Part shown: piece after piece, positions 1 to 64,000 of the stretch
How positions within the stretch are numbered: position 1 is the stretch's first letter
How the letters are laid out: each line of letters begins with the position of its first letter
NCBI GenBank assembly: GCA_049366795.1
Contig: JBMNCP010000026.1
Coordinates: 18,608 to 82,607 of the forward strand
DNA length: 64,000 nt
Origin: Desulfobacterales bacterium
Lineage (GTDB): Bacteria; Desulfobacterota; Desulfobacteria; Desulfobacterales; UBA5852
Reading direction: 5' to 3'
The notes under the pieces: generated by a model
Databases searched by the model: none
What the model saw: only the letters and a program-made list of their open reading frames with translations
Told to the model about the DNA's origin: nothing
Program-made: the position numbers and the translations under genes

Positions 1-693
1 GCCGCCCACGTCGCAGATGAGAATGAGCTCCCCGGGATCGACGTGGCGGCTCCATTCGTCTTCATGCCGGACGAGCCAGCTGTAAAATGCGGCCAGCGGC
101 TCCTCGAGCAGGGTGACGCGCCGGTAGCCGGCCATCCTTGCCGCCGACAAGGTCAGTTCCCGGGCCACCTCGTCAAACGAGGCCGGAACCGTCAGGACGA
201 CCGTCTGATCCTCGAGAAAGCCCTCCTCACGATCGCCGAGGCCGGCGTTCCACGCCTGCCGCATGTGGGAAAGATAGGCTGCGGTCGCCTCCACCGGCGA
301 CACTTTCTTGACCTCGTCCGCCGATCCCCAGGGAAGGATGCGGGCATTCCGGTCCACGTTGCCGTGACAGATCCAGCTTTTGGCCGAAGCCACCAGCCGC
401 GCCGGGACGCGCGCGCCCTGTTCCCTGGCGAATTCGCCGGCGAAATGGTCCTCGCGGGTCGGCCAGGGATGTCGGATGCTCCCGGGATCGAGGTCGTACT
501 CCCCGGGAATGTAGAGAAAGGACGGCAGAACCGGCAGCGGGACGAATTCCCCCGGGCCGGTCAACTGCGGGATCCTGAAGCTGGTGATCGGGGGCCGGTC
601 GGCGGTGTCGATCGCGAGATCCACGTACGCAACCGCCGAATTCGTGGTGCCCAGGTCGATGCCGATGATGTAAGGTCGTTCAAGGATATCCAA
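1..693 (-). CDS. Hsp70-family ATPase (atypical DnaK/HscC-like paralogue); C-terminal part lies outside the window
   Basis: Absent from the ORF track because it has a TTG start (691-693) and is truncated by the window edge. My reverse translation reads LDILERPYIIGIDLGTTNSAVAY...VLTVPASFDE...LLEEPLAAFYSW...LICDVGG, which covers the Hsp70 phosphate-1 and phosphate-2 motifs. It starts 4 nt after the stop of the upstream Hsp70 gene. Confidence 0.8.
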   Translation of the reverse strand, partial: MDILERPYIIGIDLGTTNSAVAYVDLAIDTADRPPITSFRIPQLTGPGEFVPLPVLPSFLYIPGEYDLDPGSIRHPWPTREDHFAGEFAREQGARVPARLVASAKSWICHGNVDRNARILPWGSADEVKKVSPVEATAAYLSHMRQAWNAGLGDREEGFLEDQTVVLTVPASFDEVARELTLSAARMAGYRRVTLLEEPLAAFYSWLVRHEDEWSRHVDPGELILICDVGG

Positions 694-697
694 CGGG

Positions 698-2515
698 CTA
701 TGACTCCCTCACGTTGAATTCGAGCTTCCACCGGCGCCCGTCGATGCTCGATACGCACCACAGCTCGAGCGTGCCGATCTCGGTCACCTTGAGCTCGAGG
801 GTCACCGGAATGGCATCGCCCTTTTCGCCTTCGAGAGTGGTCTCCAGCGCCGCGACCGGTTCTATCTCCCCTTCCCAGTCCTCCACCACCGTGCCCACGG
901 CATCGGACTGCCGGGTCGTCGAGCCGAGGAATTCGAAAGCGGCGGGCTCGCCCACAGTGAGAACGAACTCCCGGCCGCTGATATCCGCGGTGGTGCCCTC
1001 CTCCATTCCGAAGGGCGCGACGCAAAGCGCCTTGGTGGGGGATGGAATTCCCGGAACGGCCGGCATGGAAGCGGCAACGCCGATGTAATAGGATCGCCCC
1101 AGGCCGCCGCGAATGCGGATGCCCCTGCCCTTCCGGGCCAATCCGTAATAAGCGGCTCCCCTGGCAACCGAGAGATCGAAATCCGATGCTTCCAGTTCCC
1201 GAATCGATTCTTGGGTGTCGGGACCGGCCCACTCGCCGAGTATGTCGAGGATCCGCTTTCTCAACATAGCGGCTTTCATGACCCCGCCGTTGAAAAGAAC
1301 GGCCGCGGGGGACCGCGGGCTCCCGTCCTCGTCGCGCCGGTTCAGGAAGGCGGACAGATGGCGGGTCACCGCCGGGTCGGATTCATAGGCGAGACCGAAC
1401 TCCCGGATACCGGCCCGCTTCGCGTCCGCCGGACGGTCCTCGGGAGCGCACCTGGGGAAGAATCCGTCCCGGAGGATCGATTCGATCTGCTCCCGCCTCA
1501 GATCCACCGTTATCGCGCCTCCGATCAGACTGCTGCCGCGGCCCAGAAGGGTGACCGGTTGACGTTCGAGGGTCGGATCCGCCAGGAGGCGTTCCTTGGC
1601 CTCACGGCAGCTGTAGCGCAGGCCGTTCATCTGCCAGGAGTCCAGACGTTTGCCCTTTTTGGCCAGGTCCTGGGCGAGAGCGTAAGCCAGCGCGAGGTCC
1701 ATGTTGTCGCCCCCGACCAGCAGGTGGTTGCCGACGGCGATCCGCTCCAGGCTCAGGTCGCCGTCCTCGTCGCCGATGCGGATCAGGCTGAAGTCGCTGG
1801 TGCCGCCTCCGACATCGCATACCAGAACCCGTTCGCCCGGGTTGACGGCCTTGCGCCATCGATCCCCCGAAAACGCTATCCAGGAGTAGAAGGCCGCCTG
1901 GGGCTCCTCCAGAAGCGTCACGTGCGTCAGGCCGGCCATCTCCGCCGCGGCCACGGTGAGCTCCCGCGCCACGGCATCGAAGGAGGCGGGGACCGTGAGC
2001 AGAATCTCCTGGGATTCCATCCTCAGGCCGGGGTCGAGCCCGGCGCCCGACCGTGCCATGACATGGTTCCAGGCATCCCGAATGTGGATCAGGATGGCGG
2101 CGGAAGCCTCGACCGGGGAGAGCTTTCGCCCTTCCGGCGCGGGGTTTTCCGCACCTTTCCACGGCAGAATGGGCGCCTTCCGGTCCACCATCGGGTTGCA
2201 CAGCCATGACTTGGCCGAGGAGATCAAGCGATGCGGAATTTCGGCCCCCCGGTTTCTGGCATACACGCCGACCGCCTTGTCGTTCGATGCGTCCCAGGGC
2301 AGCCCGAGTGCGCCCTCCGTCACGTCGTAGGCCTCCGGCAGGAGCACGAACGACGGCAGGACCGGCCGATGCTCGACGGCGCCCGCGTCGACCAGTTGAG
2401 GAATCTCGAATACGCGGATATCGGGCGGGTCCGCATTGGAAGCCGTCTCTGTATAGGCAACGACGCTGTTGGTCGTCCCCAGGTCGATGCCGATGATATA
2501 TAAAGGTTCCGCCAT
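698..2515 (-). CDS. Hsp70-family ATPase (atypical DnaK/HscC-like paralogue)
   Basis: 605-aa ORF containing IIGIDLGTTNSVVAY, LTVPASFD, LLEEPQAAFYSW and VCDVGGGTSDFSLI, which are actin-like ATPase motifs of Hsp70. Confidence 0.9.
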   Translation of the reverse strand: MAEPLYIIGIDLGTTNSVVAYTETASNADPPDIRVFEIPQLVDAGAVEHRPVLPSFVLLPEAYDVTEGALGLPWDASNDKAVGVYARNRGAEIPHRLISSAKSWLCNPMVDRKAPILPWKGAENPAPEGRKLSPVEASAAILIHIRDAWNHVMARSGAGLDPGLRMESQEILLTVPASFDAVARELTVAAAEMAGLTHVTLLEEPQAAFYSWIAFSGDRWRKAVNPGERVLVCDVGGGTSDFSLIRIGDEDGDLSLERIAVGNHLLVGGDNMDLALAYALAQDLAKKGKRLDSWQMNGLRYSCREAKERLLADPTLERQPVTLLGRGSSLIGGAITVDLRREQIESILRDGFFPRCAPEDRPADAKRAGIREFGLAYESDPAVTRHLSAFLNRRDEDGSPRSPAAVLFNGGVMKAAMLRKRILDILGEWAGPDTQESIRELEASDFDLSVARGAAYYGLARKGRGIRIRGGLGRSYYIGVAASMPAVPGIPSPTKALCVAPFGMEEGTTADISGREFVLTVGEPAAFEFLGSTTRQSDAVGTVVEDWEGEIEPVAALETTLEGEKGDAIPVTLELKVTEIGTLELWCVSSIDGRRWKLEFNVRES

Positions 2516-2578
2516 GATTCTCCTTCCAAAAGGTTTGTTGCCTTGAAACTTCGAACCCTTGGCCCATGACTCCTGGAG

Positions 2579-3337
2579 TTAACGAACCTCGATTTCGGCA
2601 GGGGCGATCAGGCCCGGGTCCTGCCGGCCGGAAAAACTCGGCAGCTCGATTTTGCGCGCCTTCCATCCGCGGTGCCGCACGGTTCCACGGAAAGGAGGCG
2701 ATCCGGTCACGTTCCCTGAAAGCTTCATGCGGTTGGGATCGAAATCCTTGTCCACGGTCACTTCCTGCCCCTCCGCCTCGGCAATCACCGCTTCGGGTGC
2801 GAGGTACTTCTCGAGCGTCCGACGGCCGCTGTCGTGAATGCTGCGCACCGCCGCGCCGATCTGGGCGTCTTCATAGGCGGACAGATCCTCGGAGAAGAAG
2901 TCGAGAAGCCGCGCCTCCCGCTGCAGAACCGATATCAGGTAGAGAAAAAGCCGCTTGTCCGGCTCCACCGGCTCCTGGATGGTTTCGGCCGCCTTCGGTT
3001 TCGCGGAAGGGGCTTTGACCCTGCGTTCCAGCAGCGGCAGGACCCGACGGCGAAAATGACGCCGTGACATACCCCACAGGATCAGACCCAGCAGCAGGAA
3101 AATCACCACGACAGCAGGAAGGAACATCGTGAGGAAGGCGGACCGAAGCCCGGCCACCCACTGCGCGAACAAGGCGATTTCGGGCGGCGCCTCAGCGATG
3201 CCCGCCAGCACCATCGTTTTCGCCGAGAGAAGGCGCAACCCCCAGTAGGCCGCACCGGCCACGACCGAGGCCGAAACGGCCATGACGAACAGCACCCTGG
3301 CCAGCTCGCTCCTGGAAAAAATTTTGAACGCTTCCAT
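2579..3337 (-). CDS. DUF2760-like membrane protein (usual partner of paired atypical Hsp70 genes)
   Basis: I chose the internal Met (MEAFKIFSR) because a GGAG RBS sits 7 nt upstream. The protein has two hydrophobic helices followed by a soluble C-terminal domain. The family assignment is from memory of DUF2760 sequences. Confidence 0.65.
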   Translation of the reverse strand: MEAFKIFSRSELARVLFVMAVSASVVAGAAYWGLRLLSAKTMVLAGIAEAPPEIALFAQWVAGLRSAFLTMFLPAVVVIFLLLGLILWGMSRRHFRRRVLPLLERRVKAPSAKPKAAETIQEPVEPDKRLFLYLISVLQREARLLDFFSEDLSAYEDAQIGAAVRSIHDSGRRTLEKYLAPEAVIAEAEGQEVTVDKDFDPNRMKLSGNVTGSPPFRGTVRHRGWKARKIELPSFSGRQDPGLIAPAEIEVR

Positions 3338-3691
3338 GCCGCTATTCTCCTTCGTGTCGATCGTGTTGGATCCCGCCGGATTCGCAGGGCCCGCGTTATA
3401 GTCCTTCGTCCCCGTCATTTCAACCGAGGCGGCAACATCTGCCTGAGTTCTCCACTTGAAGTGGTGGATTTTATCCGGATCAGACCGAAAGTCACAATAA
3501 TCCGGCTGAAAATGCCTGTCAAAAAACATCGTGCCGGGGTTGCCGAACTTGCACCGGCGGATAATGATGCTGAACTTTCTCCAAAAGCGGATGCCTTGGC
3601 GTTCAACACCACCCTGGCCCTCTTGCGGTTTCAGGGTTGTAATTCAGACCGGTCGATGGATCGGGTTCAAAGAACCGTGTGGAGTATTTCC

Positions 3692-3889
3692 ATGGATGTT
3701 TTGCTGGTCGCGATCATCGTAGGCCTCGCGGTCGCCTTCTCCGTGCGGGGCGCGGTGCGGGCTCTTTCCGGAAACAGGGAAGACCCTTGCGGATGTGGAT
3801 GCAAAGCCTGCGGGCAGGCCTCCACCTGCATCGAGCTGAAGAAGCGGGAGCCCGGGGAGAGAGATCTGCCCGTCGCCGGGCCCCATTAA
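3692..3889 (+). CDS. small Cys-rich membrane peptide (FeoB-associated Cys-rich protein-like)
   Basis: MDVLLVAIIVGLAVAFSV forms a TM helix and is followed by PCGCGCKACGQASTC. A GGAG RBS lies upstream. No feoB gene is nearby. Confidence 0.5.
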   Translation: MDVLLVAIIVGLAVAFSVRGAVRALSGNREDPCGCGCKACGQASTCIELKKREPGERDLPVAGPH

Positions 3890-3924
3890 AGCTCAGGCAC
3901 GCTGCCGGGAAAGGCGGGATCGCG

Positions 3925-4806
3925 TCAGAAGCGCCCCATGGGGTCGGCGATGTGGCCCACCCAGATGTCCGCGAAGGCGTCGAATTCGGCGGTGCCTTTC
4001 AAAACGACTTCGCACGCGAACCCCGCCGCCGTCAGCACGCTCATCCATGAGTCCGGCTCCTCTCCGGCCAGGTCGTTCTTGGCGTGGTCTCCGGCAACGG
4101 ACATGAACGGCATCAAGTAGACCTTCCGGATCCGGTTCTCATTCAGCATCGTCTGGATGTCGCCGATCTCAGGGTATCCCTCCACGCAGCCGATGAAGAT
4201 GTTCGGGTCCCTCCGCTGGACCTGGAACATGAGGGCCGCGTAAAAAGCATTGGACGGATGGTGGGTGCCGTGCCCCATGAGAACGACCGCCTCGTCTTTT
4301 TTGCGCTGCGCGGGGATCAGCGCCAATATGCCTTCCACGGCCCGTTCCATATCTTCCTGGGTGGCCAGCAGAGGATTCCCCAGGAGCACACGCTCCATTT
4401 CGCCCATCATCTGGAAGGCCGTCACGGTTCTGCGCAAGTCATGAAACTCCTTCCCCGCGATGGTGTGAAGGGATTGGACGGCGACATGGGTGAATCCTTC
4501 GTCCTGCATCCTGGCGAGGGCCACTTCCGGCGAGTCCAGCTGCCGGCCCTGCCCGGCCAGCTTCCTGCGAATGATGGATGAGGTGTAGGCCCACCGGACC
4601 GGTACGTCGGGATAGGCGGACATCACCTTCCTTTCGATGTTGTCGAACGAAACCTGCGCGCTCGCCTCACTGGAGCCGAAGGCGACCAACAGGATGCCCG
4701 TCTTTCGGGTTTTCTCCTTTCCGTGAGCGGCGGCCCAGGCAACCGAGGCGAACAGGAAAATCAGGCCGAAAACCGCTAACAGCTTGCAGACATGTCGAAT
4801 CTTCAT
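3925..4806 (-). CDS. cbiK: sirohydrochlorin cobaltochelatase CbiK-type, with N-terminal signal peptide (periplasmic CbiK(P)-like)
   Basis: Start at MKIRHVCKLLAVFGLIFLFASVAWAAAHG (signal-peptide-like), preceded by an AAGGAGAAG RBS. The sequence contains ILLVAFGSS...LMGHGTHH...MSVAGDHA, typical of CbiK. A B12 riboswitch lies upstream. Confidence 0.8.
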   Translation of the reverse strand: MKIRHVCKLLAVFGLIFLFASVAWAAAHGKEKTRKTGILLVAFGSSEASAQVSFDNIERKVMSAYPDVPVRWAYTSSIIRRKLAGQGRQLDSPEVALARMQDEGFTHVAVQSLHTIAGKEFHDLRRTVTAFQMMGEMERVLLGNPLLATQEDMERAVEGILALIPAQRKKDEAVVLMGHGTHHPSNAFYAALMFQVQRRDPNIFIGCVEGYPEIGDIQTMLNENRIRKVYLMPFMSVAGDHAKNDLAGEEPDSWMSVLTAAGFACEVVLKGTAEFDAFADIWVGHIADPMGRF

Positions 4807-4843
4807 CTCTTCTCCTTTCAGCTGTCGTGTGCCGTGCATTCGC

Positions 4844-4882
4844 AAAAAAATACCCCCCAAACCGCAACGGCGGCATGGAGGG
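4844..4882 (-). terminator. intrinsic terminator (expression platform of the cobalamin riboswitch)
   Basis: The minus strand reads CCCUCC-AUG-CCGC-CGUU-GCGG-UUU-GGGGGG followed by UAUUUUUUU. It lies about 38 nt before the cbiK start codon. Confidence 0.6.
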
Positions 4883-4981
4883 CTGCACCCAGCTCTCTTG
4901 GCCCTGCAACAATGTCCGTCAACGACGGATGCGAACAGATCCATCGATGCGGGCAAGCTGCCGTATCACCGCGGCGGATAT

Positions 4982-5152
4982 GGCGAGGCAGGTCTTCTGA
5001 CTTCCGGATCGACCGATCAGCCCGCGCCTTCCCTTCCCGCTTGGACGTGGGAAAGTGACGTGATGCAGGCGTCGTCCCCGGTTACAGCGGCGGGACCGTT
5101 CCCGAATTTCACGGGATTCCCTATTGAGCCCTGGGGGCACCTCTGCCCTTTG
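4982..5152 (-). promoter_or_regulatory. cobalamin (B12) riboswitch
   Basis: The minus strand reads ...GGUGCCCCCAGGGCUCAAUAGGGAAUCCCGUGAAAUUCGGGAACGGUCCCGCCGCUGUAACCGGGGACGA...GGGAAGGGAAGG...GAAGUCAGAAGACCUGCC. The AAUAGGGAA / GUGAAAUUC / CCCGCCGCUGUAA core (5101-5125 region) and the B12 box AGUCAGAAGACCUGCC (4987-5002) match the conserved cobalamin riboswitch elements. Confidence 0.85.
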
Positions 5153-5212
5153 TCTGGAGCATATCCAGAAATTAGTCAACGGGAAAATACCGATGGCGGC
5201 TTCTGCCGTTGC

Positions 5213-5434
5213 TTATTGTTCGCAGCTTCCCGCCATCTCGGTTGCCCAGTATTCCGGAGTCTTGGAATAGCGGGCATCCTCGAGCTTCACACACTCGACG
5301 GAATCCTTAAGCGGCTCGTAGATGTAACGCTTTCCGCAGCCGGAGCACGCCCGATACCGGGGTTTGTAGGCGCCGTCCCATTCAATCTGCTCCTCGAATT
5401 CGCAGTAAGGGCACTTCAAATCAAGGGTTCTCAT
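5213..5434 (-). CDS. small zinc-ribbon protein (2x CxxC), function unknown
   Basis: 73 aa with CPYC...CSGC and a strong GGAGGAAA RBS. Confidence 0.6.
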   Translation of the reverse strand: MRTLDLKCPYCEFEEQIEWDGAYKPRYRACSGCGKRYIYEPLKDSVECVKLEDARYSKTPEYWATEMAGSCEQ

Positions 5435-5613
5435 CGTTTCCTCCTGTTGGCTGCCGGGGTGAGCGGTTTGAAAGTCAACGGGGGCCCATTCACTTTCCCG
5501 TGAAAGAACCTCAAAGATTAACCGCTCGGCTCGTTATACTTTTCCACTACTGGTATAGAGCTTGATTTATGGGAATGGTTTCACAAAATCCACCGGCTGA
5601 TAAGGACCCGCGC

Positions 5614-7692
5614 TCAGGTTACCTTGACGACGACACACGTCATGTCATCTTCCTTGTCGCTTGCCCGGAATTCCTCGACGGCGTTGATGACCGCCAGGGC
5701 GATGTCTTTCGCCGTTGCCCCGGCATGCTCCCGTATGAGGTGATTGACCCGCTCTTTGCCGAAAATCTCACCGTCTTCGTTCCTTGTTTCCCAGATGCCG
5801 TCGGTTCCGAGGAACAGGATCTGCCCCTTTCGGATCGACACGGATCGCTCCTCGAATTCGGCGTCTTCCGCAACGCCCAGGGGAATTCCTCGACCATCCA
5901 TCGTGTGAAAGGTGTCGCTGTATGAATCGTAGAGCATTCCCGGATCATGCCCGGCCCGCACCCAGTGCATTTCCCCGGCCTCGGCATTCAGACGAACCAG
6001 CAGGAGCGTCATGAAGTTCCCGGATTTGACGACATCCTGGGCGAAAACCCTGTTTACGCTCTCGACGATCTCGTTCAGACGGCCGGGGGTCAGGGACCGC
6101 ATCCGGATCGCCGATCGCACCGAGGCCATCAACAGCGCCGACGACAGTCCGTGACCCGAAACATCCCCGATCACGACGCACAGCTGGCGGTCCAGGGGCT
6201 TGTTGCAGAGGTAGTCGAAGTAGTCGCCGCCGGCCATCTCGCTGTAAAGCGTCAGACCGAAGACATCGAAATCTACCGACGGCAGCGGATCCGGCAGGAG
6301 GTGGCTCTGGATCTCGGAGGCGACTTCGATGGATCGTCTGGTTTGATATGCCTGTTCGAGCTTGGGTCCGATGTCGTTGATCACGTCCGCGAGTTTGGCG
6401 ATCTCGTCCTTCGACGTCACCTCCACGCGTGTCTTCAGGTTGCCGTCGGCGAGATCCTGGGCGGCCCGGGTGATCTTTTCCAGAGGCCGCGTGATGGCGC
6501 GGGAGAAGAGAACGGCCGCGACCGCGCCGATAGCCGCCAGAAACAGAAGAAAGACGGCGGTGTAGATTTCAACGGTTCTCGTCCGGCGGCCGATGGAGGC
6601 GATCATCGCGTCGACCGGGTCTGAAGCGCCGGACCGGGGCAGGGTCAGGATGAGGGCGGTACCCTGGTGCGGCAGAGGGTGACATATCCAGAAAAAGTCC
6701 CCCGAGCCGGTGTTGACCGAGCGGACATTCGGACGCTGGAGCAAAAAGTCTTCCAGCACTTCCGGGTACTGCGTCTGCTGCCGGAACCATGAACGATCCA
6801 CGAAGGTCTCCCCGGCGCTCGCGGGCTTCCCGGGGGGCAGACCGGCAACGACCCGGATGCCGACTTCCCCGGCCGATGGCCGCCATTCGAGGCTTCCGAT
6901 AAACGCATCCGCCCCTTGCGGAAGGGTGCTCTCATCCACCACGGCGTGAAACAGCGATTCGAGGGATACGATCAGGCCGGCCACCCCGCGGACGATGCCT
7001 TCGTCGCTGTCGGGGTCGTGCGTAATGGGATAGGACAGGGCGATCGCCATATCCCCTGTCGCAGCATCGACGTAGGGCCGGGACCAGTAGGAGATCTTTT
7101 CATCCATGGCGGTCCGAAACCACGTGCTCGATTCCGCGTCGACCGGATCCCAGGAACCGGCCGGACAGGGATGGGAGACCCCGATGCCGCCGGGCAGCCA
7201 GGCCATCTGACGGAGCACCAGTGCCCCCAGGTGTCCGGATATCACCCGATAGGTTTCCATCATGGAGTTCAGTTCCTGGAGCTGACCTGTTCCGGGTCCC
7301 GTCCCGGATGGGGACATCGAGATCAGACAGTCTCCAGGAAATCCCAATGCGGAGATGCGAACGGGTCCGACGCTTTCCGGCGGGAAAGGAGACGGCTCCG
7401 GCAACGATGGATCGATATCGGAAGCATGTTTGAAGGAAAAAGTCCGTGTGGCGTGCGCCTGCAGAACCATCGCCATTTCGAGCTGAGCGACGATCTGATG
7501 CAGCAGGCTCCCGTGCATGCCGAGAAGCTCCTGAGTCCTCAGCCGGCTCAGGTCCACGGCGTTCTGGCGGGCCTGCTCGGCCAGCTCCGCGCCGATCCGC
7601 CTGACATTGTGGATCCCGAAGGTGCGCAGCAGCACGATGGGAAGGATGGACAGGCAAAGCAAAAGGATCAACAGTTTCCAGCGGAAGCGCAT
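5614..7692 (-). CDS. membrane sensor PP2C/SpoIIE-family protein phosphatase with extracytoplasmic sensor domain and HAMP
   Basis: N-terminal TM helix, a second TM helix, HAMP (ITRPLEKITRAAQDLADGNLKTRVEV), then GGDYFDY...VVIGDVSGHGLSSALLMA...LGTDGIWE...DDMTCVVVKV. I chose the Met at 7692 because GGAGG sits 5 nt upstream. The track start at 7704 is also possible. Confidence 0.85.
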   Translation of the reverse strand: MRFRWKLLILLLCLSILPIVLLRTFGIHNVRRIGAELAEQARQNAVDLSRLRTQELLGMHGSLLHQIVAQLEMAMVLQAHATRTFSFKHASDIDPSLPEPSPFPPESVGPVRISALGFPGDCLISMSPSGTGPGTGQLQELNSMMETYRVISGHLGALVLRQMAWLPGGIGVSHPCPAGSWDPVDAESSTWFRTAMDEKISYWSRPYVDAATGDMAIALSYPITHDPDSDEGIVRGVAGLIVSLESLFHAVVDESTLPQGADAFIGSLEWRPSAGEVGIRVVAGLPPGKPASAGETFVDRSWFRQQTQYPEVLEDFLLQRPNVRSVNTGSGDFFWICHPLPHQGTALILTLPRSGASDPVDAMIASIGRRTRTVEIYTAVFLLFLAAIGAVAAVLFSRAITRPLEKITRAAQDLADGNLKTRVEVTSKDEIAKLADVINDIGPKLEQAYQTRRSIEVASEIQSHLLPDPLPSVDFDVFGLTLYSEMAGGDYFDYLCNKPLDRQLCVVIGDVSGHGLSSALLMASVRSAIRMRSLTPGRLNEIVESVNRVFAQDVVKSGNFMTLLLVRLNAEAGEMHWVRAGHDPGMLYDSYSDTFHTMDGRGIPLGVAEDAEFEERSVSIRKGQILFLGTDGIWETRNEDGEIFGKERVNHLIREHAGATAKDIALAVINAVEEFRASDKEDDMTCVVVKVT

Positions 7693-7895
7693 GGCGGCCT
7701 CCATAATACATCACCGCCGGACTCTCCGGCATACCGGTGACTCGAGATCGCGAGATTTTGATCATATTCTCATATGTCGATAAGCCGTGAGGAACAGGGT
7801 GTCAAGCCGCGATGTTTCCCGGCCACCGAATTCGACCGGTCGCAAGGGTTTGAGCGGACGACGAAGCGAGAGACAACGGGCGGCGGACCTCCCTT

Positions 7896-7941
7896 AAAAA
7901 AAACGGAGCGGCAGCGGCCGATGGCGTGCCGCTGCCGCTCC
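7896..7941 (-). terminator. rho-independent terminator ending the tusA-hdr-dsrE operon
   Basis: Perfect 14-bp stem GGAGCGGCAGCGGC / GCCGCTGCCGCTCC with a 9-nt loop. On the minus strand it is followed by G plus eight U. Confidence 0.85.
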
Positions 7942-7984
7942 TGGGGAGAGATGGCGGTTTGAACCGACAAACCAGCTATCTCAT

Positions 7985-8686
7985 TCAGGCAAACAACACC
8001 CGCTCCATTCGAATACCGGCCTGGGCCATTTCTTCGTACAAGGCGGACAGCCTCGTATTGGCCACTTGCATCTGGCGGTCTCTCTGCGAATCGTCTTCGG
8101 TCGGAAAGCAGGCAAAACACCGCTGATACCGGGCGGTCTGTCCCAGGGAGGTCACCTCGAAATCGCCGCTGAGAAAGGTCTGGGACTGCTGGTAGTTCCC
8201 GAAATGCTCGACGGCCGGAATCAACTCCAGCGTCGCGGATGCCGACACCGGATGCCCCTCGCGGGCGAGATTCAGGTAGTCGTCGAGCGTCATCACCGAC
8301 GTGGTGACGCCTTCCAGATCGTCGAATTTCACGATCATGTCCGAAAGCGAAAACAGACGGGTCTCCACTGAGATGCCGGCGACCTGAAGCTTTTTGAGAT
8401 CCTTGACCAGGTATCGGTTGGCGATCATCACCGCCTGGGAAACGTGCGGGCAGAGGTTGTGCGAACAGCCCCTGGCATAGCACTTGCGGAACGAATAGGC
8501 TTCACCATCGACGGTCCCTTCGAAACGGCACATGAACACGTGGGCACGGTAGGGATGCTTCTTCTGCTGAAAATCCACCGGCACGATCTGAAAGGAAGGT
8601 CTGCAGTCCACCTTGGCTCCGGATAGACTCAGCTCCGTGAGGTCTGCGATTCGGTGAATGTTTCGACTTGCGGTTTGCTGTTCCAT
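7985..8686 (-). CDS. conserved-looking hypothetical protein with Cys/His motif (CYARGCSHNLCPH)
   Basis: 233-aa ORF and last gene of the operon, before a strong terminator. It carries a C-x4-C-x4-C-x-H motif (SWIM-like spacing) and a second Cys pair, CFAC. Confidence 0.6.
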   Translation of the reverse strand: MEQQTASRNIHRIADLTELSLSGAKVDCRPSFQIVPVDFQQKKHPYRAHVFMCRFEGTVDGEAYSFRKCYARGCSHNLCPHVSQAVMIANRYLVKDLKKLQVAGISVETRLFSLSDMIVKFDDLEGVTTSVMTLDDYLNLAREGHPVSASATLELIPAVEHFGNYQQSQTFLSGDFEVTSLGQTARYQRCFACFPTEDDSQRDRQMQVANTRLSALYEEMAQAGIRMERVLFA

Positions 8687-8752
8687 GGATACGCCCCTTC
8701 CCTTCGGGATCTTCCCGCCGGCGCATGGGCCGGATCGCCGTTTGCCGTGTGC

Positions 8753-9127
8753 TCAGTAAACAATCACCGCATCGGCCTGCATGGCCTGAAGGTTGACCTG
8801 CCCGGCGGCCGTGGTCTCGGCGCCTTCCAGCAGATCGGACTCCTCGATGCTGCGCTCCTTGATGCAGGGAACGCACACCAGGAGCTTGCCCCCGAGTTCG
8901 GTGAACTCGGAGATCAACTTTTTCATGGGCGGGAACCCTCCCCCGGACAGCATGTGGTCCACATAGCCCTTCTGGGCCAGGTAGACCCCATTGCCCTGAA
9001 GCACGATGGTGGCCTGGATGTCCATGGCCATGGCCGCGTTGGCCATGACAAAAGGCATCGCCGCCTTCTCCGGGTTTTCGCCTGCACAGGTTCCAAAGTA
9101 GAGAATCTTTTCTTCCTTTTCAGACAT
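8753..9127 (-). CDS. DsrE/DsrF-like sulfur-relay family protein
   Basis: 124 aa. The sequence ILYFGTCAGENPEKAAMPFVMANAAMAMD...LLVCVPC fits the DsrE-fold family pattern. Confidence 0.7.
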   Translation of the reverse strand: MSEKEEKILYFGTCAGENPEKAAMPFVMANAAMAMDIQATIVLQGNGVYLAQKGYVDHMLSGGGFPPMKKLISEFTELGGKLLVCVPCIKERSIEESDLLEGAETTAAGQVNLQAMQADAVIVY

Positions 9128-9161
9128 GTCGGGCTCTCCTCTCGAAATGTAATTTCAATCG

Positions 9162-10094
9162 TCAGGGTTGCGTCTGCCGGGCGATGACGCTCGACAGGTC
9201 TTCCACATTGGCGCCTGCTTTTCTCAAATTGGCAAGGCAGATCGGGCACATGGCCACGATGGTCGCGTCGTTGGACCGGAGATCCTCCATGCGGCGGGCG
9301 GTCACCTCGCCGGCCAGCCGGGGAGAAATCGATTCCGCCGGCCCCCCGCAGCAATGGGTGAAAAGCCCGGCATTGCGGACCGGCATGCATTCGACGCCGA
9401 GGTCCGCCAGGAGCCGGGACGGCATGTCGGAAACCTTGAGATAACGGCCGTAGAAACAGGGATCGTGGAGCGTGACCTGCCGGCGGCCGTTGTGCGACCG
9501 CAGCTTCAGCAGCTCGAAATAGGGATGGACTTCCAATTCCAGCCCCGTGATTTCCGGGTAGAGTTCCTTCAGGGCGTATGTCGTGTGGGGATCCACCGTT
9601 ATCAACCGGCGGATGCCGTTTCGCCGGAATTTGGCGGCGAGCCACCGGGCGTGCCGTTCGAATCCTTCCTGATCCCCGAGGTCGTAGAGCAGAACACCGC
9701 TGTACTCATCCAGGTCCGGGTCATAAAAGAAGTCCACCCCGGAACGGGTGAGAACAGCGGCGATATCGTTCAGAATCCGGTTGAACTTGGACTTTTCCGC
9801 CTTCGGCGTGATGGCCGCGAGCCCCGCCCCGGCCATCCGGGACGGCACATAGCGGCCATATCGGAGATAGTCGGCCCAGGGAGAGTCTTCGAAACGGGCG
9901 AGATAGGCCGTCGATTTCTCGATATAGGGAACGAACTGGTACATCAGGCCGGTGAACAGCAACGTGTCCCCCTGCCGGTTCAGCCCCGCCGATTTCCACC
10001 AGGTGTTGACCATCCGCTTGGGAATGCCGAACGGGTTGCGGGTCCTGTCCACGTTGGCGGCGATCAGATCGATGATGTCCTTGGGGTTATACAT
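9162..10094 (-). CDS. HdrB-like CCG-domain (Fe-S)-binding protein
   Basis: 310 aa with C-terminal ...LHDPCFYGR...HCCGGPAE...AMCPICLANL, a cysteine-rich CCG-domain signature. It overlaps the upstream hdrC-like gene by 8 nt. Confidence 0.75.
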   Translation of the reverse strand: MYNPKDIIDLIAANVDRTRNPFGIPKRMVNTWWKSAGLNRQGDTLLFTGLMYQFVPYIEKSTAYLARFEDSPWADYLRYGRYVPSRMAGAGLAAITPKAEKSKFNRILNDIAAVLTRSGVDFFYDPDLDEYSGVLLYDLGDQEGFERHARWLAAKFRRNGIRRLITVDPHTTYALKELYPEITGLELEVHPYFELLKLRSHNGRRQVTLHDPCFYGRYLKVSDMPSRLLADLGVECMPVRNAGLFTHCCGGPAESISPRLAGEVTARRMEDLRSNDATIVAMCPICLANLRKAGANVEDLSSVIARQTQP

Positions 10095-10398
10095 GGGTCG
10101 GCCTCCTCCAAGTCGCCACGACGAAACGTTTCAACCCCAGGATCACCTCCCCGGGATCGGCCCCCCGCGGGCATGTCTGGGTACAGAGCCCGCAGTGGAG
10201 GCACCGCCAGAGCTCGCGGGCGTTTTCCACGATCCGGTCCCGCGCTCCCAGCTGAAGATACCGTATCATCCGACGCGGGAAGTGTTCGTGAACGAGCGGG
10301 CAGATGGCCGTGCACGTGCCGCAGTTGAAGCACTCCCTCGCCTTTTCGATGCCGTATTCCTCAATGGCGTCCAGAAAATCAGGGTTGATCGTGGTCAT
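10087..10398 (-). CDS. HdrC-like 4Fe-4S dicluster protein
   Basis: 103 aa from MTTINPDF, with CFNCGTCTAICP and CLHCGLCTQTCP. A GGGAGGAAG RBS precedes it. ATGA overlap with the upstream gene. Confidence 0.8.
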   Translation of the reverse strand: MTTINPDFLDAIEEYGIEKARECFNCGTCTAICPLVHEHFPRRMIRYLQLGARDRIVENARELWRCLHCGLCTQTCPRGADPGEVILGLKRFVVATWRRPTHV

Positions 10399-10757
10399 TC
10401 TTCCTCCCGGGGATCCGGCGGCGTCGATGCCTCCGGATCGCTTGTGAAACCTTGATTGGGTGTGGACGTCTTTTCTTCTCCGGTCAGGCCGTACTTGAAG
10501 TAGCTGCCGTCCTTTTCGACTTCCTTGACGATTCCGTATTTTTTCAAGGCGGCGATGTACCAGAGCGTCTCGCCCGTCGGAGTGCCGGTGGCGGCCGCGA
10601 TTTCCGGCACAGTCTTGGAATCCTGCGCCAACGCCTTCCGGATCGCCTGGATGGCCCTTCCCTGGGCCTTGACCTTGGATCTGGCTTGCTGAATCCATGC
10701 CTTGCGCTCTTCCCGAAGGGCCTTCAACGCCTCTTTTCCGCTGGATCGAGGTTGCAT
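10395..10757 (-). CDS. small winged-helix-like protein embedded in the hdr operon
   Basis: 120 aa from MQPRSSGKE, with a GGAGAGG RBS. The segment TVPEIAAATGTPTGETLWYIAALKKYGIVKEVEKDGSYFKYGL looks like HTH plus wing. The C-terminal tail is acidic and low-complexity. Confidence 0.55.
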   Translation of the reverse strand: MQPRSSGKEALKALREERKAWIQQARSKVKAQGRAIQAIRKALAQDSKTVPEIAAATGTPTGETLWYIAALKKYGIVKEVEKDGSYFKYGLTGEEKTSTPNQGFTSDPEASTPPDPREEE

Positions 10758-10810
10758 CGATCGTCCTCTCCCTTGTTCCCGTTTATCCCTGATGTGGATT
10801 CGGACCGTCC

Positions 10811-12718
10811 TCAGGCCGCGACGATGGCGTCGACCATGGCCTCGTACTGCTTGAGCGTCCAGCCGTTGACATCGATGGCGTTCTCGGGGCAAACGGCCAC
10901 ACAGGCGCCGCACCCCGTGCACAGCGCCGGGGTCACCTGGGCCCGTTGGACCCTCCGTCCGGCCGACTCCGCTTCGATCATGCGAAGAGCGCCCTCGGCC
11001 GGACAGGCTTCCACACAACTTCCGGTTCCCCGGCATCGGTCGACGTCGACCTGCGCCACGAAAGGATCCAACTCGACGAATCCCCTGCCCAACAAGGCCG
11101 ATGCCTTGACGGCGGCGCCGCCCGCCGCATTGCAGGCCTCGCCCACATCCATAGGCGCCTGACAGGTTCCGGCCAGCAGAAAACCGGCCTGGGGCAGCTC
11201 GACCGGACGGAGCTTCGGGTGAACCTCCAGCAAAAAGCGATCCGCCCCGACCGGAAGCTTCATCATTTCCACCAGCGGTCTGATTCCGGTCGGTTCCATT
11301 CCAGTGGCCAGCACCACAAGATCCACGGGCACCCGGACCTCCTCCCCGAACGTCAGGGTATCCTTCACGCGCACCGTCAACGGGAACCGGCTGCCCGCGC
11401 CGCCGGCGGACACCGTCGGGGCCTCCTCCGCGTCAAACCGCAGAAATATGACCCCTTTTTGCGACGCCTGATGGTAGATTTCCTCGTGCCCGCGCCCGTA
11501 GGTTCGGATATCGCGGTAGAAGTCATACACACGGGTCCCGGGGTGTCGCTCCCGGATCGTGGCGGCCGTATCGAGAACGGCCGTGCAGCAGGTACGGGAG
11601 CAGTACTCGTTCAGGCTCCCCGGTTCGTCCTCCGGATGGATTCCGGGGATCTGCCGGCTGCCGACACAGTGAATCATGGCGATGGAGCGGATTTCCCGGC
11701 CATTCATGACCAGCCGGTCCCCGGTTCCTGACGCTTCGGCCAAACGCCGGATCACCTCCGGCAGGGTGACGACGTTCTCGAATCGGCCGAAGCCGTATTC
11801 TCCATTCCGGGGGGTATACGACTCAAAACCCGTGGCCAGGACAATGACCCCGGTTTCGATCGTCAGGTCATCGGTATTCGTTGGCGCCGGTGAAGCAAAA
11901 AGGCCTGAGAAAGGCACATAGTCGCCGGCGCGAAGGCCGGCCGGCGCCTCCGGCTCCGGCGGCCCGGGCGGCCGCTTTTGGATCCGAAGTTTGAAATTGC
12001 CGACATATCCTTCGAATGCAGTCACCTCCGAGCAGGTGTGAACGGTGATCCGATCGTCCGCCAGAACCGCCGACCCCAATTCGCGGATCAACGCCTCCGC
12101 TTTTTCACCGGTCGGCGCGACGTGCTCGAGACGGGCGAGGCGGCCCCCGAGAAAAGCCGTTTTCTCGATCAAGGCAACGTCGATGCCGCGCTCGGCCATG
12201 TCCTTTGCCGCCCGCAATCCCGCAATCCCGCCGCCGATGACCGTGGCGTGCCGGCAGGCTTCGACCCGGATCGGCTCCAGGGGTTCGAGGAGTTCTGCCT
12301 TTGCGGCGGCCGCCGACACCAGCCGGGTCGCCTTGTCCGTGGCCATGTCGCCGTGGTGCACCCAGCTGACCTGCTCGCGGATATTGGCGTGCTCGTAGAT
12401 GTAAGGGTTCCCGCCCGCCCTGAGGATGGCGCTGCGAAATGTGGTCTCATGCAAACTCGGCGCGCAGGAGGCCACGACGACCCGGTCGACCGCACCGCTC
12501 TTCAGGTCGTCCATGATCATCTCCTGGCCGGGGTCCGAACACATGAACGTGTTGGTCCGGGCCACCGATACCCCGGGCAGTTTTTCGACCCTTTCACGGA
12601 CGGCTTCGACATCGACGTGATCGGAAATGTTGCCGCCGCAATGGCAGATGTAGACGCCGACCTTGTGCGTGCCGGCGGCGGGCCGGTTTTCATCGTTCAT
12701 ACGGGATGGGTCGCTCAT
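10811..12718 (-). CDS. HdrA/QmoB-like FAD and Fe-S oxidoreductase (no C-terminal MvhD domain)
   Basis: 635 aa. It has VGVYICHCGGNISDHVD (HdrA N-terminal Fe-S domain), VIGGGIAGL, ...CSRTCC..., and a C-terminal 2x[4Fe-4S] region (CRGTGSCVEACP, CTGCGACVAVCP). Confidence 0.85.
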   Translation of the reverse strand: MSDPSRMNDENRPAAGTHKVGVYICHCGGNISDHVDVEAVRERVEKLPGVSVARTNTFMCSDPGQEMIMDDLKSGAVDRVVVASCAPSLHETTFRSAILRAGGNPYIYEHANIREQVSWVHHGDMATDKATRLVSAAAAKAELLEPLEPIRVEACRHATVIGGGIAGLRAAKDMAERGIDVALIEKTAFLGGRLARLEHVAPTGEKAEALIRELGSAVLADDRITVHTCSEVTAFEGYVGNFKLRIQKRPPGPPEPEAPAGLRAGDYVPFSGLFASPAPTNTDDLTIETGVIVLATGFESYTPRNGEYGFGRFENVVTLPEVIRRLAEASGTGDRLVMNGREIRSIAMIHCVGSRQIPGIHPEDEPGSLNEYCSRTCCTAVLDTAATIRERHPGTRVYDFYRDIRTYGRGHEEIYHQASQKGVIFLRFDAEEAPTVSAGGAGSRFPLTVRVKDTLTFGEEVRVPVDLVVLATGMEPTGIRPLVEMMKLPVGADRFLLEVHPKLRPVELPQAGFLLAGTCQAPMDVGEACNAAGGAAVKASALLGRGFVELDPFVAQVDVDRCRGTGSCVEACPAEGALRMIEAESAGRRVQRAQVTPALCTGCGACVAVCPENAIDVNGWTLKQYEAMVDAIVAA

Positions 12719-12802
12719 TGAAGATCTCCCTCGGATTCAGAGGCCGCCGCTCCGGCGGGACTGCCGATCGCCTCGCTCGGGGCGGCGTCCGTTGCCGGCG
12801 GC

Positions 12803-14110
12803 TCAGGCCACGGCCAGCCGGCGGCGCGGTGTCCGTGTCAGGTATTTCGCCGCTTCGACGGCAGCGGCGCCGGACTCGGTGATCGTGTCGACGATGTCCT
12901 TGGGGCCGGCGGCGGCTCCCGCCACGAAAACCCCCTCCATGTCGGTCAGCGTGGGAGCCAGCTTGGGCTGAATCGTGTGAATGAACCGATCCGTGCCGGC
13001 CGAGACCGGGCAGGCGCCCTCGGGATTCCAGGCCGGGATCATCCCCAGGGAAAGCACCACCAGGTCGTGCCCGGCCGTGGCCACGCCCCCGCCCTTCTGG
13101 TCCTCGTAGCGCAGCGCCACCCTGCCATCCTCCGCTCCTGAGAGCGACGCCACCTTGCCCTTGACGAACTCGATCCCCATCGCCTTGGCGTTCTGATAGA
13201 ACTGCTCGTAGCCTTTTCCGAAGGCCCGGATGTCCATGTAGTAGATGGTGATGTCCGCAAGCGGCAGGGCGCCGGACACCAGCATGGCCTGCTTGATGGC
13301 GTACATGCAGCAGACCCTCGAGCAGTAGGAAACGCCCATGCTCTGGTCGCGGGAACCCGCGCACTGGACGTAGGCGATGGAATCCGGCTCCATTCCGTCG
13401 GAAGGCCGCAGCACGCGGTTGTAAGGGCCGTGAGGCGCCAGCAGGCGCTCCATCTGAAGGGAGGTGATCACGTTGGGAACGAGGCCGCTGCCGTATTGGG
13501 GCTTGGTCTCCAACGCGGTCAACTCGAAGCCCGTGGCCAGGACCGCCGCCCGGGCGCGGATCTGCACCGGCTCCGGCTGCTGAAAATAGTCCACCGCGTC
13601 CGTCGGACAGACCTTGGCGCATTTGCCGCAGAGGGTGCAGTTCTCCGCCTCCAGAACGGCGACCTGCGGAATGGCGTTGGAAAAGGGAATGGAAATCGCC
13701 TTGCGGGCGGAAAATCCCCCTTCGTCCGTGTCGGGCGTGTAGACGGGACAGTTGTATTCGCACTGCCGGCACCCGATGCATTTGTCCGGGTCGACGTAGC
13801 GGGGGCGCCGGGTGACCGATGCAATCAGAACATCGCCTTCACGCTCCAGTCCATTCAGATCCGTATAGGTGAGAAGAGTGATCTTCTCGTGATGGGCGGC
13901 GGCGGCCATCTTGGGGGTGGTGATGCAGCTTGCGCAGTCCAGGGTGGGGAAGACCTTCGAAAGCCGGATCATCTTCCCTCCGATGGAGGGGTTCTTCTCC
14001 ACCACCGCCACCTCGAAACCCTGGTCCGCCAGATCCAGCGCCGACTGCAGGCCCGCTATCCCTCCACCGACGACCAGGGCGTCAAATTCCAGGACTTTTT
14101 CGGGATTCAT
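12803..14110 (-). CDS. QmoA/HdrA-like FAD-dependent oxidoreductase with inserted ferredoxin domain
   Basis: 435 aa with VVGGGIAGL, FPTLDCASC, CIGCRQCEYNCP / CTLCGKCAKVCP and CSRVCCMYA. Confidence 0.85.
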   Translation of the reverse strand: MNPEKVLEFDALVVGGGIAGLQSALDLADQGFEVAVVEKNPSIGGKMIRLSKVFPTLDCASCITTPKMAAAAHHEKITLLTYTDLNGLEREGDVLIASVTRRPRYVDPDKCIGCRQCEYNCPVYTPDTDEGGFSARKAISIPFSNAIPQVAVLEAENCTLCGKCAKVCPTDAVDYFQQPEPVQIRARAAVLATGFELTALETKPQYGSGLVPNVITSLQMERLLAPHGPYNRVLRPSDGMEPDSIAYVQCAGSRDQSMGVSYCSRVCCMYAIKQAMLVSGALPLADITIYYMDIRAFGKGYEQFYQNAKAMGIEFVKGKVASLSGAEDGRVALRYEDQKGGGVATAGHDLVVLSLGMIPAWNPEGACPVSAGTDRFIHTIQPKLAPTLTDMEGVFVAGAAAGPKDIVDTITESGAAAVEAAKYLTRTPRRRLAVA

Positions 14111-14537
14111 GGATATCTCCTCGGTTGCTGCCGAAAACAGGCGGTCCCAGTTCCCGGACGATGGCGTTCATCTGGTTGACTTCGTTCAGGAATGCCCGGT
14201 TGCAGACCGTACAGATGGCGGTGAGGCGGAGCCTCCGGATGTCCAGATCGTCGGCCTTCATCATCTGGTAGACCCGATCGAGGCGCTTGGCCAGCGCGTG
14301 GTAGGCGCCTTCGTAGGGGCATTCCTCGCCGCAGGACATGACGATGATCCCGCCGATGCCCTTTCGGAAGCAGCCCAGGTAAAAGGACTCCGGAAAGAGC
14401 ACCGGAGCGCGCACCCTGAAGATGTAAGTGTTCGCCGGATAGGTCGCGTGGGCCTGCCCGACGGAATCGGCGCCCGGGTACGCGCAGGTCTCGGTGGCGA
14501 GAATCAGAATCCGGTTCTGGTCGACTTGGGCTCCCAT
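14082..14537 (-). CDS. MvhD-like (methyl-viologen-reducing hydrogenase delta subunit family) protein, divergent cysteine pattern
   Basis: 151 aa. It can be aligned by eye to the canonical MvhD at 32099-32521 (…SCGEECPYEGAY… versus …SGCHPGDCHYINGNY…), but several Cys differ. It overlaps the next gene by 29 nt. Confidence 0.65.
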   Translation of the reverse strand: MGAQVDQNRILILATETCAYPGADSVGQAHATYPANTYIFRVRAPVLFPESFYLGCFRKGIGGIIVMSCGEECPYEGAYHALAKRLDRVYQMMKADDLDIRRLRLTAICTVCNRAFLNEVNQMNAIVRELGPPVFGSNRGDIHESRKSPGI

Positions 14538-14548
14538 GGTCCCCCCGT

Positions 14549-14803
14549 CTATTTCTTCCGCCTGACGAAATGCTTGTCATAACCGTCGGATTCGACGACT
14601 CCGAGGTATTCGTGTCCCACCTTCCCCGCCCAGGCCGGGATGTCCTTCCGGGTACCGGAATCGTTGGAATAGACCTCGAGAATTTCCCCTACCCTCACCT
14701 TCCCGATGCCCTTCTTGGCTTCGAGAAGCGGCCCTGGACAGGCGCTGCCGCGTGCATCGACGGTGCTTTCCACTTTGATGGTGCTGAGATCCACTGTACT
14801 CAT
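14549..14803 (-). CDS. tusA: TusA/SirA-family sulfurtransferase
   Basis: 84 aa with DARGSACPGPLLEAKK, the CPxP active-site motif. An AAGGAGG RBS precedes it. Confidence 0.85.
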   Translation of the reverse strand: MSTVDLSTIKVESTVDARGSACPGPLLEAKKGIGKVRVGEILEVYSNDSGTRKDIPAWAGKVGHEYLGVVESDGYDKHFVRRKK

Positions 14804-14848
14804 GACAACCTCCTTGAAATCGGTTTATGGTGTTGACTCGGCTGAAAA

Positions 14849-14863
14849 GCAATTCGGATGCCA
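14849..14863 (-). promoter_or_regulatory. sigma54 (-24/-12) promoter of the tusA-hdr-dsrE operon
   Basis: The minus strand reads TGGCATCCGAATTGC, against the consensus TGGCAC-N5-TTGC. It lies about 45 nt upstream of the tusA ATG. A sigma54 activator gene is divergent. Confidence 0.7.
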
Positions 14864-14944
14864 ACGAGTCGTATAAACCTCAACATTCTGTATTTATTAA
14901 TCTTTTAAAACTTGAAGGGACACCTTGTCATCAGAGTGTAAAGG

Positions 14945-14960
14945 GGTGTAGGCTTACACC
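14945..14960. promoter_or_regulatory. inverted repeat GGTGTA-N4-TACACC, candidate activator (UAS) site
   Basis: Perfect 6-bp arms, about 85 nt upstream of the sigma54 promoter and within the divergent intergenic region. Confidence 0.3.
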
Positions 14961-15012
14961 TGTAATTCACATGCAAATCAACTGTACACAACGACCGGGG
15001 TGGAGGAGGTCC

Positions 15013-16425
15013 ATGAAAGCGGACGGAGGCGCGGGGCTGCTTTTCTTCGACGAACACAATCTCTATTGGAAAACGATCATCGACACCATGGCCGACGGAC
15101 TCATGATCGTGGATCCCAACGGTGAAATCGTTTTCGCCAACCGGACCCTGGAGGAGCTCTCGGGCTATCGACGGGAGGAGCTGATCGGCGCCTCCTGCGA
15201 AATCCTTGGATGCAACGCCTGCTTCGGGGAGCGGCGGGACGGCAAGGACAAGTACTGCGCCCTGTTCAAGGGGGAGCGAATCCGCCGATGGCAGTGCACC
15301 TTCCGCCACCGGGACGGGGGGGAGATCCACGTCGTCAAGAACGCCGCCGTCCTGCGGAACGCCGAGGGAACCGTGATCGGCGGGGTGGAAACCCTGAGCG
15401 ACATCAGCGAAGTGCGGGCCCGGGACCAGGTGATCCACAATCTGCGGCGGGAATTGGGCGGAAAGGACGGCTTCCACGGGATCCTGGGAAGTTCGCCCGC
15501 CATGATCAAGGTCTTCGGGCTGGTGGAAAGCGCGGCGCACTCCGATGCGCCGGTCATCATCTATGGCGAGAGCGGGACGGGAAAAGAACTCGTGGCCTCG
15601 GCGATCCACGAGATCGGCGCCAACCGGGGCGGCCCCTTCATAAAGGTCAACTGCAGCGCGCTGAGCGAAAGTCTCCTCGAAAGCGAGCTTTTCGGCCATG
15701 TCAAGGGCGCCTTCACGGGCGCCAGCCACCACCGGGTGGGACGCTTCGAGGCGGCCGACGGGGGCGACATCTTCCTGGACGAAATCGGCGACATCTCGCC
15801 GGCCATCCAGGTGAAACTCCTCCGGGTGCTCCAGGAGCGTGAAATCGAGCGGGTCGGCGACCATCGGCCCGTTCCCATCAACGTCCGGGTGTTGTCGGCC
15901 ACCAACAAGAATCTGGAAAAGCGAGTGGAGGAGGAAGCGTTTCGCAAGGATCTTTTCTACCGCATCGGGGTGATCCCGATACACCTCCCGCCGCTGAGGG
16001 AACGGGGGGAGGACATTCCCCTGCTCGTCAACGCCTTCATGAACCGCATCCGGCTCAAGACCGGAAAACCCATCTCGGGCGTCAGCCAGGAAGCCTACGA
16101 GTTGCTCTCCGCCTACGATTGGCCCGGGAACGTCCGGGAGCTCATCAACGCCATCGAGCTGGCCTTCGTGCTATGCCCGGGCGGGGAGGTTCTGCCCAGC
16201 CATCTTCCCGCCAGGATCGTCGGACGCCGGTCCGAAGCCGCCCCGGGCGAATGCCGTGTTACCGTCGACACGGGCGAGCGCACCCGGCTGATCGACGCGC
16301 TGAAACAGGCCGGCGGCAACAAGGCGGAGGCGGCGCGCATCCTGGGAATCAGCCGCATGGCCCTGTACAACCGGCTCAAGAAATTCGGCATCGAGGTCGA
16401 AAAATCGGTCAACCGCGGGCACTAG
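15013..16425 (+). CDS. PAS-domain sigma54-dependent transcriptional activator (NtrC/Fis family, no receiver)
   Basis: Start at MKADGG, after a GGAGGAGG RBS. The sequence has a PAS domain, then VIIYGESGTGKELVA...GAFTGA...ESELFGH-type AAA+ motifs, and a C-terminal Fis HTH (AARILGISRMALYNRLKK). Confidence 0.9.
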   Translation: MKADGGAGLLFFDEHNLYWKTIIDTMADGLMIVDPNGEIVFANRTLEELSGYRREELIGASCEILGCNACFGERRDGKDKYCALFKGERIRRWQCTFRHRDGGEIHVVKNAAVLRNAEGTVIGGVETLSDISEVRARDQVIHNLRRELGGKDGFHGILGSSPAMIKVFGLVESAAHSDAPVIIYGESGTGKELVASAIHEIGANRGGPFIKVNCSALSESLLESELFGHVKGAFTGASHHRVGRFEAADGGDIFLDEIGDISPAIQVKLLRVLQEREIERVGDHRPVPINVRVLSATNKNLEKRVEEEAFRKDLFYRIGVIPIHLPPLRERGEDIPLLVNAFMNRIRLKTGKPISGVSQEAYELLSAYDWPGNVRELINAIELAFVLCPGGEVLPSHLPARIVGRRSEAAPGECRVTVDTGERTRLIDALKQAGGNKAEAARILGISRMALYNRLKKFGIEVEKSVNRGH

Positions 16426-16450
16426 ACGTTTCCTGTCCGAATGCTTCCCA

Positions 16451-16492
16451 TCGGTATCGGTATCGGTATCGGTATCGGTATCGGTATCGGGA
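16451..16492. repeat. hexanucleotide microsatellite (TCGGTA)6 plus one degenerate unit
   Basis: Direct reading gives tcggta x6 then tcggga. It sits in the convergent intergenic region 26 nt after the activator stop codon. Confidence 0.95.
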
Positions 16493-16720
16493 TCGAAATA
16501 AAGGGGTCGAGGTGTCCAGGAGTCAAGGGATACAGGGGTCGAGGGAGAGAAAGGGATTTGTTTTCACCGGATAGTGTCCATCCACAATGGATTGGACAGG
16601 CACGAGCGTGTCCGATTCAGAAATGCGGATTTTGGGTTTTGATCAAGGCCGCACAAGGGTTTACGGTGAGGCGTACTCCCCTTCACATCCACACCAACGC
16701 TTTTCGGGAAAGATCCTGTT

Positions 16721-17080
16721 TCAAGCCTCACCGATCGTTTCCCTGACGATACGGATCACTTCCTCGGGTTTGAAAGGCTTGTGGAGATAGCCCACGGCGC
16801 CTCTGATCGACAGGTGCTTGGAGGGCATGGCGCTGATGATCAGAACGGGGGTGTCCTTCAGGATGTCGTCCTTTTTGAATTTCCTGAAAAACCGGGTTCC
16901 CCACTCCTTCGGCATTTCCAGGTCCAGGGTCACCATGTCCGGCCGCTCATCCCGCATCACCTCCAGTGCGTAAAACCCGTCCGTGGCCGAACAGACGTCG
17001 TAGCCGTTGTCCCGGAAGAGCAGACTCAGGAAGTTCACGACTGCCGGGTCGTCCTCGACGATCAGGATTTTCTTTCCCAT
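16721..17080 (-). CDS. single-domain response regulator (CheY-like receiver)
   Basis: 119 aa. ILIVEDD...VTLDLEMP...VLIISA...YLHKPF shows all receiver key residues. A GAGGAGG RBS precedes it. Confidence 0.9.
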   Translation of the reverse strand: MGKKILIVEDDPAVVNFLSLLFRDNGYDVCSATDGFYALEVMRDERPDMVTLDLEMPKEWGTRFFRKFKKDDILKDTPVLIISAMPSKHLSIRGAVGYLHKPFKPEEVIRIVRETIGEA

Positions 17081-18669
17081 ATCGGCCTCCTCTCATTGCG
17101 CGCCCCGGCGGTGCTGCGGCCGTTGTCGACGGGAAACCGCAGCAGAAAGCGGGTGCCCTCCCCCGGCCGGCTTTCCACCTCGATGTGTCCATGGTGGCTT
17201 TCCACGATTCCGTATACGGTCGAAAGCCCGAGTCCGACGCCGTAACCTTCATCCTTGGTAGTGTAAAAAGGCTCGAAAATGTGGGGCAGATGCGCCTCCG
17301 AGATGCCGGCGCCGGTGTCCCGGATCTCAAGAAGCACCGCCCGGTCGGCCGCCTCGTGTGTCGCGGTCAGGAAGATGGTTCCCCCTTTCGGCATCGCGTC
17401 GATGGCGTTGAAAATCAGATTGATGATGCACTGTTGGAGCTGATTGGCATCCCCCTGGATGTCAGGCAGCTCGGGAGCGATCCGGGTTTCCAGGCGGATG
17501 CGGCTCAGCTCCAGCTTGTGCTGGGTCAGCAGGATCGATCGGTCCAGGAGATCGTCCAGTGAAACGGCACCGAATGCGGGGGAGGATTTTCGGGAAAAAG
17601 TCAGGAGGCTGGAGACGATCTCGGAGCAGCGGGCGCTTTCCTTTTCGATGAGGTCGAGATAGGCGATGAACTTGTCGCGATTTTCCGCTTTCAGTTCGCC
17701 TCGCCCCAATATCCGGATCATCAGCCGACAGTAGTTGAGTATGCCGGCCAGCGGGTTGTTGATCTCATGGACCACGCTCGCGGCCAGCCGGCCCAGCGAC
17801 ATCATCTTGTCCTGGTGGAGCACCCGCGACTGGTCCTCCATCTCCCGCTCCAGCCGGTGGATTTCCCGAAGGTCCCGGCAGAAACAGACCAGGCCGCTCT
17901 CCACGCCCTTCTCCCGAATGACCGATGCCGACAGCTGAATCGGAATGCGCCCTCCCTCCCTGCTCTTCAGCGTGGTCTCGAACTTGAACAGCCGGTCCTC
18001 GCCGCCGTAACGGTCATCGGCAAGGGCTCGCCGCATCCGTTCCTCCTCTTCCGGCAGAAAGAAGGTGCCGAAAGGCTTGCGATGGATCACCTCGCTCTTT
18101 CGAAACCCGGTCAACTGCTCCATTCCGGCATTGAAGGTCACGACCCGGCCTTCGGCATTGCAGCCGATAATCCCGTCCATCGAGCTGTCGATCAGACGGT
18201 TCTGGAACTCGATGGCCTCCATCAACTCCTCGGTGGTTTCGGACCAGTCGCGTTCCAGGAACTCCGTATAGACGCACAGGTTTCTCCGGTCGGTAAACCG
18301 CTGTTTGGCGCGGGAGAGCGCCACGTCGAGGGCTTCCTTGTCGAGAGGCTTGGCGATGAAGTCCGATGCGTCGCGTTGAAGGGCGCGAACCGCCACCTCC
18401 ATGTCGCCGAAGGCGGTCGCGACGACGACTTCGACGTCGGGATACCTCTTTTTGACGGCTTCCAGCAGCTCGATGCCATCCATGCCCGGCATCCGGATGT
18501 CGGTGATAATAATCTGGGGTGGGTTCGATTCGCAGAGCTTCAGCGCTTCCAGGCCGTTCGGGGCCGTTTCGACACGGTAGCCCGCATCCTCGAGGTAGAG
18601 CCTGGCGACATCCCGGATGCCGGCTTCGTCGTCGACGAAGAGAATATTCCATTCCTGGTTGGGACGCAT
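17062..18669 (-). CDS. hybrid sensor: N-terminal receiver + PAS + HisKA/HATPase histidine kinase
   Basis: Start at MRPNQEWNILFVDDE (GGAGAAGG RBS). It has REC (ITDIRMPGMDG), PAS, the H-box SVVHEINNPLAG, and the N/G boxes NAIDAM...DTGAGI...GVGLGLS. Confidence 0.9.
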   Translation of the reverse strand: MRPNQEWNILFVDDEAGIRDVARLYLEDAGYRVETAPNGLEALKLCESNPPQIIITDIRMPGMDGIELLEAVKKRYPDVEVVVATAFGDMEVAVRALQRDASDFIAKPLDKEALDVALSRAKQRFTDRRNLCVYTEFLERDWSETTEELMEAIEFQNRLIDSSMDGIIGCNAEGRVVTFNAGMEQLTGFRKSEVIHRKPFGTFFLPEEEERMRRALADDRYGGEDRLFKFETTLKSREGGRIPIQLSASVIREKGVESGLVCFCRDLREIHRLEREMEDQSRVLHQDKMMSLGRLAASVVHEINNPLAGILNYCRLMIRILGRGELKAENRDKFIAYLDLIEKESARCSEIVSSLLTFSRKSSPAFGAVSLDDLLDRSILLTQHKLELSRIRLETRIAPELPDIQGDANQLQQCIINLIFNAIDAMPKGGTIFLTATHEAADRAVLLEIRDTGAGISEAHLPHIFEPFYTTKDEGYGVGLGLSTVYGIVESHHGHIEVESRPGEGTRFLLRFPVDNGRSTAGARNERRPIWERKS

Positions 18670-18765
18670 CGCCTTCTCCGGTTGAAGTTCCACTGGGTCG
18701 CCCCTGAAAGCCGTCGAGATCCGACGGCCGGTCCGCACCGCGGATCACATGGCTTCCCAAAGCCG

Positions 18766-20286
18766 TCAGGTCGCCGCTTCAAATGGAATCGTGATCCGGA
18801 AGCGGCTGCCGACTCCCGGTTCGGAATTCACCTCGATGGCTCCCCCGTGCTGCTGAATGATCTTCTTGGCGATGAAAAGGCCGATGCCGGTTCCGTGGGT
18901 TCCCTTCGAGGAGAAAAAAAGCGTAAAGATATTCCTGCGCGTTTCATCGTTCATACCGATGCCGTTGTCTTCGATACGGAAGATCACGGCGCCGTCGCCG
19001 GCCTCGGCGCTGAAGGAGACGGCATGGGTTTTTTCCGAGGAGTCGCCCTGGCAGGCCTCGATCGCATTCTCGACAATGTTGACCAGCGCCGTCGAAAGCT
19101 GGTCGCGGTCGATGACGATCGAGCGCCCCCGCAGGGATGCATCGATTTCCCGACGAAAGGGAATATCCCGCTGCCGCGCCTTCGGTGCCGCCGTCGCGGC
19201 GACCTCGTCCATGAACCCATCGATCGGCGTCGCCTCCCGGTGGAGGGTTCTCTCCTTGGAGTAATACAGAATGTCGAGAATCAGGCTTCGGATCCGGTCG
19301 GCCATGACTTTCACCGTGGCCACGCCCTCGGTGACCTTCCCGGGATCTTCCCGGCTGACGCCTGAATCGATCAGATACAACCCGCCGTCGAGCCCGGTGA
19401 GAAGACCTTTGATGCCGTGCGAGACCGAGCCGATCATCAACCCCAGCGAGGCCAGTCGATCCTTGAGATCGACGATCTGGGATATGTCCATGGCCATCAG
19501 CATGACCCCGTCGATCGCCTCGTGATGCCCTTTCAAGGGAGTGGTCCAGGCAAAAAGTTCCAGTCGGTCTCCGCTCTCCGTCGTCAGTTTCAGCTCCCGT
19601 TGATGAGACTGCCCGTCGAAGAAGGTCTGCTCGGCCAGGCAGTCGATGCAAGGCTCGTCGGATCCCTTCAGCACCTCGTAACAGTACACCGGACCCCGCA
19701 TTTCGGCCGGATACGCGAAGTCGTCCTTGAAGAGGCGATTGGCGGCCTTGATGGAAAAATCGCGGTTCAAAACTGCGACGTAGCCGGGCAGCTCGTCGAA
19801 AAGATGCCGGTAGGTTTCGGTGCCGTCCTCCGTTCCGCGCGATGCATTGACCAGCCGCTCGGACTTCTCCCTGATCATATTTTCGAGGCTCTCCGTGTAG
19901 TTATGGAGCTGACGGCGGATCATGATCCGCTCATGGGCCTTCTGGAGCGCCCTGGCCAGCAGCCGTTCATCGATCGGCTTCGTGATGAAGTCGGTGGCCT
20001 CGTATTGGAGGCTCTGGATGGCCAGCTCCATGTCGCCGTGCCCGGTGATGATGATGACTTCGCTGTCCGGGTTTTCACGCTTGAGCCTCCGGAGCAATTC
20101 GATGCCATCCATGCCCGGCATCTTGATGTCGATCAGGGCGATCGGAGGCCGCTCCTTCGGGAAGACCTCCATAGCCTGTCTTCCATTCTCGGCGACGAGC
20201 ACCTCGTAACCCATGTCCCTGAGAATGATGGAGAAAACCTCCCGGATGCCCTCCTCGTCGTCGACCAGCAGGATTTTTTCTTTCAT
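18766..20286 (-). CDS. hybrid sensor: N-terminal receiver + sensory domain + histidine kinase
   Basis: MKEKILLVDDEEG...LIDIKMPGMDG is followed by the H-box GSVSHGIKGLLTG and the ATPase motifs NAIEA...DNGIGM...GTGIGL. I preferred the ATG at 20286 (GGGAGG RBS) over the TTG at 20292. Confidence 0.85.
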   Translation of the reverse strand: MKEKILLVDDEEGIREVFSIILRDMGYEVLVAENGRQAMEVFPKERPPIALIDIKMPGMDGIELLRRLKRENPDSEVIIITGHGDMELAIQSLQYEATDFITKPIDERLLARALQKAHERIMIRRQLHNYTESLENMIREKSERLVNASRGTEDGTETYRHLFDELPGYVAVLNRDFSIKAANRLFKDDFAYPAEMRGPVYCYEVLKGSDEPCIDCLAEQTFFDGQSHQRELKLTTESGDRLELFAWTTPLKGHHEAIDGVMLMAMDISQIVDLKDRLASLGLMIGSVSHGIKGLLTGLDGGLYLIDSGVSREDPGKVTEGVATVKVMADRIRSLILDILYYSKERTLHREATPIDGFMDEVAATAAPKARQRDIPFRREIDASLRGRSIVIDRDQLSTALVNIVENAIEACQGDSSEKTHAVSFSAEAGDGAVIFRIEDNGIGMNDETRRNIFTLFFSSKGTHGTGIGLFIAKKIIQQHGGAIEVNSEPGVGSRFRITIPFEAAT

Positions 20287-20347
20287 CGGCAAACCTCCCG
20301 AACCGCCGGTGGGATGAAGAGCGGTTCCACCGCACGGTGGAAGGGCC

Positions 20348-22069
20348 TCACGACACGTCGATGCCGTAGCGCTTCATTTTGCGCCACAGCGTCGACCGAT
20401 CCATGTTCAGGGCCTGGGCCGCCTGGCCTTTGTTCCACCGCATCCGGTTCAATGCGTCCAGGATCCGCTCTCTTTCCTCCCGGCTTTCCTCTTCCGGTAC
20501 AGGTGCGCAAATGTGGTGCGGCACCTTTCGCGTTTTGTTCCCGAGCAGGGTAGGCGGGAGATGCCGCTTCTCGATCACCTCCGACTGGCACAGGATCATT
20601 GCGTGCTCGATGATGTTCTCCATCTCCCTCACGTTGCCGGGGTAGTCGTGGTTCAGCAGGATCTCCATGACCTCAGCCGAAATCCGGCAGGGTCGGGTCC
20701 CTCTGGCCACGTTGAGCCTTTTGAGGATGTGCCCGACCAGCAGGGGGATGTCGCACCGGCGCTCCCTGAGCGGAGGCAGGTAGAGCCGCATGAGATTCAG
20801 ACGATAAAAAAGATCTTCCCGGAAGGTTTTGGCCTCGACCATGTCCATCAGGTTCTGGTTGGTGGCCGATATGATTCGGACATCCACCTGGGTGGTCTGA
20901 CGGCTCCCGAGCGGATAGAATTCCTTGTCTTCGATCACCCGCAGCAGCTTGGCCTGCAAGGGAAGGGGCAGGTCACCGATCTCGTCGAGGAAGAGGGTCC
21001 CTCGGTGCGCCATCTGGAAGCGGCCGGGCTTGTCACGGTCGGCGCCGGTAAATGCGCCCCTGACGTAGCCGAACATCTCCGACTCCAAAAGATTGCCCGG
21101 GATGGAGGCGCAGTTGACCTTGACCATTTTATGGTGCGACCGGGTGCTGGCATTGTGAATGATTTTCGCCAGAAGGTCCTTGCCCGTGCCGGTGGGCCCT
21201 TCGATCAGCACGGTGGCATCGCTGGCGGCGATGACCGGTGCGGCCTCGAAGATCCGCTGCATGTCGGGATGCTTGCTGACCATGTCGCAGAAGGTGTACT
21301 GCTCTTTGACGACCCGGTCGAGCTGATACTGGAGCGACAGGTCGGAAAGGGTCGTCATGCCGCCGACCACGGTACCGTCCTCGTTTCGGATGGGAAAGTA
21401 CTTCGCCCGTATGGGGATGTGATTCCCGGACTTGTCGACGATTTCGGTTTTCAGGCACTCCCTGTCTCCCTCAGTGGCGATCGCCCCTCCTCTCAAATCC
21501 TCGCAGAAGGACTTGCCAAAAACCGTTCCGCAGTTTCGGCCCAGCAGCTCGGTCCGGGAATAGCCCGTGATCGTTTCGGCCATCCGGTTGAAGAAGGCGA
21601 TATGCCCGTTGAGATCCACCGTGAACACGGCATGGTCCAGGCTGTCCAGAATATGCTTCAGCTTGAGGCCTTCGAAACGGATGCGCTGCATGAGTTCATG
21701 GAGGACCGTCTTGTCCTGGAAGACTTCGACGCAGCCGACAATACGGCCGTCCGCTCCGTAGAGAGGGCACTCGATCTTGGTGATGCTGCAGAGGCGATTG
21801 TCCTGGTCGGTGATCCGGATCTGGGATACGACGGTTTCGCGTTCGGCGTCCGGAGAGTCCAGGTACTTGCATCGTCCGCCGCAGAGATAATCCAGGAAGA
21901 TATCGTAGCAGAACCGGCCCAGGACATCGGCCTCCCTGGCGCCGGTCAGCTTTTCGGCGACGGCGTTCATGGCCATGATCTTCCGATGTTCGGACAGGAC
22001 GATCACGCCCAGGGCGAGCCGCTCGAAGATTCCCGAAATCTGATCGTATCGGATCAACGCATCCGTCAT
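20348..22069 (-). CDS. dual-PAS sigma54-dependent transcriptional activator (no receiver)
   Basis: Start at [10 protein letters not shown], overlapping the kinase stop as ATGA. It has two PAS-like regions, then [15 protein letters not shown]...GAFTGA and a C-terminal HTH ([18 protein letters not shown]). Confidence 0.9.
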
Positions 22070-24354
22070 GGCATCGGCTCCAGCGCCCGGAACCGAAGGA
22101 CGAAACAGGCGCCTCCGGACCGGCCGGGTAGTGCGTGGATGGTTCCCCCGCAATCCTTGATGATACCGTAGCTGATCGACAGTCCTAAACCGGTTCCCTT
22201 GCCGACCTCCTTGGTGGTAAAGAACGGTTCGAAGATTTTCTCCCGCAACGCCTCCGGGATCCCCGGCCCGCTGTCCTCGACCTCGACGACAACCGCCCCG
22301 TTTTTCCGACGGGAACGGAGATCGATCCATTTTTCAGCGGCATTCCCCGGAGCCTGGCCGAGCCCCCCTGCCTGAGCGTACTCCTCGATGGCATCCCTGG
22401 CGTTGATCAGAAGATTGATGAACACCTGCTCCATCCGGCTGCCGTCGGCAAGGATATCCGGAAGTTCCGGATCGAGATCACAGCGGACTTCGATGCCGCG
22501 GACCTTGAGCTGCTGGCTGAAAATTTCGAGTGCCCTGTGGAGCACCTCGTTGAGATTGATTCGCTCCTTGTCCGGACTGGACTTTCGTCCGAACTCCCGC
22601 ATGTGGTTGATGATCCGGGTGGCTCGACGGATGTGGCTGTCCGTCTGCTCGGCCAGCTTGCGAAGAATCCCCTCCTCGATGGGCTCGCCGTTTTCCAGTT
22701 TTTTCAGGAAAAAGCCGCTGGCCATCTTGATCACCGACAGGGGCTGGTTGAGTTCATGGGCGACGCCGGTGGCCATTTCACCCAGCGTGGCCATCTTGCT
22801 GGCGTGAATGAGCTGCTGCTCGACCTCGAGCCGCTTGGTGATATCGCTGGTGGTCACGAGGAGAACCCGTCGGCCTTCGGATTCAGACGGGGAGATCCGA
22901 ATATTGACGGTCAGCGTGCGGCCATCCTTGGCCACATGCCTTTCCTGATTCAGCTCGACCGAGTTGCGCAGCTTGAATGCAATCCGCTCGGCAGGTTTTT
23001 CATAGAAGAAGTCGAGGAATGATGTTTGAATTATATCATGTTTTTCGTATCCGTAAACCGCGGTGACGCTGTCGTTGCAATCGACGATTTCGAGCGTCTC
23101 CGCATCCAGCACGAAAATCGGGTTGGGAATGTTGTCGAAGATGGCCTGGTATTTTTTCTCGAACTGCCGGAGGCGTGTCTCCAGGGACTTGAGTTGGGTG
23201 AGATCCAGGTTCATCTCCATGGCCGCCACGATGCGGCCTTCGGCGTCCTTCATGGGTGAAGCAACCGCCAGCCAGTGAAGGGTGTTGCCATCCTGGTCGA
23301 TGCCCGTCTCTTCGCCGAACTGTGGGGCACCTTCCTGGAATGTCCTTTCGACCAGGCAGTTTTCGCACTTCTCGCTTCTTCCCTTGTAGGCGTGATAGCA
23401 ATAGTCGCCCTTCATGGGGTGGAACTTCTCGGCGAAGCGCCGGTTGTAGTTGAGCAGCCGGAAATCCCGGTCCTGCAGGGTGATCTCGCAGGGGACCATT
23501 TCGAAGAGGGTCTGGTATTCTTCCTTCTGGCGGCGCAGCTCCGCCTGGCTCGTCGCGATTTCCAGCCCCATCCGGTTGAACGCTATGGCCAGCTGACCGA
23601 TCTCGTCCTCGCTCCGGATGGGCACGCCGGTGCTGTAATCGCCCCTGGCCAGCCGCCGCGTTTCTCCGATCAGCCGTCGGATCGGCCGGTTGACGAATCG
23701 CAGCATGAGAACGACGATGGTGGTGGACGCGATCAGGAACATCACCAGCGCCAGGGTAATGATGCCTCTCTTGAGCACCAGAATTTCCCGGTCCGTGTTC
23801 CTGAGGGACAGGATCACATCCAGCGCGCCCAGGACCTTCTTGTCGGATGGATGCACGTGGCATACATCGGTGGCGCAGCCTGCCTGGTTCCAGATGGGCG
23901 TGATGATGCCCATGTGGCGGTCGCCTTGCGTGTCGGAAAAGATTCGCGTCCGTTTCTCGGATGCCAACTCTGAAACCGGCGGATCGAATCTGTGGCAGAC
24001 ATCGCAGGCCTCGGCCTTGATGTTCGTCGTTCGGTTGACCTCCTCGATGCGGTTGGTAAACTTTATTTCTCCGGCCTTGTTGTAGATCCGGATGGTTTCG
24101 ATCTCCTGCTGCCGGGCGATATTGTTGATGATCTCGTTGATGTCGTCCCGGGAGTTGTGCATCATGGCGAAGTGGGTGCCGAGCCGGATGGTTCTCCCCA
24201 GCCGCACCGCCTCGCCCAGCTTGTGCTCCATGAGATTTTGCTTCTGATACTCGATATTGAAGTATGCCCACACCCCGATGGTGACCATCAGGGTCAGTCC
24301 GACCCCCACGATGAGCTTCGAAACCAGGCTGTGCCGCATCAAGCGGGCTGGCAT
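22066..24354 (-). CDS. membrane sensor histidine kinase with periplasmic domain carrying haem-c type motifs, HAMP, two PAS
   Basis: 762 aa. TM1 (aa ~12-32) and TM2 (~198-218) flank a loop containing CDVCH and CATDVCH. It continues with HAMP, PAS, the H-box [11 protein letters not shown] and the ATPase motifs NARDA...DSGPGI...GTGLGLS. Confidence 0.9.
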
Positions 24355-24508
24355 TTGTCCGATCTCCCGGCGTCACAGGCGAGTTGGGCTTCCGTCCGGA
24401 TCGCATCGGATGCTTCGTTAGGTCCTGCCAGCGGTTTTCCGGCGGACTCGAAAGGCCGGTTAGCCGCATCAGGTGCGATCCGGGGCGGCACGCCAACCTC
24501 ATTTCATC

Positions 24509-25807
24509 TCAGAGCCCGACCTCCGCCAGGTCCGGCCCCAGGTATTCCCGCTCGTTTTCTCCCAGGATGCCCAGGGACAGGCAGATCAGCGTCCACAGGT
24601 GCACCGTGTGGTAAGGGGCCTCGAAGTGCTCGGCCAGATCGTGGATCTGCGAGTGGCAGTTGTGGCATGCCGCGATGCAGTAGGATGCCTCGGTGTCCAG
24701 GATCTGGCGCAGCTTTAGCTTCCCATATTCCCGCCTGGCGTCCACGTACCCCGACTGCAGGAATCCCCCCCCGCCGCCGCAGCAGTAGTTGTTCGAGCGG
24801 TTGGGGTACATCTCGACGAAATTCTCCTCGCCCACGACGGACTTGACAACGAACCTCAGGTCTTCCGCGATGGGATCGCCGTAGCTTTTCCGTACGATCT
24901 GGCAGGGATCCTGAACGGTGAACTTGATCTTCAGATCCTTGTTCCAGTCGGAATTCACCTTGAGCTTCCCCTCGCGGATCCACCTGGCGTAGTATTCGTA
25001 AATGTTGACGACGTCGAAATCGTGCTCGATACCGAATTTTTTCAGTCCGGCCCGGACTGCGTAAGTGACGTGCCCTCACTCGGTATTGAGATAGACCTTG
25101 CACCCCAGGTCATGGCATTGTTTCGCCGACAATTCGACCACGTGACGCCAGCTGTCATCGTCGGCCAGGAACATGCAGTAGTTTTCCCCGCCCCAGCCTT
25201 TGCTCCCGTATGTCCAGTCCGCCTTGACCTGTTGGAGGATCTTCCACAGGGGCACCATCTCGTCGGGTTCCGTGACGGGCTCCCGGGAGTTCTGGTTCAG
25301 GAAGAACCGGGCGCCCTTCTTGTCGATCGGCGCCTCCAGGGTTTCGAAACCCGGCTGGTTTTCCCGGACTTCCGCGAGGACGTCCTCCACCACGAACTGA
25401 AAATCCTCGGGAGAGGCGCCCATGGCGCTGCAGCTGTCGTTTCTGAGCGCCATGTCGCAGGACTCGCGGATGCCCTTCGGCCGCTCCTCCCGTGGCCAAC
25501 TGGCGCGCACCTCGTAGACGAGGGCGGGGATGTCGATCTGCATGGGGCAGACATAGACGCACCGCTGGCAGAGACTGCACATCCAGACCCACGGGGTGGC
25601 GCGAATCTCCTCCTCCAGACCGAGTGCGGCCATCCGCAGGAACTTTCGTGGATCCATGCCTTCGAGCCCCGTGGCCGGGCACCCCGAGGCGCAGGCGCCG
25701 CAGGTGAGACACAGATCGAGGTTTCCTCCGTCGGGCAGGAGGTCCCTCACCTTGGCCATCAGCGGGCTTTGCCGTTCCGCGCCGAGCTGAATCGCCGCTT
25801 CGCCCAT
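24509..25807 (-). CDS. hdrD: HdrD/DsrK-like Fe-S + CCG-domain heterodisulfide-reductase-family protein, predicted selenoprotein (UGA at 25076-25078 read as Sec)
   Basis: Track ORFs 25076-25864 and 24509-24958 are in the same frame, separated only by one TGA. Read-through gives ...KVYLNTE-U-GHVTYAVRAGLKKFGIEHDF...NSDWNKDL.... The N-terminal part has 2x[4Fe-4S] (CLTCGACASGCP, CSLCQRCVYVCP) and the C-terminal part has CCGGGGG...CHNCHSQ. I chose the start at MGEAAIQ because of an AAGGAG RBS. Confidence 0.75.
25043..25059 (-). other. candidate bacterial SECIS hairpin downstream of the hdrD UGA
   Basis: On the mRNA, UGA is followed by 16 nt and then CAGUCC-GGGCC-GGACUG, a 6-7 bp GC-rich stem with a G-rich apical loop. 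Confidence 0.5.
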
Positions 25808-25856
25808 GACACGCTCCTTTCGTCGGTTGTTCAAAGCCGGAGTCGGGCCCTTCGGA

Positions 25857-26738
25857 TTATGCACCGGCCGCCGACCTGATCTTTTGCTGAAAACCCGGAG
25901 TGACGGCCAGGTTCAGCGGTAAACCCAGTTCGGAATGGGAAAGACCGATGGCCATCCCCAACAGCTGGGGGAGATAAAGAATGGTGATTCCCAGGTCTTC
26001 ACCGTAGCGGGATGCGACCTTGTCCTGGTAGGCTTCCAGGTTCATCTGGCACATCGGACAGACCGTCACCACGGCGTCGGCTCCCCGGGCGGCCTTGAGG
26101 ATCCGGTAAACGCGCTCCAGGGCGACGGGCATCTTGGTGTTCATGTGCGATGCCCCACAGCATTTCGCCCCCTCGGACCAGGGGTGGACGGTGGCCCCTG
26201 TGGCTTCGATCAGGGGCTCCATCGACGTCGGAGATTCGGGGTGATCGAAAACCGCGTAGGGTCGCAGGCACTGGCAGCCATAGTAGGGTGCGATGGCGAG
26301 TCCGGAAAGTTCATGGTCGAGCCGCTGCCGGATGGCGTCGGCGCCGACATCCCGGGCCAGCACGTCGAGCAGATGCCGAGGTCTGGATTTCCCCTGGAGG
26401 TGTAGACCGGTCTCGGCCAGCAGGACGTTGACGCCTTCGAGCCGTTTCGGATTTCCGTAGACTTCCATTTCGACCCGTTTCAGGTTGAGGTAGCAGGCGC
26501 TGCAGGGCACCAGGACCTCCGGGTCGTCCGCCATGGTTTCGGCGATGGCGAGGTTCACGGCCGGCAGCGCATCGGTCAGCCGGTTGCTGACAGCCGATGC
26601 CGCACTGGCGCCGCAGCAGGTCCAATCCGTCAGTTCGGTGAGCTGCACGCCCATCCCGGCAAGGAAAGCCTTGGTGGACTGGTTGTACTCTCTCGCGGTG
26701 CCCGTCAGGGAGCAGCCCGGATAGTAGAGATAGTTCAT
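25857..26738 (-). CDS. hdrB: heterodisulfide reductase subunit B-like (two CCG domains)
   Basis: 293 aa from MNYLYYPGCSL, with ...TCCGAS...PCSACY... and ...YGCQC...KCCGAS...CPMCQMN. A GGAGG RBS precedes it. ATGA overlap with hdrC. Confidence 0.9.
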   Translation of the reverse strand: MNYLYYPGCSLTGTAREYNQSTKAFLAGMGVQLTELTDWTCCGASAASAVSNRLTDALPAVNLAIAETMADDPEVLVPCSACYLNLKRVEMEVYGNPKRLEGVNVLLAETGLHLQGKSRPRHLLDVLARDVGADAIRQRLDHELSGLAIAPYYGCQCLRPYAVFDHPESPTSMEPLIEATGATVHPWSEGAKCCGASHMNTKMPVALERVYRILKAARGADAVVTVCPMCQMNLEAYQDKVASRYGEDLGITILYLPQLLGMAIGLSHSELGLPLNLAVTPGFQQKIRSAAGA

Positions 26739-27331
26739 TGCCGCGCCTCCATGGTTTCGGCTTTTCGGAACATGGCTTCCAGGGATCTGTGGCCGCCCCC
26801 GCCCTCCCGCCTGTGGGGACCGAGCTTTCCCTTGCGCATCAGGCGCATGCCCATCGGAGTATACTTCAGTGGCAGCAAGGGTTTCCGGAGCATCTGGGAC
26901 CTGAAATACGCCGAGATGAACCCCATCTCGTTCACCCGCCCGTGGCGGCGGATGCTGTCCATGAAGCATCGGTAGAATGCGGTGCCTTCCTGATGCTCCG
27001 GCATGCCTTCCCGCGCCGCGATCTGCTTGAGCCTGGACATGGCGTCGGTCAGGGGCAGCCCCCGCGGGCATCGCAAGGTGCAGGTGTAGCAGGCGGAGCA
27101 CAGCATGAAGGTATGGCTGCGGAAGATGGCCTCGGTGTCGCCCATGAGGACGAGCCGCCACATGTGGCGCGGGGTCAGATCCATTGCGAATGCGTTGGGG
27201 CATGAGGCTGTACAGGTACCGCACTGCATGCAGGCGTTGACATTCTCCCGTATCGCCGTCAGGTCATCCGCGACGCGGGTCCCTGCAGGCGGAGACCCGC
27301 TGTTCGTCGTATGCGTCTCAGGGGATTTCAT
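26735..27331 (-). CDS. hdrC: heterodisulfide reductase subunit C-like (2x[4Fe-4S])
   Basis: 198 aa with CMQCGTCTASCP and CSACYTCTLRCP. An AAGGAGAA RBS precedes it. Confidence 0.9.
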   Translation of the reverse strand: MKSPETHTTNSGSPPAGTRVADDLTAIRENVNACMQCGTCTASCPNAFAMDLTPRHMWRLVLMGDTEAIFRSHTFMLCSACYTCTLRCPRGLPLTDAMSRLKQIAAREGMPEHQEGTAFYRCFMDSIRRHGRVNEMGFISAYFRSQMLRKPLLPLKYTPMGMRLMRKGKLGPHRREGGGGHRSLEAMFRKAETMEARQ

Positions 27332-27379
27332 GGGTTCTCCTTTCGGGATGCGCGCAAACCGGCCGGTCCGTGAAGGGCA

Positions 27380-30300
27380 TCAGCAGGCAAGAGCCGCATC
27401 GATGGTCTCCAGCATCTGTCCCGCCGGGTAGCCGTCGAGATAGGCCGCGCCGTTGGGACACACGGAGGCGCAGGCGCCGCAGCCCTGGCACATGGCGGTG
27501 TTGACCAGGATCTGCTCGTTTTCCGGATCTATGGTGCGCGCCTCGTAGGGGCACGCCTCGATGCAGCGCTCGCACAGCGCGCACAGGCTGGTGTGCACGC
27601 CGGCAACGATTCGGTCCGCGTACAAGCGGTCGCGGCAGAGAATTCGCAGACCCCGCTGCGCGGCCGCCTCGGCCGATGCGATGGATTCGGCGATCGTCCT
27701 GGGTGAAAGCGACAGTCCGCAGGCAAATACACCCTCCTTGAGGGCGTCCACCGGACGCCACTTGAATTCCGCGGCCTCGAAAAACCCGTCCCGGTCCAGG
27801 GTGGCGCCGAAGCTCTCGGCCAGGGACCGGGGCAGCTCCGGGATGACGCCGGTCGCCAGCACCACCAGATCGGCGGCGATCTCCACGTCGCGCCCCAGAA
27901 TCGGTTCGAATCCACCGACCTTGACACCGTCGCCGTCAGGCGCGACCCGCGGCTTCCGGTCGACCGTGTAGGGGATGAAGGTCACCCGGTCTTTTCTCGC
28001 CTGTGTAAAACAGGATTCAGTGAACCCATAGCTCATCATGTCCCGGTAGAAGACATAGATCGCCACCTCCGGTTTGAGTTCTCTGAGCCTCCGGATGTGC
28101 TTGAGCGTCGTCTGGCAGCAGACGCGGCTGCAATAGTTGCGGGGCTCCTCCCGGGAATCGACGCACTGGATCATGACCACGTTTCGGAGCCGCCCGCCCT
28201 CGACCTGGTTTTCATTCAGACGGCGTTCCAGCTCGCTCTGGGTGACGATCTCCGGGCTGGCGCCATATCCGTAAGAGGTGGTGGGAGCTTCCCGTCCTCC
28301 GGTCGCCAGAATGGCGACCCCGTGCTCCACCACCCGGGCGGCGCCCTGGCTGTCTTCCAGCGTCGTATGGAACCGGCCCACCTGCCCCATGGAGGTGATG
28401 ACCCGGGTCCCGGTGTTCACCTCGATGCCCGGATGCCCCTCGACCCGCGAGCGGATCTCCTCGAGCAACGGGGCAGTGGGGCGGCCTTCGAGGGTCTGCC
28501 CGATCCACAGCAGATTGCCGCCCAAGGCATCCCCGGCTTCCACCAGCTCCACCGGGTAGCCGTGATCGGCAATCGCCAGCGCCGCATGCATGCCCGCGAT
28601 TCCGCCTCCGATCACCATCGCGCGCTGGGCCACGGGGATGGCGGCCTTCGGCAGGGTCTCCACCCGCTTCAGTCTCGCGGCGGCCATCAGCAGTTCACCG
28701 GTGGCGGCGAAGGCTGCCCTCGCCGGATCTACCGCCTCCGTCGCCGCCTCGCGGGTCAGCGTCGGGGTGCGGATGTCCACGACCTCCATCAGGCGGGGAT
28801 CCAGTTGGACCTCCTTGCCGAGCGCCTTGAGTTTTCGGGCATAGACATAAGGCAGGCAGGCGCCGATCAGCAGTCGGTTCGGGTGATGTCGTTTCACTGC
28901 CTCCGTGAGCTGCCCCCAGCCTTCCGAAGTACAGAGACGCGGAAGGGTCTGCACCCGCGTGACCGCAGGATCCTGCCGCAGTCTCGCCTCCAGAACCTTC
29001 AGGTCCAGGGCGGCGGGAATCGCCCCGTCACAGCTGCAGAGAACCGCCAGCATCCGGGGGGACTCCCGGGAGACGTCCTCATAAAACGGCGTTGCCGTCG
29101 GCGTCTCCGGAACGAGGCTCCCGCCGCTGCCGTGGATCACGCGGGAAGCCTCAGCCGCCGCCGCTCCCGCCTGAATCACCGACTCGCTGATATCCTTGAG
29201 GCCTGAAAAGGCCCCGGCGACCACCACGCCCTCCCGGGCGGTGCGGGTCATCGAAAACGGCTCGGTCTCCGGGAAGCCCCAGGGATTCAGGCCGATGCCC
29301 ACCAGTTCGGCCAGTTCGGCCGATCCCGCCGCAGGCCGCTGCCCGACGGACAGCACGATCATGTCGTAATTCTCGTCCCGTGCGGCGCTGTCGTACCCTG
29401 AGAACCTGACCTGCAACTCTCCCGTCCTGCGGTCGGGAATGACGGAGTGGATCCGTCCCCGCTCCAACCGCACGCCGTCGGCTTCGGCCTCCTGCCGGTA
29501 ACGCTCGAAGGGTTTGCCGAAGGTCCGCATGTCCATGTAGTAGATGACCGTTTCGATCGGCTCCCCCGCCTTCCGGGCGCGCTCGCGGGCGATTCTGGCC
29601 TCCTTCAGTGCGAACATGCAGCAGATGCTCGAACAGAAATCCGCTCCGGACTGGAGATCGCGCGAACCCACGCACTGCACCCAGGCGATGCGCCGCGCCG
29701 GCCGCCCGTCCGAGGGCCGCTGCAACCGACCGGCAAAAGGCCCGGTGCCGCTGAGAATGCGTTCGAATTCGAGGCTGGTAACCACATCCGGAAACACCCC
29801 GTACCCGAAGGGGTTCTTGCCTTCGGACGGGTTGAAATAGTCGGTTCCTCCGGCCATCACGATGGCGCCGACTTCCAGATGCGGACCCTCCGGCGTCTTG
29901 AGCGATTCGAAAATCTGAACGATCTTTGGAATCAGCACATCGGGGTCGAAGGGCTTGATCAGATAATCCACGGCGCCGAGCTTCATGGCCTCGACGGCGG
30001 TCTCCACCGTGGCGTAGGCGGTAATCATCACCACCGGCAGTTCCGGAAAGAGGTCCTTCGCCTTTTCGAGCACCTCGACGCCGTCCATCTCCGCCATCTT
30101 GATGTCCAGGAGCATCAGGTCGATGGTGCCGGTCTTGAGCGTTTCGATCGCCTCCGGACCGGATGCCGCCATCGAGACGGAAAAGCCGCCCTCCACCGAC
30201 AGCCATTCCTTGAGGGAATCGCGGACGATCAGTTCGTCGTCGACGACGAGAATACGGAATCCCTGGCGATCGCCGTCCTCTAAACGGATGGCATCGGTCG

Positions 30301-30826
30301 GGCAGACTTTCGCACACTCCCCGCACCGGGTGCAGACGGTCGTGTCGATCCGGTAAGGATTGGGAATCGCGTGGGGAACCGGCAGATAGACGGCCTTCCG
30401 GGTCTCGAGCCCCTCGTTGAAATCGTTCGACACCTCCACCGGGCAGACCTCCACGCATCGACCGCAGCCGATGCACAGGGCCGGGTCGACAGGGTTGGGC
30501 TTCTGCTTCAAAGTGACCTGGTAGTGACCGGGCTCGCCCTCCACCGATGCCAGATCAGTGGAAAGGAGAATGTCGATGTTGTCGTGAAACAGCCCTTTTC
30601 TCAGACAGAACTGGGAGCTGCTGTCCCGGTCGACCAGGGGCAGCATTTTGCACATGCCGCAGCGGTCGGTCGGAAACTGATAGTCGAGTTGGCTGAGCAC
30701 GCCGCCCAGGTGGGGGCGGCGGTCGATCAGGGTCACCCCGTAACCGAACTCCGCAAGATCGAGGCTGGCACGAATACCGCTGATGCCCCCTCCGACCACG
30801 AGTGCCTTGCCGATCTTTCGTTGCAT
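27380..30826 (-). CDS. fused QmoA-like + HdrA-like flavo-iron-sulfur protein with an inserted CheY-type receiver domain
   Basis: 1148-aa uninterrupted ORF.
- Module 1: VVGGGISG, CIGCGRCVEVCP/CTRCGECAKVCP, ...CSSICCMFA.
- REC insert, aa ~190-306 (nt 29909-30259): FRILVVDDE...IDLMLLDIKMAEMDG...VVMITAY...YLIKPFD.
- Module 2 from aa ~590: AVLCSCDG, VIGGGIAG, CSRVCCQT, and C-terminal CALCERCIEACP/CQGCGACASVCP. Confidence 0.9.
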   Translation of the reverse strand: MQRKIGKALVVGGGISGIRASLDLAEFGYGVTLIDRRPHLGGVLSQLDYQFPTDRCGMCKMLPLVDRDSSSQFCLRKGLFHDNIDILLSTDLASVEGEPGHYQVTLKQKPNPVDPALCIGCGRCVEVCPVEVSNDFNEGLETRKAVYLPVPHAIPNPYRIDTTVCTRCGECAKVCPTDAIRLEDGDRQGFRILVVDDELIVRDSLKEWLSVEGGFSVSMAASGPEAIETLKTGTIDLMLLDIKMAEMDGVEVLEKAKDLFPELPVVMITAYATVETAVEAMKLGAVDYLIKPFDPDVLIPKIVQIFESLKTPEGPHLEVGAIVMAGGTDYFNPSEGKNPFGYGVFPDVVTSLEFERILSGTGPFAGRLQRPSDGRPARRIAWVQCVGSRDLQSGADFCSSICCMFALKEARIARERARKAGEPIETVIYYMDMRTFGKPFERYRQEAEADGVRLERGRIHSVIPDRRTGELQVRFSGYDSAARDENYDMIVLSVGQRPAAGSAELAELVGIGLNPWGFPETEPFSMTRTAREGVVVAGAFSGLKDISESVIQAGAAAAEASRVIHGSGGSLVPETPTATPFYEDVSRESPRMLAVLCSCDGAIPAALDLKVLEARLRQDPAVTRVQTLPRLCTSEGWGQLTEAVKRHHPNRLLIGACLPYVYARKLKALGKEVQLDPRLMEVVDIRTPTLTREAATEAVDPARAAFAATGELLMAAARLKRVETLPKAAIPVAQRAMVIGGGIAGMHAALAIADHGYPVELVEAGDALGGNLLWIGQTLEGRPTAPLLEEIRSRVEGHPGIEVNTGTRVITSMGQVGRFHTTLEDSQGAARVVEHGVAILATGGREAPTTSYGYGASPEIVTQSELERRLNENQVEGGRLRNVVMIQCVDSREEPRNYCSRVCCQTTLKHIRRLRELKPEVAIYVFYRDMMSYGFTESCFTQARKDRVTFIPYTVDRKPRVAPDGDGVKVGGFEPILGRDVEIAADLVVLATGVIPELPRSLAESFGATLDRDGFFEAAEFKWRPVDALKEGVFACGLSLSPRTIAESIASAEAAAQRGLRILCRDRLYADRIVAGVHTSLCALCERCIEACPYEARTIDPENEQILVNTAMCQGCGACASVCPNGAAYLDGYPAGQMLETIDAALAC

Positions 30827-30881
30827 GACGGCCCATCCTTTTTATGTTGCCGGCACCGCTCCGGGAGAGCGGCGCAATGGG

Positions 30882-32024
30882 TTAGTGGATGCCGACGACC
30901 TCCTGGAACTCCGCCTCGCGAAACGCCGAAAGCGGCGGGGCCTCGGCCGGATCCCGGCCGGCGAGGACATCGAAGGCCCCCTGCGTGTCGTGGGCGATCG
31001 TGCGGAACACCTCCATCACCGGGATGTCGTTCGGGCAGGCGTTGGTGCACTGGCCGCAGCCGACGCAGGCCGTGCTCATATGAGCCAGCCGGGTGAGATG
31101 GTAGAACACGGTATCCGTCGGCAGCTTGATCGCGCCCTTGCGGCGGGCCCAAGCCATGTACTGGGCGGGCTCGTGGTTGAAGACATCGGTGAGAAAGACG
31201 CATTCCTTGCAGTAGCAAACCGGGCAGGCCACCCGGCAGTTGTAACAGTTGACGCAGCCGGCGAAGTAGGTCGTCAGTTTTTCCAGGCTGTCGGTGGCGT
31301 TTCGGGTCGCCTCGAACATCCGGTCCCTTGCGGACGCCCTCTCCGTGACCAGCGATTCCACGGCGGCTTTACGCTTCACGGAAACAGGCGTTTCCGGGTA
31401 GGCAAGCCGTCCCAGGATCTCCTCGCCCTTGGGGCTGCGTCCTTCCAAAAGGATTTCGCGGTCCACATCCACCCCGATCAGCCCGATCGACAGGTCGGCC
31501 CACTCGGGCACCGGGTGTTCACAGACCTGGCATGCGGAGGCCAGGTCGACGCCGTCCATGGCCGCCCCCTTGCCCGACAGCACCTGAGCGGCGAACCGGC
31601 GGGTCGTTTCGGCCGCATCCTCACCCACGAACCGCAGATAGTCTTTGTTCTGGTAAGCCCCGAGGCAGTCCACCCCGATGACCAGCAGTTCGTCCAACCT
31701 GGCCTGCTTGAGCTTCACCAGCTCCACCAGCGCTCGAATTTCGCAAGGCCGCAGCACCACCGCCACCCGACCCCCGAAAGGCTTGCGGGATAGCTTCGAA
31801 ACGACCTTGGCCGTATTCATGGGGAACGCCGGGGCCAGCGGGTCGGCGCCTTCCAGGTCCTTCGGATCGCTGATCAGGGTCGGCATGACCATGGCCTTCA
31901 TGGGAAGCCGTCTCGGCACGAGAAGCGCGCTGACGTCCTCCATGCCCAGCAAATCGTTGAAAAACCCCTTGAGACTTGCCAGCAGATCCCCTTCCTTGAC
32001 GTCGAGTTTTACCTTGGTCGCCAT
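30882..32024 (-). CDS. FrhB/FdhB-family (F420-hydrogenase/dehydrogenase beta-like) flavo-Fe-S protein
   Basis: Start at MATKVKLDV (GGAGCGG RBS). It has CVNCYNCRVACPVCYC and CVGCGQCTNACP plus an FrhB-like N-terminal region. The family assignment is from memory. Confidence 0.65.
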   Translation of the reverse strand: MATKVKLDVKEGDLLASLKGFFNDLLGMEDVSALLVPRRLPMKAMVMPTLISDPKDLEGADPLAPAFPMNTAKVVSKLSRKPFGGRVAVVLRPCEIRALVELVKLKQARLDELLVIGVDCLGAYQNKDYLRFVGEDAAETTRRFAAQVLSGKGAAMDGVDLASACQVCEHPVPEWADLSIGLIGVDVDREILLEGRSPKGEEILGRLAYPETPVSVKRKAAVESLVTERASARDRMFEATRNATDSLEKLTTYFAGCVNCYNCRVACPVCYCKECVFLTDVFNHEPAQYMAWARRKGAIKLPTDTVFYHLTRLAHMSTACVGCGQCTNACPNDIPVMEVFRTIAHDTQGAFDVLAGRDPAEAPPLSAFREAEFQEVVGIH

Positions 32025-32098
32025 GTTTCCGCTCCATTTCGCGTGTTGTCCCGGCACCGGCGGGCCCTGGATCGGGACCGCCTCCCGGCGCCCAAATT

Positions 32099-32521
32099 TC
32101 AGATAACCATCCTCATCTTTGCCTGGCTCGGACCGAGGGATCTGATCTGCTCCACGAGGGATTGAATGGTCTTCGCGAATTCAATCCCGTCGCTCGCCCC
32201 GATCCAGGTCAGCCGCAGCCGCTCCGGCTCGAAGCCGAACTGTGGGAGGATTTCCTTGAGCAGCTTGATCCGCCGCCGCGCCTTGTAGTTGCCGTTGATG
32301 TAATGGCAGTCGCCGGGGTGGCAGCCGCTGACCAGAACTCCGTCCACCCCTTCCAGAAAGGCCTTGATGATGTACTGGGGATCGACCATGCCGGTGCACA
32401 TCACCCGAATGAGCCGGACATTTTTCGGATAGCTCAGCCGGGAAGTGCCGGCCAGGTCGGCCGCCGTGTAGGTACACCAGTTGCAGACAAAGGCGACGAG
32501 AGTCGGTTCGAAATTTTCCAT
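32099..32521 (-). CDS. mvhD: MvhD (methyl-viologen-reducing hydrogenase delta subunit) family protein
   Basis: 140 aa. LVAFVCNWCTYTAADLAG...IRVMCTG...VSGCHPGDCHY is the canonical MvhD pattern. A GGAGGAG RBS precedes it. Confidence 0.9.
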   Translation of the reverse strand: MENFEPTLVAFVCNWCTYTAADLAGTSRLSYPKNVRLIRVMCTGMVDPQYIIKAFLEGVDGVLVSGCHPGDCHYINGNYKARRRIKLLKEILPQFGFEPERLRLTWIGASDGIEFAKTIQSLVEQIRSLGPSQAKMRMVI

Positions 32522-32551
32522 TTTTTGGCTCCTCCATCAGAATGCAATCGG

Positions 32552-35500
32552 CTAGACCCCGACCTGGGCCAGGGCGTCCATCAGTCCGTCAAATTCCGCC
32601 ATCACCTGCTTGGGCTTGAAATGGTCGATCTGCGCCGCGTCGCTGGGGCAGAATCCGGCGCAGCTGCCGCACCCCTTGCACACTGCCTGGTTCACCACCG
32701 AGACGTTGCGACGCTCGTCGAATTCGATGGCGCTGTAAGGGCACAGACCAATGCAGGTCTGGCATCCCGAACAGACATCCGGGTCGATCCAGGAGATCAC
32801 CGAAGGAACGGCGACCCTTTTCCGGACCGCCAGGGAAAGGGCCTTGGCGGCCGCCCCGGAGGCCTGGGAGACGGTGTCCGGAATGTCCTTCGGGCTCTGG
32901 CAGGCGCCGGCGAGAAAAACGCCGTCGGTCGCGGTGTTGAGAGGGCCGAGCTTGGGATGCTCCTCCAGGAAGAACCCGTCCGCCCCGATGTTCACCCCGA
33001 AGATCCGGCCGACCTCGACCGCGTCCTCCCGGGCCTGCATGGCGACGCAGAGCACCGCCATGTCCACGGGAACCCGGATGGCACGGCCGAGCAGCGTGTC
33101 CTCCGCCAGGCAGACGAGCTTGCCCTCCTCCTCCGGGAACCGCGCCTCGTCGGTGATTTCCGCCACCTTGCCCCGGATGAAGGTCGTCCCCTCCTCCTGG
33201 CATCGGCGGTAGAACTCCTCGTAACCCTCTCCGAAGCAGCGCATGTCGATGTAAAAATCGTAGACCGGCGTGTCGTGGCCGACCTTCTCCTTGATGAGGT
33301 GGGAGTACTTGAGGGCGTACATGCAGCAGACCCGGGAGCAGTATTGGTGATAGTTCACGTCCCGGCTCCCGATGCAGTGGAGCAGCGCCACGCTCCTGGG
33401 AGGCCGCGTGAAGGCGCCGTCGCCGTCCCGCATCAGGATCTGTCCGCCGGTGGGCCCGGTGGCGTTGCTCAGCCGCTCGAATTCGAGACTGGTGAACACA
33501 TTGGGATATCTGCCGTATCCGTAGGGCGCCATCGAGGTGGGGTCGAGCACGTCATAGCCTGTGGCCAGGATGATGCTGCCGACCTTGACCTCGACTTCCT
33601 CGGCCTGCATCGAATGGTCGATGGCTTTCGCCTCGCAGGCCTTGACGCACTCCATGCATTCGCAGCAGACCCCGCAGTTCAGGCATCGTTCCGCTTCGCT
33701 CAGCGCCTGCTCCGCGGTGAGCCCCTTCGATTCCTCCTCGAAGGAGCCGACCCGCAGGCTCCAGTCCAAGTGGGTGAGGTGCTCCCGCTTCCGGGGCGCG
33801 CATTCCACAGGGATATCGGCCCACTGGCAGGCGTCTTCCACCGCCTCGGCCGGCTCGGCGATCGGGGCTTCCTTCCGGGGTCCAGATGCCGCTGCATCAG
33901 ACGCCACGCCCGTCTCCAGGAACGCGATGATCCCCTCCGCCGCGCGATGCGCCGCGGCCACGGCTTCCACCACGGTGGCCGGACCGCTCACCGCGTCGCC
34001 CGCGGCGAAAACATGGGGGATCGTCGTCTGCAGGGTGACCGGGTCCGCAACGATCAGGTTCCTGCGGCTGCACTCCAGACGACAGGCATCGTCCACCCAT
34101 GACAAGTCCACCCGCTGACCGATGGCGGGGATGACGGCGTCGCAGTCGACCACGAATTCGGAACCAGCAATCGGCTCGGGCCGCCGGCGGCCGCTTTCAT
34201 CCGGCGCCCCCAGGCGGGTTTCGATACACCGGAGGCCGGTGACGCACCCGTTCTCGGAAAGAATTTCGAGCGGCGCCGCCATGAAGCGGAATTGGACGCC
34301 TTCCTCCCGGGCGCCCTGGATCTCATCGCCAAAGGCAGGCATCTCCGCCTCCGACCGTCGGTAGACCACCGTCACGGATTCCGCTCCGAGACGCCGGGCC
34401 ACCCGAACGGCGTCGATCGCCACGTTGCCGCCGCCGACTACGGCGACGCGGCGCCCCGGACACTCCCGCCCGGCGAGATTGCAGTCCCGCAGGAAGCAGA
34501 TGGCGTCCAGGACCCCCTTCGTTCCGGTCTCGCCCGGGATGCCGAGCCGGGTGCACTCGTGGGCTCCGACCCCCACAAACACGGCGGAAAATCCCTCTTT
34601 TTCGAGATCCGCCAACGTCATGTCTGTGCCGAACCGGACTCCGGTCCGGACATCCACGCCGGTCCGGAGAATGTAGTTGATCTCCCTGTCCAGCACCTCC
34701 GGGGGCAGCCGGTAGTCAGGGATGCCGACCCGCAGCATGCCCCCGAGCTGGTCGAGCGCCTCGAAAAGCGTCACCTGGAAGCCGGCTTTCCGAAGGTCGA
34801 AGGCGGCCGTCAAACCGGCCGGTCCGGAGCCGATCACCGCCACCCTCTCCTCCCGCTCCTCCTTTATTTCCGGCAGGGGAAGCGATTCGAAGTCCACCTG
34901 ATCGGCCGCATACCGCTTCAGGTCGCGGATGGCGATCGCTTCGTCGACTTCCTGACGCCGGCACTCGGTCTCGCAGGGATGAGGGCACACGCGGCCCAGC
35001 ACGCCCGGCAGCGGAATCTTCTCCATGATCAGCCGGACCGCCTCTTCGTACTTGCCCACCTTGATGAGCTGGACGTAGCCCTGAACGTTGACGTGGGCCG
35101 GGCACGCCTGCACGCAGGGAGCCCGATCCTTCTTGTCGATGCAGTAGGTAATGGGAACGGCCTGGGGAAAGGCGCGGTAGATCGCATTCCGGGTGCCCAT
35201 CCCGACGTCCCATTCACTCGGAACCGTCACAGGGCAGGCCTTGGCGCACTCGCCGCAGCCGGTGCAGTTCGCCAGCACGTAGCGGGGGTTTTTCCGGATT
35301 CGCACCGTGTAGTTGCCGATATATCCGGACACCTCCTGGACTTCGCTGTAGGACAGCAGATCGATGTTCGGGTTCTGGGCCACGTCCACCATCTTGGGGG
35401 TGCCGATGCAGGCCGCGCAGTCCAGGGTGGGAAAGGTCTTGTCGAACTGAAGCATGTGCCCGCCGATCGTAGTGGACTTCTCCACCAGATAGGTCTTGTG

Positions 35501-35992
35501 TCCGCTATTGCCGATATCCAGGGCCGCCTGCATGCCCGCGATGCCGCCTCCGACCACCATGATGTCCGGATGGACCTCGACTTCCCGTGCATCGAGGCTC
35601 CGGTGGTAGTTCACACGATTGACGGCGGCGGCGGCCAGGGTCTTGGCCTTCCGGGTGGCTTCGTCCTCGTCCAGAGTGACCCAGGACACCTGCTCGCGAA
35701 CGGAAGCCATCTGGAATAGATAGGGATTGATCCCGGCTCTCTGGCAGGCCCCCTGGAAGGTCTTTTCATGAAGCCGCGGGGAGCAGGAGGCGACCACCAC
35801 GCGGTTGAGACCGTAGGAGGCGATATCCTTTTCGATCATCTCCTGGCCGGGGTCGGAGCACATGAACTTGTAGTCTCGCGAAACCACGACATTGGGAAGA
35901 TGCCGGACAAACTCCGCCACCTCCTCGACCCTGACCTTGTACGCGATGTTGATGCCACAGTGGCAAATGTAGAACCCGATCTTTTTCTCCAT
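32552..35992 (-). CDS. hdrL: large HdrA paralogue (HdrL-type): HdrA fused with a GltD/NfnB-like NAD(P)H-binding module
   Basis: 1146 aa.
- IGFYICHCGINIAYKV (HdrA N-terminal domain), VVGGGIAGM, FPTLDCAAC.
- An inserted CPAHVNVQGY...VAVIGSGPAGLTAA...GGMLRVGIPDYRLP...VVGGGNVAIDAVR, which is the small-subunit glutamate-synthase-like fold.
- It then resumes CSRVCCMYA and ends with 2x[4Fe-4S]. Confidence 0.85.
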   Translation of the reverse strand: MEKKIGFYICHCGINIAYKVRVEEVAEFVRHLPNVVVSRDYKFMCSDPGQEMIEKDIASYGLNRVVVASCSPRLHEKTFQGACQRAGINPYLFQMASVREQVSWVTLDEDEATRKAKTLAAAAVNRVNYHRSLDAREVEVHPDIMVVGGGIAGMQAALDIGNSGHKTYLVEKSTTIGGHMLQFDKTFPTLDCAACIGTPKMVDVAQNPNIDLLSYSEVQEVSGYIGNYTVRIRKNPRYVLANCTGCGECAKACPVTVPSEWDVGMGTRNAIYRAFPQAVPITYCIDKKDRAPCVQACPAHVNVQGYVQLIKVGKYEEAVRLIMEKIPLPGVLGRVCPHPCETECRRQEVDEAIAIRDLKRYAADQVDFESLPLPEIKEEREERVAVIGSGPAGLTAAFDLRKAGFQVTLFEALDQLGGMLRVGIPDYRLPPEVLDREINYILRTGVDVRTGVRFGTDMTLADLEKEGFSAVFVGVGAHECTRLGIPGETGTKGVLDAICFLRDCNLAGRECPGRRVAVVGGGNVAIDAVRVARRLGAESVTVVYRRSEAEMPAFGDEIQGAREEGVQFRFMAAPLEILSENGCVTGLRCIETRLGAPDESGRRRPEPIAGSEFVVDCDAVIPAIGQRVDLSWVDDACRLECSRRNLIVADPVTLQTTIPHVFAAGDAVSGPATVVEAVAAAHRAAEGIIAFLETGVASDAAASGPRKEAPIAEPAEAVEDACQWADIPVECAPRKREHLTHLDWSLRVGSFEEESKGLTAEQALSEAERCLNCGVCCECMECVKACEAKAIDHSMQAEEVEVKVGSIILATGYDVLDPTSMAPYGYGRYPNVFTSLEFERLSNATGPTGGQILMRDGDGAFTRPPRSVALLHCIGSRDVNYHQYCSRVCCMYALKYSHLIKEKVGHDTPVYDFYIDMRCFGEGYEEFYRRCQEEGTTFIRGKVAEITDEARFPEEEGKLVCLAEDTLLGRAIRVPVDMAVLCVAMQAREDAVEVGRIFGVNIGADGFFLEEHPKLGPLNTATDGVFLAGACQSPKDIPDTVSQASGAAAKALSLAVRKRVAVPSVISWIDPDVCSGCQTCIGLCPYSAIEFDERRNVSVVNQAVCKGCGSCAGFCPSDAAQIDHFKPKQVMAEFDGLMDALAQVGV

Positions 35993-36041
35993 GGCTGACT
36001 CCCTGCGGGCGGTTGGTCCGTTCGGGAAATCCGCCCCGTGG

Positions 36042-36467
36042 TCAACGACCCGGGGCCGATTCCGGCCTACTGGTTAGCTTCTCGACGGCAAGGATGAGCG
36101 CTTCGGCGTCCGGTGGATTCGCTAGAAACGCCTCCGGTTCGGGAATCGTCTGATCCGCCTGGGCGGTGCTCAAAACGCCGGACCGAAGGATGGTGTCTCT
36201 GCGAATGCTCGAGATCATGATGACCGGGACCTTCCGAAATGCCTGGTCCGTTTTGAGCGCCCTGTAAAAACAAATCCCATCCTCACCGCACATCATGCAA
36301 TTGAGAATGACGCACAATGGAGGCGACTTCCGGACCTCGCGGAGACCTTCCTCCATGCTCCCGGCGGTTACCGGCTCCAATCCATGACTTCGAATCAGGC
36401 TGCCGATATAGGTGACCGAGTCGCTGTCGTCGTCGACGATCAGAATCTTTCCCGGGCAAGCCGTCAT
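36042..36467 (-). CDS. degenerate (pseudo-)receiver domain protein, first gene of the hdrL operon
   Basis: 141 aa. KILIVDDDSD has the receiver fold, but the phospho-acceptor position reads VILNCMMCGEDG (Asn instead of Asp). The conserved Lys position reads FLANPPD (Asn instead of Lys). A GGAGG RBS precedes it. Confidence 0.75.
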   Translation of the reverse strand: MTACPGKILIVDDDSDSVTYIGSLIRSHGLEPVTAGSMEEGLREVRKSPPLCVILNCMMCGEDGICFYRALKTDQAFRKVPVIMISSIRRDTILRSGVLSTAQADQTIPEPEAFLANPPDAEALILAVEKLTSRPESAPGR

Positions 36468-36643
36468 GATCTGGCCTCCATTCGATCCATGGCCTTGGCC
36501 GGCAAGGCGCGCTCATCTTCTCAGCTGTCAGGAGTGGCGGAGCGGGGGACGGTCGTCCCAGCGTTCCATCCACTCCGATCGCATCCTCCAGGGAAGCTGA
36601 ATGCGACGTGGGGAAGTTTGGCTTCTTGGATACGATGTATTAA

Positions 36644-36658
36644 ACAAGATTTGTGCCA
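36644..36658 (-). promoter_or_regulatory. weak candidate sigma54 promoter upstream of the hdrL operon
   Basis: The minus strand reads TGGCACAAATCTTGT. The -24 element is perfect, but the -12 reads GT instead of GC. It lies in an unusually AT-rich intergenic island about 175 nt upstream of the first gene. Confidence 0.3.
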
Positions 36659-36852
36659 AGAAGGTGAATTGACAACTTTTCATTAGTATTCAATTAGTTA
36701 GACAATAAAAGATGGAATGGATCCAGAAGGAGGTGGTGGCGATGCCTTTTGCATCGGGAAGGGAATCGATGATTTTTAATAATTTTTTCTTTTAGTTAGA
36801 ATCATTTGCAACAATTTGGTGCCCGCGCAACCTTTCGGTGCATGATTCGGCG

Positions 36853-37512
36853 TCATCCCCGCAGTGTTTCGGCCTGCTCCCGAAGCAGCGACTTGAATCG
36901 ATCGAGCTTGACCGGATAGGGAGTGATCGGAATCCCCATCCAGTCGGAATACTCAAGGAAGGCTTCGGGGTTTTCGGCCATGTACGTGTCCATGTAACCC
37001 ACCCCGTCGAGGACGATCGCACCTCCCGTGTGCCGCGGGAAGTTTTCATTGGCCAGGCCCTTGTCCCACCCCTTGAAGACCTGGTGGCGAAACTTGACCC
37101 AGCCGGGCGTCATCCACCAGACCTTCTCCCCGCCGGCGATCTCCTCGGCAATGGCGTTTCTCTCTTCCTCGCTGGCGAGCATGTCCATGCAATGGGTGGC
37201 CTGGATCCTGGCCACGCGCTCCCCCTGTTCCCCGATGATCGTTTTCATCGTCCGGGTCGGCTCATCGGCGTTCACGTAGCAGAACTTGCCCCCGTAAACC
37301 ACCAGAACACCGAATGCCTTCTCCTTCGCCATTTGAATCCGGTTCACCAGCTGCCGCTCCAGTTCACGGATGTCTTCGTGAAGCCCGGGGGTGGTGAAGT
37401 AGAGTTGTGCGTTGCCAAGAAATCCCTGCGCTTTCAAAAAATTCAACTCGAGGCTCAACGTCCCGCAGGACACGATCGCCAAATCCCTGAAATTTCCGTC
37501 GGCTGACTCCAT
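36853..37512 (-). CDS. DUF1638-like protein
   Basis: 219-aa ORF preceded by a tandemly duplicated SD sequence (GGAGAATAAAGGAGAATAAA-ATG). The family call is from memory of DUF1638 sequences (…VVYGGKFCY…MTPGWV…). Confidence 0.55.
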   Translation of the reverse strand: MESADGNFRDLAIVSCGTLSLELNFLKAQGFLGNAQLYFTTPGLHEDIRELERQLVNRIQMAKEKAFGVLVVYGGKFCYVNADEPTRTMKTIIGEQGERVARIQATHCMDMLASEEERNAIAEEIAGGEKVWWMTPGWVKFRHQVFKGWDKGLANENFPRHTGGAIVLDGVGYMDTYMAENPEAFLEYSDWMGIPITPYPVKLDRFKSLLREQAETLRG

Positions 37513-37548
37513 TTTATTCTCCTTTATTCTCCTGTGGTGGAACGGACA

Positions 37549-37923
37549 CTATGCAGACTCCAGGACAACCGTGTGCTCCTCGACCAGGTCCAATGCCTTG
37601 ATTCTCCCGTGGATGAATTTCCTTTCAATGCCGTTTTTTTCGACCCGATAGGGTGCCCCTATATCTTCTGACTCGATGCACTGACCCGTCAGTATCGAGT
37701 CCGTGGAACTCCTCATCTTCTCGGTCAGCTTTTTCCGTCCTCCGACCAGTTCCATCAATGGCGCGGGTGGATGGTCAAACCCCAGCATCCGGTAAAGCCC
37801 CGAGTTGGATTCGTCCGAGTCCACGACCAGAACCTTTTGACCGCGGGCTTCGGCCTGGCGGGCCAACAATGTGACGACGGTGCTCTTGCCGCTGCCGCCT
37901 TTGCCGCAAACCGAAATTTTCAT
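37549..37923 (-). CDS. short CooC/MinD-like P-loop NTPase (only the N-terminal half of a typical CooC)
   Basis: Start at MKISVCGKGGSGKSTVVTLLA (deviant Walker A), with a GGGAGAA RBS. It is 124 aa, whereas typical family members are roughly twice as long. Confidence 0.6.
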   Translation of the reverse strand: MKISVCGKGGSGKSTVVTLLARQAEARGQKVLVVDSDESNSGLYRMLGFDHPPAPLMELVGGRKKLTEKMRSSTDSILTGQCIESEDIGAPYRVEKNGIERKFIHGRIKALDLVEEHTVVLESA

Positions 37924-38168
37924 TGCAATTCTCCCTCTTGAAAGCCCTTCCGTCCTTCGGGCACCATTTCGCAGCGAGGATGAAGCGTGGTTCTCCGCCT
38001 CCGGACACGGTGATGCGATCCGCGTTGCCGTCCGACTCGCAGCGAGACCCGGCCGCCGCGACGGCATAGCCCTAGAAGGTATCGGAACCACCGCCCACTC
38101 AGGCCGCTGATTCTTACCTGGCGCTCCATGAGCTCCGCTTTCTGATCCGGGAGGCGAATTCGATCACA

Positions 38169-38513
38169 TCAAGTGTAGCTGTGAGTTCCGAGTACGACGG
38201 GAATACCGGTCTTTTCCTGAAGGACGGCGGCCATTTCCTCGGCGGTCGCGTACGGGCAGCCCGGTTTCGCATTCACCATGCAGGAACTGAGGTAGATGAG
38301 ATCGGGCTTGAGCTGGGAGAGCTTGAATGCCATGCCGGTATTGGAGGCCAGCGATCGCCCGGGGCATTCACACTTGACGAACGCGATCACCGACGAAGGC
38401 TCCTCGAATTTACCTTCCCCCAACGCGGCCGCCTTCAGGCATCTCCATTCCCCGGGGCATCCATAACCGCTGTCCATGTAGGCGCCGCACCCGACAACTG
38501 CTGCTTTTTTCAT
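38169..38513 (-). CDS. CGGC-domain-like Cys-rich protein
   Basis: MKKAAVVGCGAYMDSGYGCPGEWRCLKAAALGEGKFEE...VKCECPGR...SSCM...PGCPY. An AAGGAGAG RBS precedes it. Confidence 0.6.
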   Translation of the reverse strand: MKKAAVVGCGAYMDSGYGCPGEWRCLKAAALGEGKFEEPSSVIAFVKCECPGRSLASNTGMAFKLSQLKPDLIYLSSCMVNAKPGCPYATAEEMAAVLQEKTGIPVVLGTHSYT

Positions 38514-38583
38514 CGTCGCTCTCCTTGTCTCCAGAAATTGAAGGAACACTTCACGGTCAGGGCGGAAGCGCTTCCCTGCTCCG

Positions 38584-39450
38584 TCAAAGTCCGAGTTTCG
38601 AGGCAACCGTATCCCAGATCGATTTCACCGCCTGGGCACCCTCGCTATCGGCATCGTGTTCGAAAATGGTCTTGGCCTGAACCATCGCCTCCGTGAATTT
38701 GGTGTCGAAGGGAATTCTTCCGACCACCGTCGCCTTTCTCTCCCGGGCAAAATCCTCGATAGCTCGGGTTTGATCGGGATTGAGATCGAATTTGTTGACG
38801 CAGACCATCGCCGGTATCTTGAAAAAATCGCTGAGCTGAATGACGCGCTCCATGTCGTGTCGACCCGACACCGTAGGCTCTGCCACGACCAGAACGGCTG
38901 TTGCGCCGCCCATCGAGGCAATCACCGGGCAGCCGATCCCTGGAGGGCCGTCCGTCAGCAGCAGGGAAAAATCCTTTTCTTCCGCCAGTTTGCCGCCTTC
39001 GCGCCGGATCAGGGACACGAGCTTCCCCGAATTCTCTTCGGCAATCCCCAGACGCGCGTGAGCCATCGGACCGAAGCGCGTATCGGAAAGAAACCATTCG
39101 CCACAGGTATTTTCAGGGAAGGCGATCGCCTTCTCAGGGCAGAAATAATAACAGACCCCGCACCCCTCGCATTCGATGGGGTCGACCACGAAATCCTCGC
39201 TGATAGAGTCCCATCGGCACAATTCCCTGCACAAACCGCATCGAGTGCACAGGGTGGCGTCGATGCGGGCGTTATGCCCGGAAACGAAGTCGTGCCGCTG
39301 CCTGATGCTCGGTTCCAGTATCAGGTGCAGATCGGCGGCGTCGACGTCGGCGTCGCAGATGGCCTTGCCGTCGGCAAGTGAAGCGAATGCGGCCAGCAGG
39401 CTCGTTTTTCCGGTACCGCCTTTTCCGCTGATGACAACCAACTCCTTCAT
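38584..39450 (-). CDS. MinD/ParA-superfamily P-loop ATPase with inserted 2x[4Fe-4S] ferredoxin domain
   Basis: MKELVVISGKGGTGKTS... then CTRCGLCRELC / CEGCGVCYYFCP. ATGA overlap with the upstream paralogue. Confidence 0.85.
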   Translation of the reverse strand: MKELVVISGKGGTGKTSLLAAFASLADGKAICDADVDAADLHLILEPSIRQRHDFVSGHNARIDATLCTRCGLCRELCRWDSISEDFVVDPIECEGCGVCYYFCPEKAIAFPENTCGEWFLSDTRFGPMAHARLGIAEENSGKLVSLIRREGGKLAEEKDFSLLLTDGPPGIGCPVIASMGGATAVLVVAEPTVSGRHDMERVIQLSDFFKIPAMVCVNKFDLNPDQTRAIEDFARERKATVVGRIPFDTKFTEAMVQAKTIFEHDADSEGAQAVKSIWDTVASKLGL

Positions 39451-40313
39451 CGCTCGTTTTTCCTTTCGGCGCTGGTCTGCGCGACAATGCCTTCCATGTC
39501 GTGGTACAGTCGTTGGAAACGCTCCCGCCACTCGGGGAATACCTCGACCAGCAGATCGCCCCTTGAGTAAGCTTCGGCGATGCGGCGTTCAAAAGGAACC
39601 TCCATCAACACCGGCAGCCCCTCCCTGTCTGCGTATCGCTTGACGCGATCGTCTCCCAGATCCGACCGGTTGATCACCAGTCCGCTGGGGATCCCCAGGG
39701 TTCTGACAGCGCCAACGGCCAATTCGAGGTCATGCAGGCCGAACGGGGTCGGCTCCGTCACCAGAAGAACGAAATCGGCGTCCTTCATCGCGGCGATCAC
39801 CGGGCACGAAGTGCCTGGCGGCGCATCGACGATCGCCACGGCTTCCGGCCGGATGCATTCCTTGACCTTCCGAATCAAGGGCGGCGACATGGCCTCACCG
39901 ACCCTCAATCTGCCATGCACGAACTCCAGCCCGTTGCGACGGCCCCGTTCAATGGTGCCAAGCTCGCGGCCGATTTCGGCGATGGCATCCTCCGGACAGA
40001 CGAGCACACAGCCGCGGCAGCTGTGACACAATTCATGAAACGGCAACACCGTGTTTCCCAGCACCACGATCGCCTTGAACTGGCAAATCTCCGCGCATTT
40101 CCCGCAGAAGCTGCACTTGTCCATGTTCACTTCCGGCACCGGGGTGGTAATGGTCTCCGCATCCTGCATATCGGGTCGTATGAAAAGGTGGGCGTTGGGC
40201 TCCTCCACGTCACAATCCAACAACTGCACATCGCCTTGTAGGCTGACCGCAAGGTTGGTGGCAATCGTGGTTTTACCGGTCCCGCCCTTTCCGCTGGCTA
40301 TACTGATGATCAT
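39447..40313 (-). CDS. MinD/ParA-superfamily P-loop ATPase with inserted 2x[4Fe-4S] ferredoxin domain (paralogue)
   Basis: MIISIASGKGGTGKTTIATNLA... then CSFCGKCAEIC / CHSCRGCVLVCP. Confidence 0.85.
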   Translation of the reverse strand: MIISIASGKGGTGKTTIATNLAVSLQGDVQLLDCDVEEPNAHLFIRPDMQDAETITTPVPEVNMDKCSFCGKCAEICQFKAIVVLGNTVLPFHELCHSCRGCVLVCPEDAIAEIGRELGTIERGRRNGLEFVHGRLRVGEAMSPPLIRKVKECIRPEAVAIVDAPPGTSCPVIAAMKDADFVLLVTEPTPFGLHDLELAVGAVRTLGIPSGLVINRSDLGDDRVKRYADREGLPVLMEVPFERRIAEAYSRGDLLVEVFPEWRERFQRLYHDMEGIVAQTSAERKNER

Positions 40314-40407
40314 TCGCCGCTCCTGATCACGCCGTCGTTCCTGCCGCATGAACGCGACGGGAAAGTCTCGAGTGGAAGTTTCGGCCGTCAACGGGGTTGA
40401 CGTCCGT

Positions 40408-40884
40408 TCATGCGGGCGCGTCCTGTCCATCTGGCGGCGCCGCATCCTTCAACAGGTCCTGCTTCCGAACAAAATCGCACAGCGCTTCCTGCACCGTCTG
40501 GGCCGCGAGAAAGGCACAGTGTCGGTCCTCCTCCGGGAACCGTCCCAGAATTTCAAGGATGGTGTCGCCGGTGACTTCCATGAGCTCATCGACCGTCTTC
40601 CCAAATGCGAGTTCGGCGGCCAAGGATCCGCACACGGTGCTTCCCCCGCATCCATCCGTCATAAACGAGGCATCGCTGACACGGCCGTTTTCGAATTTAA
40701 GATAGATCTGCATCGTATCGCCGCAGGAACCGGTCAGGCGTCCATGGCCATCGGCATTATCGATGACGCCCCTGTAAAGGGGCTTGCGCCATCTCTGAAA
40801 CCCGAGTTCTCCGTATGAATCACGGGTCTCCTCGAATATCCGCTCCTGTAGACGGTGGATAAAATCGTCCAGATGATCTACCAT
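40408..40884 (-). CDS. IscU/NifU-N-terminal-like Fe-S cluster scaffold protein
   Basis: 158 aa with three scaffold Cys in the typical context: GSCGDTM...TDGCGGSTVCGS...HCAFLA. A GGGAGAAAG RBS precedes it. Confidence 0.8.
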   Translation of the reverse strand: MVDHLDDFIHRLQERIFEETRDSYGELGFQRWRKPLYRGVIDNADGHGRLTGSCGDTMQIYLKFENGRVSDASFMTDGCGGSTVCGSLAAELAFGKTVDELMEVTGDTILEILGRFPEEDRHCAFLAAQTVQEALCDFVRKQDLLKDAAPPDGQDAPA

Positions 40885-40940
40885 TGAATCGCTTTCTCCC
40901 TGCGCGTATGGGTTCGACGTTTTCTGAAAGCCCCCTCCGG

Positions 40941-41852
40941 CTACCTTCGTCCTCCCCCGCCGCCTCTTCCGCCGCCCGCGCCTCTTCCACCGCCCATGCC
41001 CCTCCCGCCGCCCATGCCCCTTCCGCCGCCCATGCCTCTTCCGCCGCCCATGCCTCTTCCGCCGCCCATGCCCGTGCCGCCGCCCGCGCCCATGCCGCCG
41101 CCCATGCCGAAATGACTTTCGACATTCGGCGCGGTCGTACTTTTCAACTGCCCGTTTTTGAACTGCTCGACGGCATCGCGAACGACTCCCTCGACGCCGG
41201 TGATGACCTGAATGCCGGCGGCTCCGAAAACCTGAAAGGCATTGGGGCCGCAGTTCCCGGTCAACACCGTGGTCACTCCCTTTTCAGCCATCATTCGGGC
41301 GGATTGAGTCCCCGCACCGCCTCCCAGCGCGATATTGGGGTTGGGAACGGCTTCGAACTGCAGGGTCTCCGCATCGACCAGCACAAAGTATGGGCATCGG
41401 CCGAATCTGGATTCGACCCGATCTTCGAGAGTGGGTCCGCTTGCGCTGATAGCGAGTTTCATATCTTCATCCTCCTGTGTTGATAGTGACAATTCCGGTA
41501 ATCGTGCGTCGCAAAGCGCCACGCATCCTGGCATTCGAAATCTGTTTTGCCCGAGATGACCCCGCAAAAAGGCTTTCAGGATCTCGTCCACCCTACCCGA
41601 CGCAAACGGGATGATCCAAATACCATAACTTTCGATCAGATTGGCGTAAGGATAGGATATGCCACCACAGATCAGTACGTCCGTACCGAATTCACAAAGC
41701 CGCGCCGCGCGGTGAAAGGGAGAATCGGAATCAAAGCTTTCGATCTTCCTCGAGGTGATCCTTCCCTTTTCGATGACCGCGATCAACAAGGTGCGGGTGG
41801 CATCGAAAAGCGGTGAAATGCGCCCTTCCCATATCGTCAAGACCACCTGCAT
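40941..41852 (-). CDS. tandem NifX/NifB-like (dinitrogenase Fe-Mo cofactor biosynthesis domain) protein with Gly/Arg/Met-rich repeat tail
   Basis: Start at MQVVLTIWEGRISPLFD (GGAGGG RBS). A second domain reads MKLAISASGPTLEDRVESRFGRCPYFVLVD...VLTGNCGPNAF. The C-terminus is GMGGGR repeated five times, ending GGGGGRR. Confidence 0.75.
   Translation of the reverse strand: MQVVLTIWEGRISPLFDATRTLLIAVIEKGRITSRKIESFDSDSPFHRAARLCEFGTDVLICGGISYPYANLIESYGIWIIPFASGRVDEILKAFLRGHLGQNRFRMPGCVALCDARLPELSLSTQEDEDMKLAISASGPTLEDRVESRFGRCPYFVLVDAETLQFEAVPNPNIALGGGAGTQSARMMAEKGVTTVLTGNCGPNAFQVFGAAGIQVITGVEGVVRDAVEQFKNGQLKSTTAPNVESHFGMGGGMGAGGGTGMGGGRGMGGGRGMGGGRGMGGGRGMGGGRGAGGGRGGGGGRR
40950..41110 (-). repeat. 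18-nt tandem coding repeat (GMGGGR units) within the NifX-like gene
   Basis: On the plus strand, ccgccgcccatgcc(c/t)cttc recurs about five times in phase. Confidence 0.9.
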
Positions 41853-41888
41853 CCGAATCACCCTCCACGTTTTTGAAAAGAGGAGAGT

Positions 41889-41904
41889 TGCAAGCCGTGT
41901 GCCG
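41889..41904 (-). promoter_or_regulatory. sigma54 (-24/-12) promoter of the nifX-iscU-minD cluster
   Basis: The minus strand reads CGGCACACGGCTTGCAA (GGCAC-N5-TTGCA). It lies about 38 nt upstream of the start codon and directly downstream of a sigma54 activator gene. Confidence 0.7.
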
Positions 41905-42048
41905 CGTGGCACGAATGCGCCGATCTGTTGGCATTTCAACTGGTATTGTTGATCTTTGGAATAAAAGGCCGAGGGGACTGGAAGGAATTACACGAAAAAG
42001 GTTGCTTCGATGCGACGATAGAGGAGATGGTATCGCGAAGGTGCGACG

Positions 42049-43434
42049 CTATCGTTCCGTCGTGGTTGGTGTCCGGCCGTCCGTCTCCGGGAGACGTATG
42101 CCGATGCGTTTGATTTTCCGATACAAGGTGCTTTTGTGCATCCCGAGTTCCCGAGCGGCGGCCGACCGGTTGTAGTGATGGCGTTTCAGAGTGTCGAGAA
42201 TCACCCTGGCTTCGGTCGCCTTCACTGCCGTATCCATATCCGGTTGGAGTAGCGACTGGGCTCGGCCGACCTTGAGATTTTCGGGGAGACACTGAAGACC
42301 GATCTCCCCCGACGGACACAGAACAAAGGCATGTTCGATGATGTTTTCCAGCTCGCGGATATTGCCTGGATAATCGTGGAACATGAGCAGTGACATGGCC
42401 TCGTGGCCGATACCGCTCACCGTTTTCCCGTGCAACCGCTTCAGCCTGCCGATGAAATGGTCGACCAGCATCGGAATGTCTTCCTTGCGTTCCCGCAGGG
42501 GCGGCAGCTCCATGCAGACGACGTTGACCCTGTAAAACAGATCCTGCCGGAATTCTCCGGTTTTCACCAGCTCGAAGAGGTTGCGGTTGGTTGCAGCGAT
42601 GACGCGCACATTCGTCTTTACGGGGCTGGTGGCGCCGAGTGGCTGATACGTCCTCTCCTGGAGCACCCGAAGCAAGCGAACCTGAAAAGCGGGGCTCAGG
42701 TCGCCGATCTCGTCGAGCAGCAGGGTCCCGCCCTCGGCCATGGCGAAATGCCCCAGCTTGTCCTTGGTGGCATGGGTGAAGGCGCCGGCCTTGTAACCGA
42801 ACAATTCGGATTCCAGGAGGGTATCGGGAAGGGCGCCGCAATTGATCGCCACAAACGGCCTGTCCTTCCGGTGGCTGAGGTCATGGATCGCACGGGCGAG
42901 CAGCTCCTTTCCCGTGCCGGTCTCGCCCTGAATCAGGACGGTGCTGTCGGTCCCGGCGACCTGCGGCAGCACTTTGAAAATGCGCTGCATGGAAGCACTT
43001 CGACTGACGATGTCACCGATCTGGAACCGTCCTTCGAGTTCCTTGCGCAATTCCTCGACCTGGCTGATGTCCCGGAAGGTCTCGACACCCCCTAAAATGG
43101 TACCGTCGACGTCCTTGAGCAGGGAGGTCGAGACGACCAGCGGTATTCTCTGACGCTTGCTGTTGACGATGTACGTCGCGGTGTCGACCAGAGCCTTTCC
43201 CAGCTTCATGGTCCTTCGCAGGGCGCAGTCGGTTTCGCACATGTTGGAGCGGAAAACCTCCCAGCAATGCTTGCCCAGTGCCTGCTCGCGTGGAATGCCC
43301 GTGATCCGGACGGCACCCCGGTTGAAGGAGGTGATCCGCCATTGATGATCGACGGTAAACACGCCGTCCGAAATGCTGTCGAGAATGATTTCGGTAACTT
43401 GTGAAGGAATTCGATATCCACTGTCTGCTGTCAC
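42049..43434 (-). CDS. PAS-domain sigma54-dependent transcriptional activator (no receiver)
   Basis: 461 aa with a GTG start. It has PAS, VLIQGETGTGKELLA...GAFTHA...ESELFGY, and a C-terminal HTH (AARELGMHKSTLYRKIKR). Confidence 0.9.
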   Translation of the reverse strand: MTADSGYRIPSQVTEIILDSISDGVFTVDHQWRITSFNRGAVRITGIPREQALGKHCWEVFRSNMCETDCALRRTMKLGKALVDTATYIVNSKRQRIPLVVSTSLLKDVDGTILGGVETFRDISQVEELRKELEGRFQIGDIVSRSASMQRIFKVLPQVAGTDSTVLIQGETGTGKELLARAIHDLSHRKDRPFVAINCGALPDTLLESELFGYKAGAFTHATKDKLGHFAMAEGGTLLLDEIGDLSPAFQVRLLRVLQERTYQPLGATSPVKTNVRVIAATNRNLFELVKTGEFRQDLFYRVNVVCMELPPLRERKEDIPMLVDHFIGRLKRLHGKTVSGIGHEAMSLLMFHDYPGNIRELENIIEHAFVLCPSGEIGLQCLPENLKVGRAQSLLQPDMDTAVKATEARVILDTLKRHHYNRSAAARELGMHKSTLYRKIKRIGIRLPETDGRTPTTTER

Positions 43435-43709
43435 GCCGCATACCTCTTTTCATGGAACCCGGTGCATGCTCCTGCGTATCGTGTCGAAACTGCCGGAGTT
43501 CATAAAAATACCTCAGCGGTCGCATTAATGCAACGGTAGCGATCGAGATCGTAGACGATTCCGCCTCGCATCAGCCTTCGACGCCTGCGTCCCATCCATC
43601 GCCACCCGCAACGCCAAATTATCGAACCCATTGATTCGACAGCCATCTCGCGACTCACGCCATCGTAATTCCGTCCCGGACGATCGAAATCCATCCGAAC
43701 AAACGATGC

Positions 43710-43725
43710 TGGCACACACCATGCT
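43710..43725 (+). promoter_or_regulatory. candidate sigma54 promoter upstream of mrp
   Basis: TGGCACACACCATGCT has GG and GC at the correct spacing. It lies about 120 nt upstream of the mrp ATG and is divergent from the activator gene. Confidence 0.5.
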
Positions 43726-43844
43726 ATGGGCTTGCTGAAAAGGCCGCAGCGGACTGCCGCTGCGATCGGACGATCCCTGATGAAACCCATAAAACCGATT
43801 CCGACCCATATCCATCCGGCGGACTTCAAGAAGGGAACCAGGCA

Positions 43845-44834
43845 ATGGAATTGAATCGACAAGAAGAGATCCAGGCAGCATCGGATCGTAAAACCTCACA
43901 CACGGGCAGGGTCCGGTCCGAGCCGGGTCCCACTGGCGTCCAAAAGACCTGCGATACCTGCGGGGACGGGAGCTGTTCCGCCTCGCATCGGAAAAAGGGC
44001 GAAAGCGATGAAGACTTCCAGGATCGGCGGAAGCTGCAGTCACGGCTTTGCCGTATCCGGCACAAGATCGTCGTCATGTCCGGAAAAGGCGGGGTCGGCA
44101 AGAGCACGGTGGCGGTGAACCTGGCCTCGGCGCTGATGCTGGCGGGGATGCGGGTCGGGCTTCTGGACATCGACATTCACGGGCCGAGCATCCCGACCAT
44201 GCTGGGTCTCAACCCGGCGAATCTCAGCGGGGGTGAAGACGGGATGCTTCCGGTCGAGTTCGAAGGCATGAAGGTCATGTCTCTCGGATTTCTGTTGGGA
44301 GATCCGGATGAAGCGGTGATCTGGCGGGGCCCGATGAAAATGGGAGTGATCAAGCAGTTCCTCAAGGACGTCGCCTGGGGCGACCTGGACTATCTGATTG
44401 TCGATTCTCCGCCGGGAACCGGGGATGAACCGCTGTCGGTCTGTCAACTGATCGGAGAGATGGAGGGTGCGGTGGTGGTGACCACCCCCCAGAAGGTGGC
44501 GACGGTGGACGTCCGAAAGTCGATTACCTTCTGCCGCAGATTGAAGGTGCCGGTACTCGGCGTGGTGGAAAACATGAGCGGCTTCGTATGTCCGAAATGC
44601 GGGGAAGTCGTGCAGATTCTCCCTGCCGGCGGGGGAAGGCGCATTGCGGAGGAAATGGGCGTTCCATACCTGGGCGCCATTCCCATCGATCCACAGATTG
44701 CCGAGGCAGGCGACAGCGGTCGGGCATTCCTGCTTCAGTTCGCCGTTTCGCCGACCGCGGATATCATGCGCCGGATCATAGAGCCGATTATCGCGCAGGG
44801 TGAGCCGTCGAAACCGTCGGCGACGGCGGGCTGA
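43845..44834 (+). CDS. mrp: Mrp/NBP35/ApbC-family Fe-S cluster carrier ATPase
   Basis: IVVMSGKGGVGKSTVAVNLA...DSPPGTGDE...CPKCGE fits the family. The N-terminal extension carries CDTCGDGSC. Confidence 0.9.
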   Translation: MELNRQEEIQAASDRKTSHTGRVRSEPGPTGVQKTCDTCGDGSCSASHRKKGESDEDFQDRRKLQSRLCRIRHKIVVMSGKGGVGKSTVAVNLASALMLAGMRVGLLDIDIHGPSIPTMLGLNPANLSGGEDGMLPVEFEGMKVMSLGFLLGDPDEAVIWRGPMKMGVIKQFLKDVAWGDLDYLIVDSPPGTGDEPLSVCQLIGEMEGAVVVTTPQKVATVDVRKSITFCRRLKVPVLGVVENMSGFVCPKCGEVVQILPAGGGRRIAEEMGVPYLGAIPIDPQIAEAGDSGRAFLLQFAVSPTADIMRRIIEPIIAQGEPSKPSATAG

Positions 44835-44846
44835 AGGCCAGGGAAG

Positions 44847-45695
44847 ATGGAAGCCTCGATGACGCCTCCAACGGCAAGGATCACCATCCTGGTCGACAAC
44901 CGCGCGAACGACGGACTGGAACCCGAGCACGGTCTGTCGCTTTGGATAGAAACCCGGGACCAGCACATCCTTTTCGACACCGGGCAGGGGGGTGTGCTGG
45001 AAGGAAACGCCCGCGCACTCGGCATCGACCTGCGGTCGACCGACACCCTCGTACTGAGCCACGGGCATTACGATCACTCAGGCGGCATGGGAACGGCGCT
45101 TCGCCACTCCACAAACATCCATCTCTACTGCCACCCGTTGACCGTACACCCTCGATACAGCATCAAGGATGGAATCCCCCGGCAGATCCACATGCCGGTC
45201 GAATCCATGTCGGCCATGGATGCAATGCCGTCATCACAGCTGCACTGGGTTCAGGAACCGGTTTGGCTGGGGGATGGTATCGGCCTGACGGGGCCCATCC
45301 CCCGCGAGAACCATTTCGAGGACAGTGGCGGACCTTTTTTCCTCGACCCGAAGGGGAAGCGCGTCGACGCGATCGACGACGATATGGCCCTCTGGATTCG
45401 CACGGACGACGGACTCATCGTCTGCGTCGGCTGCTCTCATGCGGGTTTGGCGAACACGCTGTCCCATGTCAGCCATCTGAACCACGGGAACAGGATTCGA
45501 GCCGTGATCGGCGGGTTTCACCTGCTGAACGCCGATGATCGACGTGTGGAAGAGACCCTCATTGCGCTCGGGCTGTTCGGTCTCGACCTGCTGGCCCCGT
45601 GCCACTGTACCGGCGAGCGTGCCGTGGCGTTGATGAGACGGTCATTGGGAGACCGGGTCGTACCGGGAGCGGCGGGCATGGTGTTTCGGTTCTGA
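44847..45695 (+). CDS. MBL-fold metallo-hydrolase
   Basis: 282 aa with ...LVLSHGHYDHSGG..., the HxHxDH motif. Confidence 0.8.
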   Translation: MEASMTPPTARITILVDNRANDGLEPEHGLSLWIETRDQHILFDTGQGGVLEGNARALGIDLRSTDTLVLSHGHYDHSGGMGTALRHSTNIHLYCHPLTVHPRYSIKDGIPRQIHMPVESMSAMDAMPSSQLHWVQEPVWLGDGIGLTGPIPRENHFEDSGGPFFLDPKGKRVDAIDDDMALWIRTDDGLIVCVGCSHAGLANTLSHVSHLNHGNRIRAVIGGFHLLNADDRRVEETLIALGLFGLDLLAPCHCTGERAVALMRRSLGDRVVPGAAGMVFRF

Positions 45696-45839
45696 TCAGG
45701 ATTCCGGGCAGTCGCCCGTGCAGTGGTAGCGCATGCGGGTGCCGTGCTGAAGCGAGGTCTTTCAGCAGCCTGATAGTTTCTATCGGCCGGACGCGTCCTT
45801 TCTTGACGAAAAATTGGGCGGCAGGCCGAAGACCGATAT

Positions 45840-46151
45840 TCAATGGCCGCTTCTCTGTAAAACGATCGGCTCGTAGAGCCGGTATTTCGCCGGCCGACCG
45901 GATAGGGCCTCGATCTTGCCGTCGATGTCGGTTCGCTCCCGGCTGACGGACCACCGCTTCCAGTCTTCAATGGTCTCCCAGGTGCTGACGACGAGCAGAT
46001 CGCCGGGAGATTCGAGCCCGACAAGCGTCCTGCCGGAAATATATCCCGGCTGTACGGTTGCCAAGGCTCGGAGTTGAAGTATCCACGGCATGACGTCCCG
46101 GGCCTGTCGCCCTTGCTGCACTTTTCTGTGGATCATCACCTCGATTGCCAT
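45840..46151 (-). CDS. ABM (antibiotic-biosynthesis-monooxygenase-like) domain protein
   Basis: 103 aa from MAIEVMIHRKV (GGAGA RBS). ...VVSTWETIEDWKRW... fits the ABM pattern. Confidence 0.6.
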   Translation of the reverse strand: MAIEVMIHRKVQQGRQARDVMPWILQLRALATVQPGYISGRTLVGLESPGDLLVVSTWETIEDWKRWSVSRERTDIDGKIEALSGRPAKYRLYEPIVLQRSGH

Positions 46152-46347
46152 GAGCTGTCTCCATTCTGGATTCAAAGGGGTAAACCACCTTTGGGGACGG
46201 TGGGCATCGGCTGCCCCCCTGTCACCAGATTGGCGAAATCCCGTGATGATGTCAAACGATTGGCTGATGCGACGCGCGGTGGGATGGACGGGGCGGAGCG
46301 GTTTGCATGAAGCTTTGATGGAGACAGGAGGATCCGGCAAGGCCGGA

Positions 46348-46428
46348 TCAGCTCGTCAACACGATCACGAGCGCGACGACGACCAGAATGAATCCGATGG
46401 TATCCATGACATCGATCGTTTTGTCCAT
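46348..46428 (-). CDS. possible 26-aa hydrophobic micropeptide
   Basis: MDKTIDVMDTIGFILVVVALVIVLTS contains a single TM helix. A purine-rich stretch lies upstream. It is too short for the ORF track. Confidence 0.3.
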   Translation of the reverse strand: MDKTIDVMDTIGFILVVVALVIVLTS

Positions 46429-46619
46429 GCCTGCTGCCTTTCATTATGGGAAAAATTCGAAAGTCGGCAGACGTCTAGAGCAATTTACATGCCTCGATTG
46501 CCGAAATGCCAAATGCCTGTTCTTTCGGCATTTCATCTACGCATATGAGGAAACTATTTTCACAATGGGCGCGTTGGATTCCGCCAAATTGTATAATTTA
46601 TTTCATATCAAGAGGAAGA

Positions 46620-47906
46620 TTACCACCCAATCCGCAGGCGCCCTTCGGAATCGAAGAGGAGGGGCTGCGGAGCACCGATGAGGCAGTCGCCCCGGTTCCG
46701 CAGCTCCCCGGCCAGTGTGCTGCTGGCCAGGAAATCGACCACATGGAGGGTGTCGCGAATGACGACCATCCGGACATGCTCCGGGTCGACCGGGCCGAGG
46801 GTCGCGATGGAGGCCTGTATGGCCTTGCGGTCATCGGGCATTCGAACCGGAATGAAAGCCTTGCGCAGCGACAGGCTGGTCAGCCCGTTCATCAGGGTCC
46901 GGCCGTAGTCGAGGGAACGGAAAAGCCTCTCGGTGATGATATCGGCATTGCCCATTCCCAGGCCGTTGCCACCGGAGGCCTCGGACAGGCCGAGAATGGC
47001 GACCCGTCTCGCATTCAACACCTCTGAAAAATCGCTCTCGCCGAGATCGAAGGCGCGGCCCGTCACGTTGGGATCCATGCCGGCTCCGCTGATTTCCTTT
47101 CCGATCTGCTCGATCACCAGGACGTCCAGTTCCTTCACGGGAAGCCTCGGAAAGTTGGATTTGGACATCTCCAGCAGGACCGGTTCGCGCTCCCGGACAT
47201 GGGGCGCATCCACGGCTTCGATGTGCAGCGTCCGGTCCAGGGCGTCCTCGACGATCGCCAGCCCGAACCGGAAATTGGTCTTTGCCAGCAGCAGGCCGCC
47301 CATTTCCAGGAGCAGCGGGTGAAAGCCGATACGGACCGCCCACCGGTGGTAGGCGATGGCTCCCGCGTGCTTTCCCATGCCGACGCAGAGCATCTTGAGC
47401 AGACCGCTTTCCACCGGCGCCTTGAACTTGGTGTGGGGCTTGACCCGGTTGATGCAGATCGAGTGGTCCGCTTCCAGGGCATCCCGCGCGAAATAGACCG
47501 GCACTTCATCCCGGACGATGCCGATCCGGCGTACGTCCAGGGAGGAGCACACTTCGGCGCCGCACGCGTCCCCGGTGACCCCCAGAGCACTCAGAACCGC
47601 AGCCTGCCCGTCGGCGGTCGCCCCGCCGTGGCTGCCCATGGCGGGAATGATGAAGGGTCTGAGTCCCACAGCCTTGAGAACGCGGCAGGTCGATGCCACG
47701 ATGGTCCGGATTCCGGCGATCCCCCGGCTTCCGACGGCCACGGCCACACGCTGCCCCGGCTTCCACCGCATTCGATCGAGGGCGGCGAGAACCTGCTGCT
47801 CGACCGCCCTCGGCACATCGAGACCCGCAGCCGGCGGCGGCTTGACGCGGACGCGGTGAAACAGTGGGAAAACGGGTTCCTGTTCAAGGAATGGCGGCAG
47901 TTTCAT
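46620..47906 (-). CDS. lactate-racemase (LarA) N-terminal-domain-like / DUF2088-like protein
   Basis: ...GQRVAVAVGSRGI...PAMGSHGGATADGQ...NRVKPHTKF...GMGKHAGA.... The family call is from memory. The start is uncertain; Met codons occur at 47906, 47972 and 48077. Confidence 0.55.
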   Translation of the reverse strand: MKLPPFLEQEPVFPLFHRVRVKPPPAAGLDVPRAVEQQVLAALDRMRWKPGQRVAVAVGSRGIAGIRTIVASTCRVLKAVGLRPFIIPAMGSHGGATADGQAAVLSALGVTGDACGAEVCSSLDVRRIGIVRDEVPVYFARDALEADHSICINRVKPHTKFKAPVESGLLKMLCVGMGKHAGAIAYHRWAVRIGFHPLLLEMGGLLLAKTNFRFGLAIVEDALDRTLHIEAVDAPHVREREPVLLEMSKSNFPRLPVKELDVLVIEQIGKEISGAGMDPNVTGRAFDLGESDFSEVLNARRVAILGLSEASGGNGLGMGNADIITERLFRSLDYGRTLMNGLTSLSLRKAFIPVRMPDDRKAIQASIATLGPVDPEHVRMVVIRDTLHVVDFLASSTLAGELRNRGDCLIGAPQPLLFDSEGRLRIGW

Positions 47907-48092
47907 GATGGATTCCCGGATATTTCCCCTTGACAGCGGTGGCGGCCGGGGATAACCGAACGGTTCGGACATTTGATGGCCGGATGTCCACGGAGCACTA
48001 TCGAAAAGCCATTGCGCTGTAAAGTTCAAACCCTCATTGCAGCCTCCTGCCATCAGCCGGACCTTCTTTACCCTCAACCGCGGCCAAGCCCA

Positions 48093-50954
48093 ATGTCGAC
48101 ATCAAACCAACGCACAGCCCCTTTTCACGAACTCGCTTCGCGGCTCGACGGTACGCTTCACACCGACCCGATTCACCGGGTGCTGTTTTCAACCGATGCC
48201 AGCATCTTCCAGGTGGACCCCGTAGCCGTGGTCTTTCCGGCGTCCACGAACGACGTGACGGAAACCGTGAACTTCGCGAGGCGCCACGGCCTCCCGATCC
48301 ACCCGCGGGGCGCCGGCAGCGGTGTCTGCGGCGCGGCGCTGGGATCCGGCATCGTGCTCGACTTCACCCGGCACATGAACCGGCTGCTGCACCTGGATCG
48401 GGAAGCGAAAACCTTCGAATGCGAGCCGGGGTATCGCCTGGGGGAACTGGAGGCCGTACTGGACGGCAGCGGACTCTTCTTCCCCCCCGACCCGTCCACC
48501 GGCGAGTACGCCACCTTCGGCGGCATGACGGGAACCAACGCGAGCGGCTCCCACTCGGTCAAGTACGGCAACACGGCCGACTACCTGACGGACGCGGAGA
48601 TGGTGATGGGCGACGGAAGCCGCATCCGGTTCTCGGAGATCGCCGCCCTCCCGCCGGATCGCCTGCCGGCGAGCCTGAAAGCCCTGGCGGACCTCTACCG
48701 CAGCCACTCGGAGACGATCGAAGCCGCCTATCCGGAAATGCCTTTCAACACCGCCGGCTACAACCTTCGCGGCCTGGTCCGCGACGGACGGCTCGATCTC
48801 CGGCGGCTGATCGCGGGCGCCGAAGGCACCCTCGGCATCATCACCCGGCTCACCTTCCGCCTGGCCGACCGCCCGTCCCACGACAGCCTGGTGGTGGCCT
48901 ACATGGACGACATCGTCTCGTCCGCCCGCGCGGTTCAGGCCATCCTGCCGATGGGGCCCTCCGGCATCGAAATCATGGACAAGTCCCTGATCGAACTGGC
49001 CCGCGAAAACGACGCGTCACTGAAAGACACGCTTCCCACCGGGGTCGACAACGTGTTGATGGTGGAGTTCGACGCCTTCGATCCGGAAGCCTGCGCCGGA
49101 CAGGCCGCGGCCGTCATCGATCTGCTGGTGAAGGGCGGATTCACCGCACGCGCCTATCCGGCGGTCTCCGCGGCGGAGAAAAAACGCTTCTGGGCGGTGC
49201 GCAAGGCGGCGGTACCCATTCTCAACCGGCTGAAGGGTCCAAAGAAGATCGTGGCGCTGATCGAGGACGCCGTCGTGCCCATCCGCAACCTGGTGGGGTA
49301 TTTCGAAGGCATCTACGAGCTGCTCGACCGCCACGAGGTTCGTTTCGTCACCTACGGCCATATCGCCAAGGGCCTGATGCACACCCGGCCGCTGCTGGAC
49401 CTCAAGGACCCCGGCGATGTCCGCCGTCTTCGGATCATTGCCGACGACTTCTACGAGATGGTCCGGGCGCTCGACGGAACGGTCTCCGGGGAACACGGAG
49501 ACGGCCGGCTGCGCAGCGCCTATGTCCGGCGGCGATATCCCGCGATCTATCCCCTGTTCCAGCGAGCCAAGCAGCTGATGGATCCGTTTTCCCTGTTCAA
49601 TCCGGACATCATCACCTGCCACGACCCGGATCAGATGACGAAGGATCTTCGCTACGGGGAGGATTACCGCCGGCTGGGCCCGCCGGCGGCGTACCATCTG
49701 AGCTGGCCCGAAGGGTTCGAGAACGAAGCGGAAAAGTGCCACGGCTGCTCCAAGTGCACCACCATGACCCATGCCACCCGGATGTGCCCGGTCTACAAGC
49801 TCACCCGGGAGGAGGCCGCGACGCCCAAGGCCAAGGCCAACGCCCTTCGGGCCCTGATCAGCGGCCGTCTGACGGGACCGGATGCCTTCGAGGCCGTCTT
49901 CCGGGAAGTCCTTTCCCGATGCATCCTCTGCGGAAGCTGCGCATGGGAATGCCCCTCGGGGGTCAACATCCCCAAGCTGGCCATGGAAGCCAGGGCCCGC
50001 TATGTGGAGCGGTTCGGCAACCCGGCGGCCGACCACATTCTCACCCGTCTCGAGGAGTCCGCCCGGCTCGCCCGGCGACTCACGCCGCTCGCCGCTCCGT
50101 TGCTGGGACTGACGGCCGCACGCCGGCTGGTGGAGCGCGCGACGGGCATCTCGGCCCTGCGCCGTCCGGTGGCGCCGGCCCTCCGGTCTCTTGCGGACCT
50201 GGCGAGGCGCGCGGATCGATCGGCCAAACCCGCTGAAAAGGCCGGCCCGAAGGTGCTGTACTTTGCAGGCTGCTATGCCGGCTACGTCGTCCCGTCCATC
50301 GGGTTGGCGGCGATTCGGCTGTTGAAGCACATGGGTGTGGAGGTGCTCCTGCCCGACCAGAACTGCTGTGGACTTCCGCTCCTGTCCAAGGGCATGGCCG
50401 GCAGGGCAAGTGACAAAATAAAGGGCAACCTGGTCCGGTGGGGACGGATGCTTGCCTCCGTGGACGCGGTGGTGGTCACCTGCTCATCCTGCGGGCACGC
50501 GCTTTCCGAAGAATGGGAATCGCTTGCAGGCCGTTCGGCGTCCATCGACCTTCTAAAATCCAAGCTCCTTCACATCAGCTCCTTCGTGAACCGCCACGCC
50601 GACCGGTTGAACCTTCGACCCACCGGATTGAAACTGGCCTACCACAGCCCCTGCCACCTCAGGATCCAGCCGGATCCGGAGAGTTCGATCACCCTGCTTC
50701 GCCGGATCGAGGGGGCGGACGTCCAGCCCCTCAAATCCCACTGCTGCGGCATGGCGGGCAGTTGGGGCATGACGGCCGACCATTTCGAGCTCAGCCGCCG
50801 TATCGCCGGCGACCTGATCGGCACCATCGATCGCTCGGGCGCCGACTGGGCGGTGACGGACTGTCCCACCTGCCGGATGCAAATCGAGCAGTTTTCGCCG
50901 GTCCCCGTGCGGCACCCCGTGGAAATCGTCGCCGACTGCCTCGTCCGGCCCTGA
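48093..50954 (+). CDS. FAD-binding (GlcD/D-lactate dehydrogenase-like) protein fused to 4Fe-4S and CCG-domain (GlpC/HdrD-like) modules
   Basis: Start at MSTSNQR. It has an FAD-PCMH domain (PRGAGSGVCGAA), CHGCSKCTTMTHATRMCP / CILCGSCAWECP, and C-terminal CCGLP...CSSCGH and CCGMAGS...CPTCRMQ. Confidence 0.85.
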   Translation: MSTSNQRTAPFHELASRLDGTLHTDPIHRVLFSTDASIFQVDPVAVVFPASTNDVTETVNFARRHGLPIHPRGAGSGVCGAALGSGIVLDFTRHMNRLLHLDREAKTFECEPGYRLGELEAVLDGSGLFFPPDPSTGEYATFGGMTGTNASGSHSVKYGNTADYLTDAEMVMGDGSRIRFSEIAALPPDRLPASLKALADLYRSHSETIEAAYPEMPFNTAGYNLRGLVRDGRLDLRRLIAGAEGTLGIITRLTFRLADRPSHDSLVVAYMDDIVSSARAVQAILPMGPSGIEIMDKSLIELARENDASLKDTLPTGVDNVLMVEFDAFDPEACAGQAAAVIDLLVKGGFTARAYPAVSAAEKKRFWAVRKAAVPILNRLKGPKKIVALIEDAVVPIRNLVGYFEGIYELLDRHEVRFVTYGHIAKGLMHTRPLLDLKDPGDVRRLRIIADDFYEMVRALDGTVSGEHGDGRLRSAYVRRRYPAIYPLFQRAKQLMDPFSLFNPDIITCHDPDQMTKDLRYGEDYRRLGPPAAYHLSWPEGFENEAEKCHGCSKCTTMTHATRMCPVYKLTREEAATPKAKANALRALISGRLTGPDAFEAVFREVLSRCILCGSCAWECPSGVNIPKLAMEARARYVERFGNPAADHILTRLEESARLARRLTPLAAPLLGLTAARRLVERATGISALRRPVAPALRSLADLARRADRSAKPAEKAGPKVLYFAGCYAGYVVPSIGLAAIRLLKHMGVEVLLPDQNCCGLPLLSKGMAGRASDKIKGNLVRWGRMLASVDAVVVTCSSCGHALSEEWESLAGRSASIDLLKSKLLHISSFVNRHADRLNLRPTGLKLAYHSPCHLRIQPDPESSITLLRRIEGADVQPLKSHCCGMAGSWGMTADHFELSRRIAGDLIGTIDRSGADWAVTDCPTCRMQIEQFSPVPVRHPVEIVADCLVRP

Positions 50955-50990
50955 CCTGACGCCGGACCCCAAAACGGAGAACCCAATCCG

Positions 50991-52595
50991 ATGTTCGAAA
51001 CCCCATCCTTCGAGTGTTCCTGGGACTGCCCCTACCCGTCGTGTCGCATGCCCGTGCTCGGCGACAACATGGTCGCCACCTCCCAGCCCCTGGCGGCCCA
51101 GGCCGGACTGCGCATGCTGATGGCCGGCGGGAATGCGGTGGATGCGGCCCTGGCCACGGCCATCGCCCTCACCGTGGTGGAGCCCACCGGCAACGGGATC
51201 GGCAGCGACGCCTTCGCCCTGGTCTGGGATGGCGGCACGCTCCATGGCTTCAATGGATCCGGCCGTTCGCCCCGGGCATGGTCGGCGGAGCGCTTCAAAG
51301 GGCTGGACGCCATGCCGCAGTTTGGCTGGGACGCCGTTACCGTGCCGGGAGCCGTGGATCTCTGGGCCGTCCTGTCCCGGAGATTCGGCAGGCTTCCCTT
51401 CGAAAGGCTTTTCGAGCCTGCGATCGGGTACGCAAGAGACGGATACCCCGTCGCTCCGATCATTGCCGCGCGCTGGTCGGACGCCGAGGCCCGATACCGG
51501 CTCATCCGCGAATTTGCCGATATCTTTCTGCCGGAAGGACGTGCGCCGCGCCCCGGAGAGCGGTTTCGCTCTCCCTGGCAGGCCGAAAGCCTCGAAGCCA
51601 TCGCGCGGACCGGTGGCCGGGCGTTTTACGTGGGAGAACTCGCCGACCGGATGATCGCCCATTGCCGGGCGAACGGCGGCGTCATGGCTATCGAGGATCT
51701 CGCAGGCCACCGGACCGCGGTCGTCGATCCGATCTTCCAGGACTACCGAAATGTCCGTCTCCACGAGATTCCACCCAACGGTCAAGGCGTGGCGGCCCTG
51801 ATCACCCTGGGCATCCTCGGTCATTTCGATCTGGCGGCAATGGCCCCGGATTCCCCCGACAGTCTGCACCTTCAGATCGAGGCCATGAAGATCGGATTCG
51901 CGGCCGCCCATCGGTTCGTGGCCGATCCCCGGGAAATGCCGGTGTCCGTCGACAGCCTCCTGGACCCCGATCTTCTGGCCCGCCAGGCCGACGACATCCG
52001 AATGGACCGGGCCGGGTCCCCCGTCGCGAGGCTGCCCCACGACCGGGGAACGGTCTACCTTGCGGCGGCCGACGCCGGCGGCATGATGGTCTCCATGATC
52101 CAATCCAACTTCACGGGGTTCGGCTCGGGCGTCGTCATTCCCGAATCCGGCATCCATCTTCAGAACCGGGGATGGGCCTTCTCCCTGGATCCCGCGCATC
52201 CCAACCGCGTGGCCGGCGGCAAGCGCCCCTATCACACCATCATTCCGGGCTTCGTGACCTCAGGGGGCCGGCCCCTCATGAGCCTCGGAGTCATGGGCGG
52301 ACACATGCAGCCCCAGGGCCACGTCCAGATGATGGTCCGGGTTTTCGACCACCGCCAGAATCCCCAAGCCGCATGCGACGCCCCGCGCTGGCATCTGGAC
52401 GAAACCCTGGGCGTCAACCTGGAGGCCGGTTTTCCGGAACCGGTCCGCGCCGAGCTGAGGCGTCGGGGCCACCGCCTGGTGCAGGGGAATCCATTCTGGG
52501 GTTATGGCGGCGCTCAGTTGATCTGGCGGCTTCCGGGCGGCGGCTATGGAGGGGCGTCGGACAAGCGGAAGGACGGGCAGGCTGTCGCGTTCTAA
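50991..52595 (+). CDS. ggt: gamma-glutamyltransferase-family protein
   Basis: 534 aa with MVATSQPLAAQAG...GGNAVDAA...DRGTVYLAAAD...PYHTIIPGF. The catalytic Thr lies in the GT context. Confidence 0.85.
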   Translation: MFETPSFECSWDCPYPSCRMPVLGDNMVATSQPLAAQAGLRMLMAGGNAVDAALATAIALTVVEPTGNGIGSDAFALVWDGGTLHGFNGSGRSPRAWSAERFKGLDAMPQFGWDAVTVPGAVDLWAVLSRRFGRLPFERLFEPAIGYARDGYPVAPIIAARWSDAEARYRLIREFADIFLPEGRAPRPGERFRSPWQAESLEAIARTGGRAFYVGELADRMIAHCRANGGVMAIEDLAGHRTAVVDPIFQDYRNVRLHEIPPNGQGVAALITLGILGHFDLAAMAPDSPDSLHLQIEAMKIGFAAAHRFVADPREMPVSVDSLLDPDLLARQADDIRMDRAGSPVARLPHDRGTVYLAAADAGGMMVSMIQSNFTGFGSGVVIPESGIHLQNRGWAFSLDPAHPNRVAGGKRPYHTIIPGFVTSGGRPLMSLGVMGGHMQPQGHVQMMVRVFDHRQNPQAACDAPRWHLDETLGVNLEAGFPEPVRAELRRRGHRLVQGNPFWGYGGAQLIWRLPGGGYGGASDKRKDGQAVAF

Positions 52596-52764
52596 CCGGA
52601 TCACGGCCCGCCTGCCGGCGGGACCCGGACAGCCGGAGGGTCGATTCCGGCGCCATCCCCGATGCCCGGGTCCGGACCATGGGATGGCAGTGGCGGGTTC
52701 ATTTCGGGTACCCCGCTCGCGGAAATTTGAGGCCGCCTGTCGTGCAGGCGGAGTCGCAACACAG

Positions 52765-52800
52765 AAACGGCATCCGTTATATTGGGATGCCGTTTCATTT
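52765..52800. terminator. bidirectional terminator hairpin between convergent ggt and pfp
   Basis: AAACGGCATCC-gttatattg-GGATGCCGTTT, with U-rich sequence following on both strands. Confidence 0.7.
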
Positions 52801-52843
52801 CGCTCCGCGTCCGCCGGTGCGGCAGCAATGCATTCCGCCCCTG

Positions 52844-54949
52844 TCATTCGGAGGGCGGGCGATCCATCAACGCGTTGAGCTCCAGCGTCAGAGGGCGCTC
52901 GTCCTCGCTCTTTCCGTCGAAGAGGATGGGGCCCGGCCGCCGGTAGTGATCCTCCCCGATTTCGGCGGCGAGCCAGTTCTCCCGGCAAGCCTTGAGGATC
53001 TGGAAGGAAAGGGACTCCGTGTCGACGAGGCTCTTCTCCAGCACGAGCGCGAGCTTTCCCTTGCGCTCCTCCAGGTGCATGAGCGCGGCGATGGGGATGC
53101 CGATGGGCTCCCACTCGGAAAAATCCCGCTCCAGGTTCCGGATGGCCGCCATCTGGCCGGTGGCGCCGTTGGCGATCAGGCTGAACACGGTCCAGCCCAG
53201 GTTGTAGGTGTACATGCAGTCGAAGCGGGTCGGGTTGCTGCCCCTTCCGTCATACCCGTAGAAATGGGTCTGGGTCTTGAAATTGGGCATCGATGTCTTG
53301 AAGATCTTTTGAACGGTGGCGGGCACCGGATGGTCCTCCGGGATCAACCCCTCTCTGGCCAGGGCCTGTTTGAGCGTCTTGAGGGAAATGATGTCCGGCT
53401 TGACGATCAGGTAGTCGCCGCCGGGGTTCCGGAACAGGGCGCCGGCGTAACGATCGGGGTCGAGACCGTCCTTGTGCATCGTCTTGCGGAAGTAGCCCTG
53501 CTCGATCCCCAGCTTGTACTCCCCCTTTTCCCTGAGGATGTTGAGGTAGTCCGTGACGAGCCCCATGATGACCTTGTCCGTCTCGACCAGGGAAAACTGG
53601 AAGTTGCCGTGGCTGTCCCGTTCGGTCAGGAGCCCTTCCTGGAAGAACTCCGGCAGATCGTTGAACAGTTCGTCGTCCCGGTTGTTCCAGATCCCGGAGG
53701 AGGTCCCCTTTCGGATGTCCCTTCCCAGCCGCCGCAGGTAGTCCAGTTTGTCCTCCAACCGGGGAAAGCTCGAGTGAAAATCCCGGTCGTGGGTGTTGTT
53801 GTACTCGGCGATGATGGTGCTGAGCTTGATGATGAACACCTGGATTTCGTTGATGAACTCCAGCACGCCCTCGGGAATGACCAGGACGCCGCAGTTCTTT
53901 CCCACCGCCGCACGCCGCACGATGCCGTCGCAAATGACGCGGGACAGATGACGGAGCGTGATGCCGTAAGCGGTAAAGTCCGTCTCCCTCCGCTTCCGGG
54001 CCTCCTCGATGCGGCGCTCGTCCACGTATTCGGCGAGATCCTCGCCGATGAGAGTGATGTTGGCGTGGGTCTGAAGCGCCACCTCCAGGGCCAGATGGCT
54101 GGCGGAGCGGCCCATGACCTTGCAGATATGCCAGTATTTGCGGTCCGAGCTGCAGTCGTTGCAGAGGTTGCTGATGTCCTGCGAAAATGCGCGGGCTGCG
54201 GAGTGAAACCCGAAGGAAATGGCGCACAAAACATTCCCGTCCGCATCCTTGACCTGCACATCGCCGTCGATGGTCTTGGGAACGCCGAGCACCTGGATGC
54301 CGTCGTCCATCATCTCCTGGGCGAGAAAGGCGGCATTGGTGTTCGAATCATCGCCACCCACCACGACGAGGGCATCCAGACCGAGGTCCCGGCAGGTTTC
54401 CCTGGAGGACCGCATCTTCTCCGGCGTGTCGATCTTGGTGCGCCCGGTCCGGATCATCGTGAATCCGCCGAGGTTCCGGTATTGGTCGACCAGATTCTGG
54501 TCGATTTCGATATACTCGCCTTCGATGATGCCGTCCGGTCCCATGAGAAAGCCGAAGAGACGGTTCTCCGGATTGGCCTGCCGGGCGGCATCGAACAGGC
54601 CGGCGATGACGTTGTGGCCGCCAGGGGCGGGTCCGCCGGAGAAGACGATGCCGATGCGCCGGGATCGACGATGCCGCTCGGCGACCTCGTCATCCGCCCG
54701 ATCGATGCCTTCGACGACCTGGACCGGATTTTCGATGAGGCCCGGAAGCTGCCGGCGGGCTTCGGCGTCGGTCTCGAACCGGTACCGGTCGGTGGTCCGC
54801 AGGGTGGTCATAGGGGCTTCGAAGACCCGGCATTTGGGAGGACGGAAGGCGAGCCGTTCGATCAGGCCGGCGCTCATATCGCTGATGGCGGTCTTGACCG
54901 GATCCGTGGCCAGCAAATCCTTGATGTGTTCGAGATTGGAGTCGGACAT
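52844..54949 (-). CDS. pfp: long-form pyrophosphate-dependent phosphofructokinase (diphosphate--fructose-6-phosphate 1-phosphotransferase)
   Basis: 701 aa with IGIVFSGGPAPGGHNVI...VVVGGDDSNTNA...GVPKTIDGD. Confidence 0.8.
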   Translation of the reverse strand: MSDSNLEHIKDLLATDPVKTAISDMSAGLIERLAFRPPKCRVFEAPMTTLRTTDRYRFETDAEARRQLPGLIENPVQVVEGIDRADDEVAERHRRSRRIGIVFSGGPAPGGHNVIAGLFDAARQANPENRLFGFLMGPDGIIEGEYIEIDQNLVDQYRNLGGFTMIRTGRTKIDTPEKMRSSRETCRDLGLDALVVVGGDDSNTNAAFLAQEMMDDGIQVLGVPKTIDGDVQVKDADGNVLCAISFGFHSAARAFSQDISNLCNDCSSDRKYWHICKVMGRSASHLALEVALQTHANITLIGEDLAEYVDERRIEEARKRRETDFTAYGITLRHLSRVICDGIVRRAAVGKNCGVLVIPEGVLEFINEIQVFIIKLSTIIAEYNNTHDRDFHSSFPRLEDKLDYLRRLGRDIRKGTSSGIWNNRDDELFNDLPEFFQEGLLTERDSHGNFQFSLVETDKVIMGLVTDYLNILREKGEYKLGIEQGYFRKTMHKDGLDPDRYAGALFRNPGGDYLIVKPDIISLKTLKQALAREGLIPEDHPVPATVQKIFKTSMPNFKTQTHFYGYDGRGSNPTRFDCMYTYNLGWTVFSLIANGATGQMAAIRNLERDFSEWEPIGIPIAALMHLEERKGKLALVLEKSLVDTESLSFQILKACRENWLAAEIGEDHYRRPGPILFDGKSEDERPLTLELNALMDRPPSE

Positions 54950-55173
54950 GGATTTCCCCCGCTGTGGTTGAGGGCCGCCCGCCGGAATCCCCCCTGACGG
55001 GGGTGGGGCTGCCGCGAAAGATGGGCGAAAGGCACGCGAAGTCGAATTGAAAATATCATACCTGAGAGAGGCGGTTCAACGTCTTTCCGCATCCCGCGGC
55101 GATCTCCGCGAAAACGGGTTTGCCATTTCGGTATTCTGTGCTAAATAGCGTTTATTTTTTAGGGGATGCCATC

Positions 55174-55326
55174 ATGAAAAAGCGGAATGAGCCGGTCGAG
55201 GTGGTGTGCCCGAAATGCCGGCACACCGAAATCGTCTATATTCCGAGGGAAGAATTGCCCAAATGCCCGAAGTGCGGGAGCCAGATGGTCATACGGGAGA
55301 TCCTCGATGAAGGCAAGTCCTATTAG
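55174..55326 (+). CDS. small zinc-ribbon protein
   Basis: MKKRNEPVEVVCPKCRH...CPKCGS, with an AGGGGA RBS. I preferred the internal Met over the track start. Confidence 0.55.
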   Translation: MKKRNEPVEVVCPKCRHTEIVYIPREELPKCPKCGSQMVIREILDEGKSY

Positions 55327-55477
55327 CCGCTGGGAATGGCTCCCCTCCACGATGGATCCCTCAGGCACGATCATGTCCGAGCAGGTGGTTCCGGCAGTTC
55401 CTATGGATGGCCTGCCCTTCGATGCCTCAGGCTCGATGTTACCCACCGTACAGAACTGACTTAAAAGGAGGAGAAGC

Positions 55478-56308
55478 ATGATGAGAAAATGGATTGTTGG
55501 ATGGATCGCTGTAGCGGCACTGTGCGCATTCGCCTTCTCACCCGCCTGGGCCGACGACATCGATCTGGCAAAAAAATCCACGGTGAACGCCATCATGGAG
55601 CGCGGGGAGATCCGCGTTGGTTTCGAAGCCGGCTACATGCCCTTCGAAATGACGGACAAGAAGGGAAATTTCGTCGGTTTCGACATCGACATGGCCAAGG
55701 AACTGGCCAAGGCCATGGGCGTCAAGTTCGCCCCGGTGAACACGTCGTGGGACGGCATCATTCCCGCCCTGCTGACGAACAAGTTCGACATCATCATGAG
55801 CGGAATGACGGTCACCCAGGAGCGGAACCTCCAGATCAACTTCGCCGATCCCTATATCGTGGTCGGCCAGACCATCCTGATCAACAACAAGCACGACGGA
55901 ACCGTTAGCTCCTACAAGGACCTCAACGATCCCAAGTACACCGTGACCTCGAAGCTCGGGACGACCGGCGAGCAGGCCGTCAAGCGGATGATCCCCAAGG
56001 CCACCTACAAGTCCTTCGAAACCGAAACCGAAGCCGCGTTGGAAGTGGTCAACGGCAAGGCCGACGCATTTGTCTACGACCTGCCCTACTGCGTGGTCTT
56101 CAATGCCGAGCAGGGCGCCGGAAAGCTCACCTTCCTGGACCAGCCGTTCACCTACGAGCCTCTGGCCTGGGCCGTGCGGAAGGGCGATCCCGATTTCCTG
56201 AACTTTCTGAACAACTTTTTGCGTCAGGTGAAAAACGACGGACGCTACGAAACGATCTACAACAAGTGGATCAAGAACACCGAATGGTATAACGACGTCG
56301 CCAAGTAA
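55478..56308 (+). CDS. polar amino-acid ABC transporter substrate-binding protein
   Basis: Signal peptide followed by ...IRVGFEAGYMPFE...WDGIIPALLTNKFDIIMSGMT.... An AGGAGGAG RBS precedes it. Confidence 0.9.
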   Translation: MMRKWIVGWIAVAALCAFAFSPAWADDIDLAKKSTVNAIMERGEIRVGFEAGYMPFEMTDKKGNFVGFDIDMAKELAKAMGVKFAPVNTSWDGIIPALLTNKFDIIMSGMTVTQERNLQINFADPYIVVGQTILINNKHDGTVSSYKDLNDPKYTVTSKLGTTGEQAVKRMIPKATYKSFETETEAALEVVNGKADAFVYDLPYCVVFNAEQGAGKLTFLDQPFTYEPLAWAVRKGDPDFLNFLNNFLRQVKNDGRYETIYNKWIKNTEWYNDVAK

Positions 56309-56408
56309 CACCGCGTATTCGGCGGGGCGTCTCCTCTGAGCCGGGCGGCCGCGGAAGGCCGTCCGGGAACTCTGTGCGCGGCCCCCGCCTTCGGACAATC
56401 GGAGATTT

Positions 56409-57419
56409 ATGGAAGCATCATCGGCTTTGCGGCGCACGGGAAAAGGACCGGCCCATTACGGCTGGATCGGCGTCTTCTTTCTGGCGGTGGCCCTGTTTCT
56501 GGCGGGGCTTTACTATTCCACGCTGAAAATCGACTATGTCTGGCGCTGGTACCGGGTTCCCCAGTACTTCTTCTTCAATGACGAAATCGATATCCGGGCT
56601 GAAATCGACGGCACGATCGATGCCCTGACTCCGCAGGGAACAGCGGTGGTCGTCACCCTGAGGAACGACGCCGAATCCGAAGATTACACGCTTCCATCCA
56701 GCGGACTTCGGGTCGGCGAAGGCGACACCATCTACGTGGGCGACGTTCTGGGCACCTATACCGAATGGCGTGTCGGCATTCTCCTCCAGGGACTCTGGCT
56801 CACCTTGAAGGTCAGCATCATCGCCATCCTGTTCGGGATCATCCTCGGCTTTCTCACCGGCATCGCCCGGATCTCGGACAACCCCGCGCTCAAATGGAGC
56901 GCCATCACCTACATCGAGCTGATCCGGGGCTCGCCGCTTCTCGTCCAGATCTTCATCTGGTATTTCGTGCTGGGAACCCTCATCAACACGATGCTGGCCC
57001 AGCAGGGCTATGGCCAGGTCCCGCCGATCTGGTTCGGCGTGGCCTCCCTGGCGACCTTCGCCGGCGCCTATGTGGCCGAAATCGTCCGGGCCGGCATCCA
57101 GTCGATCCACAGGGGACAGACCGAGGCGGCGAGATCCCTGGGCATGACCTATGTGCAGTGCATGCGTTACGTGATAATGCCCCAGGCCTTCCGGCGCATC
57201 ATCCCTCCGTTGGCCGGCCAGTTCATCAGCCTGATCAAGGACTCCTCACTTCTGGGCATCATCGCGATCCGCGAGTTGACCAAGGCCACCCGGGAGGTGG
57301 TGACCACGAGCCTTCAGCCCTTCGAGCTCTGGTTCGTCTGTGCCCTGCTCTACCTCCTGCTGACCTTCAGCCTTTCGATGCTCCTGCAGTATCTGGAAAG
57401 GAGGATGCTCGTCTCGTGA
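56409..57419 (+). CDS. amino-acid ABC transporter permease (extended N-terminus)
   Basis: It contains the EAA-type loop ...[30 protein letters not shown].... Confidence 0.9.
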
Positions 57420-58147
57420 TCGAAGTCCGCAATGTTCACAAAACGTTCTACGTTCCCCACAAGGTCCATGCCCTGGTGGATGTCACCGCGTCCATTTCCT
57501 CCGGTGAAGTGGTGGTGGTGATCGGGCCGTCGGGATCGGGGAAGAGCACTTTCCTCCGATGTCTGAATCACCTGGAAGCCGCCAACAGCGGTCATATTCT
57601 CATCGACGGCGTCGACATCCTCGACAAGAAGACGGACATCAACAAGGTCCGCGCCGAGGTGGGGATGGTGTTCCAGTCCTTCAACCTGTTTCCCCACAAG
57701 ACGGTGATGGAAAACATCACCCTCGCACAGCGGGTGGTCCGAAAGCGATCCCGGAAGACCGCGGACGAAAACGCGATGGCCTTGTTGGACAAGGTGGGCA
57801 TCCGTGACAAGGCCAACGTCTACCCGGACCAGCTTTCGGGGGGGCAGCAGCAGCGCGTGGCGATCGCTCGCGCCTTGGCGATGAACCCGAAAGTCATGCT
57901 CTTCGACGAGCCGACTTCGGCGCTGGATCCTGAAATGATCGGAGAAGTCCTGGACGTCATGAAAACCCTTGCGCGCGAGGGGATGACCATGGTCGTCGTC
58001 ACCCACGAAATGGGCTTCGCCAGGGAAGTGGCGGATCGGGTGATCTTCATGGACGCCGGACGGATCGTGGAAGTCGGAACCCCGGAACACTTTTTCACCA
58101 GCCCCACTCACGATCGCACCAAGCTGTTTCTCAGCCAGATCCTTTAG
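57416..58147 (+). CDS. amino-acid ABC transporter ATP-binding protein
   Basis: GTG start overlapping the permease stop as GTGA. It has [24 protein letters not shown] and [10 protein letters not shown]. Confidence 0.9.
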
Positions 58148-58484
58148 GACAGACCCCTGGAGGAAGCGCATCGGACCCCGGGGCATTGCGCGATGGCCGG
58201 AACCGCCGAATGCGCCGGTTCCAGCCACCGTCGAAGACATCCGGCCGGGCCCGCGACCGGCAACGCAAGCAAAGGTGGAGCCGACAGCAACAACATCTTG
58301 TATGCCACATCGCTACATACCACCCTCCATTGTGTTTTCGCTTTACTTGATGACGCAATCCTGCTAATTTTCCGGCGTTGAAGCCACCGTTTCCAACACG
58401 GGTCGGACCTGGGATCCCTGATGCCGTCGAACCGGCGATTCCCCGGTCCGGTGATGCAAGCGCGACGGCAAGAGGACGGATCGG

Positions 58485-61400
58485 ATGAAGTTGAAGAAGC
58501 TTGAAATCCACGGATTCAAATCCTTCGTGGACAAATCCACGATTCACTTCCCCCTCGGCATCTCGGCCGTTGTCGGACCCAACGGGTGCGGAAAAAGCAA
58601 CATTCTGGACGCCCTTCGGTGGGTGATGGGCGAGCAGAGCGTGAAGCAGCTGCGCGGCAAGTCCATGGAGGACATCATCTTCGCGGGCGCCAGCGGCAAG
58701 CCGCCGCTCAACATGGCGGAGGTCAACCTGACTCTGATCAACGACAACGGCTCTGCGCCCGAGGAATGGCGGGACTATTCGGAAATCATGATCACCCGCC
58801 GGCTGTTCAGGTCGGGTGAAAGCGCCTATCTCATCAACAAGCAGCCCTGCCGGCTCAAGGACATCTTCAACATATTTCTAGGCAGCGGACTGGGGGCCAG
58901 GTCCTACGCCATCATCCAGCAGGGCAACATCGGCGCGATTACGGACGCCGGCCCGGAGGAGCGCCGCTTTTTCATCGAAGAGGCCGCAGGCGTCACCCGG
59001 TTCAAACAGCGCCGCACGGAAACCCTGCGCAAGCTCGCCTCCACTCAGCAGAACCTCTACCGGCTCAACGACATCATCGCCGAAATCAAAAGGCAGATGG
59101 CCGGGCTCAAACGCCAGGCCAGGAAGGCGGAAATCTACAAGTCCTTTCAGGAGCGGATCAAGGCCCTGGACATCCGGCTGGCCATCCACCACTACGACGA
59201 CTTCTCCGTCCGCATCGATGAGACCATGGGGCTGTTGCAGCGTCTCAAGGACGCCGACGTCGCGCAATCCACCGAGATGAAGGCACTCGACGCCGCCGTG
59301 GAGGAGATCAAGCTCAAACGCTTTCAGAAAAACCAGGAAATCGGTGCGCAGAAAACCCGCCAGTTCGACCTCCGGCGGACTGTGGACAAGCTGGAGACCG
59401 ACCTGGATCACATGAAACGGGATGTGGAACGCCTGGCCGTGGAAGCCCGGGCCCTCGAGGAGGCGCGCGAGGAGTTGGCCGGAAAGAACGAGAAAATATC
59501 GGGAGAAATCCTCGATGTCTCCCGCCAGAAGGAGGCCTACGAATCCGAAATCAAAGGAGTCCGGCACCAGCTTGAAAAGGAGCGGTCCGATTCCGAGGAG
59601 GTCGCCGGCCGGCATGCGGCGCTCAACCGCCGGCTCGAGCAGGAGAAAAACCGGCTGATGGAGCTGGTGGCCCGGGAAGCGAAGTATGCCAACATCCACC
59701 AGAACGCCCAGAACAACAAGGACAGCCTGCGCAGGCGCCTGAAACGCATCGACGAGGAGACCTTGCAGGCCGCGGGCAAGGTGACGGAATGCGCGAAGGC
59801 GGAAAAGCAATGCGAGGAAGCGCTGACCGTCCTGAAGCGGGAAGCCGGACAGCTCGACGGCCGGATCGCCGACCTGAAAAACCGGATCTCGGAAAAGGGA
59901 TCGGCCCTGGCGGCGCAGGTCAAGGAAACCCACACGCTTGAGATCGAACGGGGAAAGATGCGCTCCCAATTCCAGGCGCTGAAAAAAATGGAGGCGAGCC
60001 TCGACTGGTACCGGGACGGTGTCAAGGCAGTGTTGAAGACTTCCGGGAAACCCGGCGGCGGGCTCACGGGAATCCTGGGGCTCATGGCCGACATGGTAAC
60101 GCCCAGGCCGGGCTTTGAAGCGGCGGTGGAAGCGGCGCTCGGAGAATCGCTTCAATACGTGCTGGTGGAGGATCCGGAGGCAGGCCTGCGGGCGATGGCG
60201 TTTCTTCAGTCCAGCTCCGCCGGAAGGGCGGGATTCATTCCCGTATCCGCGGTCAACCCCCTGAGTCCCCCGAACGACGCCCATCTGCCCCGGGATTGCA
60301 CCCGCCTGATGGACCATCTCACGGTCGTGCCGGACTTTCGAGAGGCAGCGGAAGCGCTGCTCGGGCATGTCATCGTCGCCCCGTCGGCCGAGGCGGCCGT
60401 AGGAATCCATCATCTCAACGGCGCCCGCCGGACCGTCGTGACCGTCGAGGGCGATGTCGTCACCCACCAGGGGTTCTTGTCCGGCGGCGGAAAGGACAAG
60501 CTGTCCGGTATCCTTGAAAAGAAGCAGGAGATCAGGACCCTCGAACAGACCCTGACGAACCTCGACCGGCAGACCGAAGCGGCCAGGCGCCGGCAGGAGG
60601 AGCTCGAGAAGGAGGCCCGGCAGCTGGAAATCCAACTCCAGCATCTGGTCGAGGAAAAAAACGCCCTGGGCCAGGATGTCATGGATGCCGAACGGCGCCT
60701 CTACCGCGCAGCCGAGGATTCGAAGAACGCCCGACGCCACCTCGAGATCGTACAGCTCGAACAGGAACAGATCCAGGGAGAGGAAAGCGACATCGAGGAG
60801 GAAATCGGCCGCTGCCACGCGCTGCTCGATCAGGTGTCCTCGGAGGTCAAAAGCGCTCAGGACGGCGTGTCGGATCTGAGCTCACGGATTCAGGGGCTAT
60901 CGAACGATATGCAGACCCGTCAGCAGACGGTCAACGACATCAGGCTTCGACTCACCACTCTGAACGCCAGGCTCGAAAACAGCGTCAGCACCCTGCGGCG
61001 GCTGAAGGACTTTCAGGAGGACGGCGTCCGCCGGCTCCAGGAACTGGTCCAGGAGGTGGCGGCCAAGCGGGAGCGGCGCCGGAACCTGACCCGGAAAGTC
61101 GAGGAGGACGCCGCAACCCTCGCACAGCGTTACCTGGAATTGAAGCAGCTGGACGAAATCCTGGAGGAAAACGAGACGGAATACCAGGCGATCGACGACC
61201 GGCTGAAGGACAATGATTCCGTCATGGCGGACCTTCAGGCCCGCCGCGAGAAGACCCTCGAACAGCTTCGCACCCTCGAGCTGGAGGTCTCGGAGCTCAG
61301 GCTCAAACGGGAGAACATCACCGGCCGGATCCAGGAGCGCTATCACGGTTCGGTCATTCAGTTCAAGGCGGAGCTGGAACGTGACGGCGATGAACTCGAT

Positions 61401-62060
61401 CTGACCGTCGACGCGCTGTCCGCCGAGCTCGACCGCTGCCGGAGGAAAATCTCCGCCATCCAGGACGTGAACCTCGGTGCCATCAAGGAATACGAGCAAC
61501 TAAAGACCCGGTACGACTTCCTGTGCACCCAGAGGGACGATCTCAACCAGGCGATCGAGGATCTGCACACGGTGATCCGCAAGATCAACCGCATCACCCA
61601 GGAACGTTTTCTGACCACACTGGGCCAGGTCAACGAGAAGCTCGCCGAAGTCTTTCCCCGCCTGTTTCAGGGAGGATCGGCCAGCCTGGTGATGACCGAC
61701 CCTTCCAGCCCCCTGGAAACGGGTATCGAATTCATGATCCACCCCCCCGGAAAGAAGCTCACCCGGATGAGCCTGTTGTCCGGAGGAGAAAAAGCGTTGT
61801 CGGCGATTGCGTTTATCTTCTCGATCTTTCTGATCCGCCCGACCTCCTTCTGCCTGCTGGATGAAATCGACGCACCGCTCGATGACGCCAACGTCGGCCG
61901 CTTCAACGAGCTGCTCAAAAGCATCGGCGAAAAATCACAGATCATCATGGTGACCCACAACAAGCGCAGCATGGAATTCGCCGATACGCTGTTCGGCATT
62001 ACCATGGAAAAGAAAGGAATCTCGAAGGTGGTTTCGGTGAACCTCGAGAAGGCGGCCTGA
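58485..62060 (+). CDS. smc: chromosome segregation protein SMC
   Basis: 1191 aa with the N-terminal Walker A GPNGCGKSN, long coiled coils, a hinge, and C-terminal LSGGEKAL...LLDEIDAPLD. Confidence 0.95.
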   Translation: MKLKKLEIHGFKSFVDKSTIHFPLGISAVVGPNGCGKSNILDALRWVMGEQSVKQLRGKSMEDIIFAGASGKPPLNMAEVNLTLINDNGSAPEEWRDYSEIMITRRLFRSGESAYLINKQPCRLKDIFNIFLGSGLGARSYAIIQQGNIGAITDAGPEERRFFIEEAAGVTRFKQRRTETLRKLASTQQNLYRLNDIIAEIKRQMAGLKRQARKAEIYKSFQERIKALDIRLAIHHYDDFSVRIDETMGLLQRLKDADVAQSTEMKALDAAVEEIKLKRFQKNQEIGAQKTRQFDLRRTVDKLETDLDHMKRDVERLAVEARALEEAREELAGKNEKISGEILDVSRQKEAYESEIKGVRHQLEKERSDSEEVAGRHAALNRRLEQEKNRLMELVAREAKYANIHQNAQNNKDSLRRRLKRIDEETLQAAGKVTECAKAEKQCEEALTVLKREAGQLDGRIADLKNRISEKGSALAAQVKETHTLEIERGKMRSQFQALKKMEASLDWYRDGVKAVLKTSGKPGGGLTGILGLMADMVTPRPGFEAAVEAALGESLQYVLVEDPEAGLRAMAFLQSSSAGRAGFIPVSAVNPLSPPNDAHLPRDCTRLMDHLTVVPDFREAAEALLGHVIVAPSAEAAVGIHHLNGARRTVVTVEGDVVTHQGFLSGGGKDKLSGILEKKQEIRTLEQTLTNLDRQTEAARRRQEELEKEARQLEIQLQHLVEEKNALGQDVMDAERRLYRAAEDSKNARRHLEIVQLEQEQIQGEESDIEEEIGRCHALLDQVSSEVKSAQDGVSDLSSRIQGLSNDMQTRQQTVNDIRLRLTTLNARLENSVSTLRRLKDFQEDGVRRLQELVQEVAAKRERRRNLTRKVEEDAATLAQRYLELKQLDEILEENETEYQAIDDRLKDNDSVMADLQARREKTLEQLRTLELEVSELRLKRENITGRIQERYHGSVIQFKAELERDGDELDLTVDALSAELDRCRRKISAIQDVNLGAIKEYEQLKTRYDFLCTQRDDLNQAIEDLHTVIRKINRITQERFLTTLGQVNEKLAEVFPRLFQGGSASLVMTDPSSPLETGIEFMIHPPGKKLTRMSLLSGGEKALSAIAFIFSIFLIRPTSFCLLDEIDAPLDDANVGRFNELLKSIGEKSQIIMVTHNKRSMEFADTLFGITMEKKGISKVVSVNLEKAA

Positions 62061-62115
62061 TTGCTGACCCTGGTGTATCACTGACAGTCATTTATCCACA
62101 TCCGGAAGGACCACC

Positions 62116-63258
62116 ATGGCGTTCAAATGGTTCAAGAAGAAAGACAAGGACAGGACGGCCGAAGCCGGCGGCCCGCACACTGAGAGCGAAACCCCGCCCG
62201 AAGCCGGCGAGGGGTCCGTTGCGGCAGAATCCTCCGTCGATGACGGGCAGGAATCTTCCGACGAGAGCGCATTCGTGCCCGCGGAAGTCGAACCCGATCC
62301 GGAGGCCGACACGGCAGCGCCGCCGGAGTCGGCCGCCGCGTCCGAGGAAACGAAAGGAAGATTCTTCGCCCGCCTGAAAAAAGGCCTCACCAAGACCCGG
62401 GATTTCCTGAACACCGACATCGAGGATCTGTTCCGGGGCGGCCGGAGGCTGGATGCGGCGATGCTCGAGGATCTCGAAGAGCTGCTCATCACCGCCGATA
62501 TCGGTGTCCAGACCTCGATGAAGATCATCGAACGCATTTCGTCCCAGGCGGCGAAGGTCAAGGGCGCGGAAGGGCTGAAAACGCTTCTCAGAGACGAAAT
62601 CCGCTCGCTCGTCGAACCCTATGCGCCCCCACCGGAGACATTCGAGGAGAAACCTCACGTCATTATGGTGGTCGGGGTCAACGGCGTGGGCAAAACCACG
62701 ACCATCGGAAAACTCGCGGCCCGCTATGCGGCCTCCGGCAACCGGGTTCTCATCGGGGCCGCCGACACCTTCCGCGCCGCTGCCATCGAACAGCTTTCCA
62801 TCTGGGCCGACCGGGCCGATGCGCAGATCGTCCGGCACAAGGATCACGCGGATCCGGCCGCGGTGGCCTACGACGCCGTCGATGCCGCGTCGGCGAGGGG
62901 CATGGATGTGGTGCTGATCGACACCGCCGGCCGTCTGCACACCAAGGTCAATCTCATGGAAGAGCTCAAGAAGATCAAGCGCTCCATCGGAAAGCGGATG
63001 ACCGGAGCGCCCCACGAAACCCTGCTGGTGCTGGACGCCACCACCGGTCAGAATGCACTGTCCCAGGCCAAACTCTTCAACGACGCCCTTGAGTTGACCG
63101 GCCTCGCGTTGACCAAGCTCGACGGGACCGCCAAGGGCGGCATCGTCATCGGGATCTGCGGCGCCTTGAACATACCGCTCAGATACATCGGTGTCGGAGA
63201 GCAGCTGGACGATCTGCAGGTGTTCGACCCGGAAAAGTACGTGCAGGCCTTGTTCTGA
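62116..63258 (+). CDS. ftsY: signal recognition particle receptor FtsY
   Basis: Acidic N-terminal region followed by the NG domain: [16 protein letters not shown]...DTAGR...[10 protein letters not shown]. Confidence 0.95.
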
Positions 63259-63533
63259 AACAGCATCCCTCGGATTCGAAGCCCGCCTTGGGGCAGGGGC
63301 CTGCGGTTGGGGGATTCTTTGGAAATCGCTTCCCGGAATGCCTTGGCAACAGCAGTTTCAAGTCTGCGCTACCCGTTTAAATGCCTCAATGGAGAGCATC
63401 AAACGGCTTTTTTATGAAAAAAGGGTTTATAAACGCTTATGCCTATTGACACGGCGGATATCCTTTAATATTGGACATAGCAACCATCGGCAATCGCGGC
63501 TAATTCGAAATGAAAAGAAAAGGGGGTAAAAAG

Positions 63534-63806
63534 ATGACCAAGGCAGAAATCGTCGAGAAAGCATCAAAAGAGGCCGGTATCTCCAAGGTAGCGGCCGCCG
63601 CGGCGTTGAACTCCTTTCTGGACAGCGTCGGCAAGGCCTTGAAGAAAAAAGACGGTAAAGTGACCCTGGTCGGTTTCGGCACCTTTTCCAAAGTGCGACG
63701 CAAGGCCCGCAAAGGCCGCAATCCCCAGACCGGCGAGCCGATCAAGATCAAGGCCACGAACGTGGTGAAGTTCCGCCCGGGCAAGAAGCTGAGAGACGCT
63801 ATCTGA
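63534..63806 (+). CDS. hup: HU-family nucleoid-associated DNA-binding protein
   Basis: MTKAEIVEKASKEAGISK...GFGTFSKVRRKARKGRNPQTGEPI.... An AGGGGG RBS precedes it. Confidence 0.9.
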   Translation: MTKAEIVEKASKEAGISKVAAAAALNSFLDSVGKALKKKDGKVTLVGFGTFSKVRRKARKGRNPQTGEPIKIKATNVVKFRPGKKLRDAI

Positions 63807-63830
63807 TCCGCCCGACCTCCGATTTTGCGG

Positions 63831-63873
63831 AAAGGCGGTTTGCGCGGCCGGCGCGGACCGCCTTTCGATTTTC
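63831..63873 (+). terminator. rho-independent terminator after hup
   Basis: AAAGGCGGT...ACCGCCTTT stem around a GC-rich loop, followed by CGATTTTCT. Confidence 0.55.
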
Positions 63874-64000
63874 TCGATCCGGGAAAAAGGTCCCTGCCCG
63901 CTGGCGCGGAAGCCGTTTCTCCGGTGCGAGACCGCCCGCTGTTCACCCGGTGATGACAAATCCCGTGAATTCGCCCGTCACCGCCTCCCACTCGGTCCTG

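Follow-up and report, generated by a model that had tools for sequence, protein, structure and literature searches.

Nine genes on the minus strand of a 64-kb stretch of DNA (the window, to whose positions all coordinates refer) constitute a single sigma54-controlled operon that is kept in many sulfate-reducing relatives. The same gene order is found in 54 of 58 related Desulfobacterota loci with sufficient flanking DNA, and a near-consensus promoter stands upstream of tusA in 55 of 60 related loci examined, an arrangement that is more than chance. Judged by its domains and motifs, the operon may encode a Qmo/Hdr-type complex for electron transfer, inducible through sigma54, along with its own sulfur-carrier proteins, the substrate being carrier-bound sulfur; we favour this reading tentatively, at somewhat below even chances. 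No paper describing the operon or its gene composition was found, in line with an earlier note on this DNA that could not match it to a described system.

Organization, promoter and conservation of the operon

In order of transcription the operon encodes TusA, an MvhD/FlpD-like protein, a short and a long HdrA-like flavoprotein, a small winged helix-turn-helix (wHTH) protein, HdrC-like, HdrB-like and DsrE-family proteins, and a Cys/His protein. Three junctions overlap, namely mvhD/hdrA by 29 nt (14110 versus 14082), the small gene and hdrC by an ATGA that lays the stop on the hdrC start (10398-10395), and hdrC/hdrB by 8 nt (10094-10087), and translational coupling is likely at all three. The other junctions have gaps of 11, 84, 56, 34 and 66 nt, and a purine-rich, Shine-Dalgarno-like stretch precedes each of the nine start codons. 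The operon ends at an intrinsic terminator (7896-7941, minus strand), a GC-rich hairpin with a 14-16 bp stem followed by U8 (dG -41.9 kcal/mol, z = -6.3), and equally good folding was seen in 0 of 200 shuffled sequences. Genes, overlaps, promoter and terminator thus all lie where the earlier note had placed them.

The -24/-12 promoter (14849-14863, minus strand) has the form TGGCAT-N5-TTGC(T), within TGGCATccgaaTTGCT at 14863-14848. The version shared by the related loci is TGGCAY-N5-TTGCW; a stricter sigma54 pattern occurs in the background at 0.014 per 260 nt. Divergently transcribed from the operon is the gene of a sigma54-dependent activator (15013-16425, plus strand), which is kept in 44 of the 54 colinear loci and whose product combines PAS (E 2e-14), AAA+ (Sigma54_activat, E 2e-67) and Fis-type HTH (HTH_8, E 5e-13) domains according to Pfam. 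Its reading frame is open from 14827, but translation probably begins with the ATG at 15013, after GGAGGAGG. The PAS domain carries five cysteines (C124-x4-C129-x2-C132-x11-C144-x12-C157), all invariant in 48 of 48 orthologues, and the activator would probably sense a redox or sulfane-sulfur state and switch the operon on. A perfect palindrome, GGTGTA-AGCC-TACACC (14945-14960), is situated some 95 nt upstream of the -24 element, and AT-rich sequence comes after it. As a binding site for the activator it is a weak candidate, because the motif is not kept in the related loci compared.

The linkage of tusA and dsrE to Hdr/Qmo-like genes, pointed out in the earlier note, extends across dozens of species, and this conservation argues against ordinary QmoAB-HdrCB orthologues. 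The note had also seen no apr, sat or dsr gene nearby; none occurs among the large open reading frames scanned in the window, nor are these families among the recurrent flanking gene families of the related loci.

HdrA-like flavoproteins, MvhD and two module variants

The short HdrA-like protein (12803-14110, 435 residues) aligns with residues ~136-565 of methanogen HdrA (E 4e-112) and with positions 139-562 of the NCBIfam HdrA2 model. It consists of a thioredoxin-reductase-like FAD core with an inserted 2x[4Fe-4S] ferredoxin domain, whose Cys motifs are kept in orthologues, and lacks both the N-terminal domain and the C-terminal ferredoxin domain. The long protein (10811-12718, 635 residues) aligns with residues 5-237 and 317-637 of HdrA in structure 5odc, skipping 241-310 (E 1e-122 to 2e-124); it possesses the N-terminal 4-Cys domain, the FAD core and the C-terminal ferredoxin domain, with a Pro-rich linker in place of the inserted ferredoxin domain, and the alignment bears out the earlier observation that an MvhD tail is absent. 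The domain losses of the two proteins are complementary, so that between them they hold one full HdrA domain set, and the pair looks like a single HdrA split into two halves. The names QmoA-like and HdrA/QmoB-like first given to them understated their affinity to methanogen HdrA (E 1e-110 to 1e-124 for both), which is much closer than the names imply; matches to the sHdrA of sulfur oxidisers (6tjr) are weaker (E 1e-36 and 3e-29). Compared by description alone, the pair fits the 'type II' QmoAB of Neukirchen et al. (2023), which are closer to HdrA, occur with or without Apr/Dsr and have no described role (PMC10504309).

The free-standing, MvhD/FlpD-like Fe-S protein (14082-14537; PF02662, E 3e-18) does have the altered Cys set that had been noticed. 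When aligned with MvhD chains of known structure, it lacks the leading Cys of the canonical CxxC motif and the 'VMCSG' Cys and has gained two new conserved cysteines; C18, C69, C73, C109 and C112 are invariant in 54 of 54 orthologues. The core of the complex would probably be a heterodimer of the two HdrA-derived flavoproteins, containing the N-terminal cluster domain, two FAD cores, and one inserted and one C-terminal ferredoxin domain. Such a heterodimer would be a single-path imitation of the HdrA homodimer of methanogens, a form suited to flavin-based electron bifurcation or confurcation, and the free MvhD-like protein would serve as an adaptor toward a partner.

The HdrC-like protein (10087-10398) has two CxxCxxCxxxC motifs, whose eight cysteines are all kept in 67 of 67 orthologues, and is predicted to bind 2x[4Fe-4S]. 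It matches the HdrC model (TIGR03290, E 2e-13) and only positions 4-99 of the NCBIfam qmoC model (NF038018, E 4e-22), being the counterpart of the soluble N-terminal part of QmoC. The HdrB-like protein (9162-10094) contains a single PF02754 CCG domain (residues 207-291) with one complete motif, C213...C248-C249...C283-x2-C286, the cysteines of which are kept in 47 of 47 orthologues; its N-terminal half is Cys-free. Among the 54 colinear loci, 35 are of this HdrCB type, and in the remaining 19 a full-length QmoC-like membrane protein replaces both HdrC and HdrB, the latter being missing there. These QmoC-like variants match the qmoC model over its full length with scores of 190-230 bits, and the HdrC-like protein scores 79 bits, against an equivalog cut-off of 300. 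The description of the complex as soluble thus holds for the window but not for the 19 colinear relatives with a membrane subunit, and HdrB is therefore not a universal catalytic site. In the HdrCB type, HdrC would pass electrons out to the one-cluster HdrB, acting as a thiol/disulfide or persulfide site, and in a third of relatives the electron exit would be the QmoC-like subunit, leading to menaquinone.

Sulfur carriers, the Cys/His family and possible functions

TusA (14549-14803; PF01206, E 7e-20) has a CPGP motif with the active-site C22 kept in 60 of 60 orthologues. The DsrE-family protein (8753-9127; PF02635, E 1e-15) bears a C85-x2-C88 pair, of which C85 is present in 70 and C88 in 69 of 70 orthologues; C85 aligns with a Cys of the DsrE-like structure 3mc3, where C88 has no counterpart. 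Such a CxxC pair equally fits a plain dithiol/disulfide role, a point counter to the reading that we favour. Additional DsrE-like and DsrE2-like (PF13686) genes often lie directly downstream in relatives. TusA and DsrE-type proteins supply both DsrC and the sHdr complex with sulfane sulfur. In Desulfobacterota, exchange of sulfur between TusA and a DsrE takes place in vitro (PMC13293266).

The small Cys-free protein (10395-10754, 119 residues) is encoded at the same position in 54 of 54 colinear loci. Its earlier assignment as a wHTH protein agrees with an AF2 model (pLDDT 79), in which a 40-residue helix accompanies a winged helix-turn-helix, and with Foldseek matches of probability 1.0 to ArsR/SmtB/MarR wHTH proteins (E ~1e-3); a profile search of PDB sequences gave ArsR-like matches at E 0.017.

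The Cys/His protein (7985-8686, 233 residues) has no Pfam or NCBIfam match, and among the 830 database clusters that match it every name present is 'hypothetical'. It is modelled as two repeats, each a three-stranded sheet plus a long helix (AF2 pLDDT 81), with no fold match in the PDB (best E 0.013, TM < 0.2), and founds a new, unannotated two-repeat family. The invariant FRKCYARGCxxNLCPH and QRCxxC motifs are confined to the subfamily linked with Hdr-type clusters and are absent in distant relatives, which occur in unrelated gene contexts, and in single-repeat relatives, which have no Cys. The protein is also encoded beside another QmoA/QmoB-like-HdrCB set with the same kind of activator, where TusA and DsrE are absent; the sulfur carriers may therefore be accessory. 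This, like the unrelated contexts of the distant relatives, counts against the reading that we favour.

In the favoured reading electrons would most likely pass to or from sulfur bound to TusA/DsrE: TusA, the DsrE-like protein with its CxxC pair and the Cys/His protein, which are always encoded together here, would offer sulfur on their own cysteines as the redox substrate, and the complex would turn persulfide/polysulfide into sulfide or work in the opposite direction. The earlier proposal of a carrier-bound persulfide or trisulfide as substrate is accordingly kept here as a plausible one that we infer from gene content. Should the two module variants share one function, the QmoC-type relatives without HdrB imply that HdrB is not the common catalytic site.

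In about 23 of 80 related loci the Cys/His gene is followed, on its own strand, by metV (PF12225, E 3e-32) and metF, in 16 of them within 47 nt; among these loci are that of Desulfosarcina variabilis and those of Desulfobacula, with gaps of 18-19 nt that leave no space for a terminator. This points to a C1 partner, counter to the favoured reading, and makes a methylene-tetrahydrofolate (THF) reductase partnership a real if rather unlikely rival, in which the Hdr/Qmo-like module is the electron partner of MetFV, a Desulfobacterota counterpart of the Moorella thermoacetica enzyme, which is said, from the work of Mock et al. in 2014, to have the composition MetFV-HdrABC-MvhD. The module would then link a step of the Wood-Ljungdahl pathway, the oxidation of methyl-THF (or the reduction of methylene-THF), to ferredoxin together with either menaquinone in the QmoC type or a thiol/disulfide couple in the HdrCB type, with TusA/DsrE as the protein thiol/disulfide co-substrate or as mere accessories. 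With metVF all six Moorella-type kinds of subunit (MetF, MetV, HdrA, HdrB, HdrC and MvhD) are complete, and many hosts are complete oxidisers that use this pathway (PMC2702500). Yet the window operon is closed by its strong terminator with no metVF after it and no metF among the window reading frames scanned, adjacent metVF is missing in most related loci, and only two QmoC-type loci have it, at gaps of ~430 nt; the invariant TusA, DsrE and Cys/His genes, and a specialised sigma54 activator for a central-pathway enzyme, would be left unexplained.

It is similarly improbable that the complex is a protein-disulfide (thiol-switch) reductase without sulfur-atom transfer, its carrier recycled by HdrB or by electrons coming through QmoC, for example in redox-stress defence or as a high-potential bifurcation acceptor. 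The near-invariant C88 of DsrE, absent from the nearest solved DsrE-like protein, and the Cys-rich PAS domain, which fits a redox sensor, are in keeping with this, as is the single complete CCG motif of HdrB, the arrangement of DsrK-type subunits that act on DsrC. However, a TusA with a single conserved Cys is a typical persulfide carrier, the extra DsrE-like and DsrE2-like genes of relatives resemble a sulfur relay, and HdrB is missing in the QmoC type. Far less credible is an ordinary QmoAB-HdrCB whose sole partner is an APS reductase encoded elsewhere, with tusA/dsrE incidental. In combining a pair of HdrA-like flavoproteins with MvhD and HdrC/QmoC-like modules, the architecture is reminiscent of Qmo (PMC3333476), and the QmoC-or-HdrCB swap is known for the canonical complex (PMC10504309), but this identity is effectively refuted by the synteny, which ties the set to tusA, dsrE and the Cys/His gene at 54 of the 58 loci. 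The absence of apr, sat and dsr from the recurrent flanking families and the scanned window reading frames and the sub-threshold qmoC scores also speak against it, as do the canonical qmoCBA-aprAB that the supplement of PMC10504309 lists elsewhere in the genome of Desulfobacula toluolica, MAGs of this genus being carriers of the present cluster, and the HdrA-HdrA-HdrB label, not Qmo, given to a candidate counterpart in Desulfotignum balticum (PMC10504309).

Comparison with known systems

The operon is distinct from the canonical Qmo complex, the sHdr system and the YTD cluster. With Qmo and QmoAB-HdrCB it shares a pair of flavoproteins derived from HdrA, a module of the MvhD type and an HdrC-like ferredoxin module, which is paired with HdrB or, as QmoC, fused to a membrane di-haem domain. 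It differs by its separate MvhD with altered cysteines, by the presence of the inserted ferredoxin domain in the short flavoprotein, by scores below the NCBIfam qmoC cut-off for HdrC and the QmoC-like proteins, by the lack of an adjacent aprBA, by TusA, DsrE, wHTH and Cys/His proteins that are always co-encoded, and by sigma54 control. The sHdr genes are ordered hdrC1B1A-hyp-hdrC2B2 with TusA/DsrE3 and LbpA, and as in the present operon an Hdr-like complex is linked to TusA and a DsrE-family protein and a small gene of undescribed role lies between hdrA and hdrC. In contrast to sHdr, there is one HdrC and one single-CCG HdrB rather than two of each, two long methanogen-type HdrA derivatives replace one short sHdrA, MvhD is present, a lipoate-binding protein gene is absent from the operon, and HdrB is missing in some relatives.

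Like the Moorella enzyme, the operon encodes MvhD, HdrA, HdrC and HdrB together, with metV-metF downstream in some loci, whereas the window lacks metVF, HdrA is split in two, QmoC-type variants exist, and nothing in Moorella corresponds to TusA, DsrE, the wHTH or the Cys/His protein. Methanogen MvhADG-HdrABC (5odc, 7bkb, 8rvu) provides the best sequence matches for both flavoproteins and MvhD, and the FAD core and every cluster-binding domain of its HdrA are represented; here, however, the domains are spread over two polypeptides, HdrB bears a single CCG motif where the methanogen protein has two, the hydrogenase is absent and the MvhD ligand set is altered. The YTD cluster/DsrEFH type II of sulfur disproportionators and cable bacteria (PMC13293266) likewise co-encodes TusA, a DsrE-family protein and conserved hypotheticals in Desulfobacterota, but includes a YedE/YeeE transporter gene and a DsrEFH trio where the present operon has no such transporter and one DsrE-like gene, and it lacks the Hdr/Qmo genes that the present operon combines with its sulfur carriers.

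Organization, control and conservation of the operon

The nine minus-strand open reading frames described in an earlier note on this DNA are all present at the same positions, and profile searches uphold their proposed identities. The operon starts with a TusA gene (14549-14803; PF01206, with the CPGP cysteine), followed by genes for a free-standing MvhD/FlpD protein (14082-14537), a short HdrA-like flavoprotein of 435 aa (12803-14110), a long HdrA-like flavoprotein of 635 aa (10811-12718), a small protein of 119 aa (10395-10754), an HdrC-like 2x[4Fe-4S] protein (10087-10398), an HdrB-like protein with one CCG domain (9162-10094), a DsrE-family protein (8753-9127) and, at the end, a Cys/His protein of 233 aa without a family match (7985-8686). 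The three overlapping junctions noted previously were found again (mvhD/hdrA by 29 nt, small gene/hdrC by ATGA, hdrC/hdrB by 8 nt); the other gaps measure 11-84 nt, and a Shine-Dalgarno-like stretch is found at each start. The proposed boundaries of the unit likewise hold: a sigma54 promoter, TGGCATccgaaTTGCT, is situated 46 nt upstream of tusA, and the last gene is followed by a strong terminator comprising a GC hairpin of 14-16 bp and U8 (dG -41.9 kcal/mol, z = -6.3). A simple scan for operon-internal sigma70 promoters and terminators gave no excess over shuffled sequence.

Divergently encoded is a sigma54-type activator with PAS, AAA+ and HTH domains (PF00158, E 2e-67), whose likely start is at 15013, after GGAGGAGG. 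The TGGCAT-N5-TTGC promoter and the adjacent AAA+ activator, both predicted elements, are those by which a sigma54-controlled operon is recognized. The PAS domain contains five cysteines, C-x4-C-x2-C-x11-C-x12-C, that are invariant in 48/48 orthologues, and we take their C-x2-C-x11-C part to be comparable to the Fe-S-binding PAS domain of NreB. It is a reasonable guess that the activator is an Fe-S or thiol-based sensor of the redox or sulfane-sulfur state. Some 95 nt upstream of the promoter the sequence GGTGTA-N4-TACACC forms a perfect palindrome, after which comes an AT-rich stretch; it is a weak candidate for an activator-binding site, as the motif is not common to the related loci. Just downstream of the activator stop there is a near-perfect hexanucleotide microsatellite, (ATCGGT)x7.7 (16450-16495), followed by a degenerate 8/16-nt repeat (16498-16546).

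A search of one genome per species that started from the Cys/His protein confirmed 114 relatives; 80 loci were kept, nearly all of them from Desulfobacterales, Desulfomonilaceae, Desulfatiglandaceae and Syntrophales. The carriers include the cultured Desulfosarcina variabilis as well as MAGs of Desulfobacula and Desulfotignum. The survey of gene neighborhoods that the earlier note had called for recovers the order TusA-MvhD-HdrA(short)-HdrA(long)-small-HdrC-...-DsrE-Cys/His, complete and colinear, in 54 of the 58 loci with enough upstream DNA. The divergent activator accompanies 44 of these 54, and a near-perfect TGGCAY-N5-TTGCW occurs upstream of tusA in 55/60 loci, the chance rate of a stricter sigma54 pattern being ~0.014 per 260 nt. 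Conservation thus extends to the unit as a whole, its type of promoter and its regulator.

The distance between promoter and tusA is 300-430 nt in most related loci, as against 46 nt in the window. The D. variabilis leader (locus L069, 3399-3692) contains a 97-aa ORF with the look of a TusA fold in which the CP motif is replaced by 'FS', and for which no Pfam match was found; another related locus, L014, has a second, weak TusA match (29%). A riboswitch in the long leaders was considered and discarded, as Rfam scans of three related loci returned no known RNA family and an extra ORF is present instead.

Subunits and their conserved features

Both flavoproteins have methanogen HdrA as their best match among solved structures (the PDB chains searched include no Qmo). 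The short protein aligns over residues ~136-565 (E 4e-112) and the long protein covers residues 5-237 and 317-637 of the methanogen HdrABC structure 5odc (E 2e-124), while the sulfur-oxidiser sHdrA structure 6tjr is matched with only E 1e-36 and 3e-29, respectively. With domain boundaries and branch functions presumed to be as assigned in the work on 5odc, the short protein comprises the FAD core with an inserted two-cluster ferredoxin domain, and the long protein an N-terminal cluster domain, the FAD core and a C-terminal ferredoxin domain, with a Pro-rich linker at the site of the inserted domain. The long protein ends after its C-terminal ferredoxin domain and thus has no MvhD tail, as had been proposed; MvhD is the separate upstream gene. 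Together the two proteins contain one copy of each HdrA domain, and their cluster-binding cysteines are conserved in ~60 orthologues. We infer that they probably form a heterodimer in place of the homodimer of methanogen HdrA, with a single set of electron paths retained. Such a natural 'split HdrA' would be of interest for work on the mechanism of electron bifurcation. The first motif of the C-terminal ferredoxin domain in the long protein reads C562/C568/C572, i.e. C-x5-C-x3-C in place of CxxCxxCxxxC, and the middle cysteine is missing from 61/61 orthologues; the path towards HdrC may thus include a [3Fe-4S] cluster or a cluster with a non-Cys ligand. A QmoA-like paralogue in the related loci is only ~31% identical. 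The altered Cys set of the MvhD-like protein is also borne out: the first Cys of the N-terminal CxxC and the 'VMCSG' Cys are lost, and a conserved C109-x2-C112 is gained.

The HdrC protein has two complete CxxCxxCxxxC motifs, and HdrB a single CCG motif, the C-terminal one (C213...CC...CxxC); the N-terminal half of HdrB is Cys-free. A second type of the operon, seen in 19 of the 54 colinear loci, has no HdrB and encodes a full-length HdrC-like protein of 383-389 aa with a membrane domain. These QmoC-like proteins match the NCBIfam qmoC model (NF038018) end-to-end with 190-230 bits, whereas the window HdrC matches model positions 4-99 only, with 79 bits; both miss the equivalog cut-off of 300 bits. 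The complex had been described as soluble, which stands for the variant in the window and does not extend to the 19 relatives with a membrane QmoC-like subunit. As the QmoC type has no HdrB, the substrate must be converted at a site other than HdrB, provided that the function is common to all members.

TusA and DsrE are found in all 54 colinear loci with their active Cys conserved. C22 of TusA is invariant in 60/60 orthologues, and C85 of the DsrE-like protein, the counterpart in alignment of the Cys in the DsrE-like structure 3mc3, is found in 70/70. Downstream of the operon, some relatives encode additional DsrE-like or DsrE2-like (PF13686) proteins.

The small protein had been considered a winged helix-turn-helix protein, in agreement with its AF2 model (pLDDT 79), which shows a 40-residue helix followed by a winged helix-turn-helix. 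Foldseek matches ArsR/SmtB/MarR proteins with probability 1.0, and the sequence profile agrees weakly (E 0.017). It has no Cys. Its place in the operon is conserved, as is the ATGA coupling to hdrC, and it could serve either as a structural subunit or as a regulator within the operon. A relationship to DsrD, which has a similar '...Y(F/G)L' wing, was dropped because profile and fold searches matched only ArsR/MarR-type wHTH proteins.

The family of the Cys/His protein comprises 830 database clusters, with 118 representatives at 50% identity, and wherever a name is given it is 'hypothetical'. Its invariant motifs are FRKCYARGCxxNLCPH and QRCxxC, and its AF2 model (pLDDT 81) has two repeats of a three-stranded sheet and a long helix. 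A Foldseek search of the PDB found no fold match, and a Pfam search at E up to 10 only a meaningless match to DUF7821. Single-repeat relatives (110-120 aa) and distant two-repeat relatives lack the cysteines, and so the Cys/His site was apparently acquired by the subfamily associated with Hdr-type clusters. Five distant homologues have no common partner, their contexts being heterogeneous (APS kinase, sulfotransferase, a Tmc-like set and others). In one case, on a short contig (L081, 137-1581), a Cys-less two-repeat homologue is followed by an APS kinase gene; in another single case, also on a short contig (L082, 523-3275), a single-repeat homologue lies near a sulfotransferase gene. That the ancestral domain is tied to activated-sulfate metabolism is a speculative possibility. 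A second cluster type with Cys/His paralogues is found at 7929-15666 of the related locus L048, with similar clusters in L024, L028, L032, L034, L047, L050, L058, L060 and L073. It comprises the same kind of Cys-rich-PAS sigma54 activator, 1-3 Cys/His paralogues and a 171-aa Cys protein, followed by QmoA-like (412 aa) and QmoB-like (536 aa) proteins, the latter with fused MvhD, and by HdrC and a short HdrB; it contains neither TusA nor DsrE.

The source genome is rich in HdrA paralogues, as has been reported for Desulfobacterium autotrophicum. A 1148-aa HdrA-like poly-ferredoxin flavoprotein (27380-30826, minus strand) contains a response-regulator receiver domain at residues 192-301, an unusual fusion of signalling and electron transfer. 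Further Hdr-type genes on the same strand (25857-27224, 30882-32057 and 32552-35992) encode a two-CCG protein (455 aa), an FrhB/FdhB-like Fe-S protein and a 1146-aa HdrL-like protein, the last combining a GltD-type NAD(P)H module with an HdrA-like part. The genes clustered between 38584 and 44834 encode MinD/ParA-type Fe-S ATPases that have ferredoxin inserts, and proteins with Nitro_FeMo-Co (NifB/X-like) domains; the related locus L084 has a closely similar set (10960-16429) beside a distant homologue of the Cys/His family. Another CCG-containing enzyme of the window is a 993-aa LdhH/GlcDF-type dehydrogenase (47973-50954, plus strand), a fusion of an FAD-linked oxidase (GlcD-like) with a 4Fe-4S dicluster and two CCG domains.

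Possible functions

The reading that we favour, though with a little less than even weight, is a sigma54-inducible HdrA-type complex that would exchange electrons between ferredoxin, menaquinone or a thiol/persulfide site, and carrier-bound sulfur. The electron route would run via menaquinone in the QmoC type and via a thiol/persulfide site in the HdrCB type, and the sulfur partner would be sulfur bound to TusA, DsrE or the Cys/His protein. The textbook potential of the S0/HS- couple (~ -270 mV) is near the mean of those of menaquinone (-75 mV) and ferredoxin (~ -450 mV), so that, as a rough plausibility check, bifurcation or confurcation would be energetically sensible. A bolder version, which we consider rather doubtful, is that the operon encodes an unrecognised flavin-based bifurcating or confurcating enzyme acting on protein-carried sulfur (a TusA/DsrE persulfide, with the Cys/His subunit). 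It would couple sulfide/zero-valent sulfur to ferredoxin together with menaquinone in the QmoC type or a thiol couple in the HdrCB type. If so, it would add a new node of energy conservation, one that could account for the handling or even the oxidation of reduced sulfur by 'sulfate reducers' and for the missing second acceptor of MetFV-Hdr enzymes.

The module might instead partner methylene-THF reductase. Downstream of the Cys/His gene and co-oriented with it, metV (PF12225) and metF are found in ~23/80 loci, almost all of the HdrCB type. The gap to metV is <=47 nt in 16 of them, including D. variabilis and all Desulfobacula loci with enough sequence. The Moorella MetFV-HdrABC-MvhD enzyme has six subunit kinds, all of which are present in the loci with metVF. 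In the window, however, metVF is absent and the operon closes with the terminator after the Cys/His gene. We regard this partnership as rather unlikely. A role in protein-disulfide chemistry only would draw on the CxxC that an extra cysteine, C88, creates in 69/70 DsrE-like orthologues, and it too seems improbable. That the operon is simply canonical Qmo can be given hardly any credence. Canonical qmo is partnered by apr/sat (sat-aprBA-qmoABC; PMC3333476), whereas the operon has no apr linkage: the earlier note saw no apr, sat or dsr gene adjacent, none was found among the large window ORFs scanned, and Apr/Sat families are also absent from the recurrent flanking families of the 80 loci. Moreover, a separate qmoCBA-aprAB cluster is listed for Desulfobacula toluolica (PMC10504309). 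We reject the canonical reading on the missing apr linkage, the separate MvhD and the sub-cut-off qmoC score.

The partners of HdrA-like proteins, the fate of cytoplasmic zero-valent sulfur and the acceptor or donor of MetFV-type enzymes are among the gaps in the understanding of electron transfer in sulfate reducers, and there is growing evidence that parts of the sulfur cycle can operate backwards in these organisms (PMC13293266). The operon provides a handle on these gaps, being widespread, tightly conserved and separately regulated, and in it an HdrA-type bifurcation core is joined to sulfur carriers and, in some of the lineages, also to MetVF. As D. variabilis is a cultured carrier, the hypotheses are directly testable.

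Comparison with known systems

The sHdr gene set is hdrC1-hdrB1-hdrA-hyp-hdrC2-hdrB2. It resembles the operon in its linkage to TusA and DsrE-family sulfur carriers, but combines two HdrC and two HdrB with one short HdrA, whereas in the operon HdrC and HdrB occur once each and there are two HdrA-like genes, both long. The lipoate-binding LbpA and the lipoate-assembly genes linked to sHdr have no counterpart in the operon or its conserved flanking families. An sHdr identity is thus ruled out by the single HdrC and HdrB, the lack of lbpA in the operon and the different HdrA type. Methanogen HdrABC-MvhD has a single four-domain HdrA and a two-CCG HdrB; in the operon the HdrA domains are distributed over two proteins and HdrB has one CCG. 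In MetFV-HdrABC-MvhD, metV and metF are co-encoded, unlike in the window and most related loci. The YTD cluster (DsrEFH type II) combines yedE/yeeE-tusA-dsrE with two or three hypothetical genes forming DsrEFH, whereas the operon has no YedE-like membrane protein and a single DsrE-like gene in place of a DsrEFH trio.

Canonical QmoB carries a fused C-terminal MvhD-like domain, and MvhD is separate in the operon. The alternation 'QmoC or HdrCB' is known for canonical Qmo (PMC10504309), and the operon family has the same alternation but with a paralogous QmoC. No description of the operon was found in the full-text literature, a scope outside which Pereira et al. 2011 and Appel et al. 2021 fall, and this agrees with the earlier failure to match its composition to a described system. 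The closest statements are notes on HdrA next to metF in syntrophic SRB (PMC10553843) and a remark on a loosely defined 'type II Qmo', with its function stated as unknown (PMC10504309), to which, judging by the description, the operon may correspond. A probable counterpart in Desulfotignum balticum is labelled HdrA-HdrA-HdrB in that data set. Relative to Qmo/Hdr-type complexes, what is new is the accessory set, the regulator and the protein family, the operon defining a new family of Cys/His proteins.

Follow-up and report, generated by a model that had tools for sequence, protein, structure and literature searches.

In a 64-kb stretch of Desulfobacterales DNA (the window, 64,000 nucleotides), we identified a single 432-codon gene for an Fe-S disulfide reductase, whose in-frame TGA at 25078-25076 is almost certainly a selenocysteine (Sec) codon provided with its own conserved RNA hairpin. 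Taken as a whole, the data are very probably best explained by SECIS-directed reading of this UGA as Sec within one gene, the resulting residue (Sec244) being proposed to be redox-active. The gene is to be annotated as one 432-aa selenoprotein; in public databases, its relatives stand as 243-aa 'ferredoxin' or 'HdrC' fragments in well over 100 clusters. The general knowledge of selenoproteins is unchanged by this finding. The features of the gene and of its recoding signal are as follows.

24509-25807, minus strand: complete gene of the predicted selenoprotein, 432 sense codons followed by a terminal TGA stop at 24511-24509
25814-25819, minus strand: Shine-Dalgarno-like AAGGAG, read from the sequence, 6 nt 5' of the ATG
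25076-25078, minus strand: in-frame UGA, predicted Sec codon (U244, motif T-E-U-G-H), with a Cys column in homologues and TGA in relatives
25060-25075, minus strand: 16-nt spacer from the UGA to the hairpin, coding for G-H-V-T-Y and the first base of an Ala codon
25043-25059, minus strand: predicted bacterial SECIS core, stem CAGUCCG/CGGACUG with the apical loop GGC

According to the first-pass annotation of this DNA, two open reading frames separated by a single TGA share one frame. This is indeed the case: the 262-aa ORF (25076-25864, ending with TGA 25078-25076) and the 149-aa ORF (24509-24958) lie in the same frame of the minus strand, and the one-frame translation of 25864-24509 contains a sole '*', within ...KVYLNTE*GHVTYAVRAG.... 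The start codon (ATG, 25807-25805) was set at MGEAA, because homologues as well as the 243-aa database fragments begin there, and the Sec-UGA is then codon 244. The first in-frame start codon 3' of the TGA is located 39 codons further on. No other credible TGA-interrupted gene was revealed by a scan of the 64-kb window that required high GC3 on both sides, and none of the genes selA, selB, selC and selD, nor any tRNA, was found there. Public read sets contain no more than 30% of the 31-letter words that were sampled. Contigs of RNA-labelled libraries match parts of the gene, in fragments, at 99-100% identity, and the UGA is spanned by none of these high-identity contigs.

A Cys in an E-C-G-H context had been stated for relatives of this protein, and alignment with the Cys-containing homologues bears this out: the UGA column is occupied by Cys in all 120 of the best full-length homologues (65-75% identity), the context being [ST]ECGH. 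Among the 80 closest species genomes, 79 carry TGA at this codon, as do 48 of the 80 metagenome loci, and the 160 related loci can be divided, with respect to codon 244, into 127 of TGA type and 33 of Cys type. The TGA-bearing relatives include the complete genome of the cultured Desulfonema magnum 4be13 (a literature search on selenoproteins of this organism yielded nothing relevant), and the nearest genome locus is 84% identical. The exact product of the 262-aa ORF has no entry in the assembly index. In tblastn comparisons identity amounts to 70-83% on the 5' side of the TGA and 73-86% on its 3' side, with similarity resuming at the very next codon. Only 2 Sec/Cys changes are required on the neighbour-joining tree; one Cys locus (L012) is placed inside the Sec clade, and its hairpin has decayed. 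The expectation that automated pipelines would split the gene is borne out by the 120 best database matches to the N-terminal part, of which 112 are fragments of exactly 243 aa and all end with ...LN[TS]E.

Directly 3' of the UGA lies the spacer GGGCACGUCACUUACG, whose length is identical in all 127 TGA-type loci (the alignment contains no indels). The hairpin that follows had been described as CAGUCC-GGGCC-GGACUG at 25059-25043, starting 17 nt after the UGA; its sequence and position are exact, and the stem has been refined by a seventh G-C pair. Folding and comparison thus give a stem of 7 bp closed by the 3-nt loop GGC (-10.4 kcal/mol); most relatives extend the stem to 8 bp by an additional flanking U-A or G-C pair. 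On its own sequence the hairpin is statistically unremarkable (single-sequence fold z of -0.8 for the 43-nt context and -2.7 for the 21-nt hairpin), and its significance comes from comparison. Across 80 sequences 97.2% of the pair cells are paired, compared with 20-43% in slid-register controls. Compensatory changes occur at 3 of the 8 pairs, namely U-A/G-C exchanges at the loop-closing pair (24 sequences) and at the basal pair (10 sequences), as well as one A-U to U-A change, and the observed covariation score was reached by none of 500 shuffles. The same helix was recovered by RNAalifold. Third codon positions are frozen within the stem, whereas those of the spacer vary. In the Cys-type control (32 TGC/TGT loci) a mean of 4.0 of the 8 pairs can form, which is the chance level, at -6.1 kcal/mol; the 127 TGA-type loci form 7.6-7.8 of the 8 pairs, at -11.3 kcal/mol. 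These comparisons support a hairpin that covaries and is specific to the TGA form of the gene.

Published criteria for bacterial SECIS elements (bSECIS) include a loop of 3-9 nt on a stem of 4-16 bp, a UGA-to-loop distance of 16-37 nt, a minimum free energy of -7.5 kcal/mol or lower, and a G in the first two loop positions, N1-G-[G/U]-N-N2 (PMC13188914). The initial assignment of the hairpin as a SECIS element agrees with this consensus on all four counts: the loop has 3 nt (GGC) and the stem 7 bp (8 bp in most relatives), the distance is 23 nt (the 16-nt spacer plus a 7-nt arm), the energy is -10.4 kcal/mol, and alignment column 30 is an invariant G, followed in column 31 by G in at least 90% of the sequences and otherwise by U. 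The closing pair N1-N2 covaries between G-C and U-A. As a coding-region stem-loop just 3' of the UGA, with a small loop starting with G-G, the element resembles the bSECISearch model and the E. coli fdhF type. It shows no sequence resemblance to Rfam-curated elements: no SECIS-type family was matched, either in the whole window at the gathering threshold or within 24900-25200 at E <= 10. The E. coli SECIS element has a bulged U, while the short perfect helix found here is without one.

The gene product is a soluble HdrD/DsrK-type subunit. It contains a pair of [4Fe-4S] motifs (Pfam Fer4_8/Fer4_17, residues 30-92) and, further towards the C-terminus, a single complete CCG motif (Pfam CCG, residues 297-388). 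The corresponding segments of the gene are listed below.

25532-25720, minus strand: two ferredoxin-type [4Fe-4S] motifs, HdrC-like (Pfam Fer4_8/17/9; Cys invariant)
24644-24919, minus strand: complete CCG domain (Pfam PF02754, E = 2.6e-11, residues 297-388)
25175-25177, minus strand: codon of Cys211, an invariant residue and the second Cys to have survived in the N-terminal CCG-like domain, which is degenerate

The [4Fe-4S] motifs read C33xxC36xxC39xxxC43P and C77xxC80xxC83xxxC87P, and the best solved-structure matches to this region are HdrC chains. The CCG motif (as defined in PMC10861901), C302-X39-C342C343G-X37-C381xxC384, aligns to the C-terminal CCG domain of HdrB structures, and the complete domain is predicted to be the site of a single noncubane [4Fe-4S] cluster. 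In the N-terminal half, residues 150-292, no CCG domain was detected (Pfam, E <= 10). The Cys211 column is invariant and that of Cys236 nearly so. Sequence methods mapped Sec244 onto no particular HdrB cysteine: hhalign against the HdrB encoded in the window aligned the C-terminal CCG domain alone, a local profile run gave an N-terminal alignment of unreliable quality, and phmmer against PDB sequences returned essentially HdrC chains alone, with no structure of DsrK, HmcF or TmcB being found.

In the AF2 model of a 75%-identical Cys homologue (P0001; pLDDT 86), which is without cofactors, residue 244 is located where helix 245-257 begins, just past strand 238-241, and would occupy the topological place of Cys381, the first Cys of CX2C. 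Cys211 is found in a short helix (210-213) that follows strand 198-200, a placement topologically resembling that of the CC in the complete CCG domain. In Foldseek comparisons the model resembles whole HdrB chains (TM 0.60-0.66, normalised to HdrB) as well as EtfD. We abandoned an assignment of C211-X31-E-U-G to the C-Xn-CCG portion of the motif, since the order of secondary-structure elements in the AF2 model puts residue 244 at the first Cys of CX2C. Judged by its motif, Sec244 is the surviving residue of a lost second noncubane-cluster site, at the position of the T-E-C-G-H Cys, and Cys211 is a possible redox partner of it.

The cysteine of the T/GECGH motif is strictly conserved in DsrK, HmcF and TmcB, and has been proposed to be catalytic (PMC10861901). 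These proteins also share with the one described here a pair of [4Fe-4S] motifs along with a single complete CCG motif, the T/G-E-C-G-H Cys stemming from the missing second noncubane site; our protein has the same motif, with Sec in place of Cys. The predicted Sec therefore falls exactly on the residue put forward as catalytic for single-cluster HdrD-type enzymes in the 2024 DsrMKJOP study (PMC10861901), in which selenium goes unmentioned. Taking into account that natural Sec/Cys exchange usually marks a redox-active residue, the Sec clade lends independent support to the catalytic-Cys proposal, and Sec-type and Cys-type paralogues, sometimes present within one genome, constitute a natural variant pair with which it can be tested. 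DsrK, HmcF and TmcB are the best NCBIfam partial matches, but with 157, 146 and 115 bits against equivalog cut-offs of 750, 735 and 400. No DsrM/HmcE/TmcC-type membrane partner is adjacent to the gene, whose neighbours code for HdrB-, HdrC- and HdrA-like proteins and for a sensor kinase. The methanogen HdrB/HdrD proteins (two noncubane clusters; 5ODC) resemble our protein in the fold over both CCG-type domains and in the C-terminal CCG motif; however, they contain two complete CCG motifs, compared with one Pfam CCG stretch here, and have a cluster ligand where a single Sec stands here. Since the N-terminal CCG site has lost at least 3 of its 5 Cys, the two-cluster homolytic mechanism cannot apply.

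We propose a catalytic role for residue 244, on the strength of the published proposal and of the topology in the cofactor-free model. The most durable alternative, unlikely in our view but deserving serious consideration, is that the inserted Sec ligates an Fe-S cluster instead of attacking the substrate as a nucleophile, either by bonding to the noncubane cluster through Se-Fe or by helping, together with Cys211 and Cys236, to bind a residual N-terminal cluster. Sec is known to ligate metals in other selenoenzymes (PMC13188914), an 'open' cluster EPR signal is displayed by as-isolated DsrK and TmcB, whose conserved Cys may bind the cluster (PMC10861901), and the invariance of Cys211 and near invariance of Cys236 point in the same direction. 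Nevertheless, only 2-3 of the 5 ligands of the CCG site are left, in an N-terminal half in which Pfam finds no CCG at E <= 10. The ligand and nucleophile roles are not mutually exclusive, because the catalytic cycle may include cluster binding as a step.

It is far less credible that the UGA is read through without selenium, by a near-cognate or suppressor tRNA (Trp or Cys) or by a Cys-loaded tRNA(Sec), with a hairpin that only slows the ribosome. Cys-type orthologues are functional, so a Cys product would probably work, and in other systems Cys is known to be misincorporated at Sec codons when selenium is limiting. On the other hand, the hairpin fits the SelB-type consensus, with its G-G/U loop start and fixed distance, Desulfobacterales and their relatives have been described as selenoprotein-rich, with complete sel genes (PMC2702500, PMC1794560), and one large clade has kept TGA rather than TGC/TGT over the long term, which implies that Sec is selectively advantageous. 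Just as improbable is a true stop, yielding separate 243-aa ferredoxin-like and CCG-domain proteins, or a pseudogene created by nonsense mutation or sequencing error: pipelines annotate the TGA in this manner, the 243-aa 'ferredoxin'/'HdrC' fragments dominate the database and Sec machinery was not seen within the window, yet the 39 codons after the TGA, devoid of an in-frame start, are conserved as protein, the full-length homologues have Cys at this position, the TGA-linked hairpin covaries, and the same TGA codon in 127 loci diverging to ~70% identity reflects neither an error nor a recent nonsense mutation. Some truncated product is likely to be formed anyway, as Sec decoding is never fully efficient.

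The gene forms part of a larger cluster, in which the following neighbours were recognized.

25857-26702, minus strand: HdrB-like gene immediately upstream of the selenoprotein gene, encoding two complete CCG motifs (Pfam CCG, 2 stretches)
26735-27331, minus strand: HdrC-like gene (domain matches and synteny)
27380-30826, minus strand: HdrA-like flavoprotein of 1148 aa (NCBIfam HdrA2-like partial matches)
30882-32057, minus strand: FrhB/FdhB-like Fe-S flavoprotein gene (Pfam FrhB_FdhB_C and Fer4; syntenic in 21 loci)
32552-35992, minus strand: NAD(P)H/FAD oxidoreductase, 'HdrL'-like, at the head of the cluster (Pfam Pyr_redox_2, Fer4_20, Fer4)
22066-24354, minus strand: sensor histidine kinase, directly downstream, called from sequence motifs and synteny in the closest loci
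20348-22330: sigma-54 activator gene, after the kinase gene

The HdrB-like gene gives NCBIfam HdrB/SdhE-like partial matches and is syntenic in 15 loci. The large HdrL-like gene, with GltD-like and ferredoxin domains, has syntenic matches at 61-84% identity in ~23 of 80 loci.

A separate observation concerns the HdrA-like protein, in which residues 192-301 constitute an inserted response-regulator receiver domain (Pfam Response_reg, E = 3e-29). A literature search on HdrA proteins bearing a receiver domain yielded nothing relevant; the insertion is kept in at least 17 syntenic loci.

By analogy with the established bacterial mechanism, the hairpin would act as a bacterial SECIS element, bound by SelB-GTP-Sec-tRNA(Sec) while the ribosome sits on the UGA, so that Sec would be inserted instead of termination taking place. 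In the reading that we prefer, Sec244 would be a nucleophile with redox activity, positioned opposite the single noncubane [4Fe-4S] cluster; it might attack a disulfide or trisulfide substrate, giving a Se-S intermediate, or bind the cluster, and the intermediate could then be resolved in two one-electron steps from the cluster. Gene order suggests that the electrons may come from the co-encoded NAD(P)H-oxidoreductase/FrhB-like/HdrA(REC)/HdrC/HdrB module, and likewise points to a physical association of the selenoprotein with HdrABC.

Two wider readings, which we consider doubtful when taken jointly, extend this scheme. According to the first, Sec244 would form a Se-Fe bond with the single noncubane [4Fe-4S] cluster, ligating or opening it and substituting for the second cluster, which has been lost. 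If true, this would represent a selenium-dependent variant of heterodisulfide-reductase chemistry, and would provide natural Sec/Cys-pair evidence for the catalytic T/GECGH cysteine in DsrK, HmcF and TmcB. According to the second, the enzyme would be complexed with the receiver-bearing HdrA, and the adjacent histidine kinase would switch an Hdr-type, possibly bifurcating, electron flow.

Hdr-related and other Fe-S selenoproteins had been cited as established at the outset, and the literature does contain both a GlpC-like family and a Sec-containing HdrD4. Catalogues have listed the Fe-S oxidoreductase-like (GlpC) selenoproteins of Deltaproteobacteria, a family whose motif is UGH, from 2006 at the latest (PMC1794560, Zhang et al. 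2006; PMC13188914); PANTHER PTHR43551 serves as a mark of membership, and WP_174406253.1 is a published example. With its T-E-U-G-H motif and one Sec per protein, the gene described here is a well-supported addition to this family, with which it shares the Fe-S/CCG-type architecture, Sec followed by G-H, the existence of Cys homologues and a linkage to genes of the hdrA type, seen for the family in sulfate reducers and syntrophs; GlpC-type NCBIfam matches are weak (PRK11168, E = 4e-8). The genetic context is different: the published operons have the order glpC-hdrA-frhD-frhG-frhA and adjoin hydrogenase genes, whereas here the gene is accompanied by the NAD(P)H-oxidoreductase/FrhB-like/HdrA(REC)/HdrC/HdrB genes, the kinase and the sigma-54 activator.

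Desulfobacterium autotrophicum HRM2 encodes HdrD1-5, of which HdrD4 is a selenoprotein, and its locus VIII contains hdrL/hdrA4 with hdrB, hdrC and hdrD2 (PMC2702500). In that paper the position of Sec in HdrD4 is not given, hdrD2 is not listed as a selenoprotein and a receiver domain of HdrA is not mentioned (PMC2702500). These HdrD proteins resemble the one described here in being soluble HdrC-like/HdrB-like fusions without membrane segments, with one Sec paralogue and the others of Cys type. In both bacteria one locus joins HdrL, an FdhB-like gene, HdrA, HdrC/B and HdrD, and the HdrL of D. autotrophicum has the same domain make-up as the HdrL-like gene found here (PMC2702500).

The in-frame UGA at 25078-25076, predicted to encode selenocysteine (Sec) in the first-pass annotation, is very probably decoded in this way, a reading supported by the Cys found at the same column in homologues, by conservation of the TGA itself and by a covarying, TGA-specific hairpin. 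Translation of 25864-24509 (minus strand) in one frame revealed a single internal stop, located in ...GCKVYLNTE*GHVTYAVRAGLKKFG..., and thus bore out the proposal that one TGA divides two open reading frames:

25076..25864, minus strand: N-terminal ORF, 262 aa, terminating in the TGA at 25078-25076
24509..24958, minus strand: C-terminal ORF, 149 aa, in the same frame as the 262-aa ORF

By the start definition of the ORF tool, the next in-frame ATG, GTG or TTG lies 39 codons past the internal TGA. The true start of the gene is likely the ATG at 25807, since homologues start at that position; it is preceded by AAGGAG. The genuine stop (24511-24509, minus strand) is also a UGA, the predicted reading being Sec at codon 244 and stop at codon 433, with the hairpin present only after the former.

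A protein search with the read-through product gave 2659 matches, and the best 120 of these, all full-length (412-532 aa, 58-75% identity), have Cys at the UGA-aligned column within [ST]ECGH, in agreement with the E-C-G-H context anticipated earlier. The gene had also been expected to be split by automated annotation: when the N-terminal part served as the query, 112 of the best 120 cluster representatives (73-91% identity) were exactly 243 aa long and all 120 ended in ...LN[TS]E, which indicates that gene callers cut these proteins at the same codon. Among the closest 80 loci, from distinct GTDB species genomes, TGA occupies this codon in 79 (including the complete genome of the cultured Desulfonema magnum 4be13) and TGT in one; a second, metagenomic set, retrieved with a Cys-type paralogue, comprises 48 TGA, 30 TGC and 2 TGT loci. 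Directly after the TGA, protein similarity picks up again (73-86% identity). In a neighbour-joining tree of 160 sequences, a single clade takes in 32 of the 33 Cys-type genes, the remaining one (locus L012) falls among the Sec-type genes, and only two Sec/Cys changes are required. Public sequencing reads come from related strains only.

Such conservation of the TGA and of the sequence beyond it cannot be accounted for by nonsense mutation, sequencing error or gene splitting.

Several single genomes or MAGs carry Sec-type and Cys-type paralogues, or two Sec-type copies in differing gene contexts, reminiscent of Sec/Cys back-up pairs (locus L065 of D. magnum with protein P0010; proteins P0001 and P0161 of Ca. 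Magnetomoraceae gMMP-15; loci L020/L025, L021/L063, L023/L074 and L032/L075). A typical Sec-type gene of the desulfobacterial family also occurs in a MAG labelled Bacteroidales (L018, contig JAIWDV010000013.1), probably through a binning error.

In the mRNA the UGA is followed by GGGCACGUCACUUACG (16 nt) and then by CAGUCCGGGCCGGACUG (25059-25043), so that the coordinates assigned earlier, and a hairpin start 17 nt after the UGA, are exact. The hairpin has a 7-bp stem and a GGC loop (-10.4 kcal/mol, ViennaRNA); by itself, in a region of 62% GC, it is statistically unremarkable (21-nt hairpin, z = -2.7; 43-nt context, z = -0.8). When the window and 79 TGA-type genome loci are aligned without gaps, the helix spans 8 bp around a 3-nt loop, the basal pair of the window being a G.A mismatch that leaves 7 bp, and standard pairs make up 97.2% of pair cells. 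Three pairs show two-sided changes: the loop is closed by U-A in 49 of 77 distinct sequences, by G-C in 23, by U-G in 4 and by G-U in 1; at the basal pair U-A occurs 52 times and G-C 10 times; and one further pair changes from A-U to U-A in one case. The observed covariation score was matched by none of 500 shuffles, control registers shifted by 1-3 columns gave only 20-43% pairing, and RNAalifold, run independently, predicted the identical helix. Third codon positions are invariant or nearly so in the stem (GTC, CNG, GGA, CTG) and free to vary in the spacer. Covariation of the closing pair ties an Arg CGG to Leu CUG change to a synonymous GCC to GCA change two codons later; RNA structure therefore shapes the protein sequence. 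As the decisive control, 32 Cys-type loci in the same register form on average 4.0 of 8 pairs (-6.1 kcal/mol), compared with 7.6-7.8 of 8 (-11.3 kcal/mol) in 127 TGA-type loci; the hairpin has likewise decayed in L012.

L012 (8730-8790), the sole Cys (TGT) gene within the Sec clade, groups as sister to L007 and L008, with its gene context unchanged. The decayed hairpin reads GUCUGGAAAGGCUUA, Trp stands in place of Arg/Leu two codons into what was the stem, and the gene looks like a recent Sec-to-Cys replacement.

The bacterial SECIS consensus, restated in a 2026 review (PMC13188914), specifies a loop of 3-9 nt, a stem of 4-16 bp, a minimum free energy of -7.5 kcal/mol or lower, G at loop positions 1 and 2 (pattern N1-G-[G/U]-N-N2), and a UGA-to-loop distance of 16-37 nt. 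The window element conforms in every listed respect, its UGA-to-loop distance being 23 nt. No Rfam family matches it; many bacterial SECIS elements are mutually unlike in sequence (PMC13188914). Within the 64-kb window we found no sel genes, tRNA genes or other credible Sec genes.

The protein combines a ferredoxin-type dicluster region (Pfam, residues 30-92; C33xxC36xxC39xxxC43P and C77xxC80xxC83xxxC87P) with one CCG domain (297-388; C302-X39-C342C343G-X37-C381xxC384), and all Cys of these patterns are invariant across the family. The top NCBIfam matches are HmcF, TmcB and DsrK, with scores far under the equivalog cut-offs; in contrast to those subunits, the neighbours here are soluble Hdr-type genes, with no membrane cytochrome b, and because of both features the predicted product is considered a relative, not an orthologue, of these proteins. 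AlphaFold2 modelling of the Cys homologue P0001, 75% identical (pLDDT 86, pTM 0.87), identified mycobacterial EtfD and whole HdrB chains as the closest structures (TM 0.60-0.66, HdrB-normalised). Since the model matches whole HdrB chains, the segment ahead of the CCG domain is predicted to fold as a second, degenerate CCG-like domain. In the model, strand 238-241 leads into residue 244, which starts off helix 245-257 at its N-terminus and would topologically equal Cys381, the first Cys of CX2C in the complete domain, while the invariant Cys211 would occupy the place expected for the CC pair.

DsrK has a single CCG motif, and one Cys of its lost noncubane site is strictly conserved within GECGH (Barbosa et al., PNAS 2024, PMC10861901). 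For this Cys, which HmcF and TmcB have within T/GECGH, the authors proposed a catalytic role in reducing disulfides or trisulfides and suggested that it may also bind the cluster (PMC10861901). That paper makes no mention of selenium; the window gene differs in having Sec at the same residue (T-E-U-G-H). Beyond the motifs, conservation and fold class demonstrated here, we infer the chemistry, substrate and partners, with lower confidence in catalytic details than in Sec decoding: electrons would reach the site via two cubane clusters, and Sec244 would act as the nucleophile, splitting a disulfide or trisulfide substrate jointly with the one noncubane [4Fe-4S] cluster and perhaps partnered by Cys211.

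The deltaproteobacterial selenoprotein family "Fe-S oxidoreductase (GlpC)" has been described (Zhang et al. 2006, PMC1794560), is also listed in an Olavius symbiont study (one of our loci, L055, originates from such a symbiont) and has the motif "UGH" (PMC13188914); judged by its sequence, the window gene is therefore a further member of this known family. Desulfobacterium autotrophicum HRM2 possesses a comparable locus (hdrL/hdrA4 with hdrB, hdrC and hdrD2), and its HdrD4 contains Sec (PMC2702500). The sole, modest novelty is that Sec falls on the T/GECGH Cys lately proposed as catalytic.

The selenoprotein gene closes a redox gene cluster transcribed in one direction and is followed by genes for a sensor kinase and a sigma-54 activator:

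32552-35992, minus strand: large NAD(P)H/FAD oxidoreductase
30882-32057, minus strand: FrhB/FdhB-like protein
27380-30826, minus strand: HdrA-like protein carrying a receiver-domain insert
26735-27331, minus strand: HdrC-like gene
25857-26702, minus strand: HdrB-like gene

This order is common to the window and the closest loci (L001-L006, L009, L011); in others (e.g. L008, L010, L013, L042, L060, L066) the selenoprotein gene sits between the FrhB-like and HdrA genes. The HdrA-like flavoprotein (1148 aa) contains a response-regulator receiver insert (residues 192-301, Pfam E = 3e-29) with acidic pocket, phospho-acceptor Asp, Thr and Lys all intact; at least 17 syntenic loci retain the insert, with 61-77% identity (L001-L004, L006, L008-L010, L013, L031, L033, L037, L042, L060, L061, L066, L072). 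A literature search found no paper pairing HdrA with a receiver domain. With a sensor kinase and sigma-54 activator downstream in the same cluster, the insert may represent phospho-control of an Hdr-type redox complex. Two more hybrid receiver/histidine-kinase genes, one with PAS domains (17062-18738 and 18766-20292, minus strand), adjoin the activator on its far side, creating an unusually dense signalling block beside the Hdr cluster. Elsewhere in the window are a full-length cobalamin riboswitch (4970-5159, minus strand; Rfam RF00174, 106.5 bits) and a gene run (36853-41939, minus strand) encoding DUF1638, a dinitrogenase FeMo-cofactor-binding-domain protein and three CbiA/ParA-type P-loop proteins, two of which carry 4Fe-4S ferredoxin motifs.

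Follow-up and report, generated by a model that had tools for sequence, protein, structure and literature searches.

Eight genes in the window (the whole stretch of 64,000 nucleotides of Desulfobacterales DNA analysed here) form, with a probability of about 0.6 and judged from homology, one operon for a soluble multi-flavin Fe-S complex of a type, HdrL/HdrABC, already known in Desulfobacterota, working by the mechanism proposed below; NAD(P)H is the probable electron donor of the complex and a sulfur-sulfur bond the probable acceptor. A soluble multi-flavin complex has also been proposed for this type of cluster in the available text of PMC2702500 and PMC5947623, and the soluble, NAD(P)H-linked Hdr-like complex suggested in a preliminary description of this DNA fits.

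By open reading frames and profile matches, the eight genes are co-directional on the minus strand and occupy positions 24509-36467 (Table 1). In gene order they are separated by gaps of 49, 30, 74, 55 and 48 nt, a 4-nt overlap (ATGA) between the hdrC stop and the hdrB start, and a gap of 49 nt; the third gap shrinks to 41 nt with the GTG start of the FdhB-like gene. No terminator-like site was found in the coding-strand intergenic gaps (7 sites in all, against 9.3 expected in shuffled sequence). It is because of the short gaps, the single overlap and the lack of an intergenic terminator-like site that we read the cluster as a single operon. A profile search of the window (PF00374, PF00384) found no catalytic subunit of a hydrogenase or formate dehydrogenase: all 13 PF00384 molybdopterin matches and all 6 PF00374 NiFe-hydrogenase matches of the genome lie outside it, the closest molybdopterin match about 4 kb before its start. 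The preliminary description had given both the cluster, headed by a pseudo-receiver, and this missing partner, and both stand, the former with unchanged coordinates.

Table 1. Features of the Hdr cluster and the gene that follows it, with positions in the window.
Feature	Positions	Strand	Evidence
Leader receiver, single-domain, degenerate	36042-36467	-	Pfam PF00072, 47 bits
HdrL, 1146 aa	32552-35992	-	Pfam, NCBIfam
NfnB/GltD-type insert of HdrL, about residues 285-765	33698-35140	-	PF14691, PF07992
MvhD-type [2Fe-2S] connector	32099-32521	-	PF02662, 185.6 bits
FdhB/ElpB/FrhB-family Fe-S protein, putative FAD	30882-32024 (ORF to GTG 32057)	-	PF04432, 40 bits
Tandem HdrA, 1148 aa	27380-30826	-	Pfam, two HdrA modules
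Receiver inserted in tandem HdrA, residues 189-316	29879-30262	-	PF00072, 101.7 bits
HdrC-like	26735-27331	-	Pfam Fer4_8, Fer4_17
HdrB-like	25857-26738	-	PF02754, two stretches
HdrD-like (DsrK/HmcF/TmcB-like), Sec	24509-25807	-	Pfam, TGA read as Cys
SECIS-like hairpin	25043-25059	-	Stem conservation
HAMP-PAS histidine kinase, ninth gene	22066-24354	-	Pfam

Subunits, receivers and kinase

HdrL is a flavoprotein of the HdrA type that comprises the N-terminal domain, an FAD site and ferredoxin domains and is interrupted by an NAD(P)H module. It scores 780 bits against the HdrA2 model and 590 bits against the HdrA model of NCBIfam, both under the cut-offs, and carries ferredoxin motifs at residues 243, 776, 1074 and 1105 and GxGxxG motifs at residues 148, 388 and 520. 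Within the insert, Pfam recognises Fer4_20 and Pyr_redox_2 (residues 290-681), and a motif scan locates two [4Fe-4S] sites and an FAD site as well as a Rossmann fold for NAD(P)H, whose VVYRRS motif includes a YRR that may mark the 2'-phosphate of NADPH. The insert passes NF009410 (533.6 bits; cut-off 516). Its best solved relatives are NfnA of NfnABC (9bov_A, 1.3e-115) and NfnB (4ylf_B, 2.6e-87), the NfnA/NfnB matches ranging from E 1e-115 to 1e-82, with 5jca_L and GltD 2vdc_G as further relatives; these matches bear out the earlier view of the GltD-like insert as an NAD(P)H-type input module.

The FdhB-like protein combines an FrhB_FdhB_C domain with two ferredoxin motifs and has 15 Cys that are invariant across 11 orthologues; it is encoded without a catalytic partner. 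Its start is likely the ATG at 32024, because the best 120 of 3945 homologues (E<=1e-60) are almost all 379-386 aa long (outliers of 391 and 411 aa). Among solved structures, its best relatives are FdhB or ElpB chains from Hdr complexes (9t1s_M, 1.2e-29; 7bkb_E, 3.5e-28; 8rvu_E, 6e-27 over residues 22-376). Paired with MvhD it resembles the donor arm seen in Hdr complexes of methanogens, in which ElpB and ElpC (MvhD) feed HdrA (PMC12350162, available text), in line with the MvhD adaptor and FrhB/FdhB-like flavo-Fe-S protein named in the preliminary description.

The tandem HdrA is a single chain of two modules, the N-terminal one without and the C-terminal one with the HdrA N-terminal domain. 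It has 3404 homologues at E<=1e-20, and its best solved relatives are the HdrA chains 9sfi_A (8e-121) and 5odc_A (3e-113); the fold predicted by AlphaFold2 (pLDDT 81.5, pTM 0.80) best matches HdrA of 5odc, 8rvu/8rvy and 7bkb.

The HdrC-like protein has two [4Fe-4S] motifs (residues 34 and 78) and scores 75.5 bits against TIGR03290 (cut-off 160), and the HdrB-like protein, with 156.7 bits against TIGR03288 (cut-off 345), has two complete CCG motifs (Cys 9, 41, 42, 79, 82 and 155/157, 193, 194, 227, 230). The HdrD-like protein has two [4Fe-4S] motifs; its first CCG-like half is degenerate and carries selenocysteine, the other CCG is complete, and its best NCBIfam models (HmcF 157, TmcB 146, DsrK 115 bits) are all under their cut-offs; none of the focal Hdr subunits reaches the curated cut-offs for CoB-CoM Hdr, DsrK, HmcF or TmcB. 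HdrBC and HdrD are indeed two different CCG units by motif scan and NCBIfam, as had been proposed. The one in-frame TGA of hdrD (25076-25078) recurs at that codon in 10 of 11 homologues; the remaining one, a 27%-identical paralogue, has TGC. A SECIS-like hairpin follows 17 nt after the UGA; its seven-pair stem is kept in all nine orthologues compared, with compensatory changes in two pairs, and its single-sequence fold (z -1.68) is not significant alone. The genome also carries a tRNA-Sec gene (contig C15, 34419-34510).

The receiver in the tandem HdrA (PF00072 match at residues 192-301) lies within the N-module, directly after the ferredoxin domain, and is a clean insertion when aligned with a receiver-less paralogue. 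It is intact and CheY-type, DD, D, T and K being kept in 10/10 orthologues; the segment is present in 60 of 61 tandem HdrA orthologues and PF00072 in all of the best 120 of the 3404 homologues. In the leader receiver the PF00072 match covers only profile positions 1-81 of 111, and pairwise alignment to the HdrA receiver places Asn at both the phospho-acceptor Asp and the conserved Lys; orthologues from the sister genus also have N at the acceptor, and seven more distant ones keep D. The ninth gene, 154 nt downstream of hdrD, encodes a membrane histidine kinase of the dihaem sensor type, with CxxCH and Cx4CH motifs ahead of a transmembrane helix. The HdrA receiver, the leader receiver and the conserved kinase together suggest phosphotransfer control of the complex.

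Conservation across genomes

The core of HdrL, MvhD, FdhB-like protein and tandem HdrA is collinear in many Desulfobacterales-type genomes, and the gene order is kept far beyond chance. Among species-representative genomes, 560 of 597 candidate stretches with the FdhB-like marker were confirmed, giving a total of at least 560. Two sets were compared: 19 loci fetched from 40 relatives, and 29 full-flank loci. The hdrL-mvhD-frhB linkage singled out in the preliminary description recurs in the former, the FdhB-like gene occurring with MvhD in 19/19 loci, with HdrL in 18/19, and with the tandem HdrA as well, in the same order, in 16/19. HdrL orthologues are 56-79% identical in the loci of 17 relatives (two further loci have distant or partial matches, 53-63% identity), and MvhD is 77-89% identical among relatives and 61-66% in two receiver-less variant loci. 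The kinase follows the cluster directly in 11 of the 19 loci (52-62% identity).

In the full-flank set, MvhD is present, adjoining the FdhB-like gene, in 29/29 loci, the tandem HdrA in 27, HdrL in 24, the leader receiver in 20, the kinase, HdrC and HdrB in 18 each, and HdrD in 10; all four core genes are collinear in 24. At the thresholds used, HdrCB alone occurs in 11 loci, HdrD alone in 3, both in 7 and neither in 8. HdrCB, HdrD and the dihaem sensor kinase are frequent but variable additions, and as 8/29 loci have neither HdrCB nor HdrD, the core does not always come with a thiol/disulfide output. Since it is absent from two genomes of the same genus and from one other genus of the family, the cluster is dispensable.

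Electron path, origin and alternative readings

By homology, NAD(P)H would be oxidised at the NfnB-type module within HdrL, and electrons would travel via the Fe-S clusters of HdrL and its HdrA-type FAD to the [2Fe-2S] cluster of MvhD and on to the FdhB/ElpB-like Fe-S/FAD protein, in an arrangement resembling the donor arm of methanogen Fdh-Hdr or Elp-Hdr minus the catalytic subunit. They would then reach the tandem HdrA, acting as a covalently linked HdrA pseudo-dimer, where flavin-based bifurcation or confurcation with ferredoxin may be coupled to disulfide or trisulfide reduction, with HdrB (through its noncubane clusters), the selenocysteine HdrD-like subunit or both as the site. Published proposals most often name DsrC as the acceptor, which is plausible but unsupported here; no dsrC occurs in the window or in any of 99 related loci. 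The host is a sulfate reducer by gene content, with aprBA-qmoABC on one contig (C45) and one dsrC in the genome.

The operon might instead encode two co-regulated but physically separate enzymes and no supercomplex: an HdrL-MvhD-FdhB-like NAD(P)H:ferredoxin (Nfn-like) oxidoreductase and a tandem HdrA-HdrCB(/HdrD) ferredoxin:disulfide reductase. We consider this possible, if rather unlikely. HdrCB and HdrD do vary while the core stays, the bifurcating NfnA/NfnB, the closest relatives of the HdrL insert, work with ferredoxin on their own, and the available text of PMC5947623 reports only FAD/NAD-binding subunits from syntrophic cultures of Syntrophobacter fumaroxidans, for which reason sub-complexes are allowed for. 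The collinearity of the four core genes argues for a joint complex, however, as do a single MvhD and a single FdhB-like gene for three HdrA modules and the docking of MvhD and FdhB/ElpB on HdrA as connectors in solved complexes (PMC12350162, available text). Improbable in our view is an oxidative direction like that of the sulfur-oxidising sHdr, with a protein-bound thiol or persulfide oxidised and NAD(P)+ and/or ferredoxin reduced, for example in sulfur disproportionation or reverse electron flow. Bifurcating flavin enzymes can run in both directions, and the sHdrA-like structure 6tjr of Hyphomicrobium is among the fold and sequence matches of the tandem HdrA; a 2025 proposal for Desulfurivibrio dismutans lets an HdrL-like HdrA take electrons from DsrC trisulfide (PMC12142623, available text). 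Yet Pfam finds no lipoate-binding protein or sHdr-type accessory gene in the cluster, aprBA-qmoABC and dsrC are typical of a sulfate reducer, and the S. fumaroxidans proteins were sulfate-specific (PMC5947623, available text).

As to origin, the preliminary description had the locus arise by duplication of the upstream TusA-MvhD-HdrA'-HdrA-HdrC-HdrB locus and later gain of accessory genes. The two loci do have the module order MvhD, short HdrA, long HdrA, HdrC, HdrB in common, and the short HdrA of the TusA locus shows 36-38% identity with the N-terminal part of the tandem protein. Nevertheless, the nearest paralogue in the genome is a hdrC-hdrB-tandem hdrA-mvhD-metV-metF locus on another contig (C79), which we take to be a MetFV-HdrCBA-MvhD methylene-tetrahydrofolate reductase cluster of the Moorella type. 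Both tandem halves group with its tandem HdrA (SH-aLRT 99) in a tree built from 39 HdrA modules, the TusA-locus proteins being the next outgroup, i.e. (TusA,(Met,focal)) for both modules. An AU test rejects a focal+TusA clade for the C-terminal module (p 0.011), though not for the N-terminal one (p 0.085). The focal MvhD shares 44% identity with the metVF-locus copy and 25% with that of the TusA locus, and BLAST finds no match at E 1e-3 between the focal HdrB, with two CCG motifs, and the TusA-locus HdrB, with only one. Alignments and phylogeny alike show that the focal and TusA loci are not each other's closest paralogues, and an origin of the former by duplication of the latter is very improbable.

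Comparison with known systems

The NADPH/FAD/2x[4Fe-4S] subunit of NfnAB/NfnABC (9BOV, 4YLF, 5JCA) and the HdrL insert can be aligned over about 400 residues, the former being a separate subunit and the latter a module inside an HdrA fold; the focal cluster encodes no counterpart of the small NfnA-type partner. [quoted passage not shown] It differs in lacking an FdhA/ElpA partner, in its tandem HdrA with receiver insert, in the extra HdrL with its NAD(P)H module, and in Hdr subunits that score under the CoB-CoM Hdr cut-offs; searches of the genome for F420 biosynthesis genes gave none. The metVF locus has the same tandem HdrA architecture (36-37% identity; HdrB 35%, HdrC 31%) and an FrhB-family gene beside it. 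Unlike the focal operon it has metF and metV, and its MvhD is a selenoprotein, with Cys at that position in the focal protein. HdrL, HdrD, the kinase, the leader receiver and the receiver insert are additions of the focal operon.

The closest counterparts, likened by gene content and order and not by sequence, are published. Locus VIII of Desulfobacterium autotrophicum HRM2, a tandem hdrL/hdrA locus, reads hdrL-mvhD-fdhB-hdrA4-hdrC-hdrB-hdrD2 (Strittmatter et al. 2009; PMC2702500); the available text defines HdrL as a fusion of Hdr with glutamate synthase that has a site for NADH, proposes NADH input, reports selenocysteine forms of HdrD and MvhD from the genome and does not mention a receiver inside HdrA4, while a 'CheY-like regulator' and a histidine kinase appear as neighbouring genes in the legend of its figure 4, locus unspecified. 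HdrABC/HdrL of S. fumaroxidans (Sfum_0819-0824; Sedano-Nunez et al. 2018; PMC5947623) likewise has hdrABC, an Fe-S FdhB-like gene, mvhD and hdrL adjoining, without a hydrogenase or formate dehydrogenase catalytic subunit. In the available text it is described as six genes, with no mention of a leader receiver, HdrD or kinase, and is proposed to be a confurcating complex that reduces DsrC; its full protein set was detected only with sulfate. In gene content and order the focal cluster is a further example of this type, described in 2009 and 2018, and what has been described least is the receiver within HdrA, along with the conserved kinase.

Gene content of the operon

The window has a GC content of about 60% and belongs to contig C26; the draft genome measures 4.79 Mb and is 97% complete. 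Eight minus-strand ORFs, all with high third-position GC, fill positions 24509-36467 (see table). Their intergenic gaps measure 30 to 74 nt and hold no terminator-like site on the coding strand; hdrC and hdrB overlap by 4 nt. Pfam and NCBIfam give the same gene assignments as the preliminary description, so that its eight-gene locus is borne out in full. Its claim that no hydrogenase or formate dehydrogenase partner is encoded in the window also holds: none of the 13 PF00384 and none of the six PF00374 matches of the genome fall within it. The other large ORFs of the window encode signalling proteins, Fe-S assembly-type proteins, an FAD-oxidase/CCG protein, SMC, and FtsY. The oxidase (47973-50954, plus strand; 993 aa) is a GlcD/LdhD-like FAD-linked enzyme fused to a ferredoxin domain and two CCG domains, a further HdrD-type fusion inside the same window. 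Beside it lies a 1327-aa ORF (51014-54997, plus strand) without a Pfam match at E 1e-5 and with a third-position GC of 0.58, below that of the neighbouring genes.

Features of the operon and the adjacent kinase gene, with their occurrence in the 29 loci, of 80 fetched, that have full 10-kb flanks (51 were not counted); presence requires a query coverage of 60% and an identity of at least 40%, lowered to 28% for the leader receiver, a rule that misses divergent copies
Feature	Position	Strand	Remarks	Loci (of 29)
Receiver (leader)	36042-36467	-	PF00072	20
HdrL, 1146 aa	32552-35992	-	HdrA-type; Fer4_20 and Pyr_redox_2 at residues 290-681	24
MvhD	32099-32521	-	PF02662, 186 bits	29
FrhB/FdhB-family protein	30882-32057	-	start probably ATG at 32024	
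Tandem HdrA, 1148 aa	27380-30826	-	two HdrA modules; receiver at residues 192-301	27
HdrC-like	26735-27331	-	two ferredoxin motifs	18 (HdrC and HdrB)
HdrB-like	25857-26738	-	start overlaps hdrC stop	18 (HdrC and HdrB)
HdrD-like	24509-25807	-	single in-frame TGA	10
Membrane HAMP-PAS histidine kinase	22066-24354	-	CxxCH and Cx4CH motifs ahead of membrane helix	18

The window has 44 sigma-54 matches versus 57 expected, so that they show no enrichment. A one-mismatch site at 36644-36658, 5' of the leader gene, is not taken as evidence of a promoter; among 17 orthologues of the leader gene, only one has a comparable site. Three compost runs with a transcriptomic label were rated as probably DNA; together with a soil metagenome run (X2, listed as DNA) they yielded short, low-depth contigs only.

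The NAD(P)H module is inserted in the HdrA-type HdrL at about residues 285-765 and passes the NF009410 cut-off. Its closest solved relatives are 9bov_A (NfnABC; 1.3e-115), 4ylf_B (NfnAB; 2.6e-87), and then 5jca_L; the NADPH/FAD subunits of NfnABC and NfnAB rank above the small subunits of glutamate synthase. Two Rossmann motifs are retained, as is a VVYRRS motif that may be NADPH-type. By these matches the insert belongs to the bifurcating NfnB type. The GltD-like NAD(P)H input module read in HdrL beforehand is upheld by the NF009410 match and by NfnA/NfnB as nearest solved relatives. For the FdhB-like gene the ATG at 32024 is the probable start, since nearly every one of its 120 best listed homologues measures 379-386 aa; the two exceptions have 391 and 411 aa.

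The HdrB-like protein has two complete CCG motifs. The HdrD-like protein combines two ferredoxin motifs with one complete CCG motif and a degenerate first half that holds the UGA codon, which, reading from the spacing, would occupy the second-cysteine place of a CCG motif; its top family models (HmcF, TmcB, and DsrK) all score well under their cut-offs. Three features by which a bacterial selenoprotein is recognized were found for the HdrD-like protein: the in-frame UGA is the same codon in 10 of 11 homologues from related loci, the exception being a distant paralogue with TGC; 17 nt 3' of the UGA, a hairpin of 7 bp is kept in all nine orthologues with two compensatory pairs; and a tRNA-Sec gene is present in the host genome. 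The SECIS fold predicted from the single sequence is not significant, and only the comparative fold carries weight.

Occurrence in relatives and origin

Full-length matches to the FdhB-like gene (38-65% identity) occur in 19 of 40 relatives, from many families of the order. It is missing from the two genomes of the same genus, of which one is 96% complete, and from a further genus of the family. These three genomes (G001, G002, and G003) miss the whole HdrL cluster and the sister genus has it; therefore the cluster was gained or lost as a unit within the family. The recurrent order in the 19 fetched loci is receiver-HdrL-MvhD-FdhB-like-tandem HdrA-HdrC-HdrB(-HdrD), with two variants: one places HdrD between the FdhB-like gene and the tandem HdrA, and the other has a tandem HdrA without receiver and hdrCB first. 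A scan of species-representative genomes returned at least 597 candidate stretches, at least 560 of them confirmed. The best 80 of these are mostly from Desulfobacterales MAGs, and also include Desulfonema magnum and one MAG each of Desulfonema limicola, Desulfatiglandales, and Syntrophobacteraceae, the last with an FdhB-like gene that is 61% identical (locus L072).

The hdrL-mvhD-frhB linkage noted in the preliminary description recurs widely, with HdrL in 24 and MvhD in all 29 of the full-flank FdhB-like loci. The CCG units are less constant: both are present in seven of these loci, HdrCB alone in 11, and HdrD alone in three, while neither was found in eight at the thresholds used, a number to be read as an upper bound. 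The exact gene order of the window recurs in three of the 29. The invariant core is HdrL-MvhD-FdhB-like-tandem HdrA, and the CCG-type output subunits are interchangeable. Linkage to dsrC was seen neither in the window nor in 99 related loci.

It had been proposed that the operon arose by duplication of the upstream TusA locus (TusA-MvhD-HdrA'-HdrA-HdrC-HdrB). Identities between the two are low, namely 36-38% and 28% for the HdrA modules, 25% for MvhD, and 33% over 79 residues for HdrC, and the two HdrB proteins gave no match in the within-window comparison. The TusA-locus HdrB-like protein (9162-10094, minus strand) has a single CCG motif versus two in that of the operon. Elsewhere in the genome, C79:262865-270732 (locus L100) encodes hdrC, hdrB, a 1013-aa tandem HdrA without receiver, mvhD, metV, metF, and an FrhB-family gene. 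Its mvhD (C79:265608-266012; L100:5582-6013, minus strand) has an in-frame TGA where the MvhD of the operon has Cys; its product probably contains selenocysteine, a form of MvhD already reported from other Desulfobacterales. The host genome also holds a canonical aprBA-qmoABC set on contig C45.

A maximum-likelihood tree built from 39 HdrA modules places the two halves of the operon's tandem HdrA as sisters of those from C79 (SH-aLRT 99), with the TusA-locus proteins one node outside this group. The tree samples 10 of the 19 relatives' loci (truncated, frameshifted, or gene-missing loci were dropped), leaves out five complete near-duplicate loci (L003, L005, L006, and L008 of the sister genus, and others), and has as outgroups the host genome's own paralogues only. 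A clade of the operon plus the TusA locus is rejected by the AU test for the C-module (p 0.011) and not for the N-module, the half with the receiver (p 0.085). Tree, identities, and the C-module test together do not bear out a duplication from the TusA locus, which the N-module value would still accommodate; in alignment and phylogeny the two loci are not each other's nearest paralogues. All three loci share an old short-plus-long HdrA pair. The C79 cluster, a methylene-tetrahydrofolate reductase module of Wood-Ljungdahl type, is the nearest paralogue of the operon's Hdr genes; the nearest relative of the operonic HdrA/BC/MvhD set is methylene-tetrahydrofolate reductase-linked Hdr, not TusA-linked Hdr. 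In sum, the locus is real, conserved, and was correctly described at the outset, save for the TusA origin, which is not supported.

Receiver domains and the neighbouring kinase

Compared with the receiver-less paralogue, the receiver of the tandem HdrA is a clean 128-residue insertion. It follows the inserted ferredoxin domain of the N-module, a position that topologically equals the NAD(P)H-module site in HdrL. Of 61 tandem HdrA orthologues, 60 contain a receiver segment, and all of the 120 best database homologues carry one. The acidic pair, phospho-acceptor Asp, Thr/Ser, and Lys, positions that we assigned by the usual CheY pattern, are all present in 10 of 10 orthologues. The leader receiver of the host, by the same positions, carries Asn in place of the phospho-acceptor Asp and also of the conserved Lys and so does not qualify as a phosphorylatable receiver; several more distant orthologues retain the Asp. 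In the open literature searched we found no published description of a receiver insert in HdrA.

In 11 of the 19 loci from relatives the histidine kinase gene comes directly after the cluster, and its product is a candidate periplasmic haem redox sensor. Receiver domain and kinase travel with the HdrL/HdrABC enzyme. Further signalling genes (a sigma-54 activator, two receiver-kinase hybrids, and a lone receiver) lie at 16721-22330; they are found near the cluster in relatives too, in shuffled positions, and in the sister genus a receiver-PAS-kinase gene lies upstream of the leader gene.

One proposal, to our mind an unlikely one, is that the two modules of the tandem HdrA form an asymmetric pseudo-dimer, and that the adjacent dihaem kinase switches its electron flow post-translationally. 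The periplasm-facing sensor kinase conserved beside the operon would phosphorylate the receiver domain and thereby gate the low-potential (ferredoxin) branch, or choose the output between HdrBC and the selenocysteine HdrD. If true, two-component control would act directly on a flavin-based bifurcating enzyme and not on its transcription. A receiver built into a flavoprotein, together with its conserved kinase, is the feature most worth following.

Proposed complex and known systems

Our favoured reading, each step of which is drawn from homology, is that the operon encodes a single NAD(P)H- and ferredoxin-linked Hdr-like complex. HdrL would be the entry point for pyridine nucleotide electrons, MvhD and the FdhB-like protein the connectors, and the tandem HdrA the pseudo-dimeric bifurcating core, with thiol/disulfide chemistry on HdrBC and/or Sec-HdrD. 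Against a fixed supercomplex or a DsrC link speak the output subunits that vary between loci, the cluster being without a linked dsrC, and the scores of every Hdr subunit under the family cut-offs.

An F420-dependent donor arm (FdhAB-MvhD/ElpABC) was considered as well. The FdhB-like protein matches, near full length, FdhB/ElpB of the solved Fdh-Hdr-Fmd and Elp-Hdr complexes (E 1e-27 to 1e-29), in which FdhB/ElpB and MvhD/ElpC form the donor arm feeding the bifurcating FAD of HdrA (PMC12350162), and the operon likewise has homologues of both. Unlike that arm, it has no FdhA/ElpA partner, nor is there a molybdopterin-family gene within the window. A profile search of the 97%-complete genome found no F420 biosynthesis gene above its family cut-off (CofH-like matches of 307 and 244 bits versus 374; CofD, 30 versus 257; CofE, no match), on which ground F420 was rejected as the carrier. 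Judged by gene content, the FdhB-like subunit cannot use F420 in this host; its flavin site, if kept, must serve another partner or act as a relay only, because both the F420 genes and the FdhA/ElpA partner are missing.

The methanogen CoB-CoM HdrABC is matched in the two complete CCG motifs of HdrB and in the HdrA fold, found by sequence and fold matches (5odc, 7bkb, 8rvu) and confirmed in the predicted structure of the tandem HdrA. Unlike it, HdrA, HdrB, and HdrC of the operon all miss the curated family cut-offs (HdrA, 513-780 bits versus 1100-1400; HdrB, 157 versus 345; HdrC, 75 versus 160).

Closer counterparts are already in print. The D. autotrophicum study (Strittmatter et al. 2009; PMC2702500) defines HdrL as an Hdr/glutamate-synthase fusion, lists for locus VIII hdrL, mvhD, an fdhB-type gene, hdrA4-hdrC-hdrB, and hdrD2, and reports selenocysteine forms of HdrD and MvhD. 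Sedano-Nunez et al. 2018 (PMC5947623) give the name HdrABC/HdrL to Sfum_0819-0824, a set made up of hdrABC together with an FdhB-like Fe-S protein, MvhD, and HdrL; they detected it in full only with sulfate, and propose confurcation and a link to DsrC. A 2025 paper (PMC12142623) invokes an HdrL-like protein in sulfur disproportionation. We found no biochemical or structural study of the bacterial HdrL/HdrABC cluster in the open literature searched, and PMC5296606 offered nothing of use on bacterial homologues. Few uncharacterised redox modules are as widespread as this cluster among sulfate-reducing and syntrophic Desulfobacterota, on whose energy metabolism it bears. The window adds no new kind of system. 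It narrows the known one at five points, which are concrete handles for purification and assay: the invariant core, the exclusion of F420 in this host, the NfnB-type insert, the metF-linked nearest relative, and the receiver with its kinase. Like locus VIII and Sfum_0819-0824, the operon has an HdrA-type HdrL with a GltD/NfnB-type insert, directly followed by mvhD and the fdhB-like gene and then by hdrA-hdrC-hdrB, and lacks a catalytic gene for hydrogenase or formate dehydrogenase; placed by gene content and order, it is a further member of the HdrL/HdrABC cluster type.
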